Shown: in pieces, positions 1 to 64,000 of the stretch
How the letters are laid out: each line of letters begins with the position of its first letter
How positions within the stretch are numbered: the first letter of the stretch is position 1
Assembly: GCA_051294905.1 (NCBI GenBank)
Contig: CM119371.1
Location: forward strand, 558,001 to 622,000
Reading direction: 5' to 3'
DNA length: 64,000 nucleotides
Source of the DNA: Botryllus schlosseri
Lineage: Eukaryota
Notes under the pieces: generated by a model
Told to the model about the DNA's origin: nothing
The model's database searches: none
The model's input: only the letters and a program-made list of their open reading frames with translations
Made by a program: the position numbers and the translations under genes

Positions 1-88
1 AGAACCATCTTGAAATATGATTTGTGATTCAGTGCAATGCATTTATTGTGTGAATGTGAATGTTAATGTGATGTGTATGAAATTACAG

Positions 89-471
89 ATAACAGGCTTA
101 CAAACGATCGGAAAATCGTAAACACTAGATAGTGCTCGCATTGGGTTAATCTCAACGCAGTCAACTCGGTCTTTTCCACCTGGCCGTCGCCACGAGAGGA
201 TCTCGAATCTGCGCTCGTGAATATATTACCAATACACGTGTAAGTATACACTGATCTTATTCAATAGACCAAAGTTTGTGTTAACGCGATGTTTTCTTGC
301 TTCATCGAAACAGAGAAAGAGAAGAAGAATCAAGCCCAATCATCGAACTTATTGCATCGGTGAGTTCTCTGTTTTTTTACTACCTTAAGTTGGTGAACAT
401 AATTTTGAGGAAGGTTGTTTCTTTGTTTACCAGGTGAAAAAGAACTCAAGATTTCAAGGGAAAAAATATAA
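89..471 (+). other. Putative spliced upstream exons (about 89/133-239, 314-359, 434-471) of the Polinton early transcript
   Basis: Donors GTAAGT (240), GTGAGT (360), GTAAGT (472) and acceptors ending CAG at 313, 433, 540 define introns of 74, 74 and 69 nt. Confidence 0.6.
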
Positions 472-540
472 GTAAGTGTTACTATCTCGTTGATTATTAG
501 AATACAGAGTGTGAAATTGAAATCGAATTCAATGTTACAG

Positions 541-3500
541 ATGAGCCGTCGCAGAAGACACCGTATCCGTGAGAAAGCTGAATTTCCACCAGATATTGGT
601 GATGAACGTCAAGAAATTTTAACACAGAACTGGCAAGCCATAAAATCGTATGTAGCAAACATAGGCAGATCTCGAGTGGTGTACAATATTCGGATTATAA
701 ATCGTCAACTCTCAGCTGTTCGCGAGGACATCGAAGCGATATTCTTCTCTGAATCGTGTAGATTTAAAGTCAACTATTCATCTGGCTGTATTCTATACCA
801 CACCGAGACTCTAAGATATCGTTATTTTCATGCATCGTCAAATATCGATCGTGTTCTGGATATGCCATTGGCTATTTCATCATTGATACAGTTTGAAAAA
901 TTTGTAGAATCCATTAGATTGGAAACTGCATTTGATGTATTGCGTAAAGCCCGACCAGATACTAAATCACAGCCTGTTTGTCTAACAAATATACAGTTTT
1001 ACGTATTCCCTAGCGATAGGTTATTGATAGGGTGTACTGATGTTAATCTTCCTCTGTGGCTTACAAAATCGAAATGTGTCATGACACTACTTCATGATAA
1101 AAATCGTAATCGGTATAACGATAATCTGTGTGTATTTCGTTGCATTGGCCACTCGCTCGATCGTGATGCGAAATCATTGGCTGAACAGTATACCCAGGTT
1201 TATGGTGTGAACGTTGTTGGTTGTGTAACTTTTGAAATGTTACCTGACATCGAAAGATTGTTTGATGTAGCGATATCTATCTATCGTAAGACCGATGGTA
1301 AAGCTATTGCTGTCCGACGTAGTACTTATGTAGCCACTCCTGTTTATTTACACCTCGAAAATTCTCATGCTTGCTTGATAACTCAGATCAATCGATACCT
1401 CGAAAGCTATCATTGTGAATCTTGTGGAAAATTTTTCGATCTTGCAACTCATCTGACCAGGCACAACTGCATCACTGAACCTGTCGAGATATTTCCCGGC
1501 GGGATATATAGACCACCTTTGACGGTATTTGAACGAATGGAGATTGAAGGCATAATTGTCCCAAATCATTTACGTTTTTTCAAATATCGGATTGCCTTCG
1601 ATATCGAGAGTATGTTTCAACAATGTGATTTTGATCCCTCAGCTAAAACGACTTACGAGTGGAAGCATATTCCAATTTCCGTTAGTATATCATCAAATGT
1701 AGACGGGTATTTGGAACCACAGGTAATTGTTTCTAATGGTGATCCAATTCAGTTGTGTGAAGAGATGGTAGAGATTTTTCATACAATTCAGAGTCGATCC
1801 TTAAGTCTGTTGCTAGTTGAATACCGTCAATATCTGGATTTGTTTGAATCTAAAATCACAGAGATGAAAGTATTAGACCCCTCGGACAAGCCTTTACCAT
1901 TGGAACGTTTACAAGATGAATTCATGTGCTATCTAAGGCGAATACCAGTTATATCTTTTAATGGTGACAGATACGACTTGAACTGTCTTAAGGTATACTT
2001 GCTGCGTTTTTTCGTTGATGAAAACTTGAATGTTTTGAAGCGTGGTAACACATTTCTCTCGCTAACTACGAACAGGCTTCGTTTCCTCGATATCGTCAAT
2101 TACTTGGCACCTGGTTTTTCTTATGAAAAATATCTGAAAGCGTTCAAATGTAGTGGTGCAAAGGGTCATTTTCCATATGAATTTCTGACTAGTATTGAAC
2201 TGTTAGATTACCCTATGCTCCCGAATCATCAGTCATTTTATAGCTCGATAAAACGTTGTAATATATCGAAAGCTGATTATGAAAACAGCCTCAAGGTTTG
2301 GAATGATCATAATATGACATCGCTTCGTGACTATCTAAAATGGTACAATGCAATTGACACTCGCTACTTCATTGAAGGGTTAGAAAAGCAATTCGACTCT
2401 TTCAAGTCTCAATTTAATGTGGATATATTTAAAGAAGCTGTCTCGCTGCCGGGTGTTGTTTCGAGGCATATATTCAATTCCATTCCAAGGTGCTTCACCT
2501 TGTTCAGTGAAAAGCATAAAGACCTAGCTTTACTTTTTCGTGAAAATCTTGTCGGTGGCCCGTCAATCATCTTTAATCGGTATCAAAAAAGGGGGGAAAC
2601 TCGCATAAAACAACTTTTCTATGGTAAAGACGCAGAAATAACGCAGTATATAAGAGGGATGGACTGCAATTCGATGTACCTCCGAGCAATTTCGCTTGCG
2701 TCACCAGCAGGCTATCCCATTCATTGGAAAAGCCTTGATAACGAGTGTTCTAAATTTAAACCGGTCAAGACTGCTCCTACCTTTGGCCATAAAGCGCATG
2801 AATGGATACAGTACTATTCTCATGTTCATGGTGTACATGTCCACCATGCTTTCAACGGGTCAGAAGTAAGGATAGGCTCCAAGGGGTACCCTGCAGATGC
2901 ATTCTACCGTGACTCATCGGGTCGAGGCGTTGTGTTATCGTTTCTGGGGTGTTTCTTCCATTCTCACAGTAAATGCCGCTTTGCATATGACGACCCCGTG
3001 CGTCGAGAGCGAACAGAACGTGTACATTCATATTACAGAAGCCTAGGGCATCGTGTTATCACGATGTGGGAATGTCATTGGGATATCTCTAAACGTGAAA
3101 ACTCCGAAATCGCTCAATTTATAAACAGTGTTCGACCTCGATTGATTCGCAACAAGTCACTAACAGCTCATAAGTTGATTGAAATGGTGTTAGATGGAAC
3201 GTTCTTTGGGGCTTTACTGGTTGATATTTACACTCCTTCCCATTTGAAAAGATATTTTTCTGAACTGTGTCCAATATTCAAAAACACCCTTGTCTCTCGT
3301 AACGACCTGAAAGGCCACATGAAGCAATTTGCTATTGATCACAACCTATTACCAGCAGCTACACGTATGTTGGTTGCATCGTACTATGGCCAGAGAATTC
3401 TTTTGTCATCGACATTGATAAAATGGTATATAGAACATGGTCTAATTGTTTCACGGATATACGAGGCAATCGAATTTACAAAATCAACTTGTTTTGAAGG

Positions 3501-4393
3501 GTTCGCAAAAACTGTCTCTGACGCGAGACGGCTAGGTGACCGGGATCCGGACAAGGAAATTATTGCTTTGACTCATAAGCTTTCTGGTAATGTGATATAT
3601 GGGAAGATGATAATGAACCCCCTCAAATTTAAACGAACCAGTTTTTGTGATAAAAGTCAATTGCGGAGAAATGTCAATGATCCGTTTTTTGTGAATGTAG
3701 AAGACTTGACCTCTAATTTATACGAAGTAACCAAAAGGCCTAAAAAAAATAAAATGGAATACTTGCATTCACGTCGGATGGTTCGTTTATCAAAACGCGA
3801 AACAGCAATTGCTATCGTTTTTTTACGACTGTCTCTGTACGTACTTTGACGACAGGAAATGGGTAATGGCAATGTGTGACACGGACTCGATCTACATCGG
3901 GCATTCAGCTTCTTTCGATGATATGCTAATCCCAGAAAAAAGATCTGAATTTCATCTGAATTACGAAAAATGGTTCCCACGCTATTTTTGTGACGAACAT
4001 AGAAATGAGTTCCTGTCCAACCCAACCTCATTCGATAGAACGAGGCAATGCTGTAAAGATGTCTATGCATACTTTCTACAGCAACCTGGTTTGTTCAAGG
4101 TCGAATACGAGGACGGTACTGCATTTTGTGGTCTCCAATCAAAAAATTACTTTTGCGATGGTCCAAAACAAAAGTATGCCTCGAAAGGTCTTCAGAAATC
4201 TGGTCAAGTAAATTTTGAAACATTCCTTGAAGTATTGACATCTCAAAAACCTATGGGAGGTCATAATAGAGGGTTCAGAGTTCATAATAACGGTATTTAC
4301 ACGTACCAGCAGCATCGCGATACCTTGTCTTATTTTTACGCCAAGCGTCATGTTCTGGACGATGGCGTCACCACTATTCCCTTGAATCTGTAA
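541..4393 (+). pseudogene. pPolB: Protein-primed family B DNA polymerase (pPolB), one frameshift at the A8 run 3742-3749
   Basis: Exonuclease motifs AFDIES, FNGDRYD, YNAID; polymerase motifs DCNSMY, KLSGNVIYGK, CDTDS (3875-3889), KNY. Removing one A at 3742-3749 joins ORF 490..3849 to ORF 3809..4393 through KIKWNTCIHVGWFVYQNAKQQLLSFFYD. First ATG is at 541. Confidence 0.95.
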
Positions 4394-4445
4394 TGTGTAA
4401 TTGCTTTTGTATATTTCTGATCATGTTTTTTCTTGTTTTTCACAG

Positions 4446-4961
4446 ATGAATATTGCAAGTTCTTTCATCAAATCTGTTTTAATAGAGTTAGATTTGGATA
4501 CTTTGCATAAGCAAACCATTGGCTTGGAACAGGATTTAACGCAACACTCTATTGTCGGGACCCAGGACGAGCCACTCACCGGTACGATATCCGACCGTCA
4601 TTACAGAGAGCGCCTGAATCAGCTCGAACAAAGATGGAACTCTATTCGTGAAATATGCATGGAAGCACTACTACAACTCCGATTCCCAGACATTTTCAAT
4701 CGAGCCAAGCTGACGAATTATGTCGTTTTGGGTAAAACCAGGACTTGGATTCCACTTTTCGATTGGGAGGAAAAAAGAGCCAACTTCAAGAATTGTATGC
4801 GTGGGCGTTCCTTGCAGCTCTTTCTCGACCAGCATCGTGCCGCCAACTCTAAAAAACGATCTCATTCAGACTCGGAAAGCAGTGATGCTGGAACACAACC
4901 TTCTGAGTTGAGAAATGATGGCTTCCCCGATAACTATAACTGTGCCGATCCCAATTTGTGA
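4446..4961 (+). CDS. Polinton hypothetical protein A (helical, about 171 aa, basic/acidic low-complexity tail)
   Basis: Open frame from ATG 4446, preceded by a polypyrimidine tract and CACAG; similar to the spliced product of 5080..5543. Confidence 0.75.
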   Translation: MNIASSFIKSVLIELDLDTLHKQTIGLEQDLTQHSIVGTQDEPLTGTISDRHYRERLNQLEQRWNSIREICMEALLQLRFPDIFNRAKLTNYVVLGKTRTWIPLFDWEEKRANFKNCMRGRSLQLFLDQHRAANSKKRSHSDSESSDAGTQPSELRNDGFPDNYNCADPNL

Positions 4962-5079
4962 TATTTTGCTGTTTAGTGATAATGCTTATCAATTTTAGGT
5001 GTTCAAATGTAATATCTAACCGGGTTAAAGACCAGTTTTGTGCTCGGATGGTTTAATGTATTTGTGTTTTGTTTTACAG

Positions 5080-5538
5080 ATGGCTACTAACTACTTAAAA
5101 TCTATACTACAACATTCCAAACTGGATCAACTACGTGACAAGACACTGTGCCGTTATCACGATCGCATTCAAGTCGTCGACATGTATTTGAGACATGATA
5201 TATCGAATGAATTCTACAATCGATGCGTTTCAAGACAACGCGAGGATTTAGAACAATGCTCCCATGGTGAGATAGCATGTATGATTTTGTGTTCTCATGC
5301 TAGACATTTTCACAAATAACTTTCCGACACAACTCTAATATCATTTCATATCTAGACTGGGAACAACTGCTGGACGATCTTCAAAAAGCCTTCGTGACCT
5401 TGCAACTACCCTTGACGAAATTACAAACCAGTGATGAGGACTTTGTCACACGCGGCAAACTGCTGAATCGAACTTTGCTGGGACTATACATCCCACTTGA
5501 AGATGAATACAACAGTGGATTCTCCCAGTCCGCGGACT

Positions 5539-5543
<5 letters not shown>
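5080..5543 (+). CDS. Polinton hypothetical protein B, two exons (5080-5266, 5356-5543), paralog of protein A
   Basis: Intron GTGAGA (5267) ... CTCTAAT branch-like site ... TCTAG (5355). Splicing gives an open frame ...EQCSHDWEQLLDDLQKAFVTLQLP...FVTRGKLLNRTLLGLYIPLEDEY...TGA, which aligns with protein A. Confidence 0.72.

Positions 5544-5572
<29 letters not shown>
5543..5572. repeat. (AT)n microsatellite inside the Polinton, about 15 units
   Basis: Direct observation; followed by AATAAA at 5598-5603. Confidence 0.95.
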
Positions 5573-5577
<5 letters not shown>

Positions 5578-5610
5578 CATTCGTTTTTCGAGTTTTGAAT
5601 AAACAGCAAC

Positions 5611-6219
5611 ATGGAATTCAAGCATCCTTTCTCATTCATCCCATCCGGACCATCTCGTAGTGGTAAAACTACTTTCATCACTAAACTGATCAAGAATGCA
5701 GCCTCAATGATCAAACCTAATATTTCTAGAATCGTGTACTGCTATAATAATTATCAGAGTATTTTTGAGACCATGCCCCAGGTTGAATTTTACAATGGAT
5801 TGGAGATTTTGGAAGATCTTAAATCAAGTAACGAGGATGTATTGATAATAGTAGACGATTTTATGACTCAGACAGAAAAATTGGTAGAATATTTTATACG
5901 TATATCGCATCATAACCGAAAGTCAATAATATTCTGCACACAAAACTTTCATCATCAGGGCAAAGGCGCTCGCGACCTCAGTCTATCAGCTATGTATGTC
6001 TGCCTGTTTAAAAATCCCAGAGATCAGAACCAAATATCTGTCTTGGGGCGTCAGATGTACCCAAAGTCCAAGTTTCTAACAGAATGTTATAGAGACGCTG
6101 TCAAGAGACCTCATTCGTATTTGTGCCTCGATCTCACACAAGAGTGCCCCGATGATAGACGGGTCATGACCAATATATTTCCAGGCGAAACATTGACTAT
6201 TTACACTCAACCGGTATAA
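5611..6219 (+). CDS. A32/FtsK-like genome packaging ATPase
   Basis: Walker A GPSRSGKT, Walker B LIIVDD, ISHH and CTQN motifs, LFKNPRD; 202 aa intact. Confidence 0.95.
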   Translation: MEFKHPFSFIPSGPSRSGKTTFITKLIKNAASMIKPNISRIVYCYNNYQSIFETMPQVEFYNGLEILEDLKSSNEDVLIIVDDFMTQTEKLVEYFIRISHHNRKSIIFCTQNFHHQGKGARDLSLSAMYVCLFKNPRDQNQISVLGRQMYPKSKFLTECYRDAVKRPHSYLCLDLTQECPDDRRVMTNIFPGETLTIYTQPV

Positions 6220-6226
6220 ATACCGG
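6211..6226 (+). promoter_or_regulatory. Candidate TATA box within a short palindrome (CCGGTA-TAAA-TACCGG)
   Basis: TATAAATA at 6215-6222 overlaps the ATPase stop codon, about 30 nt before the ATG at 6251. Confidence 0.45.
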
Positions 6227-6250
6227 GGTGTACGCTGTTCTGGTTTCAAA

Positions 6251-6598
6251 ATGACTCCGATTCCGCGCAGAACAAGAGACCATTTGCCAACATTAGCATT
6301 CTTGCATCAAGCTAAACCCGCGATACGCAAGGAGATTTTATCTGGGGCTAGTGAAGGTCTAATACGTTGTATTTGTGAGTGTGCGAAAAATTTATTACAC
6401 GGAAATATACCGCTATCAGCGTCCCAGAGAAAACGCTTGTGTTGCCATAGGAACATCTTGAGGAAGCTTACCAACAAAGACGTTTCATTGCGCCGTAAAA
6501 GGACTCTTGTGACTCAAAATGGTGGGATGTTTATGTCTCTAATATCAAGTATACTCCCAGTAGTTACAGGATTACTCGGGAATTTATTTAAGAAATGA
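6251..6598 (+). CDS. Conserved small basic Polinton protein with QxGG motif and amphipathic C-terminus (putative virion precursor protein)
   Basis: ICECAKNLLHGNIPL, basic LRKL/RRKR stretch, QNGG followed by MFMSLISSILPVVTGLLGNLF. Confidence 0.75.
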   Translation: MTPIPRRTRDHLPTLAFLHQAKPAIRKEILSGASEGLIRCICECAKNLLHGNIPLSASQRKRLCCHRNILRKLTNKDVSLRRKRTLVTQNGGMFMSLISSILPVVTGLLGNLFKK

Positions 6599-7002
6599 CA
6601 CATTTCAAGAAAATTTACGTCACGCCGAATCCACTCAACCATGTCGACATTCAAAAACTGAATTCAGACATCGATAAACGTATATACGAAATATTACAAA
6701 TGGATATTCCGCGGGGTAAAAAATTGGCGTTATATAACGACGCGTTGAATCGGTTCCAGAACAGACACGATGTTCTTAATCAACCCATGAAAATTGATGT
6801 ACCAAATCAACCTAACCTGTTTTCTAATGCTGAATTGGATGCGTTACGACACATGATAAAAATCAAACCTGAATCTTCAAAGATCCCCGTACCGAACCAG
6901 TCACCTGCTAGACCCAGAACTAAAATCCCTTCGCCCCATGTCACAACGAAAAGGGGGCGGTCTATCAAGACACCGGCGCGATTCAAATGGAACGTTTACT
7001 GA
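6595..7002 (+). CDS. Conserved Polinton hypothetical protein, 135 aa
   Basis: IDKRIYEIL...KLALYNDALNRF helical N-terminus and C-terminal KWNVY; ATGA overlap with the upstream gene; position just before the integrase. Confidence 0.65.
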   Translation: MTHFKKIYVTPNPLNHVDIQKLNSDIDKRIYEILQMDIPRGKKLALYNDALNRFQNRHDVLNQPMKIDVPNQPNLFSNAELDALRHMIKIKPESSKIPVPNQSPARPRTKIPSPHVTTKRGRSIKTPARFKWNVY

Positions 7003-8014
7003 ATATTTCGCTCCGGATCGACCTGGTAGCTATCGTGGAGCGTATGTGTTCGGCAGGGGGCGCAATAGAGCCGCGGTAAAAGACTTTCTTAGGCGACACG
7101 AGACCTATACCAGACATTTCCCTGTCCGACAAAAGTTTCAACGTCCAAAAGTAATTACATCAGGTTTAGGTGTCCAATATCAAGCTGACCTCATGCACAT
7201 GGAAAACCTAGCATCGGAAAATGATGGTTTCAAATACATATTATTGGTTGTGGACATATTCAGTAAAATTCTATATCTTTTCCCGCTTCGAGATAAATCT
7301 GCAAAGGGTGTTATTCGATGTTTCAAAGAAATCTTTACCCAAATTAAACCCCACATTATTCAGAGCGACCAGGGAACTGAGTTTACAAACCGCTCCTTCC
7401 AGAGTTTTTTAAAACAGAACGGTGTAAAACACTTTTTCACACATAGCGAATTGAAGGCATCTATAGCCGAGCGTGCCATCAGAAGTGTGAAGCAAACACT
7501 ATTCCGGTACTTTACACATAATAAAACGTTAAATTACGTCAATGTTTTATCGGAAATATGTCTAGGATTTAACTCAACTTACCATACGAGTTTAGGCCGC
7601 GCTCCGGTTGATGTTAATTTTTCAAATCAAGAAGATGTCTTTCATCGATTATACGGTGATACCACACCAAAGCAGCCAACACTATCCGTTGGTACCCCTG
7701 TGAGGATTTCAAAAACACGACAACGATTCGTAAAATCGGCATTGGCTGGTTGGAGCGAAGAAATATTTTTCATTTCGAAATGTTTTTCTGGGGACCCGAT
7801 TAGTTATCAACTGAAAGATTATGCAAACGAAAATGTATCCGGCCGCTTTCAACGCGAAGAAATTCAACCTGTGATTATTGATAATGACATTTTCAACGTC
7901 GAAAAGATTCTGTCTACACGTAAGAAGGCCGGGAAAACCGAGTATCTGGTCAAATGGTCTGGATACCCCGAAAAATTTAATTCGTGGGTTTCGGATTACT
8001 ATATAAAGCCCTGA
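6938..8014 (+). CDS. Retroviral-like (rve) DDE integrase with C-terminal chromodomain
   Basis: YQADL, VVDIFSK, QSDQGTEF, IAERAIRSVK; C-terminal FNVEKILSTRKKAGKTEYLVKWSGYPEKFNSWV chromodomain. Exact start uncertain. Confidence 0.96.
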   Translation: MSQRKGGGLSRHRRDSNGTFTEYFAPDRPGSYRGAYVFGRGRNRAAVKDFLRRHETYTRHFPVRQKFQRPKVITSGLGVQYQADLMHMENLASENDGFKYILLVVDIFSKILYLFPLRDKSAKGVIRCFKEIFTQIKPHIIQSDQGTEFTNRSFQSFLKQNGVKHFFTHSELKASIAERAIRSVKQTLFRYFTHNKTLNYVNVLSEICLGFNSTYHTSLGRAPVDVNFSNQEDVFHRLYGDTTPKQPTLSVGTPVRISKTRQRFVKSALAGWSEEIFFISKCFSGDPISYQLKDYANENVSGRFQREEIQPVIIDNDIFNVEKILSTRKKAGKTEYLVKWSGYPEKFNSWVSDYYIKP

Positions 8015-8037
8015 GTAATGTTTTTTATATTGTAAAT

Positions 8038-8253
8038 ATGGATTCCCAGTCCACGTCAAGCCGCGTTACTGAATTCAAACTTGAAATAAAAAATCAGTGT
8101 GTATTTGTCGTACAAATTTTTATGCTAGTCGGAATAATCATTTTTTCGTTATATCAAATTTCTGTGAAACCCGATCGCGAAATATATTTAACGCTGTTAT
8201 CGAGCTGTCTAGGATATTTACTCCCACAACCGTCTCCTCATCGTGTGCGCTGA
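8038..8253 (+). CDS. Small two-helix membrane protein of Polinton type (71 aa)
   Basis: Hydrophobic VFVVQIFMLVGIIIFSLY and YLTLLSSCLGYLLPQP; TATATAAA at about 8000-8007 upstream and AATAAA at 8260-8265 downstream. Confidence 0.7.
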   Translation: MDSQSTSSRVTEFKLEIKNQCVFVVQIFMLVGIIIFSLYQISVKPDREIYLTLLSSCLGYLLPQPSPHRVR

Positions 8254-8265
8254 AAATACAATAAA

Positions 8266-9099
8266 ATGCTGTTAACCTTACCATCCAATGCTAGTATGTC
8301 AATTTTTGAAAATACACCATCAAATTTTGAAACAGAACTCTACAGTGAACTAGAAATGCCATAACACCTTGTCGGTCTTTCTGAAATAAGTTTTGAAAAT
8401 AATTTTCAACCCCGGATTGAAGTGGCAAGAAATACTATGGGGTTCAGATTTGGTGATGAAAATTCAGGTGTCAAGCAATATTATATTCCAGAAGGATCTT
8501 ATCACAATGTCGCGGAAATGCTAGAATCTTTTGAAAAATACTACATGGGTGAAATATTCATCATTCAAGGATATGACGAGTTTAGAATCGCTTTTCGAAA
8601 TTTACCATCGCACAGAGTTAGACACACGCGAAGTATATCGACAAATAATAACATCGGGAGTATGGTTACAAGACCGAAAGACCTTAACACCGAGAAATCA
8701 ATAGAGACTTACGGATTGTCACCTATTGGCCCCGTGTTGAGTAAATTAGCTTTTAAGCGCGTATATGCCCCGCATTCCACTATGCCGATAGAATTCATAT
8801 TTTCCCCTGCCGTGAAATTAGACCCAATCGATCAAATTTATGTCTATTCTGATTTGATTCAGCCACGACCCCATGGTAATCAGTTACAACCACTCTTACG
8901 AGTCATCACAGTGACATGTGAACCAAATCAGAATCAAACTAGTGTCTTTCATAAACCATACTATTTTCAGTTGGCGAAAAACAAATTTCGCCGAATAAGA
9001 ATATATTTACATGATAAATTTGGTAATCCAATTAAATTTCAAAAAGGACCTGTCACTGTCAGTCTTTTATTCCGCCGAAAAGCTGTGGACTCGATATGA
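8266..9099 (+). pseudogene. Minor capsid (penton-like) protein 1, in-frame TAA at 8362-8364
   Basis: N-terminus MLLTLPSNASMSIFENTPSNF...*HLVGLSEISF is in frame with ORF 8422..9099, which has YVYSDLIQP...GNQLQPLLRVI and IRIYLHDKFGNPIKFQKGPVTVSLLFR. Confidence 0.85.
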
Positions 9100-9773
9100 C
9101 ATACGTCACAATTTCTGGAGATCACGCGGGATTCTCAGTCGACCTTACCAAGACTATCATTTGCAATGAAATCTCACTTATAGACATAAGCTTTAATGTT
9201 GAGTTAAACAATCAAATTATAATTGAACGTGATGAAAAAATTTGGGAGTATCGTAATTCACAACAATTACTAGATACATACCTTACCCCCATTGGAAATT
9301 ATGCTACCCCGAAACAGTTGATGGATAGGATTTTATCTGAAAGATTTCCGTATAATACTGTTTATAACATAGAGAAAATCAGTGGAGAACTATTCCGAAT
9401 TCTAACCCCGATACATATTACAATCCACCCCAACAGTATTCTAGAAAAATATTTCAATGTCACACGCGACCTAACATCACGGTTATGTAATTCCACATTA
9501 ATCAGGTGTAAACCGGTGCCCACTGAGATAAGATATCTTTTTGTTTATTGTGACTCAGTCAAGCATCGTCACTTGGGTGATTATATGAGTCAACTACTTC
9601 GCGTTATTCAAATCAAAACCACTCCACGTTACCGCGAAGAGATCATTTATGAGAAACCGATATATTTTCCAGTATCAACAAATCACATCCAGAATATAAA
9701 AATCTCCATTAGAGACCAATTCGGTCAGTTGATCCAGGGTATACACACTACGTTGACACTTCATTTACGATGA
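9096..9773 (+). CDS. Minor capsid (penton-like) protein 2
   Basis: ISLIDISF; FVYCDSVKHRHLGDYMSQLLRVI; PIYFPV...IKISIRDQFGQLI...LTLHLR. Confidence 0.82.
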   Translation: MTYVTISGDHAGFSVDLTKTIICNEISLIDISFNVELNNQIIIERDEKIWEYRNSQQLLDTYLTPIGNYATPKQLMDRILSERFPYNTVYNIEKISGELFRILTPIHITIHPNSILEKYFNVTRDLTSRLCNSTLIRCKPVPTEIRYLFVYCDSVKHRHLGDYMSQLLRVIQIKTTPRYREEIIYEKPIYFPVSTNHIQNIKISIRDQFGQLIQGIHTTLTLHLR

Positions 9774-10162
9774 TTTTAACGCTGACCCATTCTAGGAATG
9801 GTATAGGTTTCCAACACTGGCTGTCCACTGTTAACGAAATCTCTACGAGATACCGTGAGATAGCGCTTATGGAGATGAATATGACATTGACCAAACCTAT
9901 ACCAGGACGATATTTGTTTGTCTATTGTAATATTATCAATCCACGATTGGTCGGGGACACATTTGCTAATTTACTCCGTGTCATCCCGTTACAAAATAAC
10001 ACCATGTCACAAAATTGGATATCGACGAATCCATATCATTTTTCGATATCGCAAGATGTTATACACTCCGTTTGTATTTCATTGAGAAATGAATTTGGTG
10101 ACCCTATAAATATAGACAACCAATCATTGCAAGTCACATTTAACATTAGGAAGCAATTATGA
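9770..10162 (+). CDS. Minor capsid (penton-like) protein 3, minimal form lacking the central insertion
   Basis: EIALMEM followed almost at once by FVYCNIINPRLVGDTFANLLRVI; ISLRNEFGDPI...VTFNIR; 130 aa. Confidence 0.8.
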   Translation: MILTLTHSRNGIGFQHWLSTVNEISTRYREIALMEMNMTLTKPIPGRYLFVYCNIINPRLVGDTFANLLRVIPLQNNTMSQNWISTNPYHFSISQDVIHSVCISLRNEFGDPINIDNQSLQVTFNIRKQL

Positions 10163-10533
10163 AAGTTGCGTACACCTGCGACCATCACTCGGTATACAAC
10201 CATTATAATCAAACAGGGAATGGATTTGGATATTTCGCTGGTGGCCACCAAACAGGGTCTGGTATTGGTAGCTTGTTTAAAACTCTTGGTCGTTTCGTGA
10301 CCACTGTTGTGAAATACGCTGGCGGACAATTGTTACGTACCGGGGGTGAGATAGCCAGAGATCTTTTGAACGGACACTCCATCAAGTCCAGTGCCCTCAA
10401 AAGAAGTAAGCAAGCTGGGACTCGCGTTATTGATCGAATTTTGAAACCCAACAATGGTATAAAAAGAAAGAAAAATACTAAATCAAACATTTCTAAGAAG
10501 CGACGCCGCAAAGAGAAGGACATCTTCGATTAA
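10159..10533 (+). CDS. Basic core/membrane-lytic-like Polinton virion protein
   Basis: QTGNG and QTGSG motifs, amphipathic GIGSLFKTLGRF helix, Lys/Arg-rich C-terminus ending DIFD; lies directly before the major capsid gene. Confidence 0.75.
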   Translation: MKVAYTCDHHSVYNHYNQTGNGFGYFAGGHQTGSGIGSLFKTLGRFVTTVVKYAGGQLLRTGGEIARDLLNGHSIKSSALKRSKQAGTRVIDRILKPNNGIKRKKNTKSNISKKRRRKEKDIFD

Positions 10534-10534
10534 C

Positions 10535-11805
10535 ATGATGATGCATGAAGATTCCCACGAATGTCATAATAACGGATTAAATATATTTAGTGTTCCTCAT
10601 ACCCAAACCTCGATAGAGAATTCACAATATGTCATCGTTAAACCACACAGTCTGGGAAATGTAATGGAAATTTCATTACCTAAAACAGACAGATACATCG
10701 ACCTGCAAAACTCATTCTTACGATTATGCCTAAAGCTTACTAAACACGATGGAACAGATTTAGCAGATGCCGCGGAAGTAGCATTTGTCAACAATATATT
10801 AGATTCTCTTTTCAAACAAATTGATGTAACTATCGGAAATGAAGTAATCACCAATTCAGACAATTGCCACGCATACAAAGCGTATATCTATCGACTGTTG
10901 AATGACACACCCGCTGGATCCAACAGTTTTATTCGTGGCCAGGGCTTCCACAAAGACACCGCAAAATTTATGGATACTATAGGCGCTGAAAACACAGGGT
11001 ACGTAACGCGAAAAGGTCTTACGAAAAGTAGTAAAGCATTGGAGTTGATTGGTAAAATTAGAATGGGACTTTTCGAGCAATCAAGATGTATGCTGGATAA
11101 TGTCGATATGAAATTACGATTCACATGTAACGACGACAAATTCTGCCTTATTGGAACCACCGAAGACGTGAAAATTGTAATCACGGATATGGAACTATAT
11201 GTCAAACAAATGAAAATTACAGAGAGTGTCAGCTTAGCTCACAAATCGATATTACAGAAATCGAATGCTAAATATCCGTGGTCTCGTCTTCAAATGTCAA
11301 CTCATACATTCGCAGGGGGACTGACGAAGCTTGACCGCGAGTTAGTTAGCGGGACTTTGCCGAAAAAAATTGTAATTGGCTTGGTTGAAACCACAGCGTT
11401 TAACGGGGCTAGAAACAAAAACCCATTCAACTTTAAACATTATGACATTCAGAATATGTCATTGGCTGTTTGTGGCAATCAATTACGAGGTAGAGAATTC
11501 CATTTCAATTTCGAAAAATCGGGGGTTTAGAAGGTTATATGATGCTCTTTTCTGAGACAGGGAGGTGGGAAGGTGAGGCACCTTTAAATATATCACCTAC
11601 CGACTATATGAATGGTTATACTCTGTTCGTGTTTGATTTGACCCCAGATAATAGCTTAGGGTGTTACCAACTACACAAAACCGGAACCGTACACCTGGTT
11701 TTGACAACCTCCAAACCACTACCAACGTCTGTGACATTGCTGTGCTTAAAAGAGTACCAACACCTCTTACAACTGAACCAGAAAAGACAGGTCGTGGAAA
11801 TATGA
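10535..11805 (+). pseudogene. Major capsid protein (double jelly-roll), one frameshift near the G5 run 11521-11525
   Basis: LNIFSVPHTQTSI, VNNILDSLFKQIDV, AFNGARNKNPFNFKHYD, GYTLFVFDLTPD. Adding one G joins 10535..11530 to 11539..11805 as FEKSGGLEGYMMLFSETG. Confidence 0.93.
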
Positions 11806-12248
11806 ACACGGATGAGATTAATAATATTCTCTTCAATCATCCTGACACGAAAAATCTATTCATAGGGACTTATGCTGTGGATCAGCTACCGAAAAAACCA
11901 AAATACCAGAAATTTGCTGTTGTCATCAATTACGACGAACCAACGTTACCAGGTTCTCATTGGGTGTGTGTATATAGCGATAACTCCACTCATTTTCATG
12001 ATTCACTTGGTTTCCCACCCCTAAAACCTCAGATAGTCGAGTTTCTAGGTTCAGAGGACTTCACCGTTACCAGGCAACAGCTTCAAAGTAAAAAATCTGA
12101 TATGTGTGCTGATCATTGTATTTCATATTTGATTAAAAGAGCTCAAGGTTTTTCAACTGAACAGTATCTGAATTATTTTGGTGATAAAAAATATGAGAAT
12201 GATAAAATTGTTCGCTTTTTCGTAAAGAGCTTGATTACAGGTGGATAA
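11802..12248 (+). CDS. Adenain-like cysteine protease (capsid maturation), 148 aa
   Basis: FIGTYAVDQLP, NYDEPTLPGSHWV (His), HDSLG (Asp), LQSKKSDMC (Gln, Cys); starts at an ATGA overlap with the capsid stop. Confidence 0.93.
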   Translation: MNTDEINNILFNHPDTKNLFIGTYAVDQLPKKPKYQKFAVVINYDEPTLPGSHWVCVYSDNSTHFHDSLGFPPLKPQIVEFLGSEDFTVTRQQLQSKKSDMCADHCISYLIKRAQGFSTEQYLNYFGDKKYENDKIVRFFVKSLITGG

Positions 12249-12252
12249 TAAA
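12247..12252 (+). terminator. Polyadenylation signal AATAAA after the last Polinton gene
   Basis: AATAAA overlaps the protease stop codon. Confidence 0.55.
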
Positions 12253-12270
12253 CACATTCAATGTATACAT

Positions 12271-12577
12271 CCGTGATTCGTGATATACTTAACACAGTGA
12301 GTCAGTTTTGCGCTGAGCGTTGACGGGAAGCAATTCGCGTAGTGATTCAGTCGACAGGATACCATAGTCATTTGTCTCCGCAGAATATGTAGGTCACTTC
12401 GCATTAAAACACCTGTTTTCAAAATCGATCGCGGGAAGCGCACAATGACGCTTTTTCGAAGCTCCATAGGCCGATTTTCGACCACTAGCTAGCTCAAAAT
12501 GCACCGTTTCTGACTTCCGAAATGCAACATTCTTGTTTCCGGTATTTTACGAATCACGGGACCACAATATAACTACT
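12271..12577. repeat. Probable right terminal inverted repeat of the Polinton (inner boundary uncertain)
   Basis: Non-coding, CpG-rich segment after the last gene, ending CACAATATAACTACT. The partner TIR is outside the window. Confidence 0.65.
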
Positions 12578-12862
12578 ATAGTCTCTGTAAGGGGAAAGTG
12601 CGACAGCGTTTCTATCGAATATTTTCCCAAGGAAACAGGGGAAACGGGGGTTTTTACTGTTGTTGTTGTTGTTGCCGTCACGGTAGCTCGAGTTATTGCA
12701 TTATGACGTAACGCTCTTCACAGAGAGTTTAATGTTAGGTCACGGGAGAGTGATGCGGCGACCATTCATTGCGTATAAAAAAAAAATATAGTGATTGTGG
12801 GAAGGAGTGACGACTGAATTCAAATGCCCGATTGATATTCATCCGCCATAGATTTTGGTGTT

Positions 12863-13186
12863 GAGATGAGAATGATTAGGTTAGGATTTGGGAAAACAGG
12901 ATTTGAGAAATTTTGGTGGATTAGGATTCTGATTGGATTTACCGATTTTCGGAAGAATATGTCCTGGGGCGAATGGCGACAAAGTTTTTTCGTCCTATCT
13001 ATGATACTTCGTGGATTTTGAGCATTCTATTTATTTTTTACAGAATTATCGGCATTGGACATAGGCTTTCTAAGTGGAATGCTAAGTTTGAATCGGATTA
13101 GGATTAGGACTAGGATTGTAGTATACAGAATTTCTGGATCGGAAAGGATTGGATGAGGACATAGAAGTTTTGAATCCGCTCATCTC
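12863..13186. mobile_element. Degenerate MITE with GGATTA subterminal repeats
   Basis: GAGATGAG...CTCATCTC ends, many GGATTA/GGATT units; related fragment near 25535-25620. Confidence 0.4.
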
Positions 13187-13334
13187 AGGTTTATTGGCGC
13201 CATTTTGCAGTATCTATCTCGTAAAGATGGTTGTTTATGGTATTATTGTCGGTTATACTTTCAATATTTGATATCATACCATCACCATATGAATCGCGAA
13301 ATATCTATTTAAATCATGGACGAAACATGGATGC

Positions 13335-13440
13335 GGCGAGTTGGGATAATCCACAGCTACAACACCTATGTGTTGTCGGTTCGAGTCCGACTGAGGTCGA
13401 CTCCAGAATTCTCTTACCTAGGTGTTGCAGGTTTTTCTAT
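13335..13440 (+). mobile_element. tRNA-derived SINE head (family 1)
   Basis: B-box GGTTCGAGTCC (13378-13388) followed by GACTGAGGTCGACTCCAGAATT; similar copies at about 39610-39722 (-) and 51567-51690 (+). Confidence 0.55.
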
Positions 13441-13776
13441 TGTGGAAACCAGAGGTTTCCAGAATGCTTTGTATTTGCCATTTGGAAATTGCGTTGGACA
13501 TGGTATGGCTGGAGACCGCGTATTGACTTAGTTGAGTGAGGCAGTTTGGCTGAGTTCGTGACTGGAGATGGATGCGAGTGACTATGTCTCTATGTTTGGT
13601 AGCGTGAAGCATAAGTAGTTGGGAGCAGTAGCGTGAAGTAGAGGCTGTATAAGGCAGCTAGGGCGAGAAGTAGTAGGTAGTTGGTCTTGTATTTGCAGGC
13701 TTGAGTTGGACGTACCGATCGGAATCTCTGCTGGGGCACGGCCTAGTCACTCACGGTGCTACGCGAGCACCTAGGG

Positions 13777-15236
13777 CAAGGGTCGGCAACCTACGGCCCG
13801 CGGGCCGGATCCGGCCTGCCAAGCGAAATCGTCCGGCCTGCGAGATAATAATTAGTTATCACAAGACTACGGCCCGCCGTTTCACAATGCTTTTCAGTAG
13901 AAGTAGAGTAGAATAGATCAGTGCTTATCAATCTGGTATATCTCGCAACCGAAAATTTACCATACTTTTTAGCGAGTTTACCGATCGGGTTTGACAATAA
14001 AAGTGTCCTTCCTCTGCTTCAAAAACGCTTGGAACATCTCAGACGCAATGACAAAATCTCAAACTTACACTGTTTAATTATAGATAACTAGCCTCCGTAG
14101 ATTAGTTATCCATAATTTAATTCCCAAAAGGCATAGTGCGCCAAGACAACAAACCTGAAGTGTTTTGGCCACAATGATGAACACTGTTAATATGATTTTG
14201 TCTCAAAAACTGAATCACCAACATTGTTACGCCAAATATTACTAGAAGCATAGAGTCAATATGGCGATGTAATGTATATCTGCCCTGTTCGTGCATTAAG
14301 TCGAGAAGCTATACTTGCACTAGTCTATGAACTGAGAAATGGAATAGCAGCTTTCCTCGAAAATACGAATATCGCCGACTCATAATCTTATAATCGAAAA
14401 TGGGTAACTAATCTTGCTCTCCTGGTACATTTAACGTCTCATCTGAACAAAGTGAATTTCCAACTTCGAGGGGACAACGACTGAATACATGAGATGTTAA
14501 GGCACATTCGAAACAAATCTGCGTCTCGGAGAATTTCAACAGTACAAAGAAAATTATGCTCACTTTCTTATACTGGAGAGAAAACCTAGTAACAATGCTA
14601 TATTTGTAACTGTGATACGAAATTTAATTACTGAATATTCACCAGCTTTACCGACATTCCTTCAATACAAAATAAATTCTGAATATTCAGTACTCCATTT
14701 AATGTGGACGCCAATAGCAATGCCTGAAAATTTCAAATGGGCATTTTTGAAATGCGATGCAGTTGGTTGAATGAAAAATTTCATACAAAGGGCATATCGC
14801 TGCATGACTTTGATAAAGAGTACGTTCTTGAAATTTATCTTTATCCCAGCTTGTCCAACAATGCAAAAGACATTGGCATCGATTTTTGGTAGCACGTACG
14901 CATGTGAGCAAGAGTTTTGAACAATAAAATTCACGAAGAGCAAGCTAAGATCACGTATTTTGGACGCCCATTTAGAATATGGTCTGATTCTTGCTTCATT
15001 TGACTTGTTGTCAGAAGTTGAAAACCTTTCACAAAGCAAGCTGCGTCAATTGTCACATTTATTCTGCGTTGTTGAAGTGTAAATACATGTGTTTTGTGAT
15101 TGGTAGGGTTGAGATTGCAGCAATGTAGGATAATATACCGAAGTAAGCGTAAAATATTGTATTAAGAAGAATTCCGACCCACCCAGTTGCATACTCGAAA
15201 TTTGGCCCGTGACTAGCAAAAGGTTGCCGATCCCTG
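13777..15236 (+). mobile_element. Decayed hAT (Buster/SPIN-like) DNA transposon with transposase remnants
   Basis: TIRs CAAGGGTCGGCAACC / GGTTGCCGATCCCTG; TSD ACCTAGGG/ACCTAAGG; remnants WVTNLALLVHLTSHLNKVNFQLRG (from 14401) and LASIFGSTYACEQEF*TIKFTKSKLRSRILDAHL (about 14873-14975). Confidence 0.88.
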
Positions 15237-15683
15237 ACCTAAGGAGTGATGTTGCCCCTATGGTAGTTCCTACTCGCTTGTAGATGGCAAGGCTGCTGCT
15301 GGGATAGGTTCATGCTGATAAGTATGTGTGCGTGCTGCGTGGGTTTAGCGTGGAGTGTCGTTACAGTTTGCTGTACAGTGCATGTGTCGAATATAGGTGT
15401 TGTAGATCGTCTGGGGTTCCGTTATATGTGTCCTCGAGCATCGCTATTATGAGATTCTTGTGTCGTATGAATATAATATTATTACCGCATACATTTGTGG
15501 TGTTGTCAGTGTCAGTCTCCGTCGTGTATTATGTAAGTGTTGTTCGAGCAGGCGGCAGTCGCAAAGAGACGAGGTCACAAGCCCAGTAACACACCTTCGT
15601 TCCCGTTATTGTTACGGGGTCGCTACGGGGCCGTTACGGGGTCGCTACACTAGGCTCATGTACGCCATATCATCCGCCTAAGC

Positions 15684-17032
15684 CAGTGGTTCTCAACCTT
15701 TTTTGACTCGCGCCCCCCTTGGAGATGGTCAAAAAAATCGCGCCCCCCCTGACCCCCCTTGCATTTATCGTCATGTCAAAAAGAGCACATCATCTAATAC
15801 AGAGTTGGGCAACGTTTTTGATAATCATGGCCGCATTTCGATTACTTATGTACGGGGTAGCGTAAGGCCGCATTCCAGGGCATATAGCCGCAATGAACGA
15901 TCTGGACACAAAATTCCTATGGTAAACTGTCCATATCCATTCCCGGTGAACTCCGGACTATTCTACTTTTCACAATGGCCTATTGTACGCAACGAAATCG
16001 CGAGTGGCAATGTTATGAATAGTTGCCGGGAGGTGCATATTGTCGCGCGGAGCGCGAAAGTTTTTCAGGGCTGCGAACGAATTGTTATTTCTTGCCAATT
16101 CCCATTCCGGCTCTGATTAAGACGGGCGCTACTGCATTAAAATCAAAAAATGAAGTCTTGTTGAATTGCGCGGAGGGCGAAGAAAATTTCAAGATTAATT
16201 AAAATCTCTCGAAAATGCGGGAGTGAATTCGTAATTGCAATTTGCATGTCTACGGCCGCCAACATATAGCCTACTAATTGAATTAGGCGTCGAACGCCCG
16301 CTCAAATTCCCTTCTACGGCCGCAGGCTGCCCACCCCTGATCCAATAGTATACATAAGGTATATCTTACGCCAATTTTGAATCGGCATTCCAGTTGTTGA
16401 GTCTTTTACATGACAAATTTCTCCAAACTTGTTTGAAAATAACAAAAAACATTGAACAAGACATCCATTAATTAATTTCAAGGTAGGTCACCCTGAGACT
16501 AATCCTGATGCTGGTCGTGAGTACAGAGCGCAAGGCGTCGTTCTGTCCTGCCAGGCTAAATTTGATCAGTTTTGGAAATTGTGTTGATTTATAGCCTAAT
16601 TGAGGGCGAAACCGGGCAACCTATGTTGCATCTAATTCTGTCTTAGGCAGTGCAGTTCGCAAGCTACTAACAAGAGCTGCCCAGCTCGCCAAGCTTTAGG
16701 CTACTGTCAAAGCTATCAAGCAATGAATGACTTACACGTGGGAATTGCTCTCTATATCTCCAAAGAATTTCAAAAATTTGCTCAAATCAAGTTGAAATCA
16801 GACTATACTCCGTTGAGCGCGGTTGCTAGAGTTTGTATTTTGCAAGCTTTCTTGAATATGTAATAAATTTCATCTTCATTAATCGTCTTCTCATAATGGA
16901 TGTGAAACACATGTTCGGACACGTACAATTTATACTGACTTTGTCAATTTCTCGCGCCCCCCTATAGTGACTTCGTCAATTTCTCGCGCCCCCCCTGAGA
17001 CTCTTCCGCGCCCCCCAGGTTGAGAACCCCTG
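15684..17032. mobile_element. Non-autonomous hAT element
   Basis: TIRs CAGTGGTTCTCAACC / GGTTGAGAACCCCTG; perfect 8-bp TSD GCCTAAGC; related inverted copy at 39929-41412. Confidence 0.9.
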
Positions 17033-20000
17033 GCCTAAGCGGTGCCTTACAAAAGCCTAGAACTGTACCGCGCTACAAATCCGCAGTTAAGGAATTAAAA
17101 TTAATTAATATTGGCCTGGTGTAAATGATCATTGTAGTCGTCAAACACCATGAATACCACAAACAACAGCCCAAGAAACTGCTCTTGGTTTTAAAAAATG
17201 TTGTTGAAACTTGATATATTGTCTTCAAGGGTAGTGATGAATATAAGTTGAGTTGAATTGACAAGGTGTGTCGAGTTTAAACGTATGGGTGGCATCGGTC
17301 TACCAGCTCCCAAACTTACGCATTTCCATGTTCAAATGCAGTGTACTCTTGAGACTGCAATTCCATCACCTTAGAGTAAATGAAAAAGCAATGAAAATAT
17401 GTCCTCGAAACCAGCTTTCATATGATACCCTACTCGCTTGAATATTTTTATAGGATTTTGAACAATTTGTATTCTAAATTGTGCTACGCTTGACCGCTTC
17501 CAGACCATCGATCATATTTCGCCTCAATTTAACCTGTAACTGTAGATAACTAAGGTAAACCGATTTACCTTAGGTATCATTACTGTAATACCACACCGCA
17601 TGGCATTTAATACCACATGGGAACATAGACCAAATAGCCTAGCTACTCAGATAACCGAGTGCCAAATCTCAACTGTAATATAAGATCTGTTTGCACCCTT
17701 CCAAATTTTACATTTATAAACCTGAATGCTGCAGAGCTGAAATAAGCAGAAAATCGTCAAATGTTCGAAATGAGGTAAGTTTTGACCCAGAGTACCATTT
17801 TCCTCACATAAACTTCAGTGTGTTTGAAATTAAGTCATATATAATTGCATCAAATTTCAGAAGATTTGGAAATGTGGTTGTTCCAACTATTGTTGTCCAG
17901 GTTGGAAATGGCCCGTTGGGAACCACTGGATTATTTGCACTTTATTAATTGCAGACATGGCGGCGTCTATGAAAATGCTGTTCTCAAATCCACATTTTAT
18001 AGGTCATTATCGACGAGAAATGGCTTTGAAAAGACATTGCCGTCGATAAAATTCATTCATTAAATACGATTTATTCCGTGTATATGTGGACAAATGGGCG
18101 AATAATGTATCAATTTAGCAATCCGGCCCGCCAAGTAGGCATACTGAATTTTTGTATATCCGACCCGCTGACTGGAGAAGTTGCCCTCCCCTTGCGTAAG
18201 CGGTGTCCTACAAAAGCCAAGAACTGAGCTGTAGTACAAGTCGGCGGCAACGGAATAGAAATGAAGAACATTCTGGTCTGGTGTCAATCAATCACTCGGT
18301 TTATTAATATTTCCATCATTTCAAAACATCACAAGACTGCGATACAATGAAAAATGACCATAGTAGTCAACAAACACAATGAATACCCCAAAACAAACAA
18401 TATATGTAGCAAGTCTGCGAAGAGTGCTTAATGCTTATAGTCGATGAAATTGATATAAACACTGCATAGACGACAAATGTAAAAAAATTATCATGTGTAG
18501 TCTACGGGATATATCTTGATTGGATCCTCGATGAGGGTGTTGGCTGTACTGTAGAAGTTGTTTTTTGAGATAATATCTGGCGTAAGGATAGAAACTGGTG
18601 TTTCACTCCCATAAATAGATCATTCCAGTCCAGCCGATCCTCGTTGTCATTTTTGGCAAAGCGACCGAATATATTGATTTTGTGGAATTATTATAGTATT
18701 CAATTGTCGCAGTGAATGTATCAGGGGACATTTGAAAAGTCAGCATGTACTTCACCACAGAGGCATAATATGTCCCGAGTCGTCACGAGTTATCATGTAT
18801 ATCAATATATTATTTTACGGAAATGTAGGGTTTGAATTAGGAGTATGACGTCACTTTGGTGACCCCTATTGACACGAACCAAAACCTTTCAGGGGTTCAT
18901 ACCATCCCTATAGTAGGTAGTCCGTGACTGATGCTTATTCAACCAATCAATGAAAATGATATAAACCGCACATCGTTGTCTAACGTAGAAAATCTAACAG
19001 GCGTACTATTTCTTCTGTCTTTATTATTTTTGGCCTTATAAACGCTGAGACGGTGAGGCTTCTTGCTCAAGCATTACAGTACTTCTGAGACGGGGCATAT
19101 TATTTGTATTTATTTTTATTAAAAATATTGCTTGAACATGAAACTATGTCGAAATTTGATGCGGTCTGCTTAGGGGGGGGGGCATTTTCAACGAAACCCA
19201 TCGACGGCAGCGCCAGCTGGTACGCCACTGCAGGAACCATCTTGATTTCATATGTTTATTGTATCATAAAACCAAATACGTGCAATTAAGGTGCTGGCTA
19301 AATTTTTAATTTGGTAATATCGGTAGCAATGAAAAATATTTGCTCAATGTCAATGTAGCAATAACACTGGACGACATGATTTCTGCTTTTCTGCCGAAAA
19401 AGTGACTACGAAGTCAATTTTTCTACGCTTAATACGAATATGAAGTCACTTTTTTCTCACGTCACGATTGTTTATCATCTGTGATTTAAAATTTTGCATT
19501 TCATTGCTAAAAACAGACTGTTCTGTGACATATTCCATGCTATTGGGTCATAGCTATATTGATTGTGACGTAAACGGAATACGTCAAAGTATTTAGGTAC
19601 TCGAATACTCAAGTAGAAGTAAAAGTAAGTGGCAAGTAGCCTATTCTAGGTCTAGTGTTTGATGTCAGTATCAATCTAATATTATCTTACTTTTAAAACA
19701 TCACGAGACTGCGAGACAATGAAAAGATAAAAAGCGGTCGAAACGAATTGGAGTAGTCTCTCCTACGCGATGTAAAGAAGAAATATGCACGGCAGACTGA
19801 ATTAAAAATGAACGGCATTGAGGTTGTGAAGCATTTGCAAGCAAACAAAAAAAAACTTTAGAATTTCGTGAGCCAATGGTTTTAAGAGAAACACACAGAC
19901 ATGGAAAGATTGTTACATTTGATCATGTTTTTTGGGGATTCAATGTCAAAAATGATCATAAAATTACATATCCAATTTGACTTGCGTATTTCGACTAACT

Positions 20001-20617
20001 CCTCATGGGCTAGATGTCACAATTCCATTGCCTTCAAAATTTTTACCAATGGTTGAAGAAGATTCTCTCGGTAAGAGCCATTGTCTGACGCGATCAGCAG
20101 CTGTGATCCGAAGCTATATCAGGTTGAGCTAAATATATTTGTCATAAATGTGAATTTTACCGAATGAATTTGCTCTTATTGTAGGTTTCAGATTAAAAGC
20201 CAGACGTATTCTCGGCACTGATACCTCGCCTCCGAGCCCTCTTTTGTCTATGTTGTCGTTGTTCAAGGTCTTACAGAGACATTGGGAACTGTGAATTGCG
20301 CCTTCTTATTCATGCATCAAGCCTCAAAGCTAATTTGTCACACAATACAAATTATTGTGCGTTTATCTCCGTATCTGGTACAACTGAAATCAAGAGATCA
20401 TAAGAGAATATGAAACTTTTGATTTAAAATTTGGAAGATATTATTCAAACTACTCAAACGTGTGAAGTTTCCATAGATTTTGAACTCATAAATATGCTAC
20501 TGGTTCAACTGTCTAAAACTACGAGGTATCCTTGTTTTATTTGTGAATGGGACAGTATAAATTATTGAATTAAATGTAAGTGGCCAATGAGGGAGTACCT
20601 TGCACCAGGCTCTACAA

Positions 20618-20892
20618 CAGTGGTTCCCAACGTGGGCGATATCGCTCCCCAGGGGGCGATTTGGCGGTCTCGGGGGCGAAAATGACGGGGGCGATAGGGG
20701 GCGATGACGCGTCTAAACGGCTGACCTTTATTTTAGTCAACCCACGGAAATTTAGTTCCTCTCCGATAAGATGACCTTTTTTTTGTTTTTGTTTTTCAGT
20801 CAACCCGCCGGTGATTACAGTTGGTATGTTGGCGATGATCGGTGTTGAGCTGGAAAAGGGGGCGATGGGTCGAAAAAGGCTGGGAACCACTG
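20618..20892. mobile_element. hAT MITE with GGGGCGA repeats
   Basis: TIRs CAGTGGTTCCCA / TGGGAACCACTG; perfect TSD CTCTACAA. Confidence 0.9.
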
Positions 20893-22168
20893 CTCTACAA
20901 CGTTGCAGAGCCTGCTCTGATCGACATATGTAACGTTGTACTTCCCTAATGATAGCCTATACATCAAACCATCTCATGAAAAAGTTTTCGAATGCTCTTT
21001 TCAAAAAGAGTTTACATTCTTAATGCATCCACGAAAAGTTTCCTCTCTCGAGTTAATACAATAAAGTGTGTAAGTGTATATTTGTTGTACCTCAGAACAC
21101 TCACCAAAACCCCATATTTCTTTTTAGGAATGCGTATTTGGAAAAATACTACATGACTATCTTTCATGCAAGTTGCATCCAAATTTCCTAGAAACACGAA
21201 GTATCGTGAGGGCGTCAGTGCCTCGCCAGCCATGAACCTCACCGCACGTCACTCGTGTACCATAATGTTTTAAGTGTGTAGTACTAGGATTAGGTTAGCC
21301 TATATGGGTTGGGTATACTGGGGAGTTCCAGATCCACATCACAATGGACTCGCCATCATAATTCATATTACAGTGGATCACCTCGAACCTTTGTCAAAAG
21401 TCATGTGTGAACAAGTACGTGATCTTATAACGTCACGTGATGTCATATTGCTGATTCCAACCCTACATTTCAGTATTCACGATTCCCAGTGACAACTCAG
21501 GCCAGATTATGCCATAATGCTTTAGTAAGCTACGTGCCGACAGCAATCCCGACAATGTATTCGGCATCTATTTCTCTCATCAAGTCACAATTTTTCGCAA
21601 GAATCGAATTACATTTTTGCTCACAAACGGCTATGATAAAGGTCTTGTGTGTCTAAGAACATCGTATGGCTGTCACCGAAATACCATTAAAAAGCTGCAA
21701 CTTACAAAAGATCTATTAATTCAAGTTTCGCATGCTCAAATAAGACAAGCAGCGTGATTAGTACAGGTTTTTACGGACCAAATGTGGCGCACACGACGAA
21801 TATCATGTATATTTGGATCGAATTAGTTCTAGCATGACGTCACGGTTTTCAATTATGACGTAGAAGATTATTGACATGAATGGCTCTTTGGGAGTTTGAA
21901 CGGGAAAATAGGGTCTATATGGCTCCCCGAAAAAAGAGGTTCCCGACCCCTGCTTTAAACATTTGGCCACATGATCAAGCAATCGCGGTACTTCATCCGG
22001 GCTATACTGATGGCTTCCATTGCGTTTAATCGAAGTATCAACAAGATGATGCCCATTACACTAACAAAATTATCATGTCTACTTTTTCACACATTTTGCT
22101 AGTTCTTGAAAAAGTGCCTCGAGGTGGACCATTCTCCCCCATATAGCATGAAAAATCATTCAACTTAC

Positions 22169-22582
22169 CATGACTCGATGGAGTAGCTTCTCCTTCAGAA
22201 CTGGTGAAGTTGAACACATTTTTTACGATCGTCTGATTTCCGGCCACAAGGTTAACCGGGCTCTTGCTGAACGTCAGATTCACATTTTCACCTTGAGCCA
22301 AAGTTGCAGATCCTAAAACACAAGTGAGTAATGTATTACGTGCCCGGTTACATACATGTTCTTTTCATAAAATAAATTGGGATTCTATTATGTTCTTCTA
22401 TACATTTCTGTATATTCTTTAAACAGCGAGCGAAATGTGCTGAATTTAAATAACTATACAACTGTTTAATAAGTGGTCTGCGCTAAAAACAACAGACATT
22501 ACTCACCCCTTGCTTGCGGTGATAATGACGTAGGCATTTCTTCAGCGACACCTGAATCGTGATCTTGACCCCCTTCTGCCAT
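22169..22582 (-). CDS. 5' coding exons of an unidentified host gene (22582-22507 and 22312-22169), downstream part probably decayed
   Basis: GCCATGG start giving MAEGGQDHDSGVAEEMPTSLSPQAR; GTGAGT donor, TTTTAG acceptor, phase-compatible 144-nt open exon GSATLAQGENVNLTFSKSPVNLVAGNQTIV..., GTAAGT donor. Confidence 0.6.
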
Positions 22583-23899
22583 GGCATTAATAGCTTGGTC
22601 CTGATCAGCTAGCGTATATGACAATACTGAAAATATATATATATATTTACCTATTAGGTTACTTTGGGAGACAATCGTACTTATTTTTGTAGCAGTTGGG
22701 GGACGAAAAAATTGGGAGACAATTTTTGGTCCCCCTAAATATTGGCGACATTTTTCCCTCGGTTGCTATCGTCTGTTAAGCAAATCAGTTTGGGACCACG
22801 CTTATTAGTCCCTCATTTGTCCCTTGCAAAAGAAATCAAGCCATGAGTAGCAGGAATTTCGAGTTACAATGGCGACATTTTGACCCCTGTATAAACCCCG
22901 TATTTTGAAAAGTGGCATTAAGTCGACAACCAATAGGGGGGATTTTCTTCCACTTTTCGCGCGTATAAAATGACACCGCTTTGCATACATGATAGTTTTT
23001 GTTTAGAATTCACTCAGTTTAGACCATTCTGGTATATATAGGGATTTTAAGACTTTATACACTGTATAAAAAAATGAAGACATAAAAAATGCTGACTACC
23101 ATTGTGATGACTCGACGTAAGTTCTAGTTGCGATGTTGGTAGACACCGCGGATCGTACGATTTTAATGTCGATTCCTAATATTTGGGCCCTGATTAGCTC
23201 TTAGCAAAGGCGAAAGGGCACTATACCATCGTTAAATTTTGTTATAAAACACTCGTGATACATATTGTGTAAAGAATCCCTGCTTTACCTTAATACAACT
23301 CCATCAAATATATGTATTGGTTAAAGCATGATAAATATTATGTAGTATTTCCCGCACCCAATATATCGAGCTGATAGGTCGTTGATTTGCTTATGTCAAG
23401 ACAGCTTTAAGATGCCCTGTCAGTTGCGAGCGTAAGGCATATACCTTGTGTCAGTTATTCACAACCTTCTATGTCTTTGCGGACCCCTTTTGGACCGTCG
23501 CGAGCCTCCGCAGACCCCCGACTTTTATTTCTAATTTAGCTCGAATTATTGTTTCCGCTCAAGCCAGACAATGTGCAATGCGGTACAAAAGATGCATTGC
23601 GACATATTGAACAGAGAGGAGAATGCTAAAACTACCAAACACGGTCATAGCATCCATCTCGGCCTATCGCCAAGGTGATAGGCTTCTATTTTGATCTCTT
23701 CAGCTGTGTTTCGGTTGCTTGTCCTTGCAATTCAGTGTTCGCTTTCCTGGCATTCGAAAATCCATGTCGTTGTCGGAGGAGTAGCCCAGATAAACCAAGG
23801 AGGGTTGTTGCTCTAACAGTGCAAATAAGAAAGGATTCACCTTGCAAATGCTCAAGAGAGAGATAACGAACAAACTTATATTTATCTTAACCATCGGAT

Positions 23900-24003
23900 A
23901 CTGTGTATACCAGTTTTCGAATCTTAGGTCTGACCCGCCCGGGGATTGAACCAACGTTTTACAGATCAAAAATCCGCACGCATCACTGCTACGCTATCTC
24001 CCC
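23900..24003 (-). mobile_element. tRNA-derived SINE head (family 2)
   Basis: A-box-like TAGCGTAGCAG and B-box GGTTCAATCCC followed by GGGTCAGACCTAAGATTCGAAAACTGGTAT; homologous to 45875-45980. Confidence 0.5.
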
Positions 24004-25111
24004 CCTTCCTGCCACACCCAGATATTCCTACCCCGCTTGGGGGAGGGCGAGCTCGAATGGTGCCAAAAATTATTTCGTGAATAAACATTAATTATTCGCT
24101 ATTTATTTGTAAATTTTTGTAGCTTTTTAATTTTCCTCCGCTGTTCGCGATTTCAGGTAGATAAATGTTTTGATTATTAGGCACCCTTCATCCACAAAAA
24201 AACACGCATCATTTATGGGCGTATAGGCATCTAAGCGTCGGCCATTACCACACCACGATGTGTGAAGACATATAAAGTTTGGGCCAACATGGGTCTCAGT
24301 GAAGTGAGCCAAAGAGATCGTCAGCAAGAAAACATTAGCCGAAAAGGATTGCCCTTATGTTGACCGTAAACATAGATGTAAAAATGTATTTGTCCGGTAC
24401 CTAAATTGCTGGCGCCGAATATTCATGTCGTGTCAATCTGGACCAAATGAATATAAAATGTGACCTAATAGGGCCGCGGGTGTAATCATCCCTCTCCACA
24501 TCCACAATAATTTCGTTGCTAGGGAGAGGAGAACAGCAGCACCGACTAGCATAATAACAATATATCTCGTCGTCATTTTCGAATTATGTGCAAGGTCAAA
24601 CGAACCATGTGACCTCAATCAGCTTTCCATACCTTCGTAAGTTTGTAGCAGTTCCTTAAATGATTATAATCACCCTATCATCTTCACCATAAACGCATAT
24701 CTGGGTTGAAAACATGTAATATCAATCAAGCGTACTTTTAACATTAAATTCAACTGACGTAGCTCATGTCATCCGCTCATACCATGCAGCAGTTCTGATT
24801 GAAAAATCAAACTCGTTTATTCGTCATCACATACAAGGATAAAATGACTCTGCAAAGCTAACATAAACAAATAATGATGATCAGGCTGAAATGTGGCGAT
24901 ATAGGATTGGAAAGCAGCCAACTGCAAAGTTGACTGGTTTTGTCATTTCACAACGTCACAATGCTGCGGCAGGAGAGTGTCCATTCAAACACCTATCAGA
25001 CATTGTGATATCAGCTGTAAATACCCGCACCCGCAGTGTCGGTTTCGCACAATGCACCGGTTAACACCGTTGCGAAGGTGAACCTAACACGACAGTCAAT
25101 TTTGGCAAGAA

Positions 25112-25260
25112 TTGAAGACCAGACGGCACAAGACCGAGCTTAAAGAACTTCAGCTCAGAGATGGAACGGTAACGACTGACCGTAATATTATTGCTAACCA
25201 GATTGAACAATTTTACACAGAATTGTGGACCCGACACGACGGCATTAATTCGTACGATCA
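25112..25260 (+). mobile_element. Non-LTR retrotransposon (L1/Tx1-like) ORF2 linker fragment
   Basis: ELQLRDGTVTTDRNIIANQIEQFYTELW resembles the linker between the endonuclease and RT of LINE ORF2; no RT motifs recognised nearby. Confidence 0.5.
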
Positions 25261-28200
25261 AGACGAATATCCATCATCGTACAAGCACGACTGCATGCAT
25301 GCAAAATATCCTCAACACTCCCAGTAAAACATATTTGCGATAAATATCATACTATGAACGTATTGACTCGGTGGAGTTTTACCGTGAGAGAAATGCTGTT
25401 TGACCCCATCGACCTAGCCTTGGATTTACGGTTTCGAAAAATTCCACCAGAAGAAGCTGTGATCGAGTGTCGCAATCAATGTCAGCCACGCTCCATCAAT
25501 CTGTTGTCTTGAAAAAACTTGTACGTATACGCCAGAGATGAGCATTGATTAGGATTTAGAGAAAACATATTTGTGAAATTTTGCTGGATTAGGATTGCAT
25601 TAGGTTTTGAGATTGATTTACTATATCGTACGGGCAACTACTACCGGGCCCCGTCGTGACGAAATCGGATTAATCAGTCGCGGAACGACAAGTTAGGGCT
25701 GACCGCTTTTACTCCTAGTTTATTCTTGAAAGCTCTATAGATTACTGGTTAGCTGTATTGTTGTGGACGAATGAAAAGAGTTAGTTGTCGCTATTGTACA
25801 ATTTACACTTTGTGTTATACATTATTCGTTACCACCACGAACTAGGAGGTCAATCACGACGACGGGCAACTCCTCCCAATTGGCGGAATACTGTTTGATT
25901 CCTTTATATAATCAGGTTTAGCGCCATAAGAAGTATATTAGAAGTTTATGATTGAATACAATCTTATCCATCAAACAACAAACAAATAACATCCATTCAA
26001 AAGTCACTTGACAAAATTTATCAACCCCCATATATTAATCGATGTAGTCAACTGGTTTGTGTTGTCTAATTTACTTTCTACACCCGCTTCACAGCTCCAC
26101 ACCAGGTGTAAACTCGAGTAAACATAATTATTGAGGCGTATAGCACGCAGTGGGGTCCTCATGGATCAACACTGTATTGACGGGCAACCCAAAAGCCTAC
26201 ATAGGCGGTAATGTGACGTTGAAGGAATAACGAAATTACACGTTAGCGCCTGTGTTTTCACAGATCATCGGCTTACCTATGAGTAAAAAGCGACATCAAT
26301 CATATAGAAGGTGTGGTAAACGATCGGTTACGGTCCGGAATGAGATGTGGTAAACGCGTATTGTGTTGAACGCATCAAATCAGTCCCCCTGGGTATTTAT
26401 GACCACACTCGATGATAACAAACGCTCAAAGACATGAAAGCACGTACGACCGAATATCGACGCTAACAAGAGAACGATCAACCAATGACCAACTTGGCAG
26501 TGACTTTCCGCTTTTGTAAGTTTACCAAAGCCATGAGGTCGTGCAAATAGGCCAGGCGTCAATTTCTATATTCTATACATGATCGAGTGATCACTATTAC
26601 GACGTTTGACATTGGCACTCCAACGGTGGGATAGACTGATGCTAACAGAGGTCTTGGAAGGAACCGCGACTGAGCAACACCGTTCAAAATGCTTCGTACC
26701 CGCTTCGTACCCGTGCCATTACAGAAGTGGGGTGACCTCGGTATGATCGGGTCTATCGAATACCTGTGAATGTGGGTGTGGCCATTAGATTTGTTGTCGC
26801 TAGTTGTTGCTTCTAGCCTTTGTCTGATGAATTAAGCCGCTCTCCATCACATTGCCAGTAGAGAGAATAAGGTTGCCGTATCGGTGTTATCGAAAATACC
26901 CACCACGCAAGGTCACCTGTTTCGGTTGCCAAATGCACATTCGTTGGTCGAGAGTGTCTCATACTGAGTCGTCAATGAATTGACGCAACAGTGTGACAAT
27001 TCGGTTTGTTAACTAGTACGCATTGTTGTCTGTGGTGTCGTTAGAAAACAACTTTAATGAATTGATATCTCTGTCAATTCAGGGTATCGGGCTTATAGAC
27101 CACTATGAAACCTTATTTAAGTATTGTATCGCGTGTTAATTGATTAGAGAGAAGCAGACATGGCGGTGCCTGTATAAAAATACTGTTGTCAAATCCACTT
27201 TGTCCTCGTTATATCGGCGAGATACGGCTTTGTAGTGACATTGCTGTTGGTAAAATACATTGATTGAATACGATTTATTCCTCGAATATGCTGATTGCCC
27301 GCTTCTGGTAAACACATATGTAAATGGTGCAATATCGACAGCTAACGGTTGTCAATCAGCGATAACAGTACAGCTACCAGTAATCTATACAACTCTCAAG
27401 GATAAACTAGGAATATATGCGTGAGCCGACTCGGTTGAACTATGGGGCACGTTTAGACACAAAAGCTCTGTCTTAGAACTTCATGTTTATGAAAAAGCTT
27501 GGTATAACGTGAATGGAGAGATACTCTGATCCACCCGGACAGAAACGCGTGTATATCGCTTCCGGTTCACACCGCAGTAAATTGTACAGACTCGCCACGA
27601 TCGCCAAATGCTCCATAGTATCATACGCGACACGCACCGATTTAGCGTCTGAAGGATACTACTGGCTAGGATTTGAAGACAAAATCAAATGCTTTGGATG
27701 CAGTGTGTACCTCGAAAGATGGACCGGGTCGAGTGCCTGGCGTCATGACGCGAATTGTGTACGAGACGCGTTGAACATACCTATTCTGAAATCGAATTTC
27801 AAAAGTTTATTGAGACAGTTTAAAGACGCTGGAAACGCCAACATCAACTTTGCGAATATCGTTGATCAAGAGCACGAGTATCGGCTTAGGAATCTCTACT
27901 TGCGAAAGGAGTCGAAGCGTCGCGAAACCTTTGATAAATGTCCCAGCCATCGGTCGGCGAGTTGGCAAAAAAAGGTTTATTCTACCTCGGTGACCTAGAC
28001 AGCAGGGCTGTGGAGTCGGTAAATTTTACCACCGACTCCGGCTCCGACTCCGACTCCACACATTTTCAAAATACCGACTCCGACTCCGACTCCTGAGTCT
28101 TTAAACGTACCGACTCCGACTCCGACTCCGACTCCTGGGTCTTTAAACGTACCGACTCCGACTCCAGCATTATTACCAATTTACCTCGAAAATTATATGC

Positions 28201-28557
28201 CACATTGTCGGTTGAATGACTATCATACAACCATTAAACATATGCAAACATATGATTAACTGCGGCATGCTGAATTGTTTCATTGTGGCACAGCTCGAAT
28301 TATCCACTATGCAATTAACATGAAATAAAGATTTGTTAAATATCCTTCCTTATTCAAGTTTTTATAACATGGACTCTCTAATATCCTGAAATTTATGAAT
28401 CATTCAAATATGGCAGATATCCAATCCTGTACAATAAAAATGTAGATAAAAAATCCAAGTGTAGCTCTTGTGTATGACTCAGCAACTAATAAAGAAATTG
28501 AACTTACTAATTTTGTCCTTACACACTATCCTGATTACAAGCACAAACACTCTTACT

Positions 28558-29914
28558 CAGGGCCGTAACAGCACTTCGTCAGGCCCTTCCCAAAACGTTG
28601 GTCTCGGCCCCCCCATATGGTGGTAAAGCGAACTTCTGGGGGGCTGCGCCCCCCAGACCCCCCTCCGACTATACGCTGTTTATGTGTTTACATTGGCTAT
28701 ACGTTGTTTCTGCATTGGGTGTCCGTTTAGTGAATCTGCTTTGCTTGCCTAATCGCGCGAAGCGCGAGAAATTTCTATAATTCATGAATGAATCGGTCAA
28801 TATGATCGGTCTTGCTTATATATTGCTATCAATTTTTATCCTCTCTCTGCTCCCGTATCTGATTTACCGGTAAGCTGAGTAAGGTCTGCTTGAAAAGGTA
28901 TATGACCCCTCAATAGTAATTGAACATCTCCGGGTGCATACCCGCTGGCAGGAATGAAAGAGCACTTCGTCCGGCTCCTCGAAAAACTTGAGTCTTGGGA
29001 TTCCATAGGGTGATAAACCGACTCCCCCCCCCAATCACGTTGTTCACTTTTTCCACGAACTTACAGTTGTATTGTTCAGTTAGTCAGCGCCAAGCGCGAA
29101 AGTTTTTGATAATTCATGATAAAATCGGCCAATAAGATCGGGAATTGCATATATATTGCAATCAATTTCTTGTCCTCTCTACTCACGTAATCGGATTTAC
29201 CGGTAGAGCTGAGTGAGGTGTCTTTGAAACTGTAGAGCCCGCAAATAATAATTAAACATCTTCTGACGGGCGGACTCGTTGGTATGACTTCGTTACATGA
29301 TGTTATTTCGTGACCTCCTGTCTGCTATATCAAAAAATATAGAATCGCCCAAACGTACTAAACTAAAAGATCACACGATTTCAAATTGGTATTTCTTCAC
29401 TGGCATCTAATTTTTTCCTGTGGGATGGTATTTGTCTTTTGAGGTTCAGATTACCAAGACAGGTACATTCAGCGCCAGTCATTTAGGCACCTATGGACAA
29501 ATAAACCCATATGTATTTCGTATATATAACGAAGTTTTCGGTCCCCAAAAGGGCAGTCCTTTCCGGCCAAGGGTTCTCGCTGCCGATCGTTCTGGCACAC
29601 TTCTTGGAGTCGCGTGTTACATGGCCTGAAACTGTATATGTCTTGGTGCGTCGTGGCGCGGTAATGGCTAGCGCCGATATGCCCATATCTATAAATCTTG
29701 CGTATTTTTCCTTGGAGGAAGAGTTGCCTACCCAATAATCTGAACACTTGACACGTTGAAATCGCGCGCAGCGCGAAAAATTTTTGAAAAAGTTGCATGA
29801 AGTTTAAAAAAATACTCTATAATTTACGCTAATTCACGAAAAAATTTGGGGCCCCCTTCGAGCTCGCCCCCCCCCAATTGGGGGGTTTGGGGTGCGGCAG
29901 TTACGGCCGTAAGA
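28558..29914. mobile_element. Nested hAT-like MITE
   Basis: Left TIR CAGGGCCGTAAC, degenerate right end GTTACGGCCG; CTCTTACT on both sides (28550-28557, 29915-29922). Confidence 0.65.
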
Positions 29915-30312
29915 CTCTTACTAGTAGTAAGAGTCTTACTACTAGTAATAGACATTGGTCATGAATGGAATTTAGTTAAGTAGTCAAAGACCATAGCCTA
30001 TGTCTAGTCTACATGTACTTAATCAAGTATTCAAGGATTGGGACTTGAAGTCTTTCTTAATCATTTGTTCGACCCGAACAGCTAAGCTACACTACAAATA
30101 TTGTTAATTTTGGCAAATGGGAAGCATCGTTTGGTCAAATTTACATATTTTTACAATTTTACAAAACCAGCCAATGCATTTTCTCTGTCACAGTATCATG
30201 GTATAATTCCAAAAATTGCATCAACTTTAACTGCATCGCGAAAACGCATCTTGCGATTTTCTTCCCCTCTGCAACTGAGTTGTAATTTGCAAGTAATGTC
30301 TTTTATCTATAT

Positions 30313-31138
30313 CAGGGGTGGGCAACTTTTTCGGCGAAACTGACACCTGAGATTTACGAACCATTGCGCGGGCAACGGGAATGTTGATAACCTTTTTTTA
30401 GTCGCCGATAGGAGCGAACCAAATTATGAAACATTGCAAACAAGACTTATATTACATCACTCTAAAATTGATAACATTATGTCATCCAACTGTGCAGTGC
30501 GCAATCAGGCCCTGGTCGTTTTTTGCAAGATAACGACTGAATTAAGCTATAGGTAATCAATAAATATGTCGCTAACATACATTGGGGGTCGCATCTGTAT
30601 ACCACTGGGCTCATTTGGCAAGGACAGGATTATTCGACATTTAGACATAGCAAAATCGACGGTATCAGTGAACATGCCTCTATCATTTTGTGCATATGTT
30701 TTGTAGACGATCTCGCTGCGAGTGCACAAGCGAAGCCGTATTTCCTAATTGCGAATATAGTTAGGCTCAATTATGTGAAGAATATATGTATTTATAATTT
30801 TCAAAAGGGGGCTCAAATACTGAATGCAAGAAATCTAGTGACAATGAATGATGCGAAGTACCGAGAAAAATTTGAAGTCAACTAAATCTGCTCTGAAATA
30901 TTCTACTTCATGGTCATATACGAAGATCTGGGATAAATGTGGCTGACCCCTGGATACGCCAATGCCTCAGAACTGTTGATTTAGTCATCATCAAATTTCT
31001 CGGTCACGCTAATCAAAATTTGGTTGGCCTTGCAATTGTACCTGATGTCAAAAATAATTTCGAGAATTACCTCGCAGGCCACACCTAACCTTCTCATGTG
31101 CCAAATTTGGCCTGCGTGCTACGGGCTGGCCGCAGCTG
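30313..31138. mobile_element. Nested hAT MITE (older)
   Basis: CAGGGGTGGGCAAC left end, degenerate right end; TSD ATCTATAT/ATCTGTAT. Confidence 0.6.
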
Positions 31139-34100
31139 ATCTGTATGGTTAATAATAACAGTGATTATTGGTACATAAAATTATATTGAAAATTCTTTGA
31201 AAGCAAATGTTTTCATGATAGAGAAGTTGGAGTCGGAGTCGGAGTCGAAATCATAGTCACTCTCACAAACTCCGACTCCGACTCCAGCCAGTATTTTCAC
31301 ACCGACTCCGACTCCGACTCCGACTCCAGCTATTACAGTTTCCACGACTCCGACTCCGACTCCGACTCCATCAAGCGAAAATTACCCCGACTCCGACTCC
31401 GACTCCACCGACTCCGACTCCGACTCCACAGCCCTGCTAGACAGAACGCAGTGCTTCAGCTGCTCCGGCGTTCTCCGCAATTGGATGCCTACAGACGATG
31501 TATCTGAAATACACTTGACGTATCTCCCGGATTGTTGTTTCGCACGTGGTGACGATTCGGGGAATGTGGCGCTAACCGAGCACGAACGAGACAATTTGGA
31601 TAAGTTGCTTGACGACAAAATACGACTTCTCACATTACATCTACAAGAACCACGGGAACCCTCCGAGGACAAAAAGCAATGTCTCGAGCAACTATTTCCT
31701 TGTCTTAATCCCGTGAATCCTCTCATGTCGTCGTTGTCAAAAAGAATCGCAACGTTCGACAAAGGCTGGGAAACGAATAAAATTAAGGCTAGTGTTGAAC
31801 AGTTAGCAAAAGCGGGGTTTTACTACGTCGATTCGGACAGAACCAAATGCTTTTACTGTGACGGTGGTCTTCGTTGGGACCGTGAAGACGAGGTGTGGAC
31901 AGAACATGCTAAATGGTTTCCACAATGCGAATACGTACTCCGAACGAAAGGTATCGAGTTTGCGCAACGTATCGAAAAGACACACCCGAATCTCAATCGT
32001 CATGTGATTAGAAACCCCATAACCAGGCAAGAGTTGATCAAACGTCAAAAATTGATTTGCGGAAACGTCAGTCGTGTGATCGAGCTATGAGTTAAATAGA
32101 GGCGATAAAACGATTGTGGTGTATCAACACCTTTTTGCGAGACTTGTGTAACTGTGTCTTTTGTGCTGAAAACACTACCGACAAATTAGAATGAATTTCG
32201 TCTATATTCACTGTAAAATTATTTGAGCAATAAGAAGATGACGGGGTGCAGTTGCTTACTACACAAGTCAGTCGGTGTGGATAAGCAGGCGCGTGGTCAG
32301 CAACGAAATACAGGCACTATTTCTGAGGTACTCGAGTAAGTTTTGTCTACTATCACAGTTACCAACGTGCTTGCGCTCGACAGTTTTATGGGGACCTACT
32401 CTTTTATAATTAGGATAGAAAGCGATTTCACGATACCGACATTTCTTTAAAACTACTTGAGTACTCCAAAACTATATTTTGCCCTTCCATTTGAAGTAAA
32501 TTTAGCATGTGTTGTATATCGCTCCAGCTATCCCAATAACCTCGCCAGAATGCGTAGTTTCGTCCGGATCTCAGCACGTTGTGTATACATAGAGAGGGAG
32601 TGCAGTGGCGACTTGCTTCAGTCGAGTAACGAACGATGTCGATTTCACACGCATTCCAAAGTACATCTAGTGAGAATGATGTAGCCTACCACTACCCCGG
32701 CTATTCTCGGTACGACATTGGATCATTTGGCTGTACTAAGGTGGGTATACCCCGACATGGTCGAGTGCGCTCGATTTTATCATGTAACGGTAGTTTGGGT
32801 CGCTTTTACTATTTTCCTATACATGATTACGCAGCCCCCGTATCCACGTAATAGCCTTCACAATGCACTCATAGCGTCAATTTTTTCCGATTTGGCCACC
32901 TAAATACCCGACTTTCGTAATCTAGGCCCACATTTTTGCGTTACTCGTGGGTTTTTTTTGGGATATTTTAAGCTGAAGGACAAATTGACAGAAAGAGAGT
33001 ACATTTGGGAGAAGAGGTGACATATCTGGGAAAAGGAGGACATATACCCCCCTAAATCAGGCCGTATGGTAACCCTATTAAAGTAGGAGAGGCGATGGGG
33101 ACATCAAATGTATCGTATTGTGTTGGTGTCAACCCGAAAACGCGAGTTTTGTCGAACAGGCGGATTGATGACTGACATCGATTGTGTCACGCTCGATTGA
33201 TCACAGCTGATTTACGTACATCACACCACATCGAAAATTACAAGTATTCGAACGACAAGTCCCGAGAACCAGTCAGTGTGATCACCGTTCCCGTCGAAAA
33301 ATTAAGCGATTTTCTCGAATACCCAACCGGATGACGGGTGCAATACTAACGCATTTTTTGGCTCTTTGGACCTGGATTAGAAGTCCACCGTCACCGATCA
33401 CCATATTACAATACTAACGTAAACAACCCTGTCAAAGGACTCGTACGAAATATTATCCTGTGAACGTGGTGGATTAGCTTTTCATAATAATATGAATGAA
33501 ATTTACATAGATATATCCCATTGGAGTTGTTGGCGGGTAAAGTTCTTATCGTTGTGTGATTTTGCCAATATGCTCCTCGTGGTTCCAAACCTAATTACAC
33601 TAATAACACATGTACAGACAAACAGAAGTCCGCCAATGAGTCGAGTCGAGTCAAAGTTTCGTTGTACGCAAATGAATGTACAACGACACTCCCCTTACAG
33701 CATAACTGTTTTGTCTGGACGGGGGTGTTCACGATTCGTTTCCGGACCCGGCGCAGATTTCATCAGTTTTGGTTAAAGCCACACCGGATGCGGCCAGGTG
33801 TCTTTGAGAGTCGGATTTATGCCACATTTTACCAGCCCAATATATGGAAATACCAGGACTTTACGTGCCAGCCGGATTTTTTGGACTTTGATTTTGCAAC
33901 CCCAGTCGCTGTGGATTCCGATTTCGAAATCTCCCACCGAAAGCAGGCTATGATCACGTATGATCTGTCACAATTCATTCCCATTATTGCATCACCGCTA
34001 CCGAGCTTGTTTCAGCCGAATAAGGTCAGTCCACTTATCCCTGATGAAGCGAGCTATCCCGATTCGTCACTGCACAATTGAATCTGACATCGTACTCACA

Positions 34101-34204
34101 GTTATCGAGTTCAAACGGGAAATGCGAGGCTCGAAGGGGTGACACAGCATTTCTGTGACGGTAACACTCCGCCGAATCAATCTATCCGTAGTATGGTGCT
34201 GCAA

Positions 34205-34445
34205 ATATGCTTGGAGGTGTTGGCATAACATGTGTTGAGGATATTTTACGGCACATGCGAACGCAACTGATTGTCTGCAGCGAAATTAGTCGACTTCGAG
34301 CGACGGTGCGTGGCTACCGATGCAATATATCCTTAGTATGATATTGGTGTTGGCATAACCAGTGTTGAGGATATGTTACGGTACACGCGAACACAACTGA
34401 TTGTCTATAGCGAAATTAGTCGCTCTCGAACGACAAGTGCGTGGT
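34205..34445. repeat. Diverged tandem duplication, about 130-bp unit, two copies
   Basis: GGTGTTGGCATAAC...GTTGAGGATAT...CAACTGATTGTCT...GCGAAATTAGTCG occurs twice. Confidence 0.75.
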
Positions 34446-34973
34446 GAGCTCGCGATCGATATATATCGTACAGACGGGTAAAGCATTAGTTCGCCAACTG
34501 ATCGATTCAAGTTGTAAATCATGTACAGCATGCAAAATAATATGCCGCGGTAAATTGTATATCATTCACAGACACCGGCATGATTACGCTTGACCAGACG
34601 TGAAGCAGTAAAAGAACCCATCATAAATACATTGTTTGGTTGGGACTGTCTGTCCTATATGAAGACGCTAGAACGCGGTAAAGGTGTGAAACAACAGTTG
34701 TTGCTTGCACCAATTACTAGGTACGTAATATCGGAAGTTAACACGTTGATGTAAGCCAAATTGAGAATCGGCTATTTCTTTAACTAATGATTATACTCAT
34801 AATGTTACTTTATTTAAGTTAATCTATGCTGGAGCGCCTAATACACATTTCCACTACACGACATTCCTTGTTGTTCTCGATATGACACGCATATTTATAA
34901 CCACAACAGAACATTTCTCGGTACTGTTTGGGTCGACAACAAATCAAAGGGGTCAAGTACGACAGTATGAGAC

Positions 34974-37688
34974 CATAGTGTCCTATATGGTGTCGACACA
35001 AGCAAATCGCACGGTTCAATGAAATCGTATCCCGTCACAGTTTCCATTTGGCTACAGGCAATTTGACAGTGATTTTTGACCGACTTGCCGAGCATTAAAT
35101 TTGATGAATCGGATATCAATCGAAAGCTGACGCTGTACTGCTTGCGAAAATATAAATTTCATTCCACTCATGGCCCTGGAACCCCCACAATCAGCCCCAA
35201 ATTATTCATTGTCGAGTAGATTGGCAGTGTGACGCAACCATGCTGTCTGGCGAAACGAGAGACTAGCTCAAGAGCAAGGATGCGGCCGAGCGGCGAGAGT
35301 GGGATCAGCTGACGTCGCGGCAACGCCTATGTGCAACCGCGCCACAGAGAAACGCTCCGCTGTTTATACTTTTTCTATGTGCTTCGGTACAAGCGAGCAC
35401 TCATCAGCCTTTCCTTGACTTGTAAGGTAGAGCTGGGTCCACAGAATGTATTAGGGACCTACCAATTTTCGCGCGATATCCTTCAGCTGATAGAGATATG
35501 TAGGCTACGTCTAAGTAGTATACATTGGATATGTCAGATTATTATGATATCGATTGCCTTAGCCCGCTTGTTGCGTAGGGCTCCAGAGATGCGTGGCGCT
35601 GTTGATACTTTCTATGGATGCTTCGCTAAAAGCGAGCACACACCAGCCTTTCCTTGACTTGTAATGGTAGAATTGGGTCCACAGAATGTATTTGGTCCCT
35701 ACCAATTTTCGCGCAATATCCTTCAGCTAATAGAGATATTTCTAGTAAGAAAAAAATACTTTCAAGTAATAAGATTCACTCAAGACGGCAAATTTAGATA
35801 ATGTAAATATATCATAGTGTTGAGTTTTCACTCTAGTCCCCATAAGCACCACGTCGGTGACCTTGACACCAAATTCCGAGAAGGCGAAAAAGTGCAAACT
35901 CTGTTGGGCCGAATGGACAATGGACATTCAGTTATTCACAGATGCGAAAAAAATAATGCAAATCCGTTTTACGTAAGTTACATTAGGAATATAAATACAG
36001 GCTACAGAAGGAATATAATTCAAATATCTGTGATACCACTGTATTACTTTTGACGCAAAAGGTCCCCGGCATTCAAAAAAACTGTTTGGTGATTGAAAAA
36101 TGCTAAACCAAATTCCAACGTCAACGTTTATAGTGATATCAGATATATTCCAGTGAAAAACAAAGGTATGAATTTGGTGGTAACATTTTGGAATCATTTG
36201 GCAGGTATGGCCCGCAAGATTTCTAGTAACGGATTGAATCCGGACAGCGATACCAGTTTAATTCGACACTCCTGCTGTTAAACTTTATTCAACAATCAAC
36301 ATTTTACCTGCTGCATTCGCGGACCAAGTCCTACCCATACGGATCAAATAAAAGCTTGTAATGTATGCTCATGCTCAATGTTCCTTGCTCACACTTAACC
36401 ATAAAAGCGACTATAGAAAGTATCGACACCCGCCATCAACAGCGCGACGTGTCTCTGGAGCCCTACGCAACAAGCGGGCTAAGGCAATCGATATCATAAT
36501 AATCTGACATATCCAATGTAGACTACTTAGACGTAGCCTACATATCTCTATCAGCTGAAGGATATTGCGCGAAAATTGGTAGGGCTGGTAGGAAAGGCTG
36601 GTGCGGGGCCTACGTAGGCCCCGGCTGGTGTGTGCTCGCTTGTACCGAAGCGCATAGAAAAAGTATCAACAGCGCAGCGTCAGCGTTTCTCTGTGGCGCG
36701 GTTGCACATTAGGGCTGTTCAAAAATAACTTTTTTCTCCCGATTCAAGCCGGTAACCTCTCAAATCGTCAGGTTGCAGTAGTAAACCTTGCTCACCAAAT
36801 TTTACTCGATTCCAACCAGTAAAGGCCTCCGCAGATCCAATTAAAATTTTTAATTTATTATGGAAATTTTTAAAAAAAATTTCCAAATTTTTCTGCCAAC
36901 CCCATGAAATTGTTGAGCTGTCTTCAAAGACGTTGCAAAACAAATTTGAGTCAATTCCGACCAGTAGAAGCGGAGTTATGTGAGTTTCTCGATGATATTT
37001 CTCGGATTATCCTTGATTGGTGGATAATCCGCGATTTATCAACGAAAAACTCACATAACTCCGCTTCTACTGGTCGGAATTGACTCAAATTTGTTTTGCA
37101 ACGTCTTTGAAGACAGCTCAACAATTTCATGGGGTTGGCAGAAAAATTCGGATTTTTTTTTTTTCAATTTTTCATAATAAATTAAAAATTTTAATTCGAT
37201 CTGCGGAGGCCTTTACTGGTTGGAATCGAGTGAAATTTGGTGAGCAAGGTTTTCTACTGCAACCTGACGATTTAAGAGGTGACCGGATTGAATCGGGAGA
37301 AAAAAGTTATTTTTGAACAGCCCTATTGCACATTGGTATTGCCGCGACGTCAGCTGATCCCACTCTCGCCGCTCGGCCGCATCCTTGCTCTTGAGCTAGT
37401 CTCTCGTTTCGCCAGACAGCATTGTTGCGTCACACGGCCAATCTACTAGACAATGAATAATTTGGGGCTGATTGTGGGGGTTCCAGGGCCATGAGTGGAA
37501 TAAAATTTATATTTTCGCAAGCAGTACAGCGTCAGCTTTCGATTGATACCCGATTCATCAAATTTAATGCTCGGCAAGTCGGTCAGAAATCACCGTCAAA
37601 TTGCCTGTAGCCAAATGGAAACTGTGACGTGATACAATTTCATTGAACCGTGCGATTTGCTTGTGTCGACACCATATAGGACACTATG
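34974..37688. mobile_element. Long-TIR foldback DNA element, P-superfamily-like
   Basis: About 640-bp inverted arms starting CATAGTGTCCTATATGGTGTCGACAC; 7-bp TSD ATGAGAC (34967-34973, 37689-37695); internal direct repeat in the left arm. Confidence 0.85.
36710..37325. mobile_element. Near-perfect palindromic hAT-type MITE (616 bp) inserted in the right arm of the foldback element
   Basis: TAGGGCTGTTCAAAAATAAC...GTTATTTTTGAACAGCCCTA; arms about 300 bp; perfect TSD TTGCACAT (36702-36709, 37326-37333). Confidence 0.92.
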
Positions 37689-39609
37689 ATGAGACAGACA
37701 ACAAGCGTCACTTTGTACAGCCGAGCCTATTGACATCTAAAACACGCACAAGGATCTCACGGATTAGGAGAAAACTATATTGACGTCACGACCGGCAATT
37801 ATTCCTATGACCCACCGTACACGAAATTGAATCAACTGGGGAACGACAAGTAAACAAGGGTGGTTTGACGGGCTATTGTTCCCAAGCCTCGTCGCGAAAT
37901 TGGACCACGGAACAACAGGTCGGGGCAGGCAACTATTATCAAGCTCCGATGTGTACGACCGAAGTCAGCTGTGGATCGTGGAAAAATACAGTAAATTTAC
38001 AATGTATTATAATAAATCCCTAGTTTCGTGTCCGACCAGAGTACAAAGGTCAATCGGGATTTTTTGTTCTTTTTCTCTCTAGCGGGAATTATTCCCCCCT
38101 TTTTGATTGCCGCAGACAGGGTCATAAAAGTATTGCTGCAAAATTGAGAATGAAGTAAATCTTTAATTACTTATTATATTGATAATTCTTGTTTGTTTAT
38201 TATAATCCTTGCATGCGCACATTCCGCACATTTATATAACTACTCCCAGTTTAGTGAGTGAGTTTGCCTAGGCTACTGCATATTTCATCAACATAAATTC
38301 TTCCCTCTAATACATATCATTGATTATCCTGTGATACTGTGTCATGTGTAGTAGATGAGTAGAAAACCTCCTATGATATTGATTATTATTGCATCCCAGC
38401 TTATATTCAAGAAGAAGGGATACAAATGAGCTAAGTGACCTGTAGCAAGCATAACCATACAAAGTTGCAAATACGAGCAATATCACTTTATGGCACTTGG
38501 TAAATAAATGCTCTCGAGAGCTCATGTACATTGTACATATCGTAAACATAGGCCTACGTATATTTGACTTGTCAATTCAAAACTAGAATCGCCAAACCGT
38601 CTCTCAAACCACAGTTCTTGAACAAACTCCATGGGCGGAAAACAACTGTGCAATGAAATATTCTTTTAAGCGTTATATAGTGAATCATCATACTGACTAC
38701 AGCGCTTTTATTACACAGGAAGTAGATACAACCGTAATCGATTTCGGAGGAACAACATGAGGTTACATCGTAATGTACATGTGCAAATCGTAACTAGATA
38801 TTTCTTCATTGAGATTGTACTTGGGTATGAAATAGATAAATCCTCCTATTTATCATTGAAATCAGAATCCCACCAGTATCAAATCAGTAGAAGCGCAGTT
38901 ATTGCCGTCGAAAAATTTGGATTATGAATAAAATAGTATTTACGGTGACCAATTCTTTAATTATTTAGTATAGTAGTGCCCAGTGCCCACCCTAAATACT
39001 ATTTTATTCAAATCCAAATTTTTCGACGGCAATAACTCCGCTTCTACTGGTTGGAATTGAACCAAGTTTGGTGAACATCGTTTCTATAGACAACATGACA
39101 CTTCCATGGGGTGAACAGAAAATTTTCAAATTTTTGTTGTTTATTTTTATATAATAAATATAAACTTTCTTCTCCTGTAGCAATGCGGCTACTGGTTGGA
39201 ATTGAACCAAATTTGCTGTGTAGGCTTAAATTAGGTATCCTAAAAATTTCATTAAGTAGATTTGCGTGTGATTTGAGAAAAAATTCATTTTTGAAGAGCC
39301 GTAATATACAATGGTGGAAGTCATCGAGTCAGGGTTGTAACCAACTCAGAAGGGTCCGAGTCACAAGTTAATCTCAGTTTTATAGTTTTGACTCGAGTCA
39401 AGTCGAGTCATTTTCAATTCACCTCCGAGTCATGTCCGAGTCCAATTCATTGAGCATGTTGTTTGTTTTGAAGTATTCATGGTGTTTGTCGACTGCTATG
39501 GTCATTTACACCAGGCCGATATTCTTCATTTTTTAATCCGTAACTGCCGATTTATAGCACGGCCCACTTCAAGGCTTTTATAAGATAAGATAGTGAGGAG
39601 GAGCCTAAC

Positions 39610-39722
39610 TAGATAAACCTCCAACACTTAGGTATATGAATTCTGAAGTCGACCTCGGTCGGACTCGAACCCGCAACCCATTGGTGTTACAGCCGTTGAT
39701 TATACCACTACGTTATCTCGGC
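39610..39722 (-). mobile_element. tRNA-derived SINE head (family 1)
   Basis: Minus strand reads GCCGAGATAACGTAGTGGT (A-box-like) ... GGGTTCGAGTCC (B-box) GACCGAGGTCGACTTCAGAATTC. Confidence 0.6.
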
Positions 39723-39928
39723 AAGCCAAGTCATTGTGTTGACTGCTCGGTTCACAGTTAGTATTGTTAAACCTAATTTTTGAACCTCTTTCTGGTGATA
39801 TCGAATGATTCGCATTCATAATATACTAATTTTCCTCACTCTGGTTGAATTTTCAAGTACCAGTATACCAATAGACGAAATCACAATTGGGCGATTCTTC
39901 GAAATTTCAATGAAATATCGGTCTAGGC

Positions 39929-41412
39929 CAGTGTATCTCAACCTGGGGGTCGCGTCCTCGTGGGGGACGTGGGAGGCTCTCAGGGGGGGGGCGAGAAATT
40001 TACAAAGTCGGTATTACTTGTGACGAGACATGTGTTTCACAATCATTCTGAAAAGACGATTGTTGAAGATTAAACTTATTGCGTACTCAAGAAAGCTTGC
40101 CAAACTCAAACTCTAGCAGTCGCGCTCAACGGAGTATAGGCTTATATCAACTTCATTTGAGCTAATTTTTGATATTCTTCGAAGATTTAGAGCAATTCCC
40201 ACGTGTAAGTCATTCATTACTTCTTATCTTTGGCAGTAGCCGAAAGCTCGGCGCCAGCCCTGGTTGGCTGTTGTTATTAGCTGGCGAACTGCACTGCCTA
40301 AGACAGACTTAGTTGGAATATAGGTTGCCTGGTTTCGCCATCAATTAGGCTACCCTAAATCAACACAAATTAATTCAATTCCAAAACTGATCAAATTTTA
40401 CATGACAGGACAGAACGACGCCGAGCTCTCTGTAGTCACTACCAACATTAGGATTGGTCTCAGTGCAACCTACCTTGAAATAAATTGATGTACTATTCAA
40501 TGTTTATTTGCTATTTTCAGACAAGTTTGGGGAAATTTGTCGGAAATGTAAAAGACTCAACAATTGTAATGCGGATTCGAACTTGGCGTAGGATATACCC
40601 TATGTATACTATTAGATCACGGGTGGGCAACCTGCTCCCGCACGGCCGCATGCTGCAGTAGAAGGGAATTTGTGCGGTCGTCGTCGCCTAATTCAATTAG
40701 TATATCTGTTGGCGGCCCTAGACATGCAAATTGAAATGACGAATTCACTACCGGATATTTGAGGGATTTTAATCAATCGTGAAAATTTCTTCGCGCTCCG
40801 CGCAATCTAACACGACTTCATTTTTCTTTGTTAATGTAGTAGCGCCCTTCTCAATCTGTGCCGAAATGGGAATCGTCAAGAAATACCAGCATTCAACAAA
40901 GTGACTTATAACAATTGGCCCACCCAAAGATGCATTAGCATTTATAACTTGACCTAAATTTTTGAATGCACTCCCTTCATCCACTCTATCGGCGAATCTT
41001 ATCACAGGGTGTGAGGAATGATAAATATTTGGTACTAATATGTGATTCTGCGACTATTATTAACGGAATTCATCCGCGGCTCTGAAAAAATTTCGCGCTA
41101 CGCGCGACAGTATGCATTCCCAACATCTATTCATAACATTGCCACTCGCAATTTCGGTGTGTGCAATAGGCCGGTATTAAAATTAGCATATATTCCGGAG
41201 TTCTCCGTGAATGTATATGGACAGTTTAACATAGGTATTTTGCGTCCGGATATTTCATTGGGGCTATGCCCAGGAATGCAGCCGAGATTAGCATAAAGCT
41301 GGCGCACCTCTATAATTTTCGACATGACGATAAGTGCAGTGGGGTCAGAGAGGGCGCAATATTTTTGACCATCGCCAAGGGGGTGCATACCCAAAAAGGT
41401 TGGGAACCGTTG
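39929..41412. mobile_element. Non-autonomous hAT element (same family as 15684-17032, inverted)
   Basis: CAGTGTATCTCAACC / GGTTGGGAACCGTTG; TSD GTCTAGGC; internal sequence is a diverged reverse complement of 15684-17032. Confidence 0.85.
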
Positions 41413-41420
41413 GTCTAGGC

Positions 41421-42973
41421 CAGTGGTTCTTAACCTTGCTCCCAGCGCCCCCCAGGGGGCGCTGGCGATGTTGAAGGGGGGCGGAAACGTTCAGAGGGCG
41501 ATATGGGGGGCGCTGGGCTCAGGGGGGCGGTATCGGGGGCGCTGGAGAAAAATGGCTTCGCAGTAGATGATGTGGTGATAGGACATATCCTTAATGAGTA
41601 TTCAGAGCAAATTAACACCGAAAACTTCGTTACATATAGCCTTCAAAATACATATAGGTTTAATTGTCCATGGGCGCCTAAATGACTGACACCGAATGTT
41701 CCTGTCTTGGCAATCTGAACCCCAGAAGACGAATTCCATCTGGCAGGAAAAAATTATATGTCAGTGAAGAAATACCAATCTGAAATCGTGTGCGTCTTTT
41801 AGTTTAGTACGATTGGGCGACAGGGATATTCCTGTTGGGCGATATCCCCGTTGAGCGATTCTATATTTTTTGATATTGCAGACAGGGGGTCACGAAATAA
41901 CATCATGCAACGAGGTCATACCAACGGGTTCGCCCGCCCGAATATGTTTAATTATTGGTAACGGGCCCTACAGTTTCCAAGAAACCTCACAATGTTCGCT
42001 TTAAGTTTTGATGAGTCTGCACACACTCAACAACTCACTGCGCTGACCTTTGGACAACAGTGCGTAACGACTAAAAAAAGGTAATAACTCCGGATTTGTT
42101 GTGCGCAACGTAGATTTTCTGTGCGCAGAGACCGTGTCAGCACTGCGCACGTGCGCAGCTTAGAGGGAACATTGCACCTAACTCAGCTCTACCGGTAAAT
42201 GTGTTTACGTGAGCAGAGAGAGGATGAAAATTGATCTCAATTTACATGCAATTCCCGATGATATTGACCAATTCAATCATTAATTAGTGAAATTTTTCGC
42301 ACTTCGCGCGACTAGGCGAGCATAGCTCCCTCAGTAAATGGACACCCAATGTAGATAGCTAATAGGCTATCAGCAAATAGCGGACAGCCTAATGGGGGTC
42401 TGGGAGCGAAGTCCCCCGGAAGTTTGGTTTATCACCCGATGGGGACCCAGGACCAACGTGTTTGGGGAGGGGTCTGACGAAGTGCTGTTACGGCCCTGGT
42501 AACGAATAATTGTACCTGCGGGAACGCCCGAATATGTTTAATTATTAATTACGTGCCCCTTATTTTCCTATACAACAGCTCACTCAGTGCTACTGGTAAA
42601 TCTGATTACGTGGGCTGAGAGGATAAAAAGTTTATAGCGACTTATAAATGTAATTACCATGCATTATAGAAAATATGCAATTACCATGCATTATATCAAA
42701 TTTTGGTACCTAGGGCGACCAGGCCACACAAACTTTGCTGACCATCAAAATCACGATATGGGGTTCATGGGGGCGAAGCCCTCAGAAGTTCGGTTTATCA
42801 CGCTATGGGTGCGCAAGGCAATCGTTTTTAGGGGGGTTGACGAAGTGCTGTTACGGCCCTCCCTCTTACTCATTGTCTTTATTACATTCCTTACAATATG
42901 AAGTTGAGGGGGGCGCTGGAGCACGATAATTTTTGAAAGGGGGCGCTGGACGAAAAAAGGTTAAGAACCACTG
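41421..42973. mobile_element. Non-autonomous hAT element with GGGGGCGCTGG repeats
   Basis: Perfect TIR CAGTGGTTCTTAACC; TSD GTCTAGGC (41413-41420, 42974-42981). Confidence 0.9.
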
Positions 42974-44588
42974 GTCTAGGCCATAGACCGTCGGAGTCTG
43001 GAGTCATATGACTTGGTCCAAGTCGAGTCAATATACAGATTTACTCGAGTCGAGTCATTTCCATATTTTGCGAAAATGACTCGAGTCAAGTCGATTCATC
43101 AGAAAATCGTCACTCGAATCGGACTCGAGTCGAGTCATGATTCGAGTCATTACAACTCTGCGTCGAGTGGCGTGTTTTGTATGTTTTCGATTGCGAAACA
43201 TTACGTGGAAATGGGCGTATTGGTATTGTTAGAGACTATGTGGCAAGTCAGAAAATTGTAGGGTCAAATCCCCCGAGTGTCGGAATTCGCAGTACCGAGA
43301 TTCGAGCTATTCTTATGGCCCGAAAATAACCCAAATTATATGAATGCTACACCGAACAGTAACTGTTTATTTGAAGCAACATATGCTTCTACGTTACACA
43401 AGTCAGGCGTATCAGTAAAGCCTATACATTGGTTGTGAAGGTCCGTGACAATACTTGCTCACCACGCGATAAAATGTAGTCTTACGAAATGACATCATTA
43501 CATATTCATTCGCCTACGTTCGATTTATTTTCAATTGTTCCTATGTCCAAATAAATGTCCGAATTAATACACTTTAAGTGCTCCATAAAAATACGCTCTC
43601 AACAAATCGTATGTTTGCAAACAATGCAATCAATACATGCGAAATGTTTGTCCGATTTTCGCGCGGCATATTCTTGTATTCATACTTCGGAATTTATTAG
43701 TCGGGTAGATACCTGAACAATGCCATTTAGTGACAGGTATTACTATTGACAGTCAAAATGGTTCTAACTGTTCTTGAATCCGACACTTGATATCTCAATT
43801 TTGACAGCAAGAAACGCGTGAGAGGAGCGACGATATAAACGCGAATATCCCCTCGTAATATATTTGTAAGGTTCGAAGTCATTTCGGGATTGGGAAATAT
43901 CGACGGAAAGCAGACGCACGTGTACAATGTAGACTATGAGTTAATTTGTAATAGTCGCCACTTGAATCGCATATTTTGGAGCATTTTGCACAAAGATATA
44001 GGAATAGTGCGAACGTAGGTCTTTGGTATGCACACCGGGATCCTGTCCGGAAAACAGCCTTCGTAGTTTTTATCATGGGAAAATGTATCTGAGCTACACT
44101 GGCGTAGCAGCATGTGATGCCGCCCCTGGCTGTCGTCTAAAATGCCGCCCCCTCCCCTAAGTAGACCGCAGCAAATTTCGACATATATTCATGTTCAAGC
44201 AACCTTGTCAATAAAAATAATTACAAACGATATGCCGCGTCTCAGCCTCGCCGTTTCAACGTTAATAACGCCAAAAATAATAAAGACAAGAAATAGCGAA
44301 CGAATGTATTGTGCAAATAGAAAATCAATAGCCGCCTCAAAGCAAGATCAGTGATAATATCCTCAAATTCAAGTTTTTGAACGTAGTGTGTTTTATAGAC
44401 AAAATGGATAGAGCTGATCGCCGATCATCATTCATGGTAGAACGTAAATAAGACTTAATCAGTTTGAGCTTTGAGAAGCTCGCCTGGCGCAGCTCCAAAT
44501 TGAAACACCAATGGTTATCAGCGCGACACTAGCTTTCGATTGAGATCTGTTTGATTAAATTTTAGCTCACGGGACGCAAGCTATAGGA

Positions 44589-45824
44589 CAGAGGTCTCAA
44601 ACACGCGGCCCACGAGAACATTTTGTGTGGCCCGCGAAGGCATTTTGGATTTCGAAGTGTTCGACAATATTTAACTACAAATCTCTTTTTTGATTTGAGA
44701 ACTTGACATTCGATTTGAAACTACTCCAGAAGAATGAAACTACTCATCAAACTTCATTATTACATCACTTTCACAAGTTACCACGCAGTGGAAGATCAAC
44801 AATTACGCGACATTACTTGTTCATGATGATAAAACATGAACCGTTGATGATTCGTGACCGAAAATTGTGATTTGGACTTGGCCGCGACCTTCTGTAGAAT
44901 TACTCGTACTCGTACTCGTCGCGTCAAAAGTTACAATCAGAGAAGGACTTTTGTGACTCAGAATGCCGTGACTTGGTACAACCACGGACGCAACAAACTA
45001 TCAAACTGGTATGAGAAACAGTAAAATATCAAAAGTTCGTAGCTTTGGTTGCGTAGCTCATTTAGATATATACGCAGGTCGGCATGGCAACCGCCATTGG
45101 CATAATGTTGCTCGTTTGATGTATAGTTGGTTACAGTCTGTGACATCTTGGGTATCTTCTATATGTTATTATCGCCAATTAAATATGGCGAGTATTGAGT
45201 AGTGGTAGCCTATGCTTCACAGCTGTAACACGAATGGATTATGCGGCGATTGCACATTTCTACTGCTACGGCACAGTTTTCATTATGTTCAAGTTGTTAC
45301 TGATCTGTTCCATTTCGAAGGTAAATCTAACGCTGATTATATTTGACTTTGGTAATATCATGGTCAATATAGCCCATTAGGAGCAGACCTATGCCCGAAA
45401 CCCGGATTAGGCTATACTGCTCCGATGCTCTGATATCAGATCAATCTTTGTAAAATTCTTTAAATTCTACCTATAATTGTGGCACGTCAAATGTCCACTA
45501 GCTGCAAAATTATAACGCGACAGCTTTTACGATGTCCTGATGCATTTGTACTGTCGCAGATAAATAATTATTTTGAAAAACTATGCCAAGTACAGCAAAA
45601 ATTTTATTCAAATATTTAAAAATGTGATTTTTGTTGTGCCAGGCGTGAATTCACAATAGTAAATCACATTTTCACGATGCGGGTGGAATCTCAGTCTGCA
45701 AGGTCCCGTCAAATGAGGCCGACTTGAAAATATATTGAATTCTCCTAATATTGGTACTGCGGCCCGCGGCGCCATCAAAAAGTAGGAAATTGGCCCGCGA
45801 GCACATTTTAGTTTGAGACCTCTG
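44589..45824. mobile_element. Nested non-autonomous hAT element
   Basis: Perfect TIR CAGAGGTCTCAAAC; perfect TSD CTATAGGA. Confidence 0.9.
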
Positions 45825-45874
45825 CTATAGGACTACCAATTAACGCTTCTTTTAGCTGGCTGCGTACACCTTGT

Positions 45875-45980
45875 CGAGCGAGATAGTGTAATGGTAATGC
45901 GTCCGACTTCCCTATTAGTAGGGCGTGGATTCGATCCCCGACCGGGTCAGATCAAAGACTCGAAAACTGGTATCCGCGAT
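45875..45980 (+). mobile_element. tRNA-derived SINE head (family 2)
   Basis: A-box TAGTGTAATGG, B-box-like GGATTCGATCCC, then GGGTCAGATCAAAGACTCGAAAACTGGTAT. Confidence 0.55.
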
Positions 45981-47369
45981 TATCTCTCTAGGCCAGTCAG
46001 TGACTGGTAACCTTTTTTCCTCCAGCGCCCCCTATCAAAAATTATCGTGCTCAAGCCCCCCCCCCCAATATTGTAAGGACTCTAATAAAGACAATGGGGA
46101 GGGAAGTAACAACACTTTGTCAGCCCCCCTAAAAACGACTGTCTTGCGCAATGCGCACCTATAGCGTGATAAACCAAACATATTTTTGTACAATGGGCTC
46201 TTACTCTCAAATGTGATACATAGGCTACAGTGCCTCCTTCTTCAATTTCCACGTGCTATGTGCTGCAGAATATAATACCTAGGCCTAGTTCGTAACATTT
46301 TGTTGGAAATAACCCTAGCAAGCGTAACGACATTGTTTTTACCGGTAATTGGCGATCTAAAGGTACGCGCAATTCAGTCTACACGAATTATAATAACATA
46401 CTACATGTATGAAAACATTTGTAACAAACATCGTCGCGGAGCGCGACCAAAAATTTTGGGATCTGACATGTTTTGTGGTATGTTAATTCGCTCTGAATAC
46501 TCATTAAGGATAGGTCCTACTACTACATCATCTACTGCGAAGCTATTCTTCAGCGCCCCTATATCGCCCCCTGATCCCATCGCTCCCGTATCGCCCCCGG
46601 AGCGTTTCCGCCCCCTTCAGAATCGCCAGAACCACTGCGCTAGGCGCTCAGCAATCACGGAGGGAAAAAACGGGGGTGCAGACTAGATGACATTAATATT
46701 TTAAAAAAAGTCGGTGGCGGATGTCCGTCGTCAAAGCATATCGATGGTTCACGCGAAAAACAATACCATCTCTCTCTCTCGCTCTCTCACTGTGCAGCCA
46801 CATTCTGCCGCCCCCTTGGAGCCTGCCGCCCCTGGCGCAGAGCCAGAACCGCCAAGTGGCTGCTACGCCACTGCTGAGCTATCCTAATATACAGTAATTT
46901 TACCAATGAAAATTATTTTAATTTTAAAATCCTATCACTCGATGTATCATGATGACATCACATCTGTGCTCATGCGAGCCGTAACCTTTTAATGTTCGGC
47001 CGTAATCGGTGTTCAGACAAACCCCTGTGTTTCCCTGGTCAATCCATGGATATACTGAGACTCGGCGGATGAGAGTTGTAATTCGTGATGTCACGTTCAT
47101 CTGGATCATCATTGGCTGCAGAGAATTAGATGCGATCGCAAGGCGAATTGTGACAGTTGTGTGAATAATCGTGTGCAGTGACTTACGCAGGTGGGGTTTG
47201 GGCTCGATATCAAAAGTCCGTCGTTTCGAAATTACGAAAAATTTCTAATATTTTTTAGCTCCTTTGCCATCATGTTTAGAGCTTCATGTTCACAAACGAT
47301 CCTTGATAAGTTCTGCACTGTGAAAGTTTTTCATACAAGCTATTACAATTTCCACTTCATTATGATTGG

Positions 47370-49160
47370 TTGAAATTTATTGCATTTCAACTGCAGGACT
47401 CTCTATGTATGGCACTGGCAGCATAAAGATATCAACATTAGACGAGCATGCACCTTGACCATCTTAAGAATTTTTACTTGCTTTGTTACCGAAAGTTTGC
47501 TCGAAATATCCAGCTTACCGTTTGTGAATATTTATTGACTCTCTGCTATGAGCTTGAACCCCAATCAAAGAACATCAAGCGCGAAATACACTACATGTAG
47601 GTAGTCAGCGGATGATGATTATTCAACCTATCAATGAAATGCATATCATTGTCTGATGTAAAAAAACTACACTCTGCTCAATACAGACGTAGCAATATTA
47701 AAACCTCGAATACATTGACCGGTCTGGTCTAGACCGTTAAGCCTTAAGCCTTAAGCCTTCCTGGCATAAGTTCACGGCGAAATCGTTAGCAAAACGTCAA
47801 TATATATCCCAGCATGGCGGCTTTATGTGGCCCGAGTCGTCGCTAGGTATGCGTGTGCACCAGGGATGTCAAACATAAGCCCGCGGGTCGCATCGGGCCC
47901 GCCAGATGATTCCATCCGGACCGCGACGCGATTATGAAAAATGGCTGCATTGGCTAGCACATTTCTAACAAATGTTGAGATTTTTAGTACGAAATACCTC
48001 CAATAAATAATAATCCCCAAGACGAAAAATATCGACAATGTTCCTAGGCCACATTTTGACCATGTGACGGTGATTTTGTGGTTATAATCTGCTATCACCA
48101 TCAGCAACAAATCACTGCTATTGACACCTGCGCGCCAGGTCCGAGAAGGCAAAAAGGTGTACAGTGAGTTCAGAGTTATATGGAAAATGGGCCACAAAAT
48201 AGTTTTTTCTTCAGAAGTGAAAACGCTTAAATGACTTACGAGCTCCACGACCTCCAGAGAAACCCGAATCGCGATATGAAAATAAAGAACAAAATTTCAA
48301 CGTCTATACGTCTACGGTTAAAACTAGGGATGGTGTGAACGTGAGGTTCACGTTTGCGTTCTGTGTGTGAACCTCGGAAAGTTAGAGGTTCGCGTTCACA
48401 ACAGAACCTCGGTAGGCTCTGCACTGTGAGTCTTTTGGTAAATTGTGATTGTGACTCCATTACAGGATCTTTGGCTCAAATTTATTGAATTTCAACTGCA
48501 GGCCACTCAATGCATGGTGCTGGCAGCATAAAAAATCAACACTAAACGAGCATGCACCATGCACCTCGACAACCTTAAAAGTTTTACTTGCTTTGTTGCA
48601 AAAATATTCCCGGAATATCCAGCTTTCCGTTTGTGAATATTTAGTGACTCTCTGCTGTGAGTTTGACCCGCAATCACATAACATCACGAGCGATACACGT
48701 AGTCAACGAATGATGCTTATTCAACCAATCAATGACATTGATATCGTCTTCCAATGTAAAAAATCGAACGGTCGTACGGGGTCAATCTTGACTTCATTTC
48801 TTTACTGTATCATTATAACCAAATCCGTGTGATTAGGGTGCTTGCTACTGCTGCATAACTTGTTGTTGTTTGTGGTATCCGAAGCGAGTATAGAAACCCG
48901 TTGTATACATTCTGCTCAATATCAATGTAGCAATACACTCCGAGCACATTGTCCTGTCTGGCTAAGACCGTTAAGGCGTAAGCTTATATTCCTTGGTAAG
49001 TCCTCGTCGAAATTGTTGGCAAGCGACGAAATGCACTGATTTTATGCAATGAATATATCCTTTGATTACCGCGGTTGACACATTTAGCGACGTTTAGAAC
49101 GCCGATATGTACTTCAGCATTGTGGCATTATGTGGACCGAATCTTCGATAGGTATCGAGT
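47370..49160. repeat. Two diverged direct copies of an unclassified interspersed repeat (about 47370-47860 and 48480-49160)
   Basis: Shared blocks ATTTCAACTGCAGG, ACGAGCATGCACC, TTTTACTTGCTTTGTT, TTATTCAACC(A/T)ATCAATGA; the last also occurs near 18930. Confidence 0.65.
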
Positions 49161-52100
49161 AGGCTACATCAATACTGGGCATAGGCTATCACTTCATTGA
49201 AAGATAGGGTTGGAATTAGCAATATGACGTTACGTGATGTCACGAGGTTCACGTTCGTGTTCACACAGAACCTTTCGAAAAGCTTCACGGTCAAACGAAC
49301 CTGAACCTTCCAGAGGTTCACACCATCCCTAGTTAAAACGCTTGTATTCCTCACAATGCATATTGTCAGATCACGACTAAAACAAGGCAATCATAGCAAT
49401 ATGCCAACGTATATCGTCAGTAAAGCCGCAGTTTTAGCCGTTTTTAATATATATAAACTTTATATAACTGTTCAACCGGCCAGTCATCGTAATTTTGCTA
49501 ATTCCATGTTGATCAAATAAGACCCGATGGTCCGTGATATATCGTAATTATTATTGAGTATTCAAGTGAAAAGCATGGGAATGGATTTTGAGGTAACATT
49601 TTGGAATCATATGGTCCGGCCCGCGAGTGCTCTGAAAGTTTGAATCCGGCCCGCGACGCTAGTTGAATTTGACACCTTTGGTGTACACTATGCAATAATA
49701 TAGGCTATCACTTCACTGAAATATAGTGATGTAATAAGCAATATGACGTCACGTGACGTCATTACCAGCATGTTCGCGGTCACACAGAACCTTTCAAAAA
49801 GATTTGCATTCACACGAACCTGAACCTTTCAAAGGTTCACACCACCCCGAGTATGTATTACCTGTGGTTACACACTGTGTACAACATACAGTGTACAAGT
49901 ACACGTGCCTAACTAATTCTAAGCAAATTATCATTCACAATAAATATTCGCAGATATATTTGTTTTTCATGAAGTAATATCAGAGGGGAAGATAGTTTTC
50001 GGCGGAAAAGTTGAGGCGCGCAACTCGGAGAGCAAAAGTATACTCTACCAAATATTGAATTGAATTTCAGTAGAAGTCAGTAAAATATTTCTACGGTAAC
50101 GGAATGGTCGAGGTTTTTGGAGAGCGAAAGTCTCTAAATGACACAGGGTTGATGTGAAAATGGTCGCATACCGTTACGCATAATCTTAAAAATCAATAGA
50201 AAGTGTGTTAAAGGGTGATTTTCTCACGATTGGTATATTACGCGCATATTATGTTCACTTCAAGTGGACAGATTTCGGTTGGTAACTTTTATCGTGAGTC
50301 AGAAAAACCATCGAGAATGTTTACGGCCCATAAGTTATAACAAACTATTTGGTGTTCTAGTAATTCTCATTAAAACCGCGTTGATCCAGTCATCAATTAT
50401 GTGACGAAGTAATATCGCATGATATACTCGAAAGTGGCAACTATTGTGGGTTATCACCATCAACGTGAACGTGAACAGGTACACTAACATGAACATAAAC
50501 ATGTTTTCTTTGTAGTGACACATAATGTAGGCCGGAAAGTTGACATTTATTTAATTAGTCAACCGACCACAAAGCATGGAAAATTTACCATTTCTTCATT
50601 ATTTTCTCCCGATTTCTTTAAGTTTGAAAAACAGTCCCCTTTTCAGATTTCCAAAATATGGTAACGCTATTATTACACGAAGGAATGCCGACAACCAACC
50701 AGCCGTGACTTATCTTCTTATTGACAACGCACCGTCACTGTTGTTGCTACCTATTAGCTGAGATATACTGTCAGTCTGTCACCATGTAAACGCTCAACTT
50801 AACAGACGCTCTTCAAATGCCATGAAATATAAGGCTGTTAACCCAATCAACAGTACCTTAATATGATGGTCGAGTACTTCACCCACCGACTTTTCTATCT
50901 GTAGTTAACCAACAATCATTCAATATCTAACATACATTCCCTACTATAATTAGGATGCGTGAACGACCAAGCCTTTTTCTGCCAGCACTTCCGATACAAG
51001 ATAAATAACGCGCCCTCATAAGGTATTTTGCTGCGTTTTGTTATATTTTGCGAAATCTCATAAATAAGTCAAATATCTGATAAAAGTTTAACAATATTTC
51101 TCTCATAGCTGTAATTCCGATTGCAACATTTATAGTGTTGACCAACGTTACACGAATTTTCGAGAGCCGTGGTCGTTTTGTCAGCTTAACGTCGACACGA
51201 AACTATGTAGCATGCTATTTATGCAAGACTAGCCCTATCCCATTTAAGTCAAGTGGCAACGATATTTGAAGACTGTCTATTCGGAGCCCATGTCATACTG
51301 GATGGTTAGTGATGTTATATCGGTATTTTGGAAAAGAATTGATATTCATGCAATAGACATTCCCATGTAAAAGACCGAGCACTATTTGTAGGACACCGCC
51401 ATTCAGATCTCACCATTTAGGCATTATCACTAACAGCCCGATGGTGCGGTATCACGTGTAGCTTTCTCATCGAAGCAGCAAACTTATTTTCTTGCTTCTG
51501 CGTGACACTGAGCAGTATTCGTGAGGCGCTGAGGAATACTTAATAATGCAGCAACTAAGGATTACGGTGAGATAGCGAAGTATTATAATCCCCCGCTACA
51601 GTACCAATGAGTTTCGATTACGAGTCCGACCGAAGTCGACTACAAAATTGCCTACCCAAGTGATATGGATTTATCCAGGCTTGTCCACACCACCTCATCC
51701 GTGTAAGTGTTGTCTTACAAAAGACTAGAAGTGGTCCGTCCTACCAGTAGGGCTTTGGAGCCGGAACCCTGAAGCTGGGCATTCTCCCCAGAGCTGGAGC
51801 CGAAGTCGGAGCTCTTCATAAGATTCATCTGGAGCCGAAGCGGGAGCCAGTTCTTTTAGGAGTACTTCATAAGATGCTAATATATATCCAACAGCCATAT
51901 CTGCTGAATTCACATAATTCAACGCCCCTTCGTGAAATTACGTATCTTGGCCTCTCTGAAGCTACCTATTCCGACTAACCAAGTTCATAGCTTACGACCC
52001 AAGCACAAAATTGATTGAATACGGCCTCGAAAAAGGCTATTGACACGTTGATTTCAAAAATAGTCGAGAAAAGAATTAAAAATTGAAAAATTCGAAGAAT

Positions 52101-54959
52101 CGTCACGATCTAGCAGCAACAAAATTTGGCGTAACAATTACCAATTGTCGAGTTCAGATTATTCGGTACAAAGCCCGAATTCAAGGGTTTTAACCAAGTC
52201 ACAAGCTAATATTACTTTTTTGTTATTAATGGAGTTGGTTCATTTCGAATTCATAATCGAGTCAAGTCCAAGTCGTGATGCAAATGATCGTGCCCAAGTC
52301 CATGTTTACCGTTCAGTTTCGAATTCAAGTCATGTTCAACCCAGTTTTTTACAACTCTGCTCGAGTGATATCGAATGCCTCGCATTCATAATGTACCCAG
52401 TTTCTGTCATTCTTAACAATTTCTAACCCCAATTTTGATGTACGAGTACTGATAAACGAAATACCAATAACGTGTGACTTCACTATTGCTCGGGGTTACA
52501 ATGAAAATGCCTGTCTTAGCCATCCTAGCTTCGAGTGATATGACTTGGTCGAATCGTGCGCAATGTCACGAGTACAAGTCGAATCGATTCGCAAAAGAAT
52601 TAAGTCGAGTGATGTTTAGTTTTATAGAAAGCCTTGCCAACCTTGCCAATTTCTAGCGTTATATGTTGTCAAATCGTGCAGCAACGTACTACGTTGCTAC
52701 ATTCATATCATTCGACGAGTGAAATTCCTACTTTTTATTCTGCTTTGTGACAAATGTCGCTTTACGCTTGTCTTTTATTACTAGAGTTTTCCTAGAAGAT
52801 AGGAATCGGTTGATTTCACATGGGAAAATAGTCGCCGTATCACAAAAAATTTGCATACTTTCAAAACTTTGAATCAAGTAATAATTCAAATGATTCCAGA
52901 CGAGAGATGATTTTTCCTTGATTTTGCTTCGATTTTTGAAACTGAAAAACACGATCCCAATGGTATACATTTGTGGTCTCAGTATGTCAACGCCTTACCA
53001 ACTATATGTCACGATGCGAGAAGAGAACAGGGCAACCGCGCGTGTATATAATCGAGAGGATTAGAAAACCTTGTACATGTACATGTTTTGGTTACTTCCT
53101 TATAGAGTCCACTACGGTACGTATAACTGTACGAATAAAGTATGTGTTGTTCACTGCGACAGCGGACAGAGATTACATCTTTCGGACAAGATATGATTGA
53201 CCGCTTTTGCTCAACTTTTGCGATCAATATTATCAAAAACTGTCGCGGGCAGGACTTTAAACCGCATTATAATATTTGTGGTCGATTGCAATGTACATAT
53301 TTGCACTTCCCACATTTTCCCTACTGTTATGATACCAGGAGATTGTCAGTGGTCATCAACTCTCACAAAACATCATGTTTCAATGATGAGAGGCAGTATC
53401 TCAAAATCTATTCCGGTGGCCGACAAGTTCTAAATCCCATGGAGAGCTTACTCTTTCACATACTCTTTCTGGCTTCACCGAGTATGATATTATTGGACAC
53501 TGCACTGTATGATATTATTGAACACTGCAGTCACGACACCAATGGTTACAGGTTCGAGTCTCGGCTCTGCCATGTTTCTATGTGTCGGAGGTTTACCTGG
53601 GCTCGTCATCGCTGACCTCGCTGTTCACGCAGCGTCTTGAAGAAGAAGAGTGAGCCGAGCTCGAAAGTCGGCAGCAAAGACCTGAAAGTGGACGCGCGAA
53701 ACCGAGAGAGAATGAAGAGTGGGAGTGTGCGTGGAAGTAAAAGTCGTCCTCATTACGAAAGCAGAGACACTGGACTTTGAGAAATGTACTGTCGTGGCGC
53801 ACAAGGCCTAAAACAGGCGATACGCGCCACTGTAAAAAGTGTATTAATAATATTAATAATAATAATATTATTGGCTGGTATGCAATATTGTACAAGCTAA
53901 TAACTGGTTTTTGATTAGTTCTGTTGGTGTATTTGGAAAAGTGAGTAGTTTTAGTTCAGTAGCACATTAAAAAAACTAGTTGCCAACACCTAGTAAACAC
54001 GCGTCATCATTTGGCGTGAATCGTCATACCATCGTTTTGCTGTGTGATGTTCTAGCAGCCATTTCTACCTCAGAGTCTTCACTGCATAGATTAGCGTAGC
54101 CGGGGTGTTAGAAGTTGAAAGCCTTTTCATTTTATCTAGAAACGCTGTCTTTTAGAAGTGACGAATTTGTATCCAATATTTCTTATTTCGGTAGCGATTC
54201 AGTAATTTGTATTATCAGCGCTGCCAATTATCGACCAAAAACAGCGCATAACGGTATGCGATCTAGTTAGTTAGTGGTAGATCTTCAATGGTCGTAGTTC
54301 TCGTTACGCATCTTGAGCACCCAGCTGTTTGTAAAAGTCTGCTTATGTATACTATTTTAGGAAGGGGCTAGAGTTTTATCGTCATTGGCCGAATGATGAT
54401 GATCAAGTGTTGTAAAGGAAAAATGACAGCATAAAATTACAGGAAACAACATCTGCATGAAGCTCTACCTGTTTTCCAATGAAATCCAATGATATTCAAG
54501 TATGGGCCTCTTATTTGGTACGAAGATGCCAGGGTCGTTATTAAAACTCTTCGAAGCTTTCAAAGCGCACTCATGCTTGGTGAAGTTGATGAATGCGTAA
54601 GCGGTCTTCTGACACCATCTTTCTTGAAAAACTTAAGATCTCTCATTTCTCGAGAATCCGTGATAACTACAGTTGATCATTGAATTGGGACAGGATAAGA
54701 TCCTGAAAACATAATAGACTCAGTTTATCAAAGTACTCCTGATAAAGTAAACGAGTTAGTTACATAAAACTGCTTCACAACAAAACATAAAACAGCTATT
54801 CTCCGCACCTTATCAGCTTGTGTGCCAGTAAAATTTCCAAAAATCATGGTCAACACAGAATGTAATGACGACCACAGCATGCTATTTAAAACCAAGAAGC
54901 TGAACATTATTTAAAGGAGAAAATTGCTACTGTCGGTTCGATATCACACCCGTTATACA

Positions 54960-56251
54960 CAGAGATGGTCAGTAACGAAGTACTTCTACTTTTTCGAAGT
55001 ACTCAAGTAGTTTTCCTCTACTTCTGGTACTTACTCGAGTGGATCTGATTTTCGCTACTTCTACTTCTACTTCTTAATATTTTGTGATCTACTTACTTAC
55101 TTTTCTCTATTTTCAGTTTGTCAAGTAGAAGTAGTTCAATCTTCTAATTAGGAAGATAGCCTGAGGAATTTTTGAGCTGTTTTCACGAAGTATTAACATT
55201 TAATTTTCATAAAAGTTCAGTAAAGCACAGAATTTTCGTCGCGCTTCGCGCGCAGTGAATACGGGGTGACCAGTCTGATTTCACGAAAGTATCGGGGAAT
55301 AGAATTTAGGTGTAGGGTTGGCGTGGTTCCGTTCACACCACATTGTCGCCCTTCACCCATATGAAATAATTCATCAGAGTATATATGGCTCATCATAACC
55401 TTTGAAGTTGATGTTTCGCAATCTAGCATTTACTTGTCATATCGTAATCTAGCATATATATGTCCAATGTCCATGGCGTGTCCTAATCTGGAAGAGTGGA
55501 CTTTGACTTTTTTTAAGTTTTAGAGCTGTTTTAGCATACCACCTTTGAAACTTTCTGGACAAAAAACATGAAATACATATTCTGCTTTTAGAAGTAGTAT
55601 TTATATTTCACTTTCAATTTCCAGTATCATATACTTTGAGTTATAATTAATATAAGTTCTTTTGTCCGAATAACATACATGTTGAAGTATAAAAGCAAGT
55701 GCAGTAATGCCTTTAATTTCTGGAAATAAAGCTACACAATATGGCATTTTACGGTCCACCATATTTTTTATTAACGTTTATTAATTGCGCAAAGTGTTTA
55801 CACCGTATCCTATACAACTTCTCCATATTGCTCTTTGACTAAACTATACGGGCCTTATAATATGGGGGATGGCGCCATACCATGCTATTTTCCAAAACGT
55901 GTTGTTCGAGAAAACAGAGGATAGTATCGCATTTCCTTATCAATACTATCATCTTCATCCCATGATGTGGACGAATGCTTATGCTATCGAAAATTGGATA
56001 CCTGCTGGTATTCATCAATATGAATCAATCGTCACCTATCACATAGCTCAATTTGCACCTTTTTATAATCCATCCAATCAGGATCGTTTTCACAACTACT
56101 TACTTGAGTACTTTTGAAGTCAGTCAATTCTACTTCTACTTCAAGTAGTTTTAGGTTGCTCATGAAAGAAGTACTTCTACTTGTACTTGAGTAGATTTTT
56201 TCGTCGATACTTCTACTTGAGTAGCTTTCTTGACTACTTTGACCACCTCTG
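54960..56251. mobile_element. Non-autonomous hAT element with TACTTC/AAGTAG subterminal repeats
   Basis: CAGAGATGGTCA / TGACCACCTCTG ends; perfect TSD GTTATACA. Confidence 0.85.
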
Positions 56252-58877
56252 GTTATACAAGGTCTCATTGAAGCTTCTGGGAGACGGGATAAAACCGACA
56301 GCTCACTTTTGACCGTTTGGTGTATCTTGAAAAAATGCGACTAAATGTTTGCCAGATGAATAATACTGTCTGACATCGCTTAATGATATTTTCGAATTTC
56401 AGTAAATTTTGGAAAGTCTTTATGACTCATGACTGGACTTTAACGAGCTGCAGGCTACTTTTTTACTTACATTAAACAAATGTGATTCGTTCAGTTTCCG
56501 ATCAGTTAAGTGATTATTAAACAAAGAATGCGGCTGCGACTTTTGAATCGGAAAATGAGTTCCGTACACATAATGAATGTTTGGCGTCGACTGATATATG
56601 GTTTGTTTGTTTCAGTTGACTGTGCAAGGTACGTTAGGGTGCATTGGTCGTCCCGTTGCACATCGTACGCATTATCAATTCACATGGCAAGTCCAGGCTA
56701 TGCGTTGTCTATTCTACTGTCAAGTGATTTGGAATTCCTAATGTACAGCAGCGAAGTTATACTTACAATTACAGTTTTAAAATGTCTCAGATCCACGGAA
56801 ATTTGAACGAAAAGTAAGCGTTCATTATACTGCTGTTTGTTTGGCTATCCATTATCTTCATATAATAATCCTTGGATGTGAAATGCTATTCCTCAGTTTG
56901 TTTACTTGCCCCATAAGCTCTCAGTCCCTTACAAACTTTGAAGTTGATACACCTGACAAATTTTGGTTTGCATTACGCACCATAAACTTATTTTGCTTCC
57001 ACGGAAATACAGACAAAAAGAAACTTTCAACAAACATCTGGGTGCCAAATCGGTGATAAGGCATTGATATTCGTGATGATGTTGTATTAGCACGACAGGT
57101 AATGTGAAACGCAATACAAAATTAGTTGCTTACAGTTATGCGCATCATTATGCAAATTAGAAGCATATCGCACGTCTGAGACGTTGCAAATGAATTGCCA
57201 CGTTACGGCGCCAATATCAGATAGATTAGATTGAATGAATTGAAACCAGGGGTTCCCAAATTTAGGGTAGCGATTCCAATAAGGTCGCTTTTTTATTCTT
57301 TGGGTTCGGGGATACAAAAATTAAATACTACTGGCTCTTACAAGAATTTCAATTATTAGGATGTTATCAACGGCTCATTTCTGCATATTTTAGACATTTT
57401 TTGAATGAAGGAAAAACGACCTACATGAAATGCGACGCAGGAAAACAAGATATCATTTCCGTCGCAGCGTCATTTTAAAGAGCGGTCTAATACAACACAA
57501 GGTTTTGGTATTGTTATTAGAATTAAGATTAAATTGCCTGGATCATGAAAACCAATACGACGGTAATGCTATGTGGTAAAAGTATGATACATAGCCTACA
57601 CAGGATATGTGCGAAAGGCGCGACGCAAAAAGTCATATATCGTTATCTGTATTTCGCGCGACGCGAATTATCATAAAAATACTTGATTACTTCGATTTTA
57701 TATAGATAGAAAACGTACCAATAGACCTTAATCCATTGCTATAGTGTTGATGGATTTTCCTAAACTCAAGAACGGGGGTGAATGAGTTCATAATTGCATG
57801 CTTCACATTACTGTGCGCACATACTCGCCAGCCCTCCAGCATAAGTCGGTAGTATGTAAGGTCGAGGATGCTGACCATTTTCAGTAATCAGCACTCAAAA
57901 TTGAGAGGTTTGGTCGCGGAACATTTTGAAATCGAAATTTGGGTTGGGACCATTTTTATTGGTTTTGGACCCATGCTTTACACCATCCGGTGACGCAAAA
58001 GGAATGCCTATTATGAGAATGCTTATGATATGCACGAACGGAGCATTTGTCCGATTGTACACCCTTTGACCGTATATATCACATATCAAGTTAATGTTTT
58101 CTCGAATAATCAAAGCCGAATCGTTGCGTTACATCGCGAATTACCCCGTTCATTATAATATTACGTTTTGACACAAAATAACTGATCATGCGTGAACTTG
58201 TGTATGCACACTGAACATTGTGAACACTCCGTCAACTTCACGTAATGGCCATTCGCACGGTGCCTATTTGTTTTTCTCCTTTGTAAGCTTATAGTTTCCC
58301 TCAGACATGCGGTGATTACTTCATCAACGTATTTAATTGCGATTACGATACCTATTACACCAAAATCTCTATTGCGATTTTATTGTTAAAGGGGCAATGC
58401 ATTCTAAATATGATGTGGTCTCGAATTGGAGATGAAATCGGTAAAAAATTCTTGGCCGCAACCATAATCTTCAGAAAGCTTCCGAAATGTAGCTGCAGAT
58501 AAACAAAAATTCCAACTATCTCCATTACTCCATTATCGACATTACTCCATTACGAATTTGCTGGCACGATATCTTCACTTGCACTTGCTCGACGAAATCT
58601 CCATTGCGATTCCTCGCCAGCAATAATTTTTGGCTATCGCGGCAGATTCAAATGTTGAGTAAATAATTGCGCAATATTGATTGCTAGGCTAGCCGATTGA
58701 AGCATTGCCATATAGTGAGCCTAAAATTCTTTCATAAAGAATGATTGTACTCGCAGATAAACATATTGATACCTTCTGTCTGTATACCACTTATTCCAGA
58801 TATTGCAAGTTGCCGAATCACGGAGCAGCTTGACTATGATACATATCTGTATCAAACCATGAAAGCATGGTGTGCAT

Positions 58878-61513
58878 CAGAGTTGGAACAATTACATTAT
58901 TTCAGTTCAATTACAATTACAATTACAATTACTTTCATGCATGTTTCAATTATATAACAATTACAATTACTCCATGCTAAAAATATCAAATTACTATTAC
59001 AATTACAATTACTCCTTGCATGCTTCAATTACATTACAATTACAATTACAATTGCTGCTGTTGAACATGTAATTGAATAATCATAAATTCAACCGTGCTC
59101 CTTGACAACCGTAGCGTCGTATTTAACAACAATTCAAGTCTAGTTCAGACTGTGTATACTCTTCAAGCCGACCAATAATGGCCGTAAAGTATTCTTCGGT
59201 GAAATGGAAAGTATTACGTACCCAAATGCAGCAAGCTTTTCTATCTCGCTGTGTCCACACCATATAGGACACTTCGGTGAAACCAGCTGGACAATAACAT
59301 ATCTATAATTTCAGTACTCGAAAGAATCGTCTTTTACTACTCGACTCGAATCATTAAAATTAATACTCAATTCAGACTCGAGCTACTATTGAAACTCAGA
59401 AATGTTGTTTAGTTGACAATCAATTTATACAGTATTTTTAGTTTTGCGAGTCTGTGCCCCATCAGGTAATCTCTCAAATCTCAATATAGCAAGATATCCT
59501 AACCTCGTATCCAGACCCCACCCTGCGGCCGGTTTTGAAGGCAATAGAGATTCAATCGTCCGGCGGTCACTGCTTTAATCACTGTTGCTGATGTAATAGT
59601 TTTGTAGTTATGTGTTAATAACATGTCTTTCATTTATCACAGGATCTTTGCTGAGATATCAGGAGACGGGTCGCGATCTAGCAAAATTAAAAAAAAGATG
59701 ATGTTCACACCAAGGTCCGGAAACTTATAAAGCAACTTCGTGCAGCCAACCCAGGGAAATGCTGAACCTGCAACCCTTCAATTGCGTGAACTATATATGC
59801 GTAATTATGAGATGCTGCAACATTTGATTAATATACAGAAGTTTCCAGTACCTAGTGTACTTTTATGGCGAGTATGCGTTAGGTTGAGTTAAGACTTTGG
59901 TGAATTCGCGTACAAGGATGAGAATGACGTCAGAAAACAGTCATATATGCATCGCATGCTTCAGGCAGTAAGGACTACATGCTTTGACGTCACCAGATTT
60001 ACTAGTGGCGTAACCAGAATTCAGGTTATCCAGACTACCGATTACTGATAGTGAAGGTTACCAGTCACCGGTAGCGTAACCGATTTCAGGTTATCCAGAC
60101 TACCGATTACCGATATCAAAGGTTACCAGACACTAGTAGCGTAACCGATTTCTGGTAACAAATGATACTAGAGACAGGTAAACCTCCTGCCACTGCTGAG
60201 ACAGGTAAATTTACCTGAATATTTCTAACAGTGTAGTAATAAATGCGCTTATGTGCGTACATAGTATGCTATGTAAGATGTCATTGTGACGTAATATTAG
60301 CGTGTTTTGTATGATCGCTAATTATGGCTCACGTAATTGGAAATGTAAAATGTTATTTACCTAATTTCCTATGAGTTAGGATTAAGGATAGGGTGCAGTA
60401 TGTCGTTGAAATAGTATTATAATATATGCACGTGTTGGATTTGCGTATATAGTATATAATTGAAAAAATAATATTATTTTTATCGAGGGACGTAGGAATT
60501 AGGGTGAGGAGTAAAAACATAACCGTGCTTTGGCAGATAAGACGTTATATAATATCCAGTGGTCTGGTTAGCCAGACGAAGTAACGATGCAGCATCGTGA
60601 TCTGAAATCGTATTGTAGATTACCAACCCACGGATAGATGCACAAGATGTGAGTCACGAATGAATGTACCGACAAACGTACTGCAGAGCCGGCTAGAAGG
60701 AGCAAACTTTGTAGTCCTAGAGCTGGCGATCCATGCGTCCAAATTTGATGCATCTGGTCTTTATCGTAAGCTATTGATGTACTAATTCCGAAAATACAAA
60801 ATAAAATCTCGTCAGGGCAATGTAACTGCTCCAAAATAGCCGTTTAAGGCCGACTGCTCTGAAAAGTGAGAGCGCTGCAGCAGCATGACCACAACAATTA
60901 CATATTACGCCCAGCAATTGTTCAGAACAATGCCGATTCCCAGACTTTCACGACTATTTTGGGATGGTACCATTGCCTGGAAATATACTTTTATTGCGGA
61001 ATCAGTGCGGCACTAGCTTTCGATTAGGACCATACATATCAAATTTCGACGCTTGGATCGCCAGCTATGGGACTATCAATTCTGCTGCTTTTAGCCAGCT
61101 CAGCAGTTCGCTTCTCGGCGTATTTAATCGTGAGTCACGTGTTGCGAATCCATCCGTTGGTTAGTAATCTAAAAATTGTATACAATGGCAGCCGAGGCCA
61201 GCATAGCGGTAAAAATAAAATAAAAAACTTCGCCCGCAAGGGCGCAGTCAAGGGCTTCCGCGAATGGATCCACCAAATTCCTTGTCGACATTTAAAGAGA
61301 ATGCATTATAAGTCAATTATTTTATGTTGTGCTTGTCAGGTCTCAATAGCAATTTAATGTAATTGAAATTGTAATTGAGCAAAATTTTTGTCAAATTGCA
61401 ATTACAATTACACAAAATAAAAATGCTTCAATTACAATTACATTACAATTACATTGAAAAATTTAATTAATTACATTCAATTACAATTACAAATTACAAT
61501 TGATCCAACTCTG
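58878..61513. mobile_element. Non-autonomous hAT element with (AATTAC)n subterminal arrays
   Basis: TIR CAGAGTTGGA / TCCAACTCTG; perfect TSD GTGTGCAT (58870-58877, 61514-61521). Confidence 0.88.
60001..60160. repeat. Minisatellite, about 65-bp unit, about 2.4 copies
   Basis: GCGTAACC...TTCAGGTTATCCAGACTACCGATTAC...AAGGTTACCAG repeated. Confidence 0.8.
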
Positions 61514-61521
61514 GTGTGCAT

Positions 61522-64000
61522 CAGTGATGAGCATCGGACGGACTCGGATAGCATTCGGACCGGATATTAGACAATTTTGTGGCAGTCGGATAGGATTCGG
61601 ATATTATCGCAGATTATTTTTTGGATATTGTCGGATAGTTGTAACTTTTGATACGGATATTTCCGGATAGTTGTAACCAGATGTGAGATTTCATTACAGG
61701 CCCATAGAAAGAAGTCATTGATTCAATAACCAAATACAGACAGCTGACACCTTGCGATATGAATTGTAGCAGTCTAAAATGTTTGTCAAGAGTCCAAGAA
61801 AATACAAATAAACTATCGCAACTACCATTCTTACCATTCAAGAGTAGACCATACTATAAGGTCAGCCATGTTATCACATTTATTTGCTAAAATACATCTA
61901 GTATACCATATTTGCCAGTCTAACGATATATAATATGCGAACTGATAAAAGATGGTATGATTAGACATGAGCTCTCCTGACATAGTTATCATCAGTACAG
62001 TATTCTCGCTGAGCAGTTTCTGAAGTTCACAAAATTGAAGGTTTTGTTTCAACATCGGTCGCAGAACTGCATTTGCTTTCCACCTTGACATGTAGTTTTT
62101 GAACCCATAGCTGACGAATGTCACAATAGGGCATACAATATCCAGAATCCTCAAAGTAGTTGTTGCAGCAGTTTTCTGTAGATAAATATAAGACAAATCC
62201 ATCTTTGCATACTTTGTTGCATGACTGATTTTCATGCTACCACAGTAGTTGTATGATACCCTTTCAATCAGCACTATATACAGCGGTGCTTGTGTGCTAT
62301 GGCACAATCTTTAGCTACCATGAGTCTTCCGGCAGTTCATGATCATAACGGAATATATCCCGATGACGTTCAACAATGTAATAACTCCATTTTGTGAGAA
62401 GGTATTCCCAGTGTAGACTTGGACTTTGCGTCAGCTTGCATGTCGAGTTGACAGCTACCGTACCCACACACTTGTAGCCCGACCAATCAAATAAGAATAT
62501 GCATACAAACATATACAAGTAACTTCCTGCAGTCAGAAAATTATATAGAAAGTTATATAAAAAGATATGTACACAGATAAAATGTATGATAATTATTATA
62601 ACGGTGCCTCGACTATACAGTAGCCTACCGTCCTCTTTGAAATCATTCAAGATACATGCAGATTACAATCCATACCTTACTAAGGTAAACTAATAACATA
62701 TAACAAGGCTATGAAATCCAGAATTTCTATATACAGTTACAACGAAACCCAAACCCATTCAACTCCTGCTTAAACTTCCCTTCCTTCAGCAGTTATCTTT
62801 TCTCCAATATGATTGACGGAATCAATCATCTAGAACCACTGAGCCATATAAACAAAAGCGGTTAGTTTTTTTTCAACCAATGGTCTGTTCATGTAAATTT
62901 GCTTTCAGTTTAAGAATTGTGAAAAAAACTTCGGCGTTATTATGGTGCTTTTCTATATGATTTAAACGAGAGACCATGTAAACAGCTTAAAAGTCAACAC
63001 CAAGGAGTGGTGATCAGTGCGTTAGGGATGCGTCATTTCTCTTGAGTGGGGCTCCATCAACTGTTCGAAATGTACTCCGTACCGTACAGTTTACTTTGTA
63101 TTATTTGAAGACCTCGAATATTGTCAAACTGCTCGTGCTGTCTGTGTTTCGTTTCTCCGTAATAATGGATCAATGAGGAAAGTCGACGTCTTGAGAGATA
63201 GCAAAGCAAGAGTGAAGTATGGAGAGATTGCATCCTGATTTATGGGACACTGCCTCTGCAATAATTGCTATGTTCAAGTGAAACATAACTTTTCAAGTGG
63301 TCCAATTCACCTTACAAATCATATCCGAAAGGCCAAGGATACAGCACAGTTGGAGATAAGTTTCTTCTCTTCCAATATACAAGTCGCCAAGACAACTACT
63401 GACCTGCTATTGGTCACTGGAGAGGAGATTTGGACAGCTATTGAGCGACATTCAGGATGGGGCTATTATTGACATTTTGTGTGACTCGACTATAAGCGTC
63501 GTGCTCAAAACTTTGAACTGATTGACCAAAGGTATTATAAGCATCAGCAAGTTTCTACTGAACAGGCCTTCACACATTGCAGCATTTGTGGGTACATGCG
63601 GATTATCTGCATCCAATATTGACCATCTGAGATTGTAAAATTCCATGGTTACAACTTGCTACTATCACTTCTTGATATTGGGTAATATGGTTAAATGCCT
63701 TATTGCTATATATGGCCATAGCCTAATAATCTGTCATTTTTAGTTTTCTTTTGATCCGAGATACCACTTTCATTTGCACACTTACTTTAAATTAGTAGCG
63801 TTGTTTCTTCGCGTTAACGTTCCTATAATTAAAAAATTCCAATTTTTGTTCTGTTTGTTTTTGTTCATTCCATAGATACAATTTGTGATCTTTTAGTGCA
63901 AAACCATATAAGCTCAGCTGTACAATTGATATTCTGCGATATCATTATTTGATAAGGATTTTTCGGATTCTTGTATGAGATTTTCGGATAATGTCGGATA
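61522..64000. mobile_element. hAT-like element with CGGATA subterminal repeats, right end probably beyond the window
   Basis: Starts CAGTGATGAGCATCGGA right after the GTGTGCAT TSD; CGGATA repeats at 61540-61670 and again at 63960-64000. Confidence 0.55.

What the first reader, a model, noticed from the sequence alone, without database searches (positions are those of the whole stretch)
89..5082. Adenovirus-like shared spliced leader feeding three Polinton genes through acceptors placed exactly at the ATG
Seen in sequence: three consecutive genes begin with an acceptor-like ACAG immediately followed by ATG (TGTTACAG|ATG 541, TTTTTCACAG|ATG 4446, TTTTGTTTTACAG|ATG 5080). Upstream of pPolB are three consensus donors (240, 360, 472) giving uniform 74/74/69-nt introns. 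Established: adenoviruses express gene blocks by splicing one leader to alternative acceptors. Inference: one early promoter, with the donor at 472 joined alternatively to 541, 4446 or 5080 (skipping the whole polymerase), or spliced-leader trans-splicing if the host has it. Polintons are usually annotated as simple ORF arrays, so this regulatory layer would be missed.
Basis: partly seen in the sequence, partly recalled or inferred. Interest (0 to 1): 0.8.

Follow-up and report, generated by a model that had tools for sequence, protein, structure and literature searches.

The report
Polinton genes capped by host spliced leader
A virus-like Polinton transposon in a sea-squirt genome has start codons placed directly after splice acceptors, and RNA reads show the host's own spliced leader joined there by trans-splicing rather than an adenovirus-style shared viral leader.

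Summary
The sequence observation holds. AG|ATG sits at 541, 4446 and 5080, and GTRAGT donors at 240, 360 and 472 give 74, 74 and 69-nt introns. This is far beyond chance.

RNA reads decide the interpretation. At 4446 (4 reads, run X20) and 5080 (288 reads, run X24) the reads carry one non-genomic 5' extension. With the AG it reads as the 25-nt spliced leader (SL) published for stolidobranch ascidians. That sequence is absent from the window. So these two acceptors are SL trans-splice sites, and the mature 5' UTR is the SL alone.

- No 471^4446 or 471^5080 joint was listed.
- In X24, summed depth is about 1.6 on the leader against about 290 on gene 3. The pPolB bins from 821 to 4100 are at 0.
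- Leader intron 360-433 has thin RNA support: 1 read and 1 contig.
- The gene-3 intron 5267-5355 has strong support: 288 reads.
- The acceptor at 541 is untested.

Its fallback, SL trans-splicing, is shown. A Ciona-type operon is plausible but inferred. Most reads are only 90-95% alike, so they come from sibling copies.

The parts
89..239 (+). Putative leader exon 1 of the pPolB mRNA. Its 5' limit is unknown. It follows an acceptor-like TTACAG at 83-88.
   Evidence: No ATG in this exon; 7 ATG in 1-88. X24 summed depth about 1.6 in bin 1-410. The exon boundary at 89 was not tested by reads.
240..313 (+). Predicted leader intron 1, 74 nt, GTAAGT...CAG
   Evidence: Sequence only. No joint listed.
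314..359 (+). Leader exon 2, 46 nt, no ATG
   Evidence: Its 3' end is defined by the 359^434 joint.
360..433 (+). Leader intron 2, 74 nt, GTGAGT...CAG, removed in RNA
   Evidence: Joint 358->433, 'GT..AG (cut +1)': 1 read in X24 and 1 contig in X1 at depth 2.6.
434..471 (+). Leader exon 3, 38 nt, no ATG. It ends in a stop codon in phase with pPolB.
472..540 (+). Predicted leader intron 3, 69 nt, GTAAGT...ACAG. Its acceptor abuts the pPolB ATG.
   Evidence: Sequence only. No reads cover it in X20 or X24.
541..4393 (+). Protein-primed family-B DNA polymerase (pPolB). The reading frame is broken in this copy between about 3,740 and 3,866 (ORFs 541-3849 and 3866-4393).
   Evidence: Pfam DNA_pol_B_2, E 3.8e-6, 26.5 bits against cut-off 25.8. 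ORF table. X24 depth is 0 over 821-4100.
4394..4445 (+). 52-nt spacer with a T-rich tract and the SL trans-splice acceptor AG at 4444-4445. No A[AT]TAAA.
   Evidence: Loose end 'before 4444', 4 reads in X20, agreement 1.0, sequence is the SL. No poly(A) signal.
4446..4961 (+). Gene 2: 171 aa, single exon, no recognisable family. Expressed as an SL-capped mRNA.
   Evidence: X24 depth 24.1+24.8 in bin 4511-4920. No homologues; two marginal hits only.
4962..5079 (+). 118-nt spacer with a T-rich tract and the SL trans-splice acceptor AG at 5078-5079. No A[AT]TAAA.
   Evidence: Loose end 'before 5078', 288 reads in X24, agreement 0.85, sequence is the full SL behind a template-switch oligo end. X24 depth is 10 at 5052. 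No poly(A) signal.
5080..5543 (+). Gene 3: exons 5080-5266 and 5356-5543 with an 89-nt GT..AG intron at 5267-5355. 124 aa when spliced. The most strongly expressed part of the element in X24.
   Evidence: Joint 5265->5355, 'GT..AG (cut +1)', 139+149 reads in X24. A variant of the same joint from a diverged copy has 80+67 reads in X24 and is in X1 contig 4. The spliced ORF is open and the unspliced frame stops at codon 79. Depth 140.5+152.2.
5598..5603 (+). The only canonical AATAAA in the spacers of this gene block. It lies after gene 3 and directly before a CAG (5604-5606) and the ATPase ATG at 5611.
   Evidence: X24 depth falls from about 239 (bin 5331-5740) to 0 (from 5741).
5611..6219 (+). 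A32-like packaging ATPase, the next gene. An acceptor-like CAG lies 4 nt before its ATG; this was not tested.
   Evidence: Pfam Pox_A32, E 3.6e-5, 23.8 bits against cut-off 22.8. No reads in X20 or X24 from bin 5741 on.

Best explanation
The window's first 12.3 kb are a Polinton/Maverick integrated in the genome of a stolidobranch ascidian, a host that does spliced-leader (SL) trans-splicing.

Shown:
- The ACAG|ATG sites at 4446 and 5080 are SL trans-splice acceptors. The host's 25-nt SL is joined so that its last base is followed directly by the A of the start codon.
- The mature mRNAs of the two small genes after the polymerase therefore have the SL as their entire 5' UTR. They are capped and translatable independently of whatever lies upstream.
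- Gene 3 also carries an ordinary 89-nt cis intron that is removed.

Shown thinly: one of the three short introns in the non-coding leader upstream of pPolB is removed in RNA.

Inferred:
- The other two leader introns are real. Because each leader donor is paired with an acceptor 69-74 nt away, no free donor is left, and the far acceptors at 4445 and 5079 are orphan acceptors that take the SL.
- The spacers lack AATAAA while one follows gene 3. This matches the Ciona type of operon, in which the upstream mRNA is polyadenylated at the AG of the next cistron's acceptor. At least gene 2 and gene 3 are therefore probably processed from a common precursor.
- In the tissues sampled, transcription feeding genes 2 and 3 does not come from the pPolB leader. 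It starts in or after the 3' part of the polymerase gene, or in copies that lack the polymerase.
For: 1. One search, loose ends. X20 (stranded RNA-seq, raw reads) has 4 reads 'before 4444' whose consensus ends ...GGAGTATTTGGTTGTATTA, agreement 1.0. X24 (RNA-seq, raw reads, a different study) has 288 reads 'before 5078' whose consensus ends ...GATTGGAGTATTTGGTTGTATTA, agreement 0.85. In both cases the aligned part begins with the AG that precedes ATG.
2.. With that AG the sequence is identical to 'Chordata 1', the 25-nt SL consensus in Table 1 of PMC3795323. The paper's supplementary files list it for Botryllus schlosseri, Boltenia villosa, Halocynthia roretzi, Polyandrocarpa misakiensis and, with one mismatch, Herdmania curvata.
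3.. The SL has 0 matches in the window at up to 3 mismatches, so it is not encoded beside the genes.
4. In X24 the SL is directly preceded by ...ACATGGG, and in X20 by ...TCTTCCGATCT. I recognise these from memory as a template-switch oligo end and an Illumina adapter end. That places the SL at the 5' end of the cDNA.
5. X20 depth is mostly 'first mate on -' (for example 2.4 against 0.2 in bin 5331-5740). For the usual stranded library this means + strand RNA.
6. In X24, 288 SL-bearing reads at 5080 compare with a depth of only 10 at 5052, inside the spacer.
7. Cis introns. Joint 5265->5355, GT..AG, 288 reads. Joint 358->433, GT..AG, 1 read plus 1 X1 contig.
8. No A[AT]TAAA in 4394-4445 or 4962-5079; AATAAA at 5598. 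In Ciona operons the poly(A) of the upstream mRNA is added at the G of the downstream acceptor, and 16 of 18 operons lack AATAAA there (passages of PMC1488885).
9. Some RNA crosses the spacers: X24 depth is 6 at 4436 and 10 at 5052. X1 contig 4 (2,017 nt) runs from 4157 to 6255 with the gene-3 intron removed.
Against: - Only 95 of 2,616 X24 reads are 99% or more alike and 1,950 are 90-95% alike. The SL-capped mRNAs therefore come mostly from sibling copies, and none can be assigned to this copy.
- The acceptor at 541 and leader introns 1 and 3 have no read evidence at all.
- A pPolB-led operon is not supported in X24: bins 821-4100 have depth 0, while gene 2 has about 49 and gene 3 about 290.
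- Poly(A) sites were not mapped. Table 6 lists no ends, and 223 loose-end rows were not shown.
- X1 is only guessed to be RNA, so its bridging contig could instead be DNA of an intron-less sibling.
- X17 (organism B) laid 0 reads and is no test.
- The host assignment rests on SL identity alone, because no genome is held.
Confidence: 0.85

Rival explanations
1. One early promoter produces a multi-exon leader whose last donor (472) is cis-spliced alternatively to the acceptors at 541, 4446 or 5080, as in the adenovirus major late unit.
For: Three strong donors and a non-coding, ATG-free leader exist. One leader intron is spliced. All three acceptors abut an ATG. The leader is barely expressed in the runs laid, so a state in which it is active was not sampled. 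Joints seen in fewer than 3 reads are not listed.
Against: No 471^4446, 471^5080 or 471^541 joint is listed in any of the 3 runs that laid reads or contigs. At 5080 the consensus of 288 loose ends is the host SL, agreement 0.85. Leader depth is about 1.6 against about 290 for gene 3 in X24. Each leader donor has its own acceptor 69-74 nt away.
Confidence: 0.05
2. pPolB, gene 2 and gene 3 form one SL-resolved three-gene operon. It is transcribed from the promoter upstream of the leader, and all gene 2 and gene 3 mRNA derives from that precursor.
For: Same strand, with 52- and 118-nt stop-to-acceptor spacers. No AATAAA until after gene 3. Both downstream cistrons are SL-capped. X1 contig 4 bridges 4157-6255, and X1 covers all 30 bins. 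This matches the Ciona operon pattern.
Against: In X24 the pPolB bins 821-4100 have depth 0, against about 49 for gene 2 and about 290 for gene 3. The leader has about 1.6. X1 is only guessed to be RNA, and a contig across two genes does not show a single transcript.
Confidence: 0.3
3. The SL-capped, highly expressed transcripts come from solo or domesticated copies of genes 2 and 3 that now behave as host genes. They say little about how intact Polintons express themselves.
For: 1,950 of 2,616 X24 reads are only 90-95% alike, and 76% of what was laid runs on into unlike sequence. Flanking Polinton genes are at depth 0 in X24 and at or near 0 in X20.
Against: At least one diverged sibling (X1 contig 4) keeps the pPolB 3' end, gene 2, gene 3 and ATPase in the same order. 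The window copy, inside a Polinton, has both acceptors intact. Short mRNAs with an SL, an intron and a poly(A) tail naturally give many partly fitting reads.
Confidence: 0.25
4. The AG|ATG and GT motifs are chance features of AT-rich spacers in a decaying element.
For: This copy has broken reading frames.
Against: Motif statistics and direct use of two acceptors and two introns in RNA.
Confidence: 0.01

Closest known systems
SL-resolved operons without intercistronic DNA in the ascidian Ciona intestinalis (passages of PMC1488885 and PMC2760879)
   Same: Same-strand, closely packed genes. Downstream cistrons receive the single host SL at an AG acceptor. No AATAAA before the internal boundaries. 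Single-exon or exon-poor genes.
   Different: The unit is part of a virus-like transposon, not a host gene cluster. Poly(A) addition at the acceptor AG was not shown here. The first cistron (pPolB) is silent in the RNA runs in which the downstream genes are abundant. The acceptor abuts the start codon exactly, so no gene-specific 5' UTR is left.
Adenovirus major late transcription unit with tripartite leader (recalled, not from a call)
   Same: A multi-exon, non-coding leader upstream of a block of genes in a related virus lineage. Acceptors lie just before the ORFs.
   Different: The sequence found on the downstream mRNAs is the host's trans-spliced leader, not the element's own leader exons. 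No leader-to-distal-acceptor joints were listed.
SL-carrying transposon transcripts in Hydra (passages of bioRxiv 10.1101/2024.03.13.584568)
   Same: Transposable-element mRNAs use the host's SL trans-splicing. About 30% of TE Iso-Seq reads carry an SL, and full-length CR1 and Tc1 transcripts are shown with one.
   Different: A different host phylum and different element classes. In the passages I read, Maverick is named only among the expressed families and is not shown with an SL. No arrangement of consecutive acceptors placed at start codons is described there.
Polinton/Maverick elements
   Same: pPolB, rve integrase, A32-like ATPase and a block of small structural-looking ORFs, all on one strand.
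   Different: The integrase carries a chromodomain. No terminal inverted repeats were found in the window. Capsid and protease assignments are not significant here. The early genes have host-type introns and SL acceptors.

Membership tests
SL trans-spliced mRNA of a tunicate host | mRNA 5' end carries the host SL sequence, which is not encoded next to the gene | tested here: met
   Loose ends at 4444 (4 reads, X20) and 5078 (288 reads, X24) equal the published stolidobranch SL. The SL has 0 matches in the window at up to 3 mismatches.
SL trans-spliced mRNA of a tunicate host | The junction lies at a canonical 3' splice acceptor (pyrimidine tract + AG) | tested here: met
   TTTTTTCTTGTTTTTCACAG|ATG and TTTGTGTTTTGTTTTACAG|ATG. 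The aligned part of the reads starts at the AG shared by the SL and the genome.
SL trans-spliced mRNA of a tunicate host | An SL RNA gene with a donor site is present in the host genome | not testable with these tools
   No genome is held for this window, and there is no SL copy in the 64 kb.
Ciona-type SL-resolved operon | Downstream cistrons are SL trans-spliced | tested here: met
   for genes 2 and 3.
Ciona-type SL-resolved operon | Poly(A) of the upstream mRNA is added at the G of the downstream acceptor AG (no intercistronic DNA) | not tested
No 3' ends are listed (table 6: none; 223 loose-end rows not shown).
Ciona-type SL-resolved operon | No canonical AATAAA within 40 nt upstream of the internal boundaries | tested here: met
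   No A[AT]TAAA in 4394-4445 or 4962-5079. The criterion comes from passages of PMC1488885.
Ciona-type SL-resolved operon | A polycistronic precursor from one promoter | tested here: inconclusive
   X24 depth is 6 at 4436 and 10 at 5052, and X1 contig 4 spans 4157-6255. But depth over 821-4100 in X24 is 0, and X1 is only guessed to be RNA.
Adenovirus-type shared cis-spliced leader | The same virus-encoded leader exons are found on several mRNAs through alternative acceptors | tested here: not met
   No 471^4446, 471^5080 or 471^541 joints are listed. The 5' ends are the host SL. Leader depth is about 1.6 against about 290. Caveat: joints seen in fewer than 3 reads are not listed.
Polinton/Maverick | Protein-primed family-B DNA polymerase | tested here: met
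   PF03175, E 3.8e-6, 26.5 bits against cut-off 25.8.
Polinton/Maverick | Retroviral-type (rve) integrase | tested here: met
   PF00665, E 1e-14, plus Chromo, E 9.8e-10, in 6938-8014.
Polinton/Maverick | FtsK/A32-type packaging ATPase | tested here: met
   PF04665 Pox_A32, E 3.6e-5, 23.8 bits against cut-off 22.8.
Polinton/Maverick | Double jelly-roll major capsid protein and adenain-like protease | tested here: inconclusive
   ORF 10535-11530 hits Capsid_N only at E 0.054, below the cut-off. ORF 11802-12248 has no meaningful hit. PDB sequence searches gave nothing significant.
Polinton/Maverick | Terminal inverted repeats | tested here: not met
   No inverted repeat joins the left end to 12.2-14 kb. 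The left end may lie before the window's first base.

The most novel reading that the evidence does not exclude
A Polinton has rebuilt its early genes around its host's SL trans-splicing. Acceptors sit exactly at the AUG, so the host SL supplies the whole 5' UTR, including an A at -3. The internal boundaries carry no poly(A) signal, as in host operons. The result is two small orphan genes expressed at least 100-fold above the polymerase and capsid genes, possibly as maintenance or latency genes of the integrated virus. As far as my searches reach, this would be the first described case of a virus-like DNA element whose gene architecture is fitted to SL trans-splicing.
Probability: 0.4. Interest if true: 0.75.

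Novelty: new variant of a known kind. Interest (0 to 1): 0.6.

Why it matters
Polintons are usually annotated as plain ORF arrays, and how they express a dense one-strand gene set in an animal nucleus is largely unknown. Here RNA reads show a concrete answer for two genes: the element borrows the host's spliced leader, with the acceptor placed at the start codon.

- It is a clear case of a virus-like element adapting to a host-specific mRNA-processing pathway.
- It gives a simple sequence signature for annotating Polinton genes in trans-splicing hosts such as tunicates, nematodes, cnidarians, rotifers and flatworms: a pyrimidine tract followed by AG|ATG.
- It singles out two orphan genes that are transcribed while the replication and capsid genes are silent. 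These are candidates for functions in persistence.

Searches for 'Polinton' or 'Maverick' with 'trans-splicing', 'spliced leader', 'ascidian' and 'SL1' found no description of this. One search, on endogenous viral elements with spliced leader, returned one review, which I did not open.

Tried and rejected
- Own genome: not held, so sibling copies could not be aligned.
- Terminal inverted repeats: none found.
- The look-up of sequencing runs: no RNA holder listed. The best share of words was 0.41.
- X17 laid 0 reads, so it is no test.
- Sibling fragments in 13,001-64,000: no tblastn or blastn hit.
- pPolB relatives with DNA context: none in viral contigs and none in metagenome contigs.
- Gene 2 identity:
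  - Pfam gave nothing, even at E 5.
  - The search for homologous proteins: 0 of 44 candidates scored.
  - ESM Atlas: no usable hit.
  - Exhaustive phmmer: 2 marginal hits (E 2.2e-4 and 7.2e-4), each as several stretches in 1,091- and 725-aa proteins. I did not follow them up.
  - AlphaFold2 single-sequence model: mean pLDDT 42.6, unusable, so no fold search was run.
- Gene 2 and gene 3 as paralogues, which I suspected by eye: BLASTP E 0.86 and 1.8, not supported.
- Leader exons as a coding N-terminal extension of pPolB: rejected. There are stops in all frames and a stop directly before the ATG.
- A donor-like GT at the pPolB stop codon spliced to 4445 to fuse pPolB with gene 2: rejected from reading, because the joined frame would stop at once.
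- Rfam at gathering threshold on 1-14,000: 0 matches.
- tRNA-like stretch seen by eye near 13.3 kb: ARAGORN found none.
- Earlier findings of this scan: three look-ups, nothing returned.
- Paper PMC2860165 (Ciona SL-mRNA survey) is not held, so how often host acceptors abut the ATG could not be checked.

Full report
**What is in the sequence.**
The first 12.3 kb of the window are a one-strand gene array of Polinton/Maverick type.
- A protein-primed B-family polymerase lies at 541-4393 (Pfam DNA_pol_B_2, E 3.8e-6). Its frame is broken in this copy between about 3,740 and 3,866.
- Two small ORFs of no known family follow: gene 2 at 4446-4961 and gene 3 at 5080-5543.
- Next come an A32-like ATPase at 5611-6219 (E 3.6e-5) and an rve integrase with a chromodomain at 6938-8014 (E 1e-14 and 9.8e-10).
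- A tight block of ORFs runs on to 12,248.
- Capsid and protease assignments stay below significance.
- No terminal inverted repeats were found. The left end may lie before base 1.

**The observation.**
- GTAAGT at 240, GTGAGT at 360 and GTAAGT at 472 are each followed 69-74 nt later by a pyrimidine-rich CAG.
- ACAG|ATG sits at 541, 4446 and 5080.

This is not chance.
- 5 of 2,425 ATGs in the window have a pyrimidine-rich CAG directly before them, and three of the five are these gene starts.
- Three GTRAGT fall in 452 nt where 0.20 are expected.
- The 235 nt that would remain as leader exons hold no ATG against 4.4 expected. The 88 nt before them hold seven.
- The leader cannot be coding. There are stops in all frames, and one stop directly precedes the ATG at 541.
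- Of the 16 gene starts I listed in the element, only the first three have AG|ATG.

**The RNA evidence.**
No genome is held for the window, so I went to public reads. No run holds more than 0.41 of the sampled words, and none is on record as an RNA holder. Raw RNA-seq runs with the same species label were offered.

I laid four runs on 1-12,300 at 90% likeness.
- X17 (organism B) gave 0 reads and is no test.
- X20 gave 46 reads of 12.9 million records read.
- X24 gave 2,616 of 10.0 million.
- X1 (contigs, only guessed to be RNA) gave 151 contigs covering all 30 bins.

Two loose ends decide the matter.
- In X20, 4 reads stop fitting just before 4444. Upstream they read ...TCTTCCGATCT GGAGTATTTGGTTGTATTA.
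- In X24, 288 reads stop fitting just before 5078. Upstream they read ACATGGG GATTGGAGTATTTGGTTGTATTA.
- In both cases the fitting part starts with the AG that precedes the ATG.

The same foreign sequence thus sits at two different acceptors, in two libraries from two studies. From memory, TCTTCCGATCT is an Illumina adapter end and ACATGGG is the end of a template-switch oligo. That places the foreign sequence at the very 5' end of the cDNA.

**What the foreign sequence is.**
A full-text search for part of it found one paper.
- Table 1 of PMC3795323 lists GATTGGAGTATTTGGTTGTATTAAG as the 25-nt 'Chordata 1' spliced-leader consensus.
- Its supplementary files 1 and 2 give the species as Botryllus schlosseri, Boltenia villosa, Halocynthia roretzi, Polyandrocarpa misakiensis and, with one mismatch, Herdmania curvata.
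- All of these are stolidobranch ascidians.
- The SL ends in AG, which explains why the aligner carried the reads two bases into the genomic ACAG.
- The SL has no match in the 64 kb at up to 3 mismatches.

The acceptors at 4446 and 5080 are therefore SL trans-splice sites of an ascidian host. The mature mRNAs begin with the SL and continue directly with AUG.

The adenovirus-like idea predicts junctions 471^4446 and 471^5080 and leader exons as abundant as the genes they feed.
- No such joint is listed.
- In X24 the leader bin 1-410 has depth 0.91+0.72, and bin 411-820 has 0.23+0.06.
- The pPolB bins from 821 to 4100 are at 0.
- Gene 2 has 24.1+24.8, and gene 3 has 140.5+152.2.
- At 5052, 28 nt before the acceptor, depth is 10 against 288 SL-bearing reads.

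So at most a percent or so of gene-3 mRNA could carry the element's own leader. The limit is that joints seen in fewer than 3 reads are not listed, and no sample with an active pPolB was seen in raw reads.

The leader itself looks real.
- The joint 358->433 (GT..AG with the cut one base on, which is intron 360-433) is seen in 1 X24 read and 1 X1 contig.
- Introns 240-313 and 472-540 and the acceptor at 541 have no read evidence either way.
- Gene 3 has an ordinary 89-nt intron (5267-5355) removed in 288 X24 reads. A variant of the same joint from a diverged copy appears in 147 more reads and in X1 contig 4.
- The spliced ORF is open for 124 codons, while the unspliced frame stops at codon 79.

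**How it most likely works.**
Shown: host SL trans-splicing at AG|ATG gives genes 2 and 3 their own capped mRNAs.

Inferred:
- Each leader donor pairs with the acceptor 69-74 nt downstream. No donor is left free, so the distant acceptors are orphan acceptors that take the SL.
- The block resembles Ciona operons. There, downstream cistrons receive the one host SL, the upstream mRNA is polyadenylated at the G of the next acceptor's AG, and 16 of 18 such boundaries lack AATAAA (passages of PMC1488885; PMC2760879).
- In this element the two internal spacers (52 and 118 nt) have no A[AT]TAAA. The only AATAAA follows gene 3, at 5598.
- Some RNA crosses the spacers (depth 6 at 4436 and 10 at 5052), and X1 contig 4 runs from 4157 to 6255.

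Against one pPolB-led operon stands the complete absence of pPolB reads in X24. I therefore commit to this: genes 2 and 3 are SL-capped units, probably a two-gene operon. In the sampled tissues their precursor starts in or after the 3' part of the polymerase gene, or in copies without it. A three-gene operon from the leader promoter gets about 0.3.

**Caveats.**
- Only 95 of 2,616 X24 reads are 99% or more alike and 1,950 are 90-95% alike. The expressed copies are mostly siblings, and the window copy, which has broken frames, may be silent.
Diverged copies keep and use the acceptor at gene 3 and the gene-3 intron.
- Whether the expressed copies sit in full Polintons is open.

**Comparison with what is known.**
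- SL addition to transposon transcripts is reported for Hydra. About 30% of TE Iso-Seq reads carry an SL, and CR1 and Tc1 are shown (passages of bioRxiv 10.1101/2024.03.13.584568).
- Ascidian SL operons are well described.
- I found no description of Polinton or Maverick genes receiving an SL, or of start codons placed at SL acceptors in such an element. One search, on endogenous viral elements with spliced leader, returned one dinoflagellate genomics review, which I did not open. The Polinton trans-splicing paper returned concerns a different phenomenon in C. elegans.
- I file this as a new variant of a known kind.

**The two SL-fed genes.**
They have no detectable relatives, and the fold model was unusable. 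Their function is unknown. Their expression while replication and capsid genes are silent suggests a role in the integrated state. That is speculation.

Noticed in passing
window 83-89: The 88 nt before the putative leader hold 7 ATG and end in TTACAG| at 88. The pPolB leader may therefore itself begin at an acceptor, either cis or SL. Nine X24 reads run over the ends of the laid stretch.
   Followed up: partly
window 8437-10162: Three consecutive ORFs (8437-9099, 9096-9773, 9770-10162) are tandem paralogues over their C-terminal 75-86 residues (BLASTP E 1e-11 to 1e-14). They have no family hit.
   Followed up: partly
window 6595-10535: In the later gene block the ORFs meet in ATGA stop/start overlaps at 6595, 9096, 9770 and 10159, and none has AG|ATG. 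How these ORFs are translated in an animal cell is unexplained.
   Followed up: no
window 6938-8014: The integrase carries a C-terminal chromodomain (Pfam Chromo, E 9.8e-10). Its ORF overlaps the preceding ORF 6595-7002 by 65 nt.
   Followed up: no
window 4687: A diverged sibling (X1 contig 4) carries 27 extra bases inside gene 2. That is a multiple of three, so gene 2 varies in length between copies.
   Followed up: no
window 5543-5580: A (TA)n microsatellite lies directly after the gene-3 stop codon, inside its likely 3' UTR. The read-laying tool skipped 5535-5588 as a repeat.
   Followed up: no
window 5598-5613: AATAAACAG|CAACATG: a poly(A) signal, an acceptor-like CAG and the ATPase start codon sit within 16 nt. 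This could be a further processing boundary, but no reads lie beyond it in X20 or X24.
   Followed up: no
window 34974-37688, and 15.9-17.2 kb against 39.5-41.3 kb: A foldback-like structure has 363-nt arms, 97% complementary and 2 kb apart. Separately, two inverted copies (81-89%) of a repeat at least 1.3 kb long lie about 23-25 kb apart. Both are unrelated host repeats.
   Followed up: no
window 11891-12300: X1 depth rises to 108 at the right end of the element, against 9-59 elsewhere. Low read depth reappears there in X20 and X24. This could be a terminal repeat shared by many copies or a separate transcript.
   Followed up: no

Follow-up and report, generated by a model that had tools for sequence, protein, structure and literature searches.

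The window, by which we mean the whole 64 kb stretch of DNA analysed here, opens inside a 15.4 kb Polinton/Maverick element that spans window positions -2783 to 12576. Its family numbers dozens of copies in an animal genome that would be a tunicate's, going by the spliced leader. The element has several characteristic features of a Polinton/Maverick, namely terminal inverted repeats (TIRs) with a direct repeat, a protein-primed family B DNA polymerase (pPolB), an rve integrase and an A32/FtsK-like packaging ATPase. Its termini read GTAGTTATATTG, and an 8-bp direct repeat, TATAGTCT, is present on both flanks. The genes of the plus-strand block follow each other in the order upstream ORF, pPolB, gene 2 and gene 3, and the features are as follows.

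1..27, plus strand: 3' end and TGA stop of the upstream ORF (295 aa, first base at window -860), first gene of the plus-strand block
28..88, plus strand: spacer ending in the acceptor-like AATTACAG (83-88); AATTACAG followed by AT kept in 20/20 rows
89..239, plus strand: putative leader exon 1, non-coding, no ATG; blocks conserved with family B
240..313, plus strand: putative leader intron 1, 74 nt, GTAAGT..CAG; GT and AG kept in 20/20 rows
314..359, plus strand: putative leader exon 2, no ATG
360..433, plus strand: leader intron 2, 74 nt, GTGAGT..CAG; spliced in RNA, GT and AG kept in 20/20 rows
434..471, plus strand: putative leader exon 3, ATG-free; its terminal TAA is in frame with the pPolB start codon after splicing
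472..540, plus strand: putative leader intron 3, 69 nt, GTAAGT..ACAG, acceptor adjoining the pPolB ATG; kept in 20/20 rows
541..4393, plus strand: pPolB (PF03175, E 3.8e-6, 26.5 bits, cut-off 25.8)
4394..4445, plus strand: T-rich spacer, 52 nt, ending in the spliced-leader (SL) trans-splice acceptor CACAG; SL reads, AG conserved
4446..4961, plus strand: gene 2, small protein, 171 aa in the window copy
4962..5079, plus strand: spacer, 118 nt, with the SL trans-splice acceptor TTTTGTTTTACAG at its end; SL reads, AG conserved
5080..5266, plus strand: gene 3 exon 1
5267..5355, plus strand: gene 3 intron, 89 nt, GTGAG..TAG; spliced out in reads
5356..5543, plus strand: gene 3 exon 2, including the TGA stop; spliced CDS 375 nt, 124 aa
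5598..5603, plus strand: AATAAA, the sole AATAAA/ATTAAA in 3900-5700; kept in both families
5611..6219, plus strand: A32-like packaging ATPase (PF04665, 23.8 bits, cut-off 22.8)
6938..8014, plus strand: integrase with rve core and chromodomain (PF00665, E 1e-14; PF00385, E 9.8e-10)
12268..12576, no strand: right TIR (self-BLAST, 98.8% over 259 nt; left counterpart -2783..-2294)

The pPolB frame of the window copy is broken near 3809-3866, leaving ORFs 532-3849 and 3809-4393, and 6/12 other copies have an open frame over the last 547 codons. The gene 2 product is 180 aa long in 10/12 other copies; it had no match in Pfam and none in Atlas, and the upstream ORF (-860..27) matched no Pfam family at or above the cut-off. 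In the Pfam search of the element proteins, Capsid_N was matched only at E 0.054, under the cut-off, and ORF 11802-12248 matched no protease family. The start of the element, 2783 bases before the window, was absent from an earlier note on this DNA, as were the plus-strand upstream ORF ending at 27 and the gene 3 intron (5267-5355).

All three genes after the upstream ORF begin directly at an acceptor motif, with TGTTACAG preceding the pPolB ATG at 541, TTTTTCACAG the gene 2 ATG at 4446 and TTTTGTTTTACAG the gene 3 ATG at 5080, exactly where the earlier note had placed ACAG|ATG. ACAGATG occurs three times on the plus strand of window 1-12576, each time at one of these starts; the full 64 kb has four plus-strand occurrences. 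Directly ahead of the ATG, AG is present in 13/13 aligned rows for gene 2 and in 12/13 for gene 3, the exception (L022) having CG. In a genome-wide census, the two bases ahead of the ATG were read, with a search for the reversed pattern as control. AG was found in 80/81 matches for pPolB (reversed control 4), in 31/35 for gene 3 (reversed control 2) and in 14/18 for gene 2 (reversed control 4), where the four non-AG matches appear unrelated. The acceptor motifs at the three gene starts exceed chance. The ATG of the A32-like ATPase has no conserved acceptor, reading AACAG CAAC ATG in the window versus AACAACAAATGATG in family B, the second of two element families that are 67-80% identical.

RNA data comprised the raw runs X20, X23 and X24 (approximately 6-13% of each covered) as well as X1 contigs, which we guess to be RNA; joints were listed at three or more reads, and L052 coordinates equal window coordinates plus 2000. 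Loose read ends at genes 2 and 3 carry GATTGGAGTATTTGGTTGTATTA, followed by AG|ATG. At gene 3, 288 X24 reads leave the element sequence at L052 7078 (window 5078), their loose ends reading ACATGGG and then GATTGGAGTATTTGGTTGTATTA, and at gene 2 the same leader is found at L052 6444 (window 4444) in four X20 and four X23 reads. We take ACATGGG to be the end of the template-switch oligo, so that the leader start would be the mRNA 5' end, while the sequence directly ahead of the leader in the gene 2 reads (window 4444) is presumably Illumina adapter. Since the last two letters of the SL are AG, the loose ends stop 2 nt short of the ATG. Reads with the SL or a spliced junction are mostly 90-95% like the window (1942/2645 placed X24 reads). 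They derive from sibling copies, 90-99% like the window for the reads with the SL at genes 2 and 3, and not demonstrably from the window copy with its broken pPolB frame.

The attached leader is identical to the 25-nt 'Chordata 1' SL (Table 1, PMC3795323). Allowing up to 4 mismatches, this 25-mer has no match between window positions -10000 and 20000. Its 19-mer has 372 exact, dispersed genomic sites versus 0 in the reversed control, and the complete 25-mer with GT directly behind it is present at 39 genomic sites. An exon with a GT donor is, in other words, encoded elsewhere in the genome, with no copy in the element, and these sites are candidate SL RNA genes; none matched an Rfam family, and CTTTGG lies within 35 nt of the donor at two sites only. 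It is the host SL, and not an element-encoded leader, that is joined at the 4446 and 5080 acceptors, as the earlier note had allowed with its alternative of spliced-leader trans-splicing.

Upstream of pPolB, the same note had predicted donors at 240, 360 and 472 giving introns of 74, 74 and 69 nt, and these positions are exact. All six GT/AG dinucleotides of the three leader introns are retained in the 20/20 rows of the leader alignment, which consists of the window and 19 copies at 74-98% identity, in line with the conservation across sibling copies that the note had asked for. GTRAGT occurs five times in 1-12576, three of them inside 27-540, and 5000 first-order shuffles of 27-540 gave a mean of 0.45 with P(>=3) = 0.007. 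The predicted junction 359^434 was recovered as L052 2358>2433 (cut +1, GT..AG, skipping 74 nt) in one X24 read and one X1 contig, which demonstrates removal of intron 360-433. RNA depth over window 5..672 is at most approximately 2, and none of the reads listed from the four runs, a listing that excludes 225 further loose ends, had a joint at 540|541 or 88|89. Conservation between subfamilies is 0.76-0.82 for the leader introns versus 0.59-0.74 for the leader exons; since the introns are slightly more conserved than the exons, sequence conservation alone does not mark exons. The three upstream introns nevertheless look real, introns 1 and 3 judging from conservation and ATG-free exons. There are six ATGs in the 61 nt of 28..88 versus none in the 235 nt of leader exons, and AATTACAG at 83-88 may mark where the pPolB leader begins and might also be an SL acceptor. 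With its three ATG-free exons and spliced intron 360-433, this is a multipartite non-coding leader that is joined, as seen, to pPolB only.

Family B follows a comparable plan. Its pPolB leader can be aligned with the window leader in blocks only, and has the same layout with four introns and four leader exons, compared with three exons in the window element, all of them ATG-free; across family B, ATGs number 0 in 2724 nt of leader exons versus 76 in 2495 nt of introns. pPolB is preceded by AG|ATG in 10/10 copies, gene 2 by TTTTCCAG|ATG in 10/10 located copies and gene 3 by AG|ATG in 12/12 copies, and the place matching 83-88 reads TTTCCGTTTCAG|AT.

Splicing of the gene 3 intron is seen in 288 X24 reads (L052 7265>7355, cut +1, GT..AG), and the junction of a variant copy type (7261>7354, GCA between) is found in 147 X24 reads, two X23 reads and one X1 contig. 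Two or more copy types are expressed, with junctions CCCATG| (288 reads) and CGCAAG| (147 reads), and the intron's GT and AG are kept in 13/13 close rows and 12/12 family B rows. AATAAA at 5598..5603 probably directs polyadenylation of the gene 3 mRNA and may do so for the whole block. Depth over the pPolB body is approximately 0 in X20, X23 and X24. In X24, the only one of the three raw runs with strong expression, it climbs stepwise from approximately 3 at the pPolB 3' end to 29-54 in gene 2 and 300-340 in gene 3, and drops from approximately 290 to 0 beyond window 5682. With genes in the same orientation, 52- and 118-nt spacers and the sole canonical poly(A) signal after gene 3, the block has an operon layout and is probably read through as one pre-mRNA, i.e. 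transcribed polycistronically.

Based on these data, we consider it probable that pPolB is expressed by means of its own cis-spliced multipartite leader, and genes 2 and 3 with 5' UTRs consisting of the SL only, from a block that would be read through. Genes 2 and 3 each open at a 3' splice site, a T-rich tract followed by CAG|ATG, at which, as the reads show, the host 25-nt SL is trans-spliced to the start-codon acceptor. As the SL is joined right at the ATG, the mature 5' UTR is the SL alone (cap-SL..AAG|AUG, with A at -3 supplied by the SL). pPolB would be reached via three short ATG-free exons after cis-splicing of introns 240-313, 360-433 and 472-540, the last acceptor (540) again adjoining the ATG. 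Acceptor choice would decide which ORF comes first on an mRNA made from one pre-mRNA, and the element's own leader would not be common to the three genes. Further, we tentatively propose that the left arm could be transcribed as a single unit that ends at one poly(A) site and gives 3'-coterminal nested mRNAs, the SL being added alternatively at successive acceptors and pPolB receiving the cis leader.

Separate units are a credible though rather unlikely alternative, in which promoters within the preceding sequence drive genes 2 and 3 individually and short outrons are replaced by the SL, with no polycistronic precursor, the common orientation and short spacers being mere viral compactness. The 10- to 100-fold steps by which X24 depth rises from the pPolB 3' end through gene 2 to gene 3 would fit such promoters, and TATAAAA lies approximately 45 nt ahead of the ATG in one or more other genes of the element. 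The tunicate SL is also found on monocistronic genes according to the parts of the literature consulted (PMC1488885, PMC7986045). However, the 52- and 118-nt spacers have no TATA-like motif by eye, no AATAAA/ATTAAA lies between the cistrons in the window copy, and a depth that rises monotonically toward a single 3' end is in keeping with nested read-through mRNAs. Both acceptors are also bridged by an X1 contig that matches window 4157-6255 with the gene 3 intron removed, although a contig is not proof of one molecule.

It is distinctly improbable that the SL-bearing RNAs come from domesticated or captured fragments under host genes, in which case the acceptor-at-ATG design would say little about intact elements. 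Expression is strong in X24 only, and the reads show many differences from the window, both of which would suit such fragments. Against this, at least two copy types are expressed (288 and 147 reads), and two families with dozens of copies have retained AG|ATG at each of the three genes, as expected if the pattern serves the element.

The main proposal of the earlier note, an adenovirus-like shared cis leader in which one promoter feeds donor 472 (or 240/360) alternatively into 541, 4446 and 5080, is very improbable. pPolB does have a multipartite ATG-free leader ahead of it, the three gene starts are all acceptors, and at a depth of at most approximately 2 in 5..672 rare cis events could escape. 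No joint from 471, 239 or 359 to 4446 or 5080 is listed, however, at the threshold of 3 reads in the four runs, and the reads at 5080 (288) and 4446 (4 + 4) carry the host SL, a leader absent from the element. The SL option and the 5' introns of that note are therefore upheld, whereas its shared leader is contradicted by the different leader in the reads at 4446 and 5080. Chance coincidence of AG|ATG and GT..AG in ordinary intergenic sequence, to which AT-rich DNA with its common short motifs might lend itself, is refuted by reads directly showing splicing and SL addition, next to ACAGATG sites that are gene starts in 3/3 cases in 12.6 kb, the donor shuffle (P 0.007) and site conservation across families.

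Canonical Polinton/Maverick elements were reportedly described by Kapitonov and Jurka in 2006 and by Pritham et al. in 2007. Like these, the element has TIRs, pPolB, an rve integrase and an A32-like ATPase. It differs in its chromodomain-bearing integrase, in left-arm genes with introns and acceptors at the ATG, and in a target duplication that appears to be 8 bp, compared with the 6 bp of canonical Polintons. Polintons and adenoviruses have pPolB, protease and capsid types in common, and the adenovirus major-late tripartite leader consists of several short non-coding exons cis-spliced onto a coding body. The pPolB leader resembles it in its several short non-coding exons, which would be cis-spliced ahead of pPolB. 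Unlike in adenovirus, this leader is joined, as seen, to pPolB only, no alternative cis joints are among those listed, and the other two acceptors take host RNA in trans.

As far as the consulted parts of the tunicate literature go, Ciona and Oikopleura add one SL at an AG acceptor on monocistronic and downstream operon genes, and operon genes share one orientation at spacings of up to approximately 100 nt (PMC1488885, PMC7986045), most Ciona operons being without intercistronic spacer (PMC1488885). The element matches this system in the 25-nt 'Chordata 1' leader that its mRNAs receive, AG acceptor, same orientation and short spacing. Unlike tunicate host genes, the SL recipient is a virus-like transposon, and unlike in tunicate operons the acceptor adjoins the AUG at three genes in two diverged families. 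Its spacers of 52 and 118 nt also set it apart from most Ciona operons as portrayed in those parts, and a polycistronic precursor is here only probable. In Hydra, transposon mRNAs use host trans-splicing and approximately 30% of transposon Iso-Seq reads carry an SL; the case spans several families, with CR1 and Tc1 as examples and Maverick only listed as active, and the consulted part of that study describes neither an acceptor-at-ATG design nor a multi-gene element such as this one (bioRxiv 10.1101/2024.03.13.584568). Our literature search found no paper on a Polinton combining a pPolB cis leader with an SL at genes 2 and 3.

The block thus appears adapted to host mRNA processing in two ways, through acceptors at the ATG, which receive the SL at genes 2 and 3, and through a presumably cis-spliced pPolB leader, one intron of which is removed in RNA. 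A simple ORF-array annotation would, as the earlier note rightly held, miss this regulatory layer. If the left arm is indeed one transcription unit with nested mRNAs, the ratio of the polymerase to the two small proteins would be set by acceptor choice and not by promoter choice, and the element would run a virus-style nested-mRNA programme on host trans-splicing, kept across families at 67-80% identity.

The host spliced leader (SL) is added exactly at the start codons of genes 2 and 3 of this Botryllus schlosseri element, as the RNA reads show, and the SL alone forms the 5' UTR of these genes. The element is a Polinton/Maverick of approximately 15.4 kb in which four hallmark domains were found (Pfam). 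It has the termini GTAGTTATATTG and the direct repeat TATAGTCT on both flanks, and its left end lies outside the window (G000:C1:558001-622000; assembly searched, 495 Mb in 219 contigs), with the start preceding window position 1.

Features of the element (window positions; negative positions lie left of the window start)
-2783..-2294 and 12268..12576, terminal inverted repeats
-860..27, plus strand, upstream ORF of 295 aa, preceding the pPolB leader region
89-239, 314-359 and 434-471, plus strand, exons of the pPolB leader
541, 4446 and 5080, plus strand, start codons of the protein-primed DNA polymerase B gene (pPolB), gene 2 and gene 3
5611-6219, A32-like ATPase (Pfam)
6938-8014, rve integrase with chromodomain (Pfam)

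Two minus-strand ORFs lie left of the 295-aa ORF, TATAAAA precedes the ATG of one of them by about 45 nt, and neither these two nor the upstream ORF has a Pfam family above the cut-off. At the end of a 110-aa minus-strand ORF lies a GTATGC...TTTACAG interval, roughly 58 nt long, that resembles another short intron (minus strand, 8540-8610 of the cut-out L051, which reaches left of the window; window about -1460..-1390), and TTTTTACAG and TTGTCAG occur 12-25 nt before the ATG of this ORF. The window copy is decayed. Its pPolB frame is broken near 3809-3866, a break for which an intron was rejected, given that 6 of 12 other copies have the last 547 codons open in a single frame; its capsid-like ORF is in two pieces (10535-11530 and 11539-11805). 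Gene 2 encodes 171 aa in this copy and 180 aa in 10 of those 12, in agreement with 27 nt that are present in a contig of the run X1 and missing from the window at position 4687. For gene 2, no Pfam family and no usable Atlas match was found, and a paralogous relationship between genes 2 and 3 was unsupported (BLASTP of gene 2 against gene 3 exon 1, E 1.8). In the right arm, ORFs at 6595, 9096, 9770 and 10159 show ATGA overlaps, with stop and start sharing bases, and their starts lack an acceptor. The whole Polinton, together with its flanks, is bracketed by an inverted repeat of 1335 bp (99.8% identical; L051:201-1535, i.e. window -9799..-8465, and 15683-17017), and a second pair of 313 bp (97.8%) occupies window -8210..-7898 and -3282..-2970; another transposon present in two copies, or a larger composite, may account for these repeats. 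Immediately right of the Polinton, two 21-nt inverted repeats separated by 1428 nt (13772-13792 and 15221-15241) are probably the ends of a small DNA transposon.

The earlier note had proposed that one leader encoded by the element is spliced in cis to acceptors at the start codons of all three genes. The sites that it named are exact: ACAG/ATG (the slash marks the joint) stands at 541, 4446 and 5080, the donors GTAAGT, GTGAGT and GTAAGT at 240, 360 and 472, and CAG ends at 313, 433 and 540, giving intron-like intervals of 74, 74 and 69 nt. On the plus strand of 1-12576, ACAGATG occurs three times, each time at one of these gene starts (four times in the whole 64 kb), and 1-12576 has five GTRAGT sites, three of them in 27-540 (5000 shuffles, P(>=3) = 0.007), so the acceptor and donor pattern is not a product of chance.

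RNA evidence was drawn from the raw RNA-seq runs X20, X23 and X24 (same species label), of each of which 6-13% was read, and from the contigs of X1, a run tentatively taken to be RNA, all mapped on L052, in which positions equal window positions plus 2000. In X24, 288 reads leave the locus at L052 7078 (window 5078, the A in the acceptor AG that precedes ATG 5080), and the foreign sequence upstream reads ...ACATGGG GATTGGAGTATTTGGTTGTATTA. The identical leader is attached at L052 6444 (window 4444) in four reads of X20 and four of X23. These loose ends stop 2 nt early because the leader itself ends in AG, and the true joint is leader/ATG. The sequence directly before the leader in the X20 and X23 reads is presumably Illumina adapter, and ACATGGG is what we take to be the end of a template-switch oligo, so that the leader would sit at the capped 5' end. 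Cis joints from 471, 359 or 239 to 4446 or 5080 were not listed in X20, X23, X24 or X1 at a threshold of 3 reads. The shared cis leader is not supported, and the alternative that the earlier note had also raised, SL trans-splicing, is borne out by reads at two of the three acceptors, 4446 and 5080, the third being 541.

Gene 3 additionally contains an internal intron of 89 nt (5267-5355), absent from the earlier note, which is removed in 288 X24 reads and whose junction is also found in another 147 reads, which derive from a type of copy whose exon end differs. None of 13 full-length DNA matches is shortened by the length of this intron, so both the spliced reads and the X1 contig, which is spliced likewise, point to RNA and not to an intron-less DNA copy. 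Of the 2645 mapped X24 reads, 1942 are 90-95% like the window, and the expressed copies are siblings of the window copy. At L052 7095 (window 5095), where there is no AG acceptor, 32 X24 reads enter an unrelated upstream sequence, ..CCAACCTGAGCTGTCTAGGG, which may stem from a diverged copy or a chimeric transcript.

The attached leader does not come from the element: its 25-mer has no match with up to 4 mismatches in window -10000..20000. In the genome, the leader 19-mer has 372 exact and dispersed sites (183 + 189; reversed control 0), and the 25-mer is followed by GT at 39 sites. The sequence after the leader differs between the sites in 12 sampled 19-mer sites (examples L053-L064), and these dispersed sites may be variants of SL RNA genes, pseudogenes or retro-copied SL-bearing RNAs. 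A CTGGACC..GGTC motif lies about 70-90 nt downstream at several of the sampled sites. Only two genome sites have the SL followed by GT and by CTTTGG within 35 nt of the donor; among candidate SL RNA genes, four loci gave no Rfam match (E up to 1), and the fold of one was no better than that of shuffles (z -1.03). A full-text search with the leader 19-mer matched a single paper, PMC3795323, in Table 1 of which GATTGGAGTATTTGGTTGTATTAAG is entered as 'Chordata 1', a leader that the matched text gives as common to all seven chordate species of its set, and passages of PMC7986045 and PMC1488885 place SL trans-splicing, within chordates, in tunicates. As the leader lies outside the element, is dispersed in the genome and equals 'Chordata 1', the acceptors at 4446 and 5080 are SL trans-splice sites and the host is an animal of tunicate type.

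Conservation was assessed by direct comparison of copies, with no consensus built. Over 1-700, the window and 19 close copies (74-98% identical) keep the six GT and AG dinucleotides of the leader in every row (20 of 20), with intron lengths of 71-75, 67-74 and 63-70 nt; AG precedes the ATG in 13/13 rows for gene 2 and 12/13 for gene 3. A genome-wide census extends this to all three starts.

Genome-wide census of the two bases before ATG
pPolB start: AG in 80/81 matches; reversed-pattern control, 4
Gene 2 start: AG in 14/18 matches; reversed-pattern control, 4
Gene 3 start: AG in 31/35 matches; reversed-pattern control, 2

The design of acceptors at the ATG and a leader with short introns is also present in family B, a second, diverged Polinton family of the same genome, which is 67-69% identical over gene 3 and in which the pPolB leader is alignable only in blocks. 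There, a T-rich CAG/ATG marks the start of gene 3 in 12/12 copies and of gene 2 in all 10 copies in which it was located (2 of 12 not located), and AG/ATG the pPolB start in 10/10. The family B leader has four short introns of 58-67 nt with donors GTAAGT or GTGAGT (1 of 40 donors GTTAGT), and across 10 non-independent copies no ATG is found in 2724 nt of leader exons, whereas 76 occur in 2495 nt of introns. Likewise, the 235 nt of the three window leader exons hold no ATG, against six in the preceding 61 nt (28-88), and an ATG-free spliced leader matches the need of a scanned 5' UTR. Between subfamilies, leader introns are slightly more conserved than leader exons (0.76-0.82 vs 0.59-0.74), which counts against a naive reading of leader conservation. 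In leader exon 1 (125-200, compared with the family B locus L065), the blocks CACTAG.TGGTGCT, TAATCTC..CAG and GGTC.TTTC are kept between the families and the rest has diverged; these blocks may mark the region where transcription truly starts, or else a regulatory element.

We infer that the plus-strand block is probably read through as one pre-mRNA, because the spacers are only 52 and 118 nt, because 3900-5700 contains a single AATAAA/ATTAAA, positioned downstream of gene 3 at 5598 and kept in both families, because one X1 contig, albeit no proof of a single molecule, spans 4157-6255, crossing both acceptors and lacking the gene 3 intron, and because depth climbs monotonically toward the 3' end after gene 3. 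In X24, the pPolB body has a depth of about 0 and the last 330 nt of pPolB one of about 3; gene 2 reaches 29-54 and gene 3 about 300-340, followed by 0 beyond window 5682. Over 5683-8000, depth is about zero in X20, X23 and X24. The depth steps would simply equal promoter strengths if genes 2 and 3 had separate promoters with short outrons, an arrangement that we regard as less likely. The evidence for read-through agrees with a 3'-coterminal nested set of mRNAs. For pPolB, its own multipartite leader would be cis-spliced onto the ATG; the three 5' introns of the earlier note are probably real, with splicing seen in RNA for 360-433 (one X24 read and one X1 contig) and presumed for the others. 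The 5' edge of this leader is perhaps the conserved AATTACAG/AT at 83-88 (20/20 rows), which would then itself act as an SL acceptor, 61 nt beyond the stop of the upstream ORF. A (TA)n run at 5543-5573, which separates the gene 3 stop from the AATAAA, varies in length among copies. A candidate acceptor of the ATPase gene, CAG 4 nt before ATG 5611, was rejected since it is not conserved in family B.

Adenoviruses have a tripartite leader, which the pPolB leader resembles in form, but their defining feature, one cis leader for several acceptors, was tested here and not found among the listed joints. Polintons/Mavericks have a dozen tightly packed genes to express inside a eukaryotic nucleus. At 4446 and 5080 the mechanism itself is the ordinary SL trans-splicing of tunicates, and what is new is the recipient, a Polinton, together with the design. 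No published report of SL trans-splicing of Polinton/Maverick genes was found in a search whose coverage excluded most subscription journals. The nearest published case is that of Hydra TE transcripts with SL, for which an excerpt of the preprint (bioRxiv 10.1101/2024.03.13.584568) reports the SL on about 30% of TE Iso-Seq reads and does not single out Maverick. In a C. elegans eri-6/7 preprint, Polinton TIRs mediate trans-splicing between host exons, not SL addition to Polinton genes, and in PMC5240408 'maverick' is merely named in a figure legend.

Taken together, the RNA reads and the comparison of copies show that a Polinton family has fitted itself to a host with SL trans-splicing. As the acceptors abut the start codons, the host leader becomes the entire 5' UTR, and the polymerase probably has a separate leader with several introns and no upstream ATG. 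Polintons/Mavericks are usually annotated as bare ORF arrays, and the annotation rule for those in SL hosts is to seek YAG/ATG and short UTR introns. The finding yields a testable gene-dosage model for Polintons/Mavericks and adds a further case of mobile elements exploiting host trans-splicing.

What the first reader, a model, noticed from the sequence alone, without database searches (positions are those of the whole stretch)
4446..5543. Hidden intron reveals a tandem pair of paralogous unknown Polinton proteins
Seen in sequence: ORF 5080 appears to end at 5319, but removing an 89-nt GT-AG intron (5267-5355) gives a protein matching the intronless 4446 gene at several points: MNIASSFIKSVL..LDLDTLHKQT vs MATNYLKSIL..SKLDQLRDKT; RWNSIREICMEALLQLRFP vs DWEQLLDDLQKAFVTLQLP; FNRAKLTNYVVLG..WIPL vs FVTRGKLLNRTLLGLYIPL. 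The restored similarity independently supports real splicing in this element. I do not recognise the family. Inference: a duplicated early-gene family with intron gain or loss between the copies.
Basis: partly seen in the sequence, partly recalled or inferred. Interest (0 to 1): 0.72.

Follow-up and report, generated by a model that had tools for sequence, protein, structure and literature searches.

The report
Trans-spliced paralogous Polinton early genes
Two small neighbouring genes of a virus-like transposon (Polinton) in an animal genome are old duplicates of each other; one carries a real 89-base intron, and both get the host's spliced-leader sequence joined at their start codon, which shows how the element uses host RNA processing.

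Summary
Gene A (4446-4961) and gene B (5080-5266 + 5356-5543) are true paralogs. A versus spliced B scores 87 against shuffles of 30±5 (0 of 2000 reach it). With the usual 180-aa form of A the score is 110 (z 15.5), and the profile-profile E-value is 1e-6.

The intron 5267-5355 is real:
- RNA reads of one run show the exact GT..AG joint 288 times, plus 147 reads of the same joint from sibling copies. A second data set holds one spliced contig.
- 26 of 26 genomic copies, in two Polinton families about 68% alike, keep GT..AG at the same place and phase. The intron body diverges to 46% identity.
- The spliced frame is under purifying selection (dN/dS about 0.15).

New here: both start codons abut a pyrimidine-tract CAG acceptor, and reads join a roughly 24-nt leader there. 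This leader is absent from the window, occurs 334 times in the genome followed by GT, and matches a published chordate spliced leader. So the genes are SL trans-spliced.

The reads come from sibling copies, not from the window's own copy. Only the polymerase-A-B part of the element shows reads or contigs.

The protein family has no detectable relatives, and its function remains inferred.

The parts
490..4393 (+). Protein-primed DNA polymerase B gene of the Polinton (context). In this copy the reading frame changes within 3731-3849.
   Evidence: PF03175 E 4e-6. The two open frames overlap at 3731-3849. A contig of X1 is colinear across 3650-4398, so this is not an intron.
4424..4445 (+). Pyrimidine tract plus CAG: the trans-splice acceptor directly before the start codon of gene A.
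   Evidence: Reads of X1 (1 contig), X20 (4) and X23 (4) carry the leader up to place 4444. A pyrimidine tract plus CAG lies before the ATG in 20 of 20 copies of both families.
4446..4961 (+). Gene A, intronless, 171 aa here and 180-182 aa in most other copies. It has the shared N-terminal domain (about residues 1-115), then a basic stretch, then an acidic Ser-rich tail.
   Evidence: dN/dS within family 1 is 0.07. Charge profile.
5057..5079 (+). Pyrimidine tract plus ACAG: the trans-splice acceptor directly before the start codon of gene B.
   Evidence: 288 reads of X24 carry the leader up to place 5078. TTTTACAG lies before the ATG in 25 of 26 copies.
5080..5266 (+). Gene B exon 1 (62 codons plus 1 base).
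5267..5355 (+). Spliceosomal intron of gene B: 89 nt, GTGAGA...CTAG, phase 1.
   Evidence: Joint 'skips 89, GT..AG': 288 reads from 156 start places in X24 and one contig in X1. The same joint from sibling copies: 147 reads in X24 and 2 in X23. GT..AG is present in 26 of 26 copies.
5356..5543 (+). Gene B exon 2 (2 bases plus 61 codons plus stop).
5570..5603 (+). TATAAATA (5570-5577) and the only AATAAA of 4301-5700 (5598-5603). These are a likely poly(A) signal for the A/B transcripts and a possible TATA box for the next gene.
   Evidence: Positions. Read depth falls after this region and is 0 from 5839 on in X24 and X1. The roles are inferred.
5611..6219 (+). A32/FtsK-type packaging ATPase gene (context). 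No reads in X24 or X1 from 5839 onward.
   Evidence: PF04665 E 3.6e-5; depth table.

Best explanation
The window begins inside a Polinton/Maverick (virus-like self-synthesizing transposon) in a roughly 495-Mb animal genome. Between the polymerase gene and the packaging-ATPase gene lie two small genes, A and B.

Shown:
- A and B descend from one tandem duplication that is older than the split of the two Polinton families in this genome.
- B is interrupted by a phase-1 GT-AG intron (5267-5355) that the host spliceosome removes. A has no intron.
- Both genes are matured by spliced-leader trans-splicing. A pyrimidine tract plus CAG sits directly before each ATG, and the host's roughly 24-nt leader is joined there. 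The 5' untranslated region of each mRNA is therefore essentially the leader alone.

Inferred:
- The transcripts probably end at the AATAAA at 5598.
- pPolB, A and B behave as one expressed 'early' block, while the ATPase-to-capsid block is silent in the samples read.
- A and B may be cut out of a longer precursor, in the way tunicate operons are resolved. This is not shown.

Function (inferred, low confidence, about 0.25). The shared, mostly helical 115-residue domain ends in a strongly conserved ...KL.N..LLG...IPL motif and is the working part. A adds a basic stretch and an acidic, CK2-site-rich tail, which suggests nuclear or nucleic-acid contact. B is the bare acidic domain and may modulate A or act beside it in early replication or regulation of the element.
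For: Paralogy:
- z 11 to 15.5, with 0 of 2000 and 0 of 1000 shuffles reaching the observed scores.
- hhalign E 1e-6.
- In a six-frame scan of window 1-13000 with A residues 1-115, the B exon frames are the best hits after A itself (75 and 45, against 38 or less for the rest).

Intron:
- Exact GT..AG joint in 288 reads from 156 start places in X24, plus 1 contig in X1.
- The same site in sibling alleles: 147 reads in X24 and 2 in X23.
- 26 of 26 copies keep GT and AG. Intron lengths are 62, 80, 88, 89, 90 and 97 nt.
- The spliced frame is intact in 22 of 26 copies.
- Identity between the two families is 0.651 for exon 1, 0.464 for the intron and 0.735 for exon 2. dN/dS is 0.147 between families and 0.151 within family 1.

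Trans-splicing:
- The same leader lies before 4444 and before 5078 in four data sets from at least three studies. In the reads it is preceded by adapter-like or template-switch-like letters (my reading of those letters).
- The leader has 0 matches in the 64-kb window at up to 2 mismatches.
- The leader followed by GT occurs 334 times across the genome, against 0 for the reversed control. The nearest listed place on this contig is about 365 kb beyond the window's end.
- 8 of 10 such loci share a GGACC-N-GGTC hairpin downstream.
- The leader equals the 25-nt 'Chordata 1' spliced-leader consensus in Table 1 of PMC3795323 (passages read).
- The acceptor motif is kept in 20 of 20 A copies and 25 of 26 B copies, although the 40 nt upstream are only 64% alike between families.

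Expressed block:
- X24 depth per direction is about 190 on B, about 25 on A, and 0 over 5839-11676.
- X1 contigs lie only within 2266-5534.
Against: - The RNA does not come from this copy. At 5135 the window's base is unique among 14 family-1 copies, and 503 of 504 reads in X24 show the other base. At 4453 every read shows the non-window base. Splicing and trans-splicing are therefore shown for the family, not for this locus.
- X24 supplies almost all the reads. X20 and X23 add 4 leader reads each, and X23 adds 2 joint reads. X1 is only guessed to be RNA, although its spliced contig and its lack of any contig past 5839 argue for RNA.
- Intron retention could not be measured.
- No read shows a precursor spanning pPolB-A-B, so the operon-like part is untested.
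- The ATPase start has no conserved acceptor in family 2.
- Function has no support from homology or structure. Both AlphaFold2 models have mean pLDDT of about 49.
Confidence: 0.85

Rival explanations
1. The common 5' leader is an exon of the Polinton itself, placed near its left end and cis-spliced to each early gene like the adenovirus tripartite leader. It is not a host spliced leader.
For: The element's left end lies outside the window, because copies align from window base 1. A leader exon there could not be excluded from the window sequence alone.
Against: - The leader plus GT occurs 334 times, far more than the roughly 70 places that match gene A.
- No listed place lies beside the Polinton copies named. 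On contig C1 the first listed place is at 987,490, while the window starts at 558,001.
- The sequence equals a published chordate spliced leader.
- 8 of 10 loci share a hairpin downstream, as genes for a small RNA would.
Confidence: 0.03
2. 5267-5355 is not an intron. B is a decayed gene broken by an insertion, and the likeness of the downstream frame to A is chance.
For: Taken alone, each exon's similarity to A is modest: 11 of 3000 and 3 of 3000 shuffles reach the observed scores.
Against: - 435 joint reads in X24, 2 in X23 and a spliced contig in X1.
- GT..AG is present in 26 of 26 copies of two families, and 22 of 26 have an intact spliced frame.
- dN/dS is about 0.15.
- Combined z is 11 to 15.5.
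Confidence: 0.01
3. A and B are each transcribed from their own promoter as single-gene units and merely happen to be trans-spliced, as many single host genes are. There is no polycistronic early precursor.
For: - Depth differs about sevenfold between B and A in X24, and pPolB is near 0 there.
- No read spanning two genes was listed.
- In SL trans-splicing animals many monocistronic genes also receive the leader (general knowledge; PMC4122922 passages, give operon shares of 19-27% of genes).
Against: - No AATAAA or ATTAAA lies between the A stop and the B acceptor. The only one in 4301-5700 is at 5598.
- Spacers are short: 52 nt from the pPolB stop to the A start, and 118 nt from the A stop to the B start.
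- X1 holds contigs over pPolB, A and B together, and none over the rest of the element.
Confidence: 0.4
4. The transcripts reflect host co-option: one or a few copies of B (and A) have been domesticated as host genes, and the reads say nothing about the life cycle of the element.
For: - Reads concentrate on B, with structural genes silent.
- The window's own copy gives at most 1 of 504 reads at the diagnostic site 5135.
Against: - At least two allele groups are expressed: two forms of the exon-1 end at the joint, with 288 and 147 reads.
- A and B sit next to pPolB in both families.
- About 70 places in the genome match A, and 66 of the 71 matched stretches have no stop.
- dN/dS well below 1 among the many copies within family 1 is what is expected if the sequences diverged while the element was still multiplying.
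Confidence: 0.12

Closest known systems
Small conserved Maverick/adintovirus genes of unknown function (pz, pw and pm of vertebrate Mavericks; 'Adintoc' groups of adintoviruses)
   Same: Short ORFs without recognisable domains that are kept in fixed positions among the core genes. Their function is unknown in the literature too (PMC8097293 passages; PMC8502044 passages).
   Different: - No sequence relation could be shown: 0 hits in every search.
- In vertebrates module 1 is polB-ATPase-pm-pz. Here the pair lies between polB and the ATPase.
- The genes of intact vertebrate elements are reported as intron-less, whereas B has an intron.
Adintovirus 'Oncoid' accessory genes
   Same: Small early-region accessory proteins of animal Polinton-like viruses. 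A and B both carry CK2-type (S/T)xx(D/E) sites, in 16 of 16 and 22 of 22 copies.
   Different: - LXCXE: 0 of 16 A copies and 0 of 22 B copies.
- CR1-like motif: 0.
- CXXC: 0.
- Oncoids are described as lying upstream of PolB, while A and B lie downstream.
Spliced-leader trans-splicing of host genes and operons in tunicates, and of transposon transcripts in Hydra
   Same: - A short capped host leader is joined at an AG acceptor.
- In tunicates, co-transcribed genes are resolved this way (PMC4122922 passages).
- In Hydra about 30% of transposon Iso-Seq reads carry a leader; CR1 and Tc1 are shown (bioRxiv 10.1101/2024.03.13.584568 passages).
   Different: - Here the acceptors abut the start codons of two neighbouring genes of a virus-like element and are conserved in two diverged families. 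This points to an adapted feature rather than incidental use.
- My four literature searches that paired Polinton, Maverick, DNA virus or transposon with spliced-leader or trans-splicing terms found no report of this for Polinton genes.
- The Hydra preprint lists Maverick only among expressed families.
Adenovirus tripartite leader (recalled knowledge, no call)
   Same: Works alike in outcome: several mRNAs of a linear dsDNA element with a protein-primed polymerase share one short 5' leader.
   Different: The adenovirus leader is encoded by the virus and joined in cis. Here the leader is a host RNA joined in trans.

Membership tests
Polinton/Maverick element | Protein-primed family-B DNA polymerase | tested here: met
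   PF03175 E 4e-6, 26.4 bits against a cut-off of 25.8, on ORF 490-3849.
Polinton/Maverick element | Retrovirus-like (rve) integrase | tested here: met
   PF00665 E 1e-14 plus a chromodomain, PF00385 E 9.8e-10, on 6938-8011.
Polinton/Maverick element | A32/FtsK-type packaging ATPase | tested here: met
   PF04665 E 3.6e-5, 23.8 bits against a cut-off of 22.8, on 5611-6216.
Polinton/Maverick element | Double jelly-roll capsid protein and adenain-like protease | tested here: inconclusive
   Only a sub-threshold Capsid_N match (E 0.054) on 10535-11527, and no protease family found.
Polinton/Maverick element | Terminal inverted repeats | tested here: not met
   No long inverted repeat in window 1-20000. 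The left end lies outside the window, because copies align from base 1, so the test could not be completed.
Spliceosomal GT-AG intron | GT and AG ends, and removal restores one conserved reading frame | tested here: met
   26 of 26 copies have GT..AG, and 22 of 26 have an intact spliced frame.
Spliceosomal GT-AG intron | The joined form exists in RNA | tested here: met
   288 plus 147 joint reads in X24, 2 in X23, and 1 contig in X1. None of the 26 genomic copies lacks the intron.
Spliced-leader trans-splicing | The same short leader at the 5' end of different mRNAs, joined at an AG acceptor | tested here: met
   The leader lies before 4444 (gene A) and before 5078 (gene B).
Spliced-leader trans-splicing | The leader is not encoded upstream in the same transcription unit but in separate small-RNA genes with a GT donor | tested here: met
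   0 matches in the window. 334 dispersed places with the leader followed by GT, against 0 for the control. A shared hairpin in 8 of 10 loci; a strict Sm-like pattern in only 4 of 10. No Rfam family matched.
Spliced-leader trans-splicing | The leader is the one known for the host group | tested here: met
   Identical to the 'Chordata 1' consensus in Table 1 of PMC3795323.
Operon-like polycistronic unit resolved by trans-splicing | One precursor RNA spanning the neighbouring genes | not tested
Adintovirus Oncoid | LXCXE next to a CK2 site, a CR1-like motif, paired CXXC, and a position upstream of PolB | tested here: not met
   LXCXE, the CR1-like motif and CXXC are absent from 16 A copies and 22 B copies; only CK2-type sites are present. 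The genes lie downstream of PolB.

The most novel reading that the evidence does not exclude
Polintons living in a host that trans-splices have rebuilt their early region as a host-style operon. One precursor runs pPolB-A-B to a single poly(A) signal and is cut into separate capped mRNAs by the host spliced leader, at acceptors fused to the start codons. A and B are a lineage-specific pair of early regulators that stay expressed from integrated copies while the virion genes are silent. This would be a latency-like programme of an endogenous animal virus-like element.
Probability: 0.35. Interest if true: 0.78.

Novelty: new variant of a known kind. Interest (0 to 1): 0.6.

Why it matters
Animal Polintons/Mavericks are usually annotated as strings of intron-less ORFs, and intact vertebrate elements are reported to have none (PMC8097293). 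How their genes are transcribed is largely unknown.

This case gives read-level evidence for three things:
- One Polinton lineage uses both cis-splicing and host spliced-leader trans-splicing.
- The acceptors are placed exactly at start codons and are conserved in two families about 68% alike.
- Only the polymerase-side block is transcribed in the sampled material.

It follows that ORF-only annotation misses genes in such elements. It also suggests a simple way for a compact viral genome to express neighbouring genes in a eukaryote, and it defines a new, selectively maintained pair of accessory proteins whose role can now be tested.

Tried and rejected
Homology searches, all blank:
- Pfam at E 0.01 and at E 5. 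Only noise appeared (NNH5 0.04, DCX 0.068).
- ESM Atlas.
- Word-index search with the 180-aa A, and with B exon 2 against longer proteins.
- HMM profile of 8 A sequences against 1.84 billion representatives: 0 at E <= 0.001.
- PDB sequences: 0 at E <= 10.
- Viral contigs and metagenome contigs: pattern hits, but none confirmed.
- Earlier findings of this scan by sequence.

Structure:
- Two AlphaFold2 runs. The first used 8 A sequences. The second used 13 rows with the B exons as partial rows. Mean pLDDT was 49.2 and 49.0.

There is no result of any kind.

Sequencing runs: no RNA holder was listed by the index. The evidence comes only from the runs that were laid.

Other steps that led nowhere:
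- Rfam on 10 leader loci gave 0 matches.
- The bacterial promoter/terminator scan does not apply to a eukaryotic element and is disregarded.
- A third paralog inside the element was rejected by the six-frame scan.
- The 2006 paper that defined Polintons is not held. Its statement on introns is known to me only through PMC8097293.

Full report
WHAT IS THERE

The window is G000:C1:558001-622000 of a genome of about 495 Mb in 219 contigs. Its first 12 kb or so carry, all on the + strand:
- two small genes, called A and B here;
- an A32-type ATPase gene (5611-6219; PF04665, E 3.6e-5);
- two short ORFs;
- an rve integrase gene with a chromodomain (6938-8014; E 1e-14 and 9.8e-10);
- further ORFs up to 12248, one with a sub-threshold capsid match (E 0.054).

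This is a Polinton/Maverick. Copies elsewhere in the genome align from window base 1, so the element's left end lies upstream of the window. No terminal inverted repeat could be checked.

THE OBSERVATION

Gene A is an open frame from ATG 4446 to the stop at 4959-4961. The frame that starts at ATG 5080 stops at 5317-5319. GT lies at 5267 and AG ends at 5355. Removing these 89 nt gives a 124-residue frame that ends at 5543.

Similarity of A and spliced B:
- A against spliced B scores 87; shuffles give 30.2 ± 5.1, maximum 57, and 0 of 2000 reach 87.
- Each exon alone is only modestly similar to A (11 of 3000 and 3 of 3000 shuffles reach the scores), but the two matches are colinear.
- Only the exon-2 frame of the three downstream frames resembles A.
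- The window's A lacks 9 residues present in all other copies that span that stretch. With the usual 180-residue form the alignment gap disappears and the score rises to 110 (z 15.5, 0 of 1000).
- Other A/B combinations across the two families give z 7.2 to 12.
- A profile-profile comparison gives 91% probability, E 1e-6, over 103 columns.
- A six-frame scan of window 1-13000 finds no third paralog.

COMPARATIVE EVIDENCE FOR THE INTRON

The genome holds one family of copies 92-99% identical to the window, and a second family only about 68% identical over gene B. I aligned 26 copies of gene B: 14 of family 1, including the window, and 12 of family 2.
- GT and AG are at the aligned places in 26 of 26.
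- Intron lengths in family 1 are 89 nt (11 copies), 88, 90 and 62. In family 2 they are 80 nt (3 copies) and 97 nt (9 copies).
- Exon length differences are multiples of three.
- The spliced frame is intact in 22 of 26. Three copies have a stop or frameshift, and one has a 3' deletion.
- Between the families, exon 1 is 65% identical, exon 2 is 73.5% and the intron is 46%.
- dN/dS of the spliced frame is 0.147 between families (dS 1.7, near saturation) and 0.151 within family 1.
- Gene A also exists in both families. It is about 55% identical in protein and is one uninterrupted frame of 175-182 residues in the 20 copies read. Within family 1 its dN/dS is 0.07.

The tandem pair is therefore older than the split of the two families, and both genes are kept by selection.

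RNA EVIDENCE

I laid four data sets on window 1-12500 at 90% likeness: three raw RNA runs (X20, X23, X24) and one set of contigs guessed to be RNA (X1).
- The joint 'skips 89, GT..AG' is seen in 288 reads of X24 that begin at 156 places, and in one contig of X1.
- A second listed joint (5261 to 5354, with three other letters between) is the same splice site read from sibling copies whose exon 1 ends differently, as in three of the aligned copies. It adds 147 reads in X24 and 2 in X23.
- Loose ends at 5261, 5266 and 5355 show the other exon's sequence, as expected for spliced reads too short to be joined.
- No joint was listed inside gene A.
- I could not measure intron retention. No intron position appears among the 40 listed variant rows, although the expressed copies differ from the window there and flanking exon rows have more than 600 reads. 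However, 86 rows were not shown.

AN UNEXPECTED SECOND PROCESSING STEP

Both start codons are preceded directly by a pyrimidine tract and CAG.
- For gene A this holds in 20 of 20 copies, and for gene B in 25 of 26, although the 40 nt upstream are only 64% alike between families.
- Reads end at exactly these acceptors and continue upstream into one and the same sequence. This is seen for gene A in X1 (1 contig), X20 (4 reads) and X23 (4 reads), and for gene B in X24 (288 reads).
- In the reads the leader is itself preceded by letters that I read as sequencing adapter or template-switch oligo, so it is the 5' end of the RNA.
- The leader has no match in the 64-kb window at up to 2 mismatches.
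- Followed by GT, it occurs at 334 dispersed places in the genome, against 0 for the reversed control. The first listed place on this contig is about 365 kb beyond the window's end.
- In 8 of 10 such loci a shared GGACC-N-GGTC hairpin follows 60-85 nt downstream. A strict Sm-site pattern matched in only 4 of 10, and no Rfam family matched.
- The leader is identical to the 25-nt 'Chordata 1' spliced-leader consensus, which a review lists as shared by seven chordate species (PMC3795323, Table 1 and passages).

Genes A and B are therefore trans-spliced to the host's spliced leader at their start codons. The host is, by this inference, a chordate of the kind that trans-splices, that is, a tunicate. 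Background on tunicate operons comes from passages of PMC4122922.

WHICH PARTS ARE EXPRESSED, AND FROM WHICH COPIES

In X24 the depth per direction is about 190 over gene B, about 25 over gene A, about 64 in the bin after B, and 0 from 5839 to 11676. The polymerase is near 0. X1 has contigs only between 2266 and 5534, covering polymerase, A and B. X20 and X23 have very low depth.

The only AATAAA in 4301-5700 is at 5598, just before the ATPase start. A TATAAATA lies at 5570. I infer that the A and B transcripts end there and that the ATPase-to-capsid block is a separate unit, silent in these samples.

Whether pPolB, A and B come from one precursor is not shown.

An important limit: the window's own copy is not detectably expressed. 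Its base at 5135 is unique among the 14 family-1 copies, and 503 of 504 reads in X24 carry the other base. At 4453 every read carries the non-window base. The RNA evidence therefore holds for the family, with at least two allele groups expressed.

THE PROTEINS

Every search for relatives was blank. Two AlphaFold2 models are of low confidence (mean pLDDT 49.2 and 49.0). They agree only on a mostly helical build, and a fold search gave nothing usable.

What the sequences show (and the alignments):
- A shared domain of about 115 residues. Its most conserved part is the C-terminal ...KL.N..LLG...IPL stretch, which is invariant between families in each gene.
- A adds a basic stretch (residues 116-150, net charge about +7, with a KKR/RKR cluster) and an acidic Ser-rich tail with CK2-type sites.
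- B is the bare, acidic domain (pI about 5.3).
- The motifs that define adintovirus 'Oncoid' genes are absent. LXCXE, the CR1-like motif and CXXC are found in 0 of 16 A copies and 0 of 22 B copies (criteria from PMC8502044 passages).

My functional reading is inference only: an early accessory pair, with A making nuclear or nucleic-acid contacts and B acting with it or on it.

COMPARISON WITH WHAT IS KNOWN

- Intact vertebrate Mavericks are reported to have eight intron-less ORFs, including the unexplained pz, pw and pm. Their module order is polB-ATPase-pm-pz (PMC8097293 passages).
- Adintoviruses have conserved unknowns ('Adintoc') and Oncoids (PMC8502044 passages).
- Spliced leaders on transposon transcripts have been reported in Hydra for CR1 and Tc1 (bioRxiv 10.1101/2024.03.13.584568 passages).
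- My searches pairing Polinton, Maverick, DNA virus or transposon with spliced-leader or trans-splicing terms found no report of leader addition to Polinton genes. The C. elegans eri-6/7 case concerns repeats derived from Polinton ends, which is a different matter.
Introns in such elements may therefore be less rare than the vertebrate literature suggests.

VERDICT

- The intron is proven at family level.
- The paralogy is statistically solid.
- The added finding is start-codon-abutting trans-splice acceptors, conserved in two families.
- I rate this a new variant of a known kind.
- Function remains open.

Noticed in passing
window 3731-3849 (pPolB): In this copy the polymerase reading frame changes: two open frames overlap here. 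A contig of X1 runs colinear through 3650-4398, so this is a break of this copy and not an intron.
   Followed up: partly
window about 4690 (gene A): The window's gene A lacks 27 nt in frame (9 residues) that every other copy spanning that stretch has, in both families.
   Followed up: yes
window 532-543: The second in-frame ATG of the polymerase ORF (541) is also preceded directly by TTACAG, a possible third trans-splice acceptor. Read depth there was too low to test. Family-2 similarity to the window starts at about 529-531.
   Followed up: no
window 8422-11530: Five consecutive ORFs (225, 225, 130, 124 and 331 aa) abut or overlap by 4 nt at their ends (8422-9099, 9096-9773, 9770-10162, 10159-10533, 10535-11530). 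This is an unusually tight chain for a eukaryotic element. No Pfam family matched except a weak Capsid_N hit on the last ORF, and there were no RNA reads.
   Followed up: no
L031-L040 (ten of 334 places in the genome): The spliced-leader loci are dispersed rather than in tandem arrays. The sequence after the GT donor varies widely between loci, but 8 of 10 share a GGACC-N-GGTC hairpin. No Rfam family matches them.
   Followed up: partly
window 5544-5603: A (TA)n run and TATAAATA follow the stop of gene B directly, and AATAAA lies 8 nt before the ATPase start. Family 2 keeps a TATATAAAC-like stretch and the AATAAA. In family 2 there is no AG between the AATAAA and the ATPase start, so that gene probably has its own promoter.
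   Followed up: partly
window 5095 and 5138: In X24, 32 and 46 reads fit the window only from these places onward and run upstream into unrelated sequence. No AG precedes 5095. They may come from truncated copies embedded in other transcripts. Unexplained.
   Followed up: no
window 5267-5355 versus exons, family 1 copies: Within family 1 the intron is about as conserved (95.4%) as the exons. That is well below the synonymous divergence of the exons (dS 0.158). It may reflect constraint on the intron or small-sample noise over 89 nt.
   Followed up: no
window 15674-17042: Inverted repeat of 26 nt (88% complementary) with arms 1317 nt apart, outside the Polinton. It may be a small DNA transposon.
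   Followed up: no
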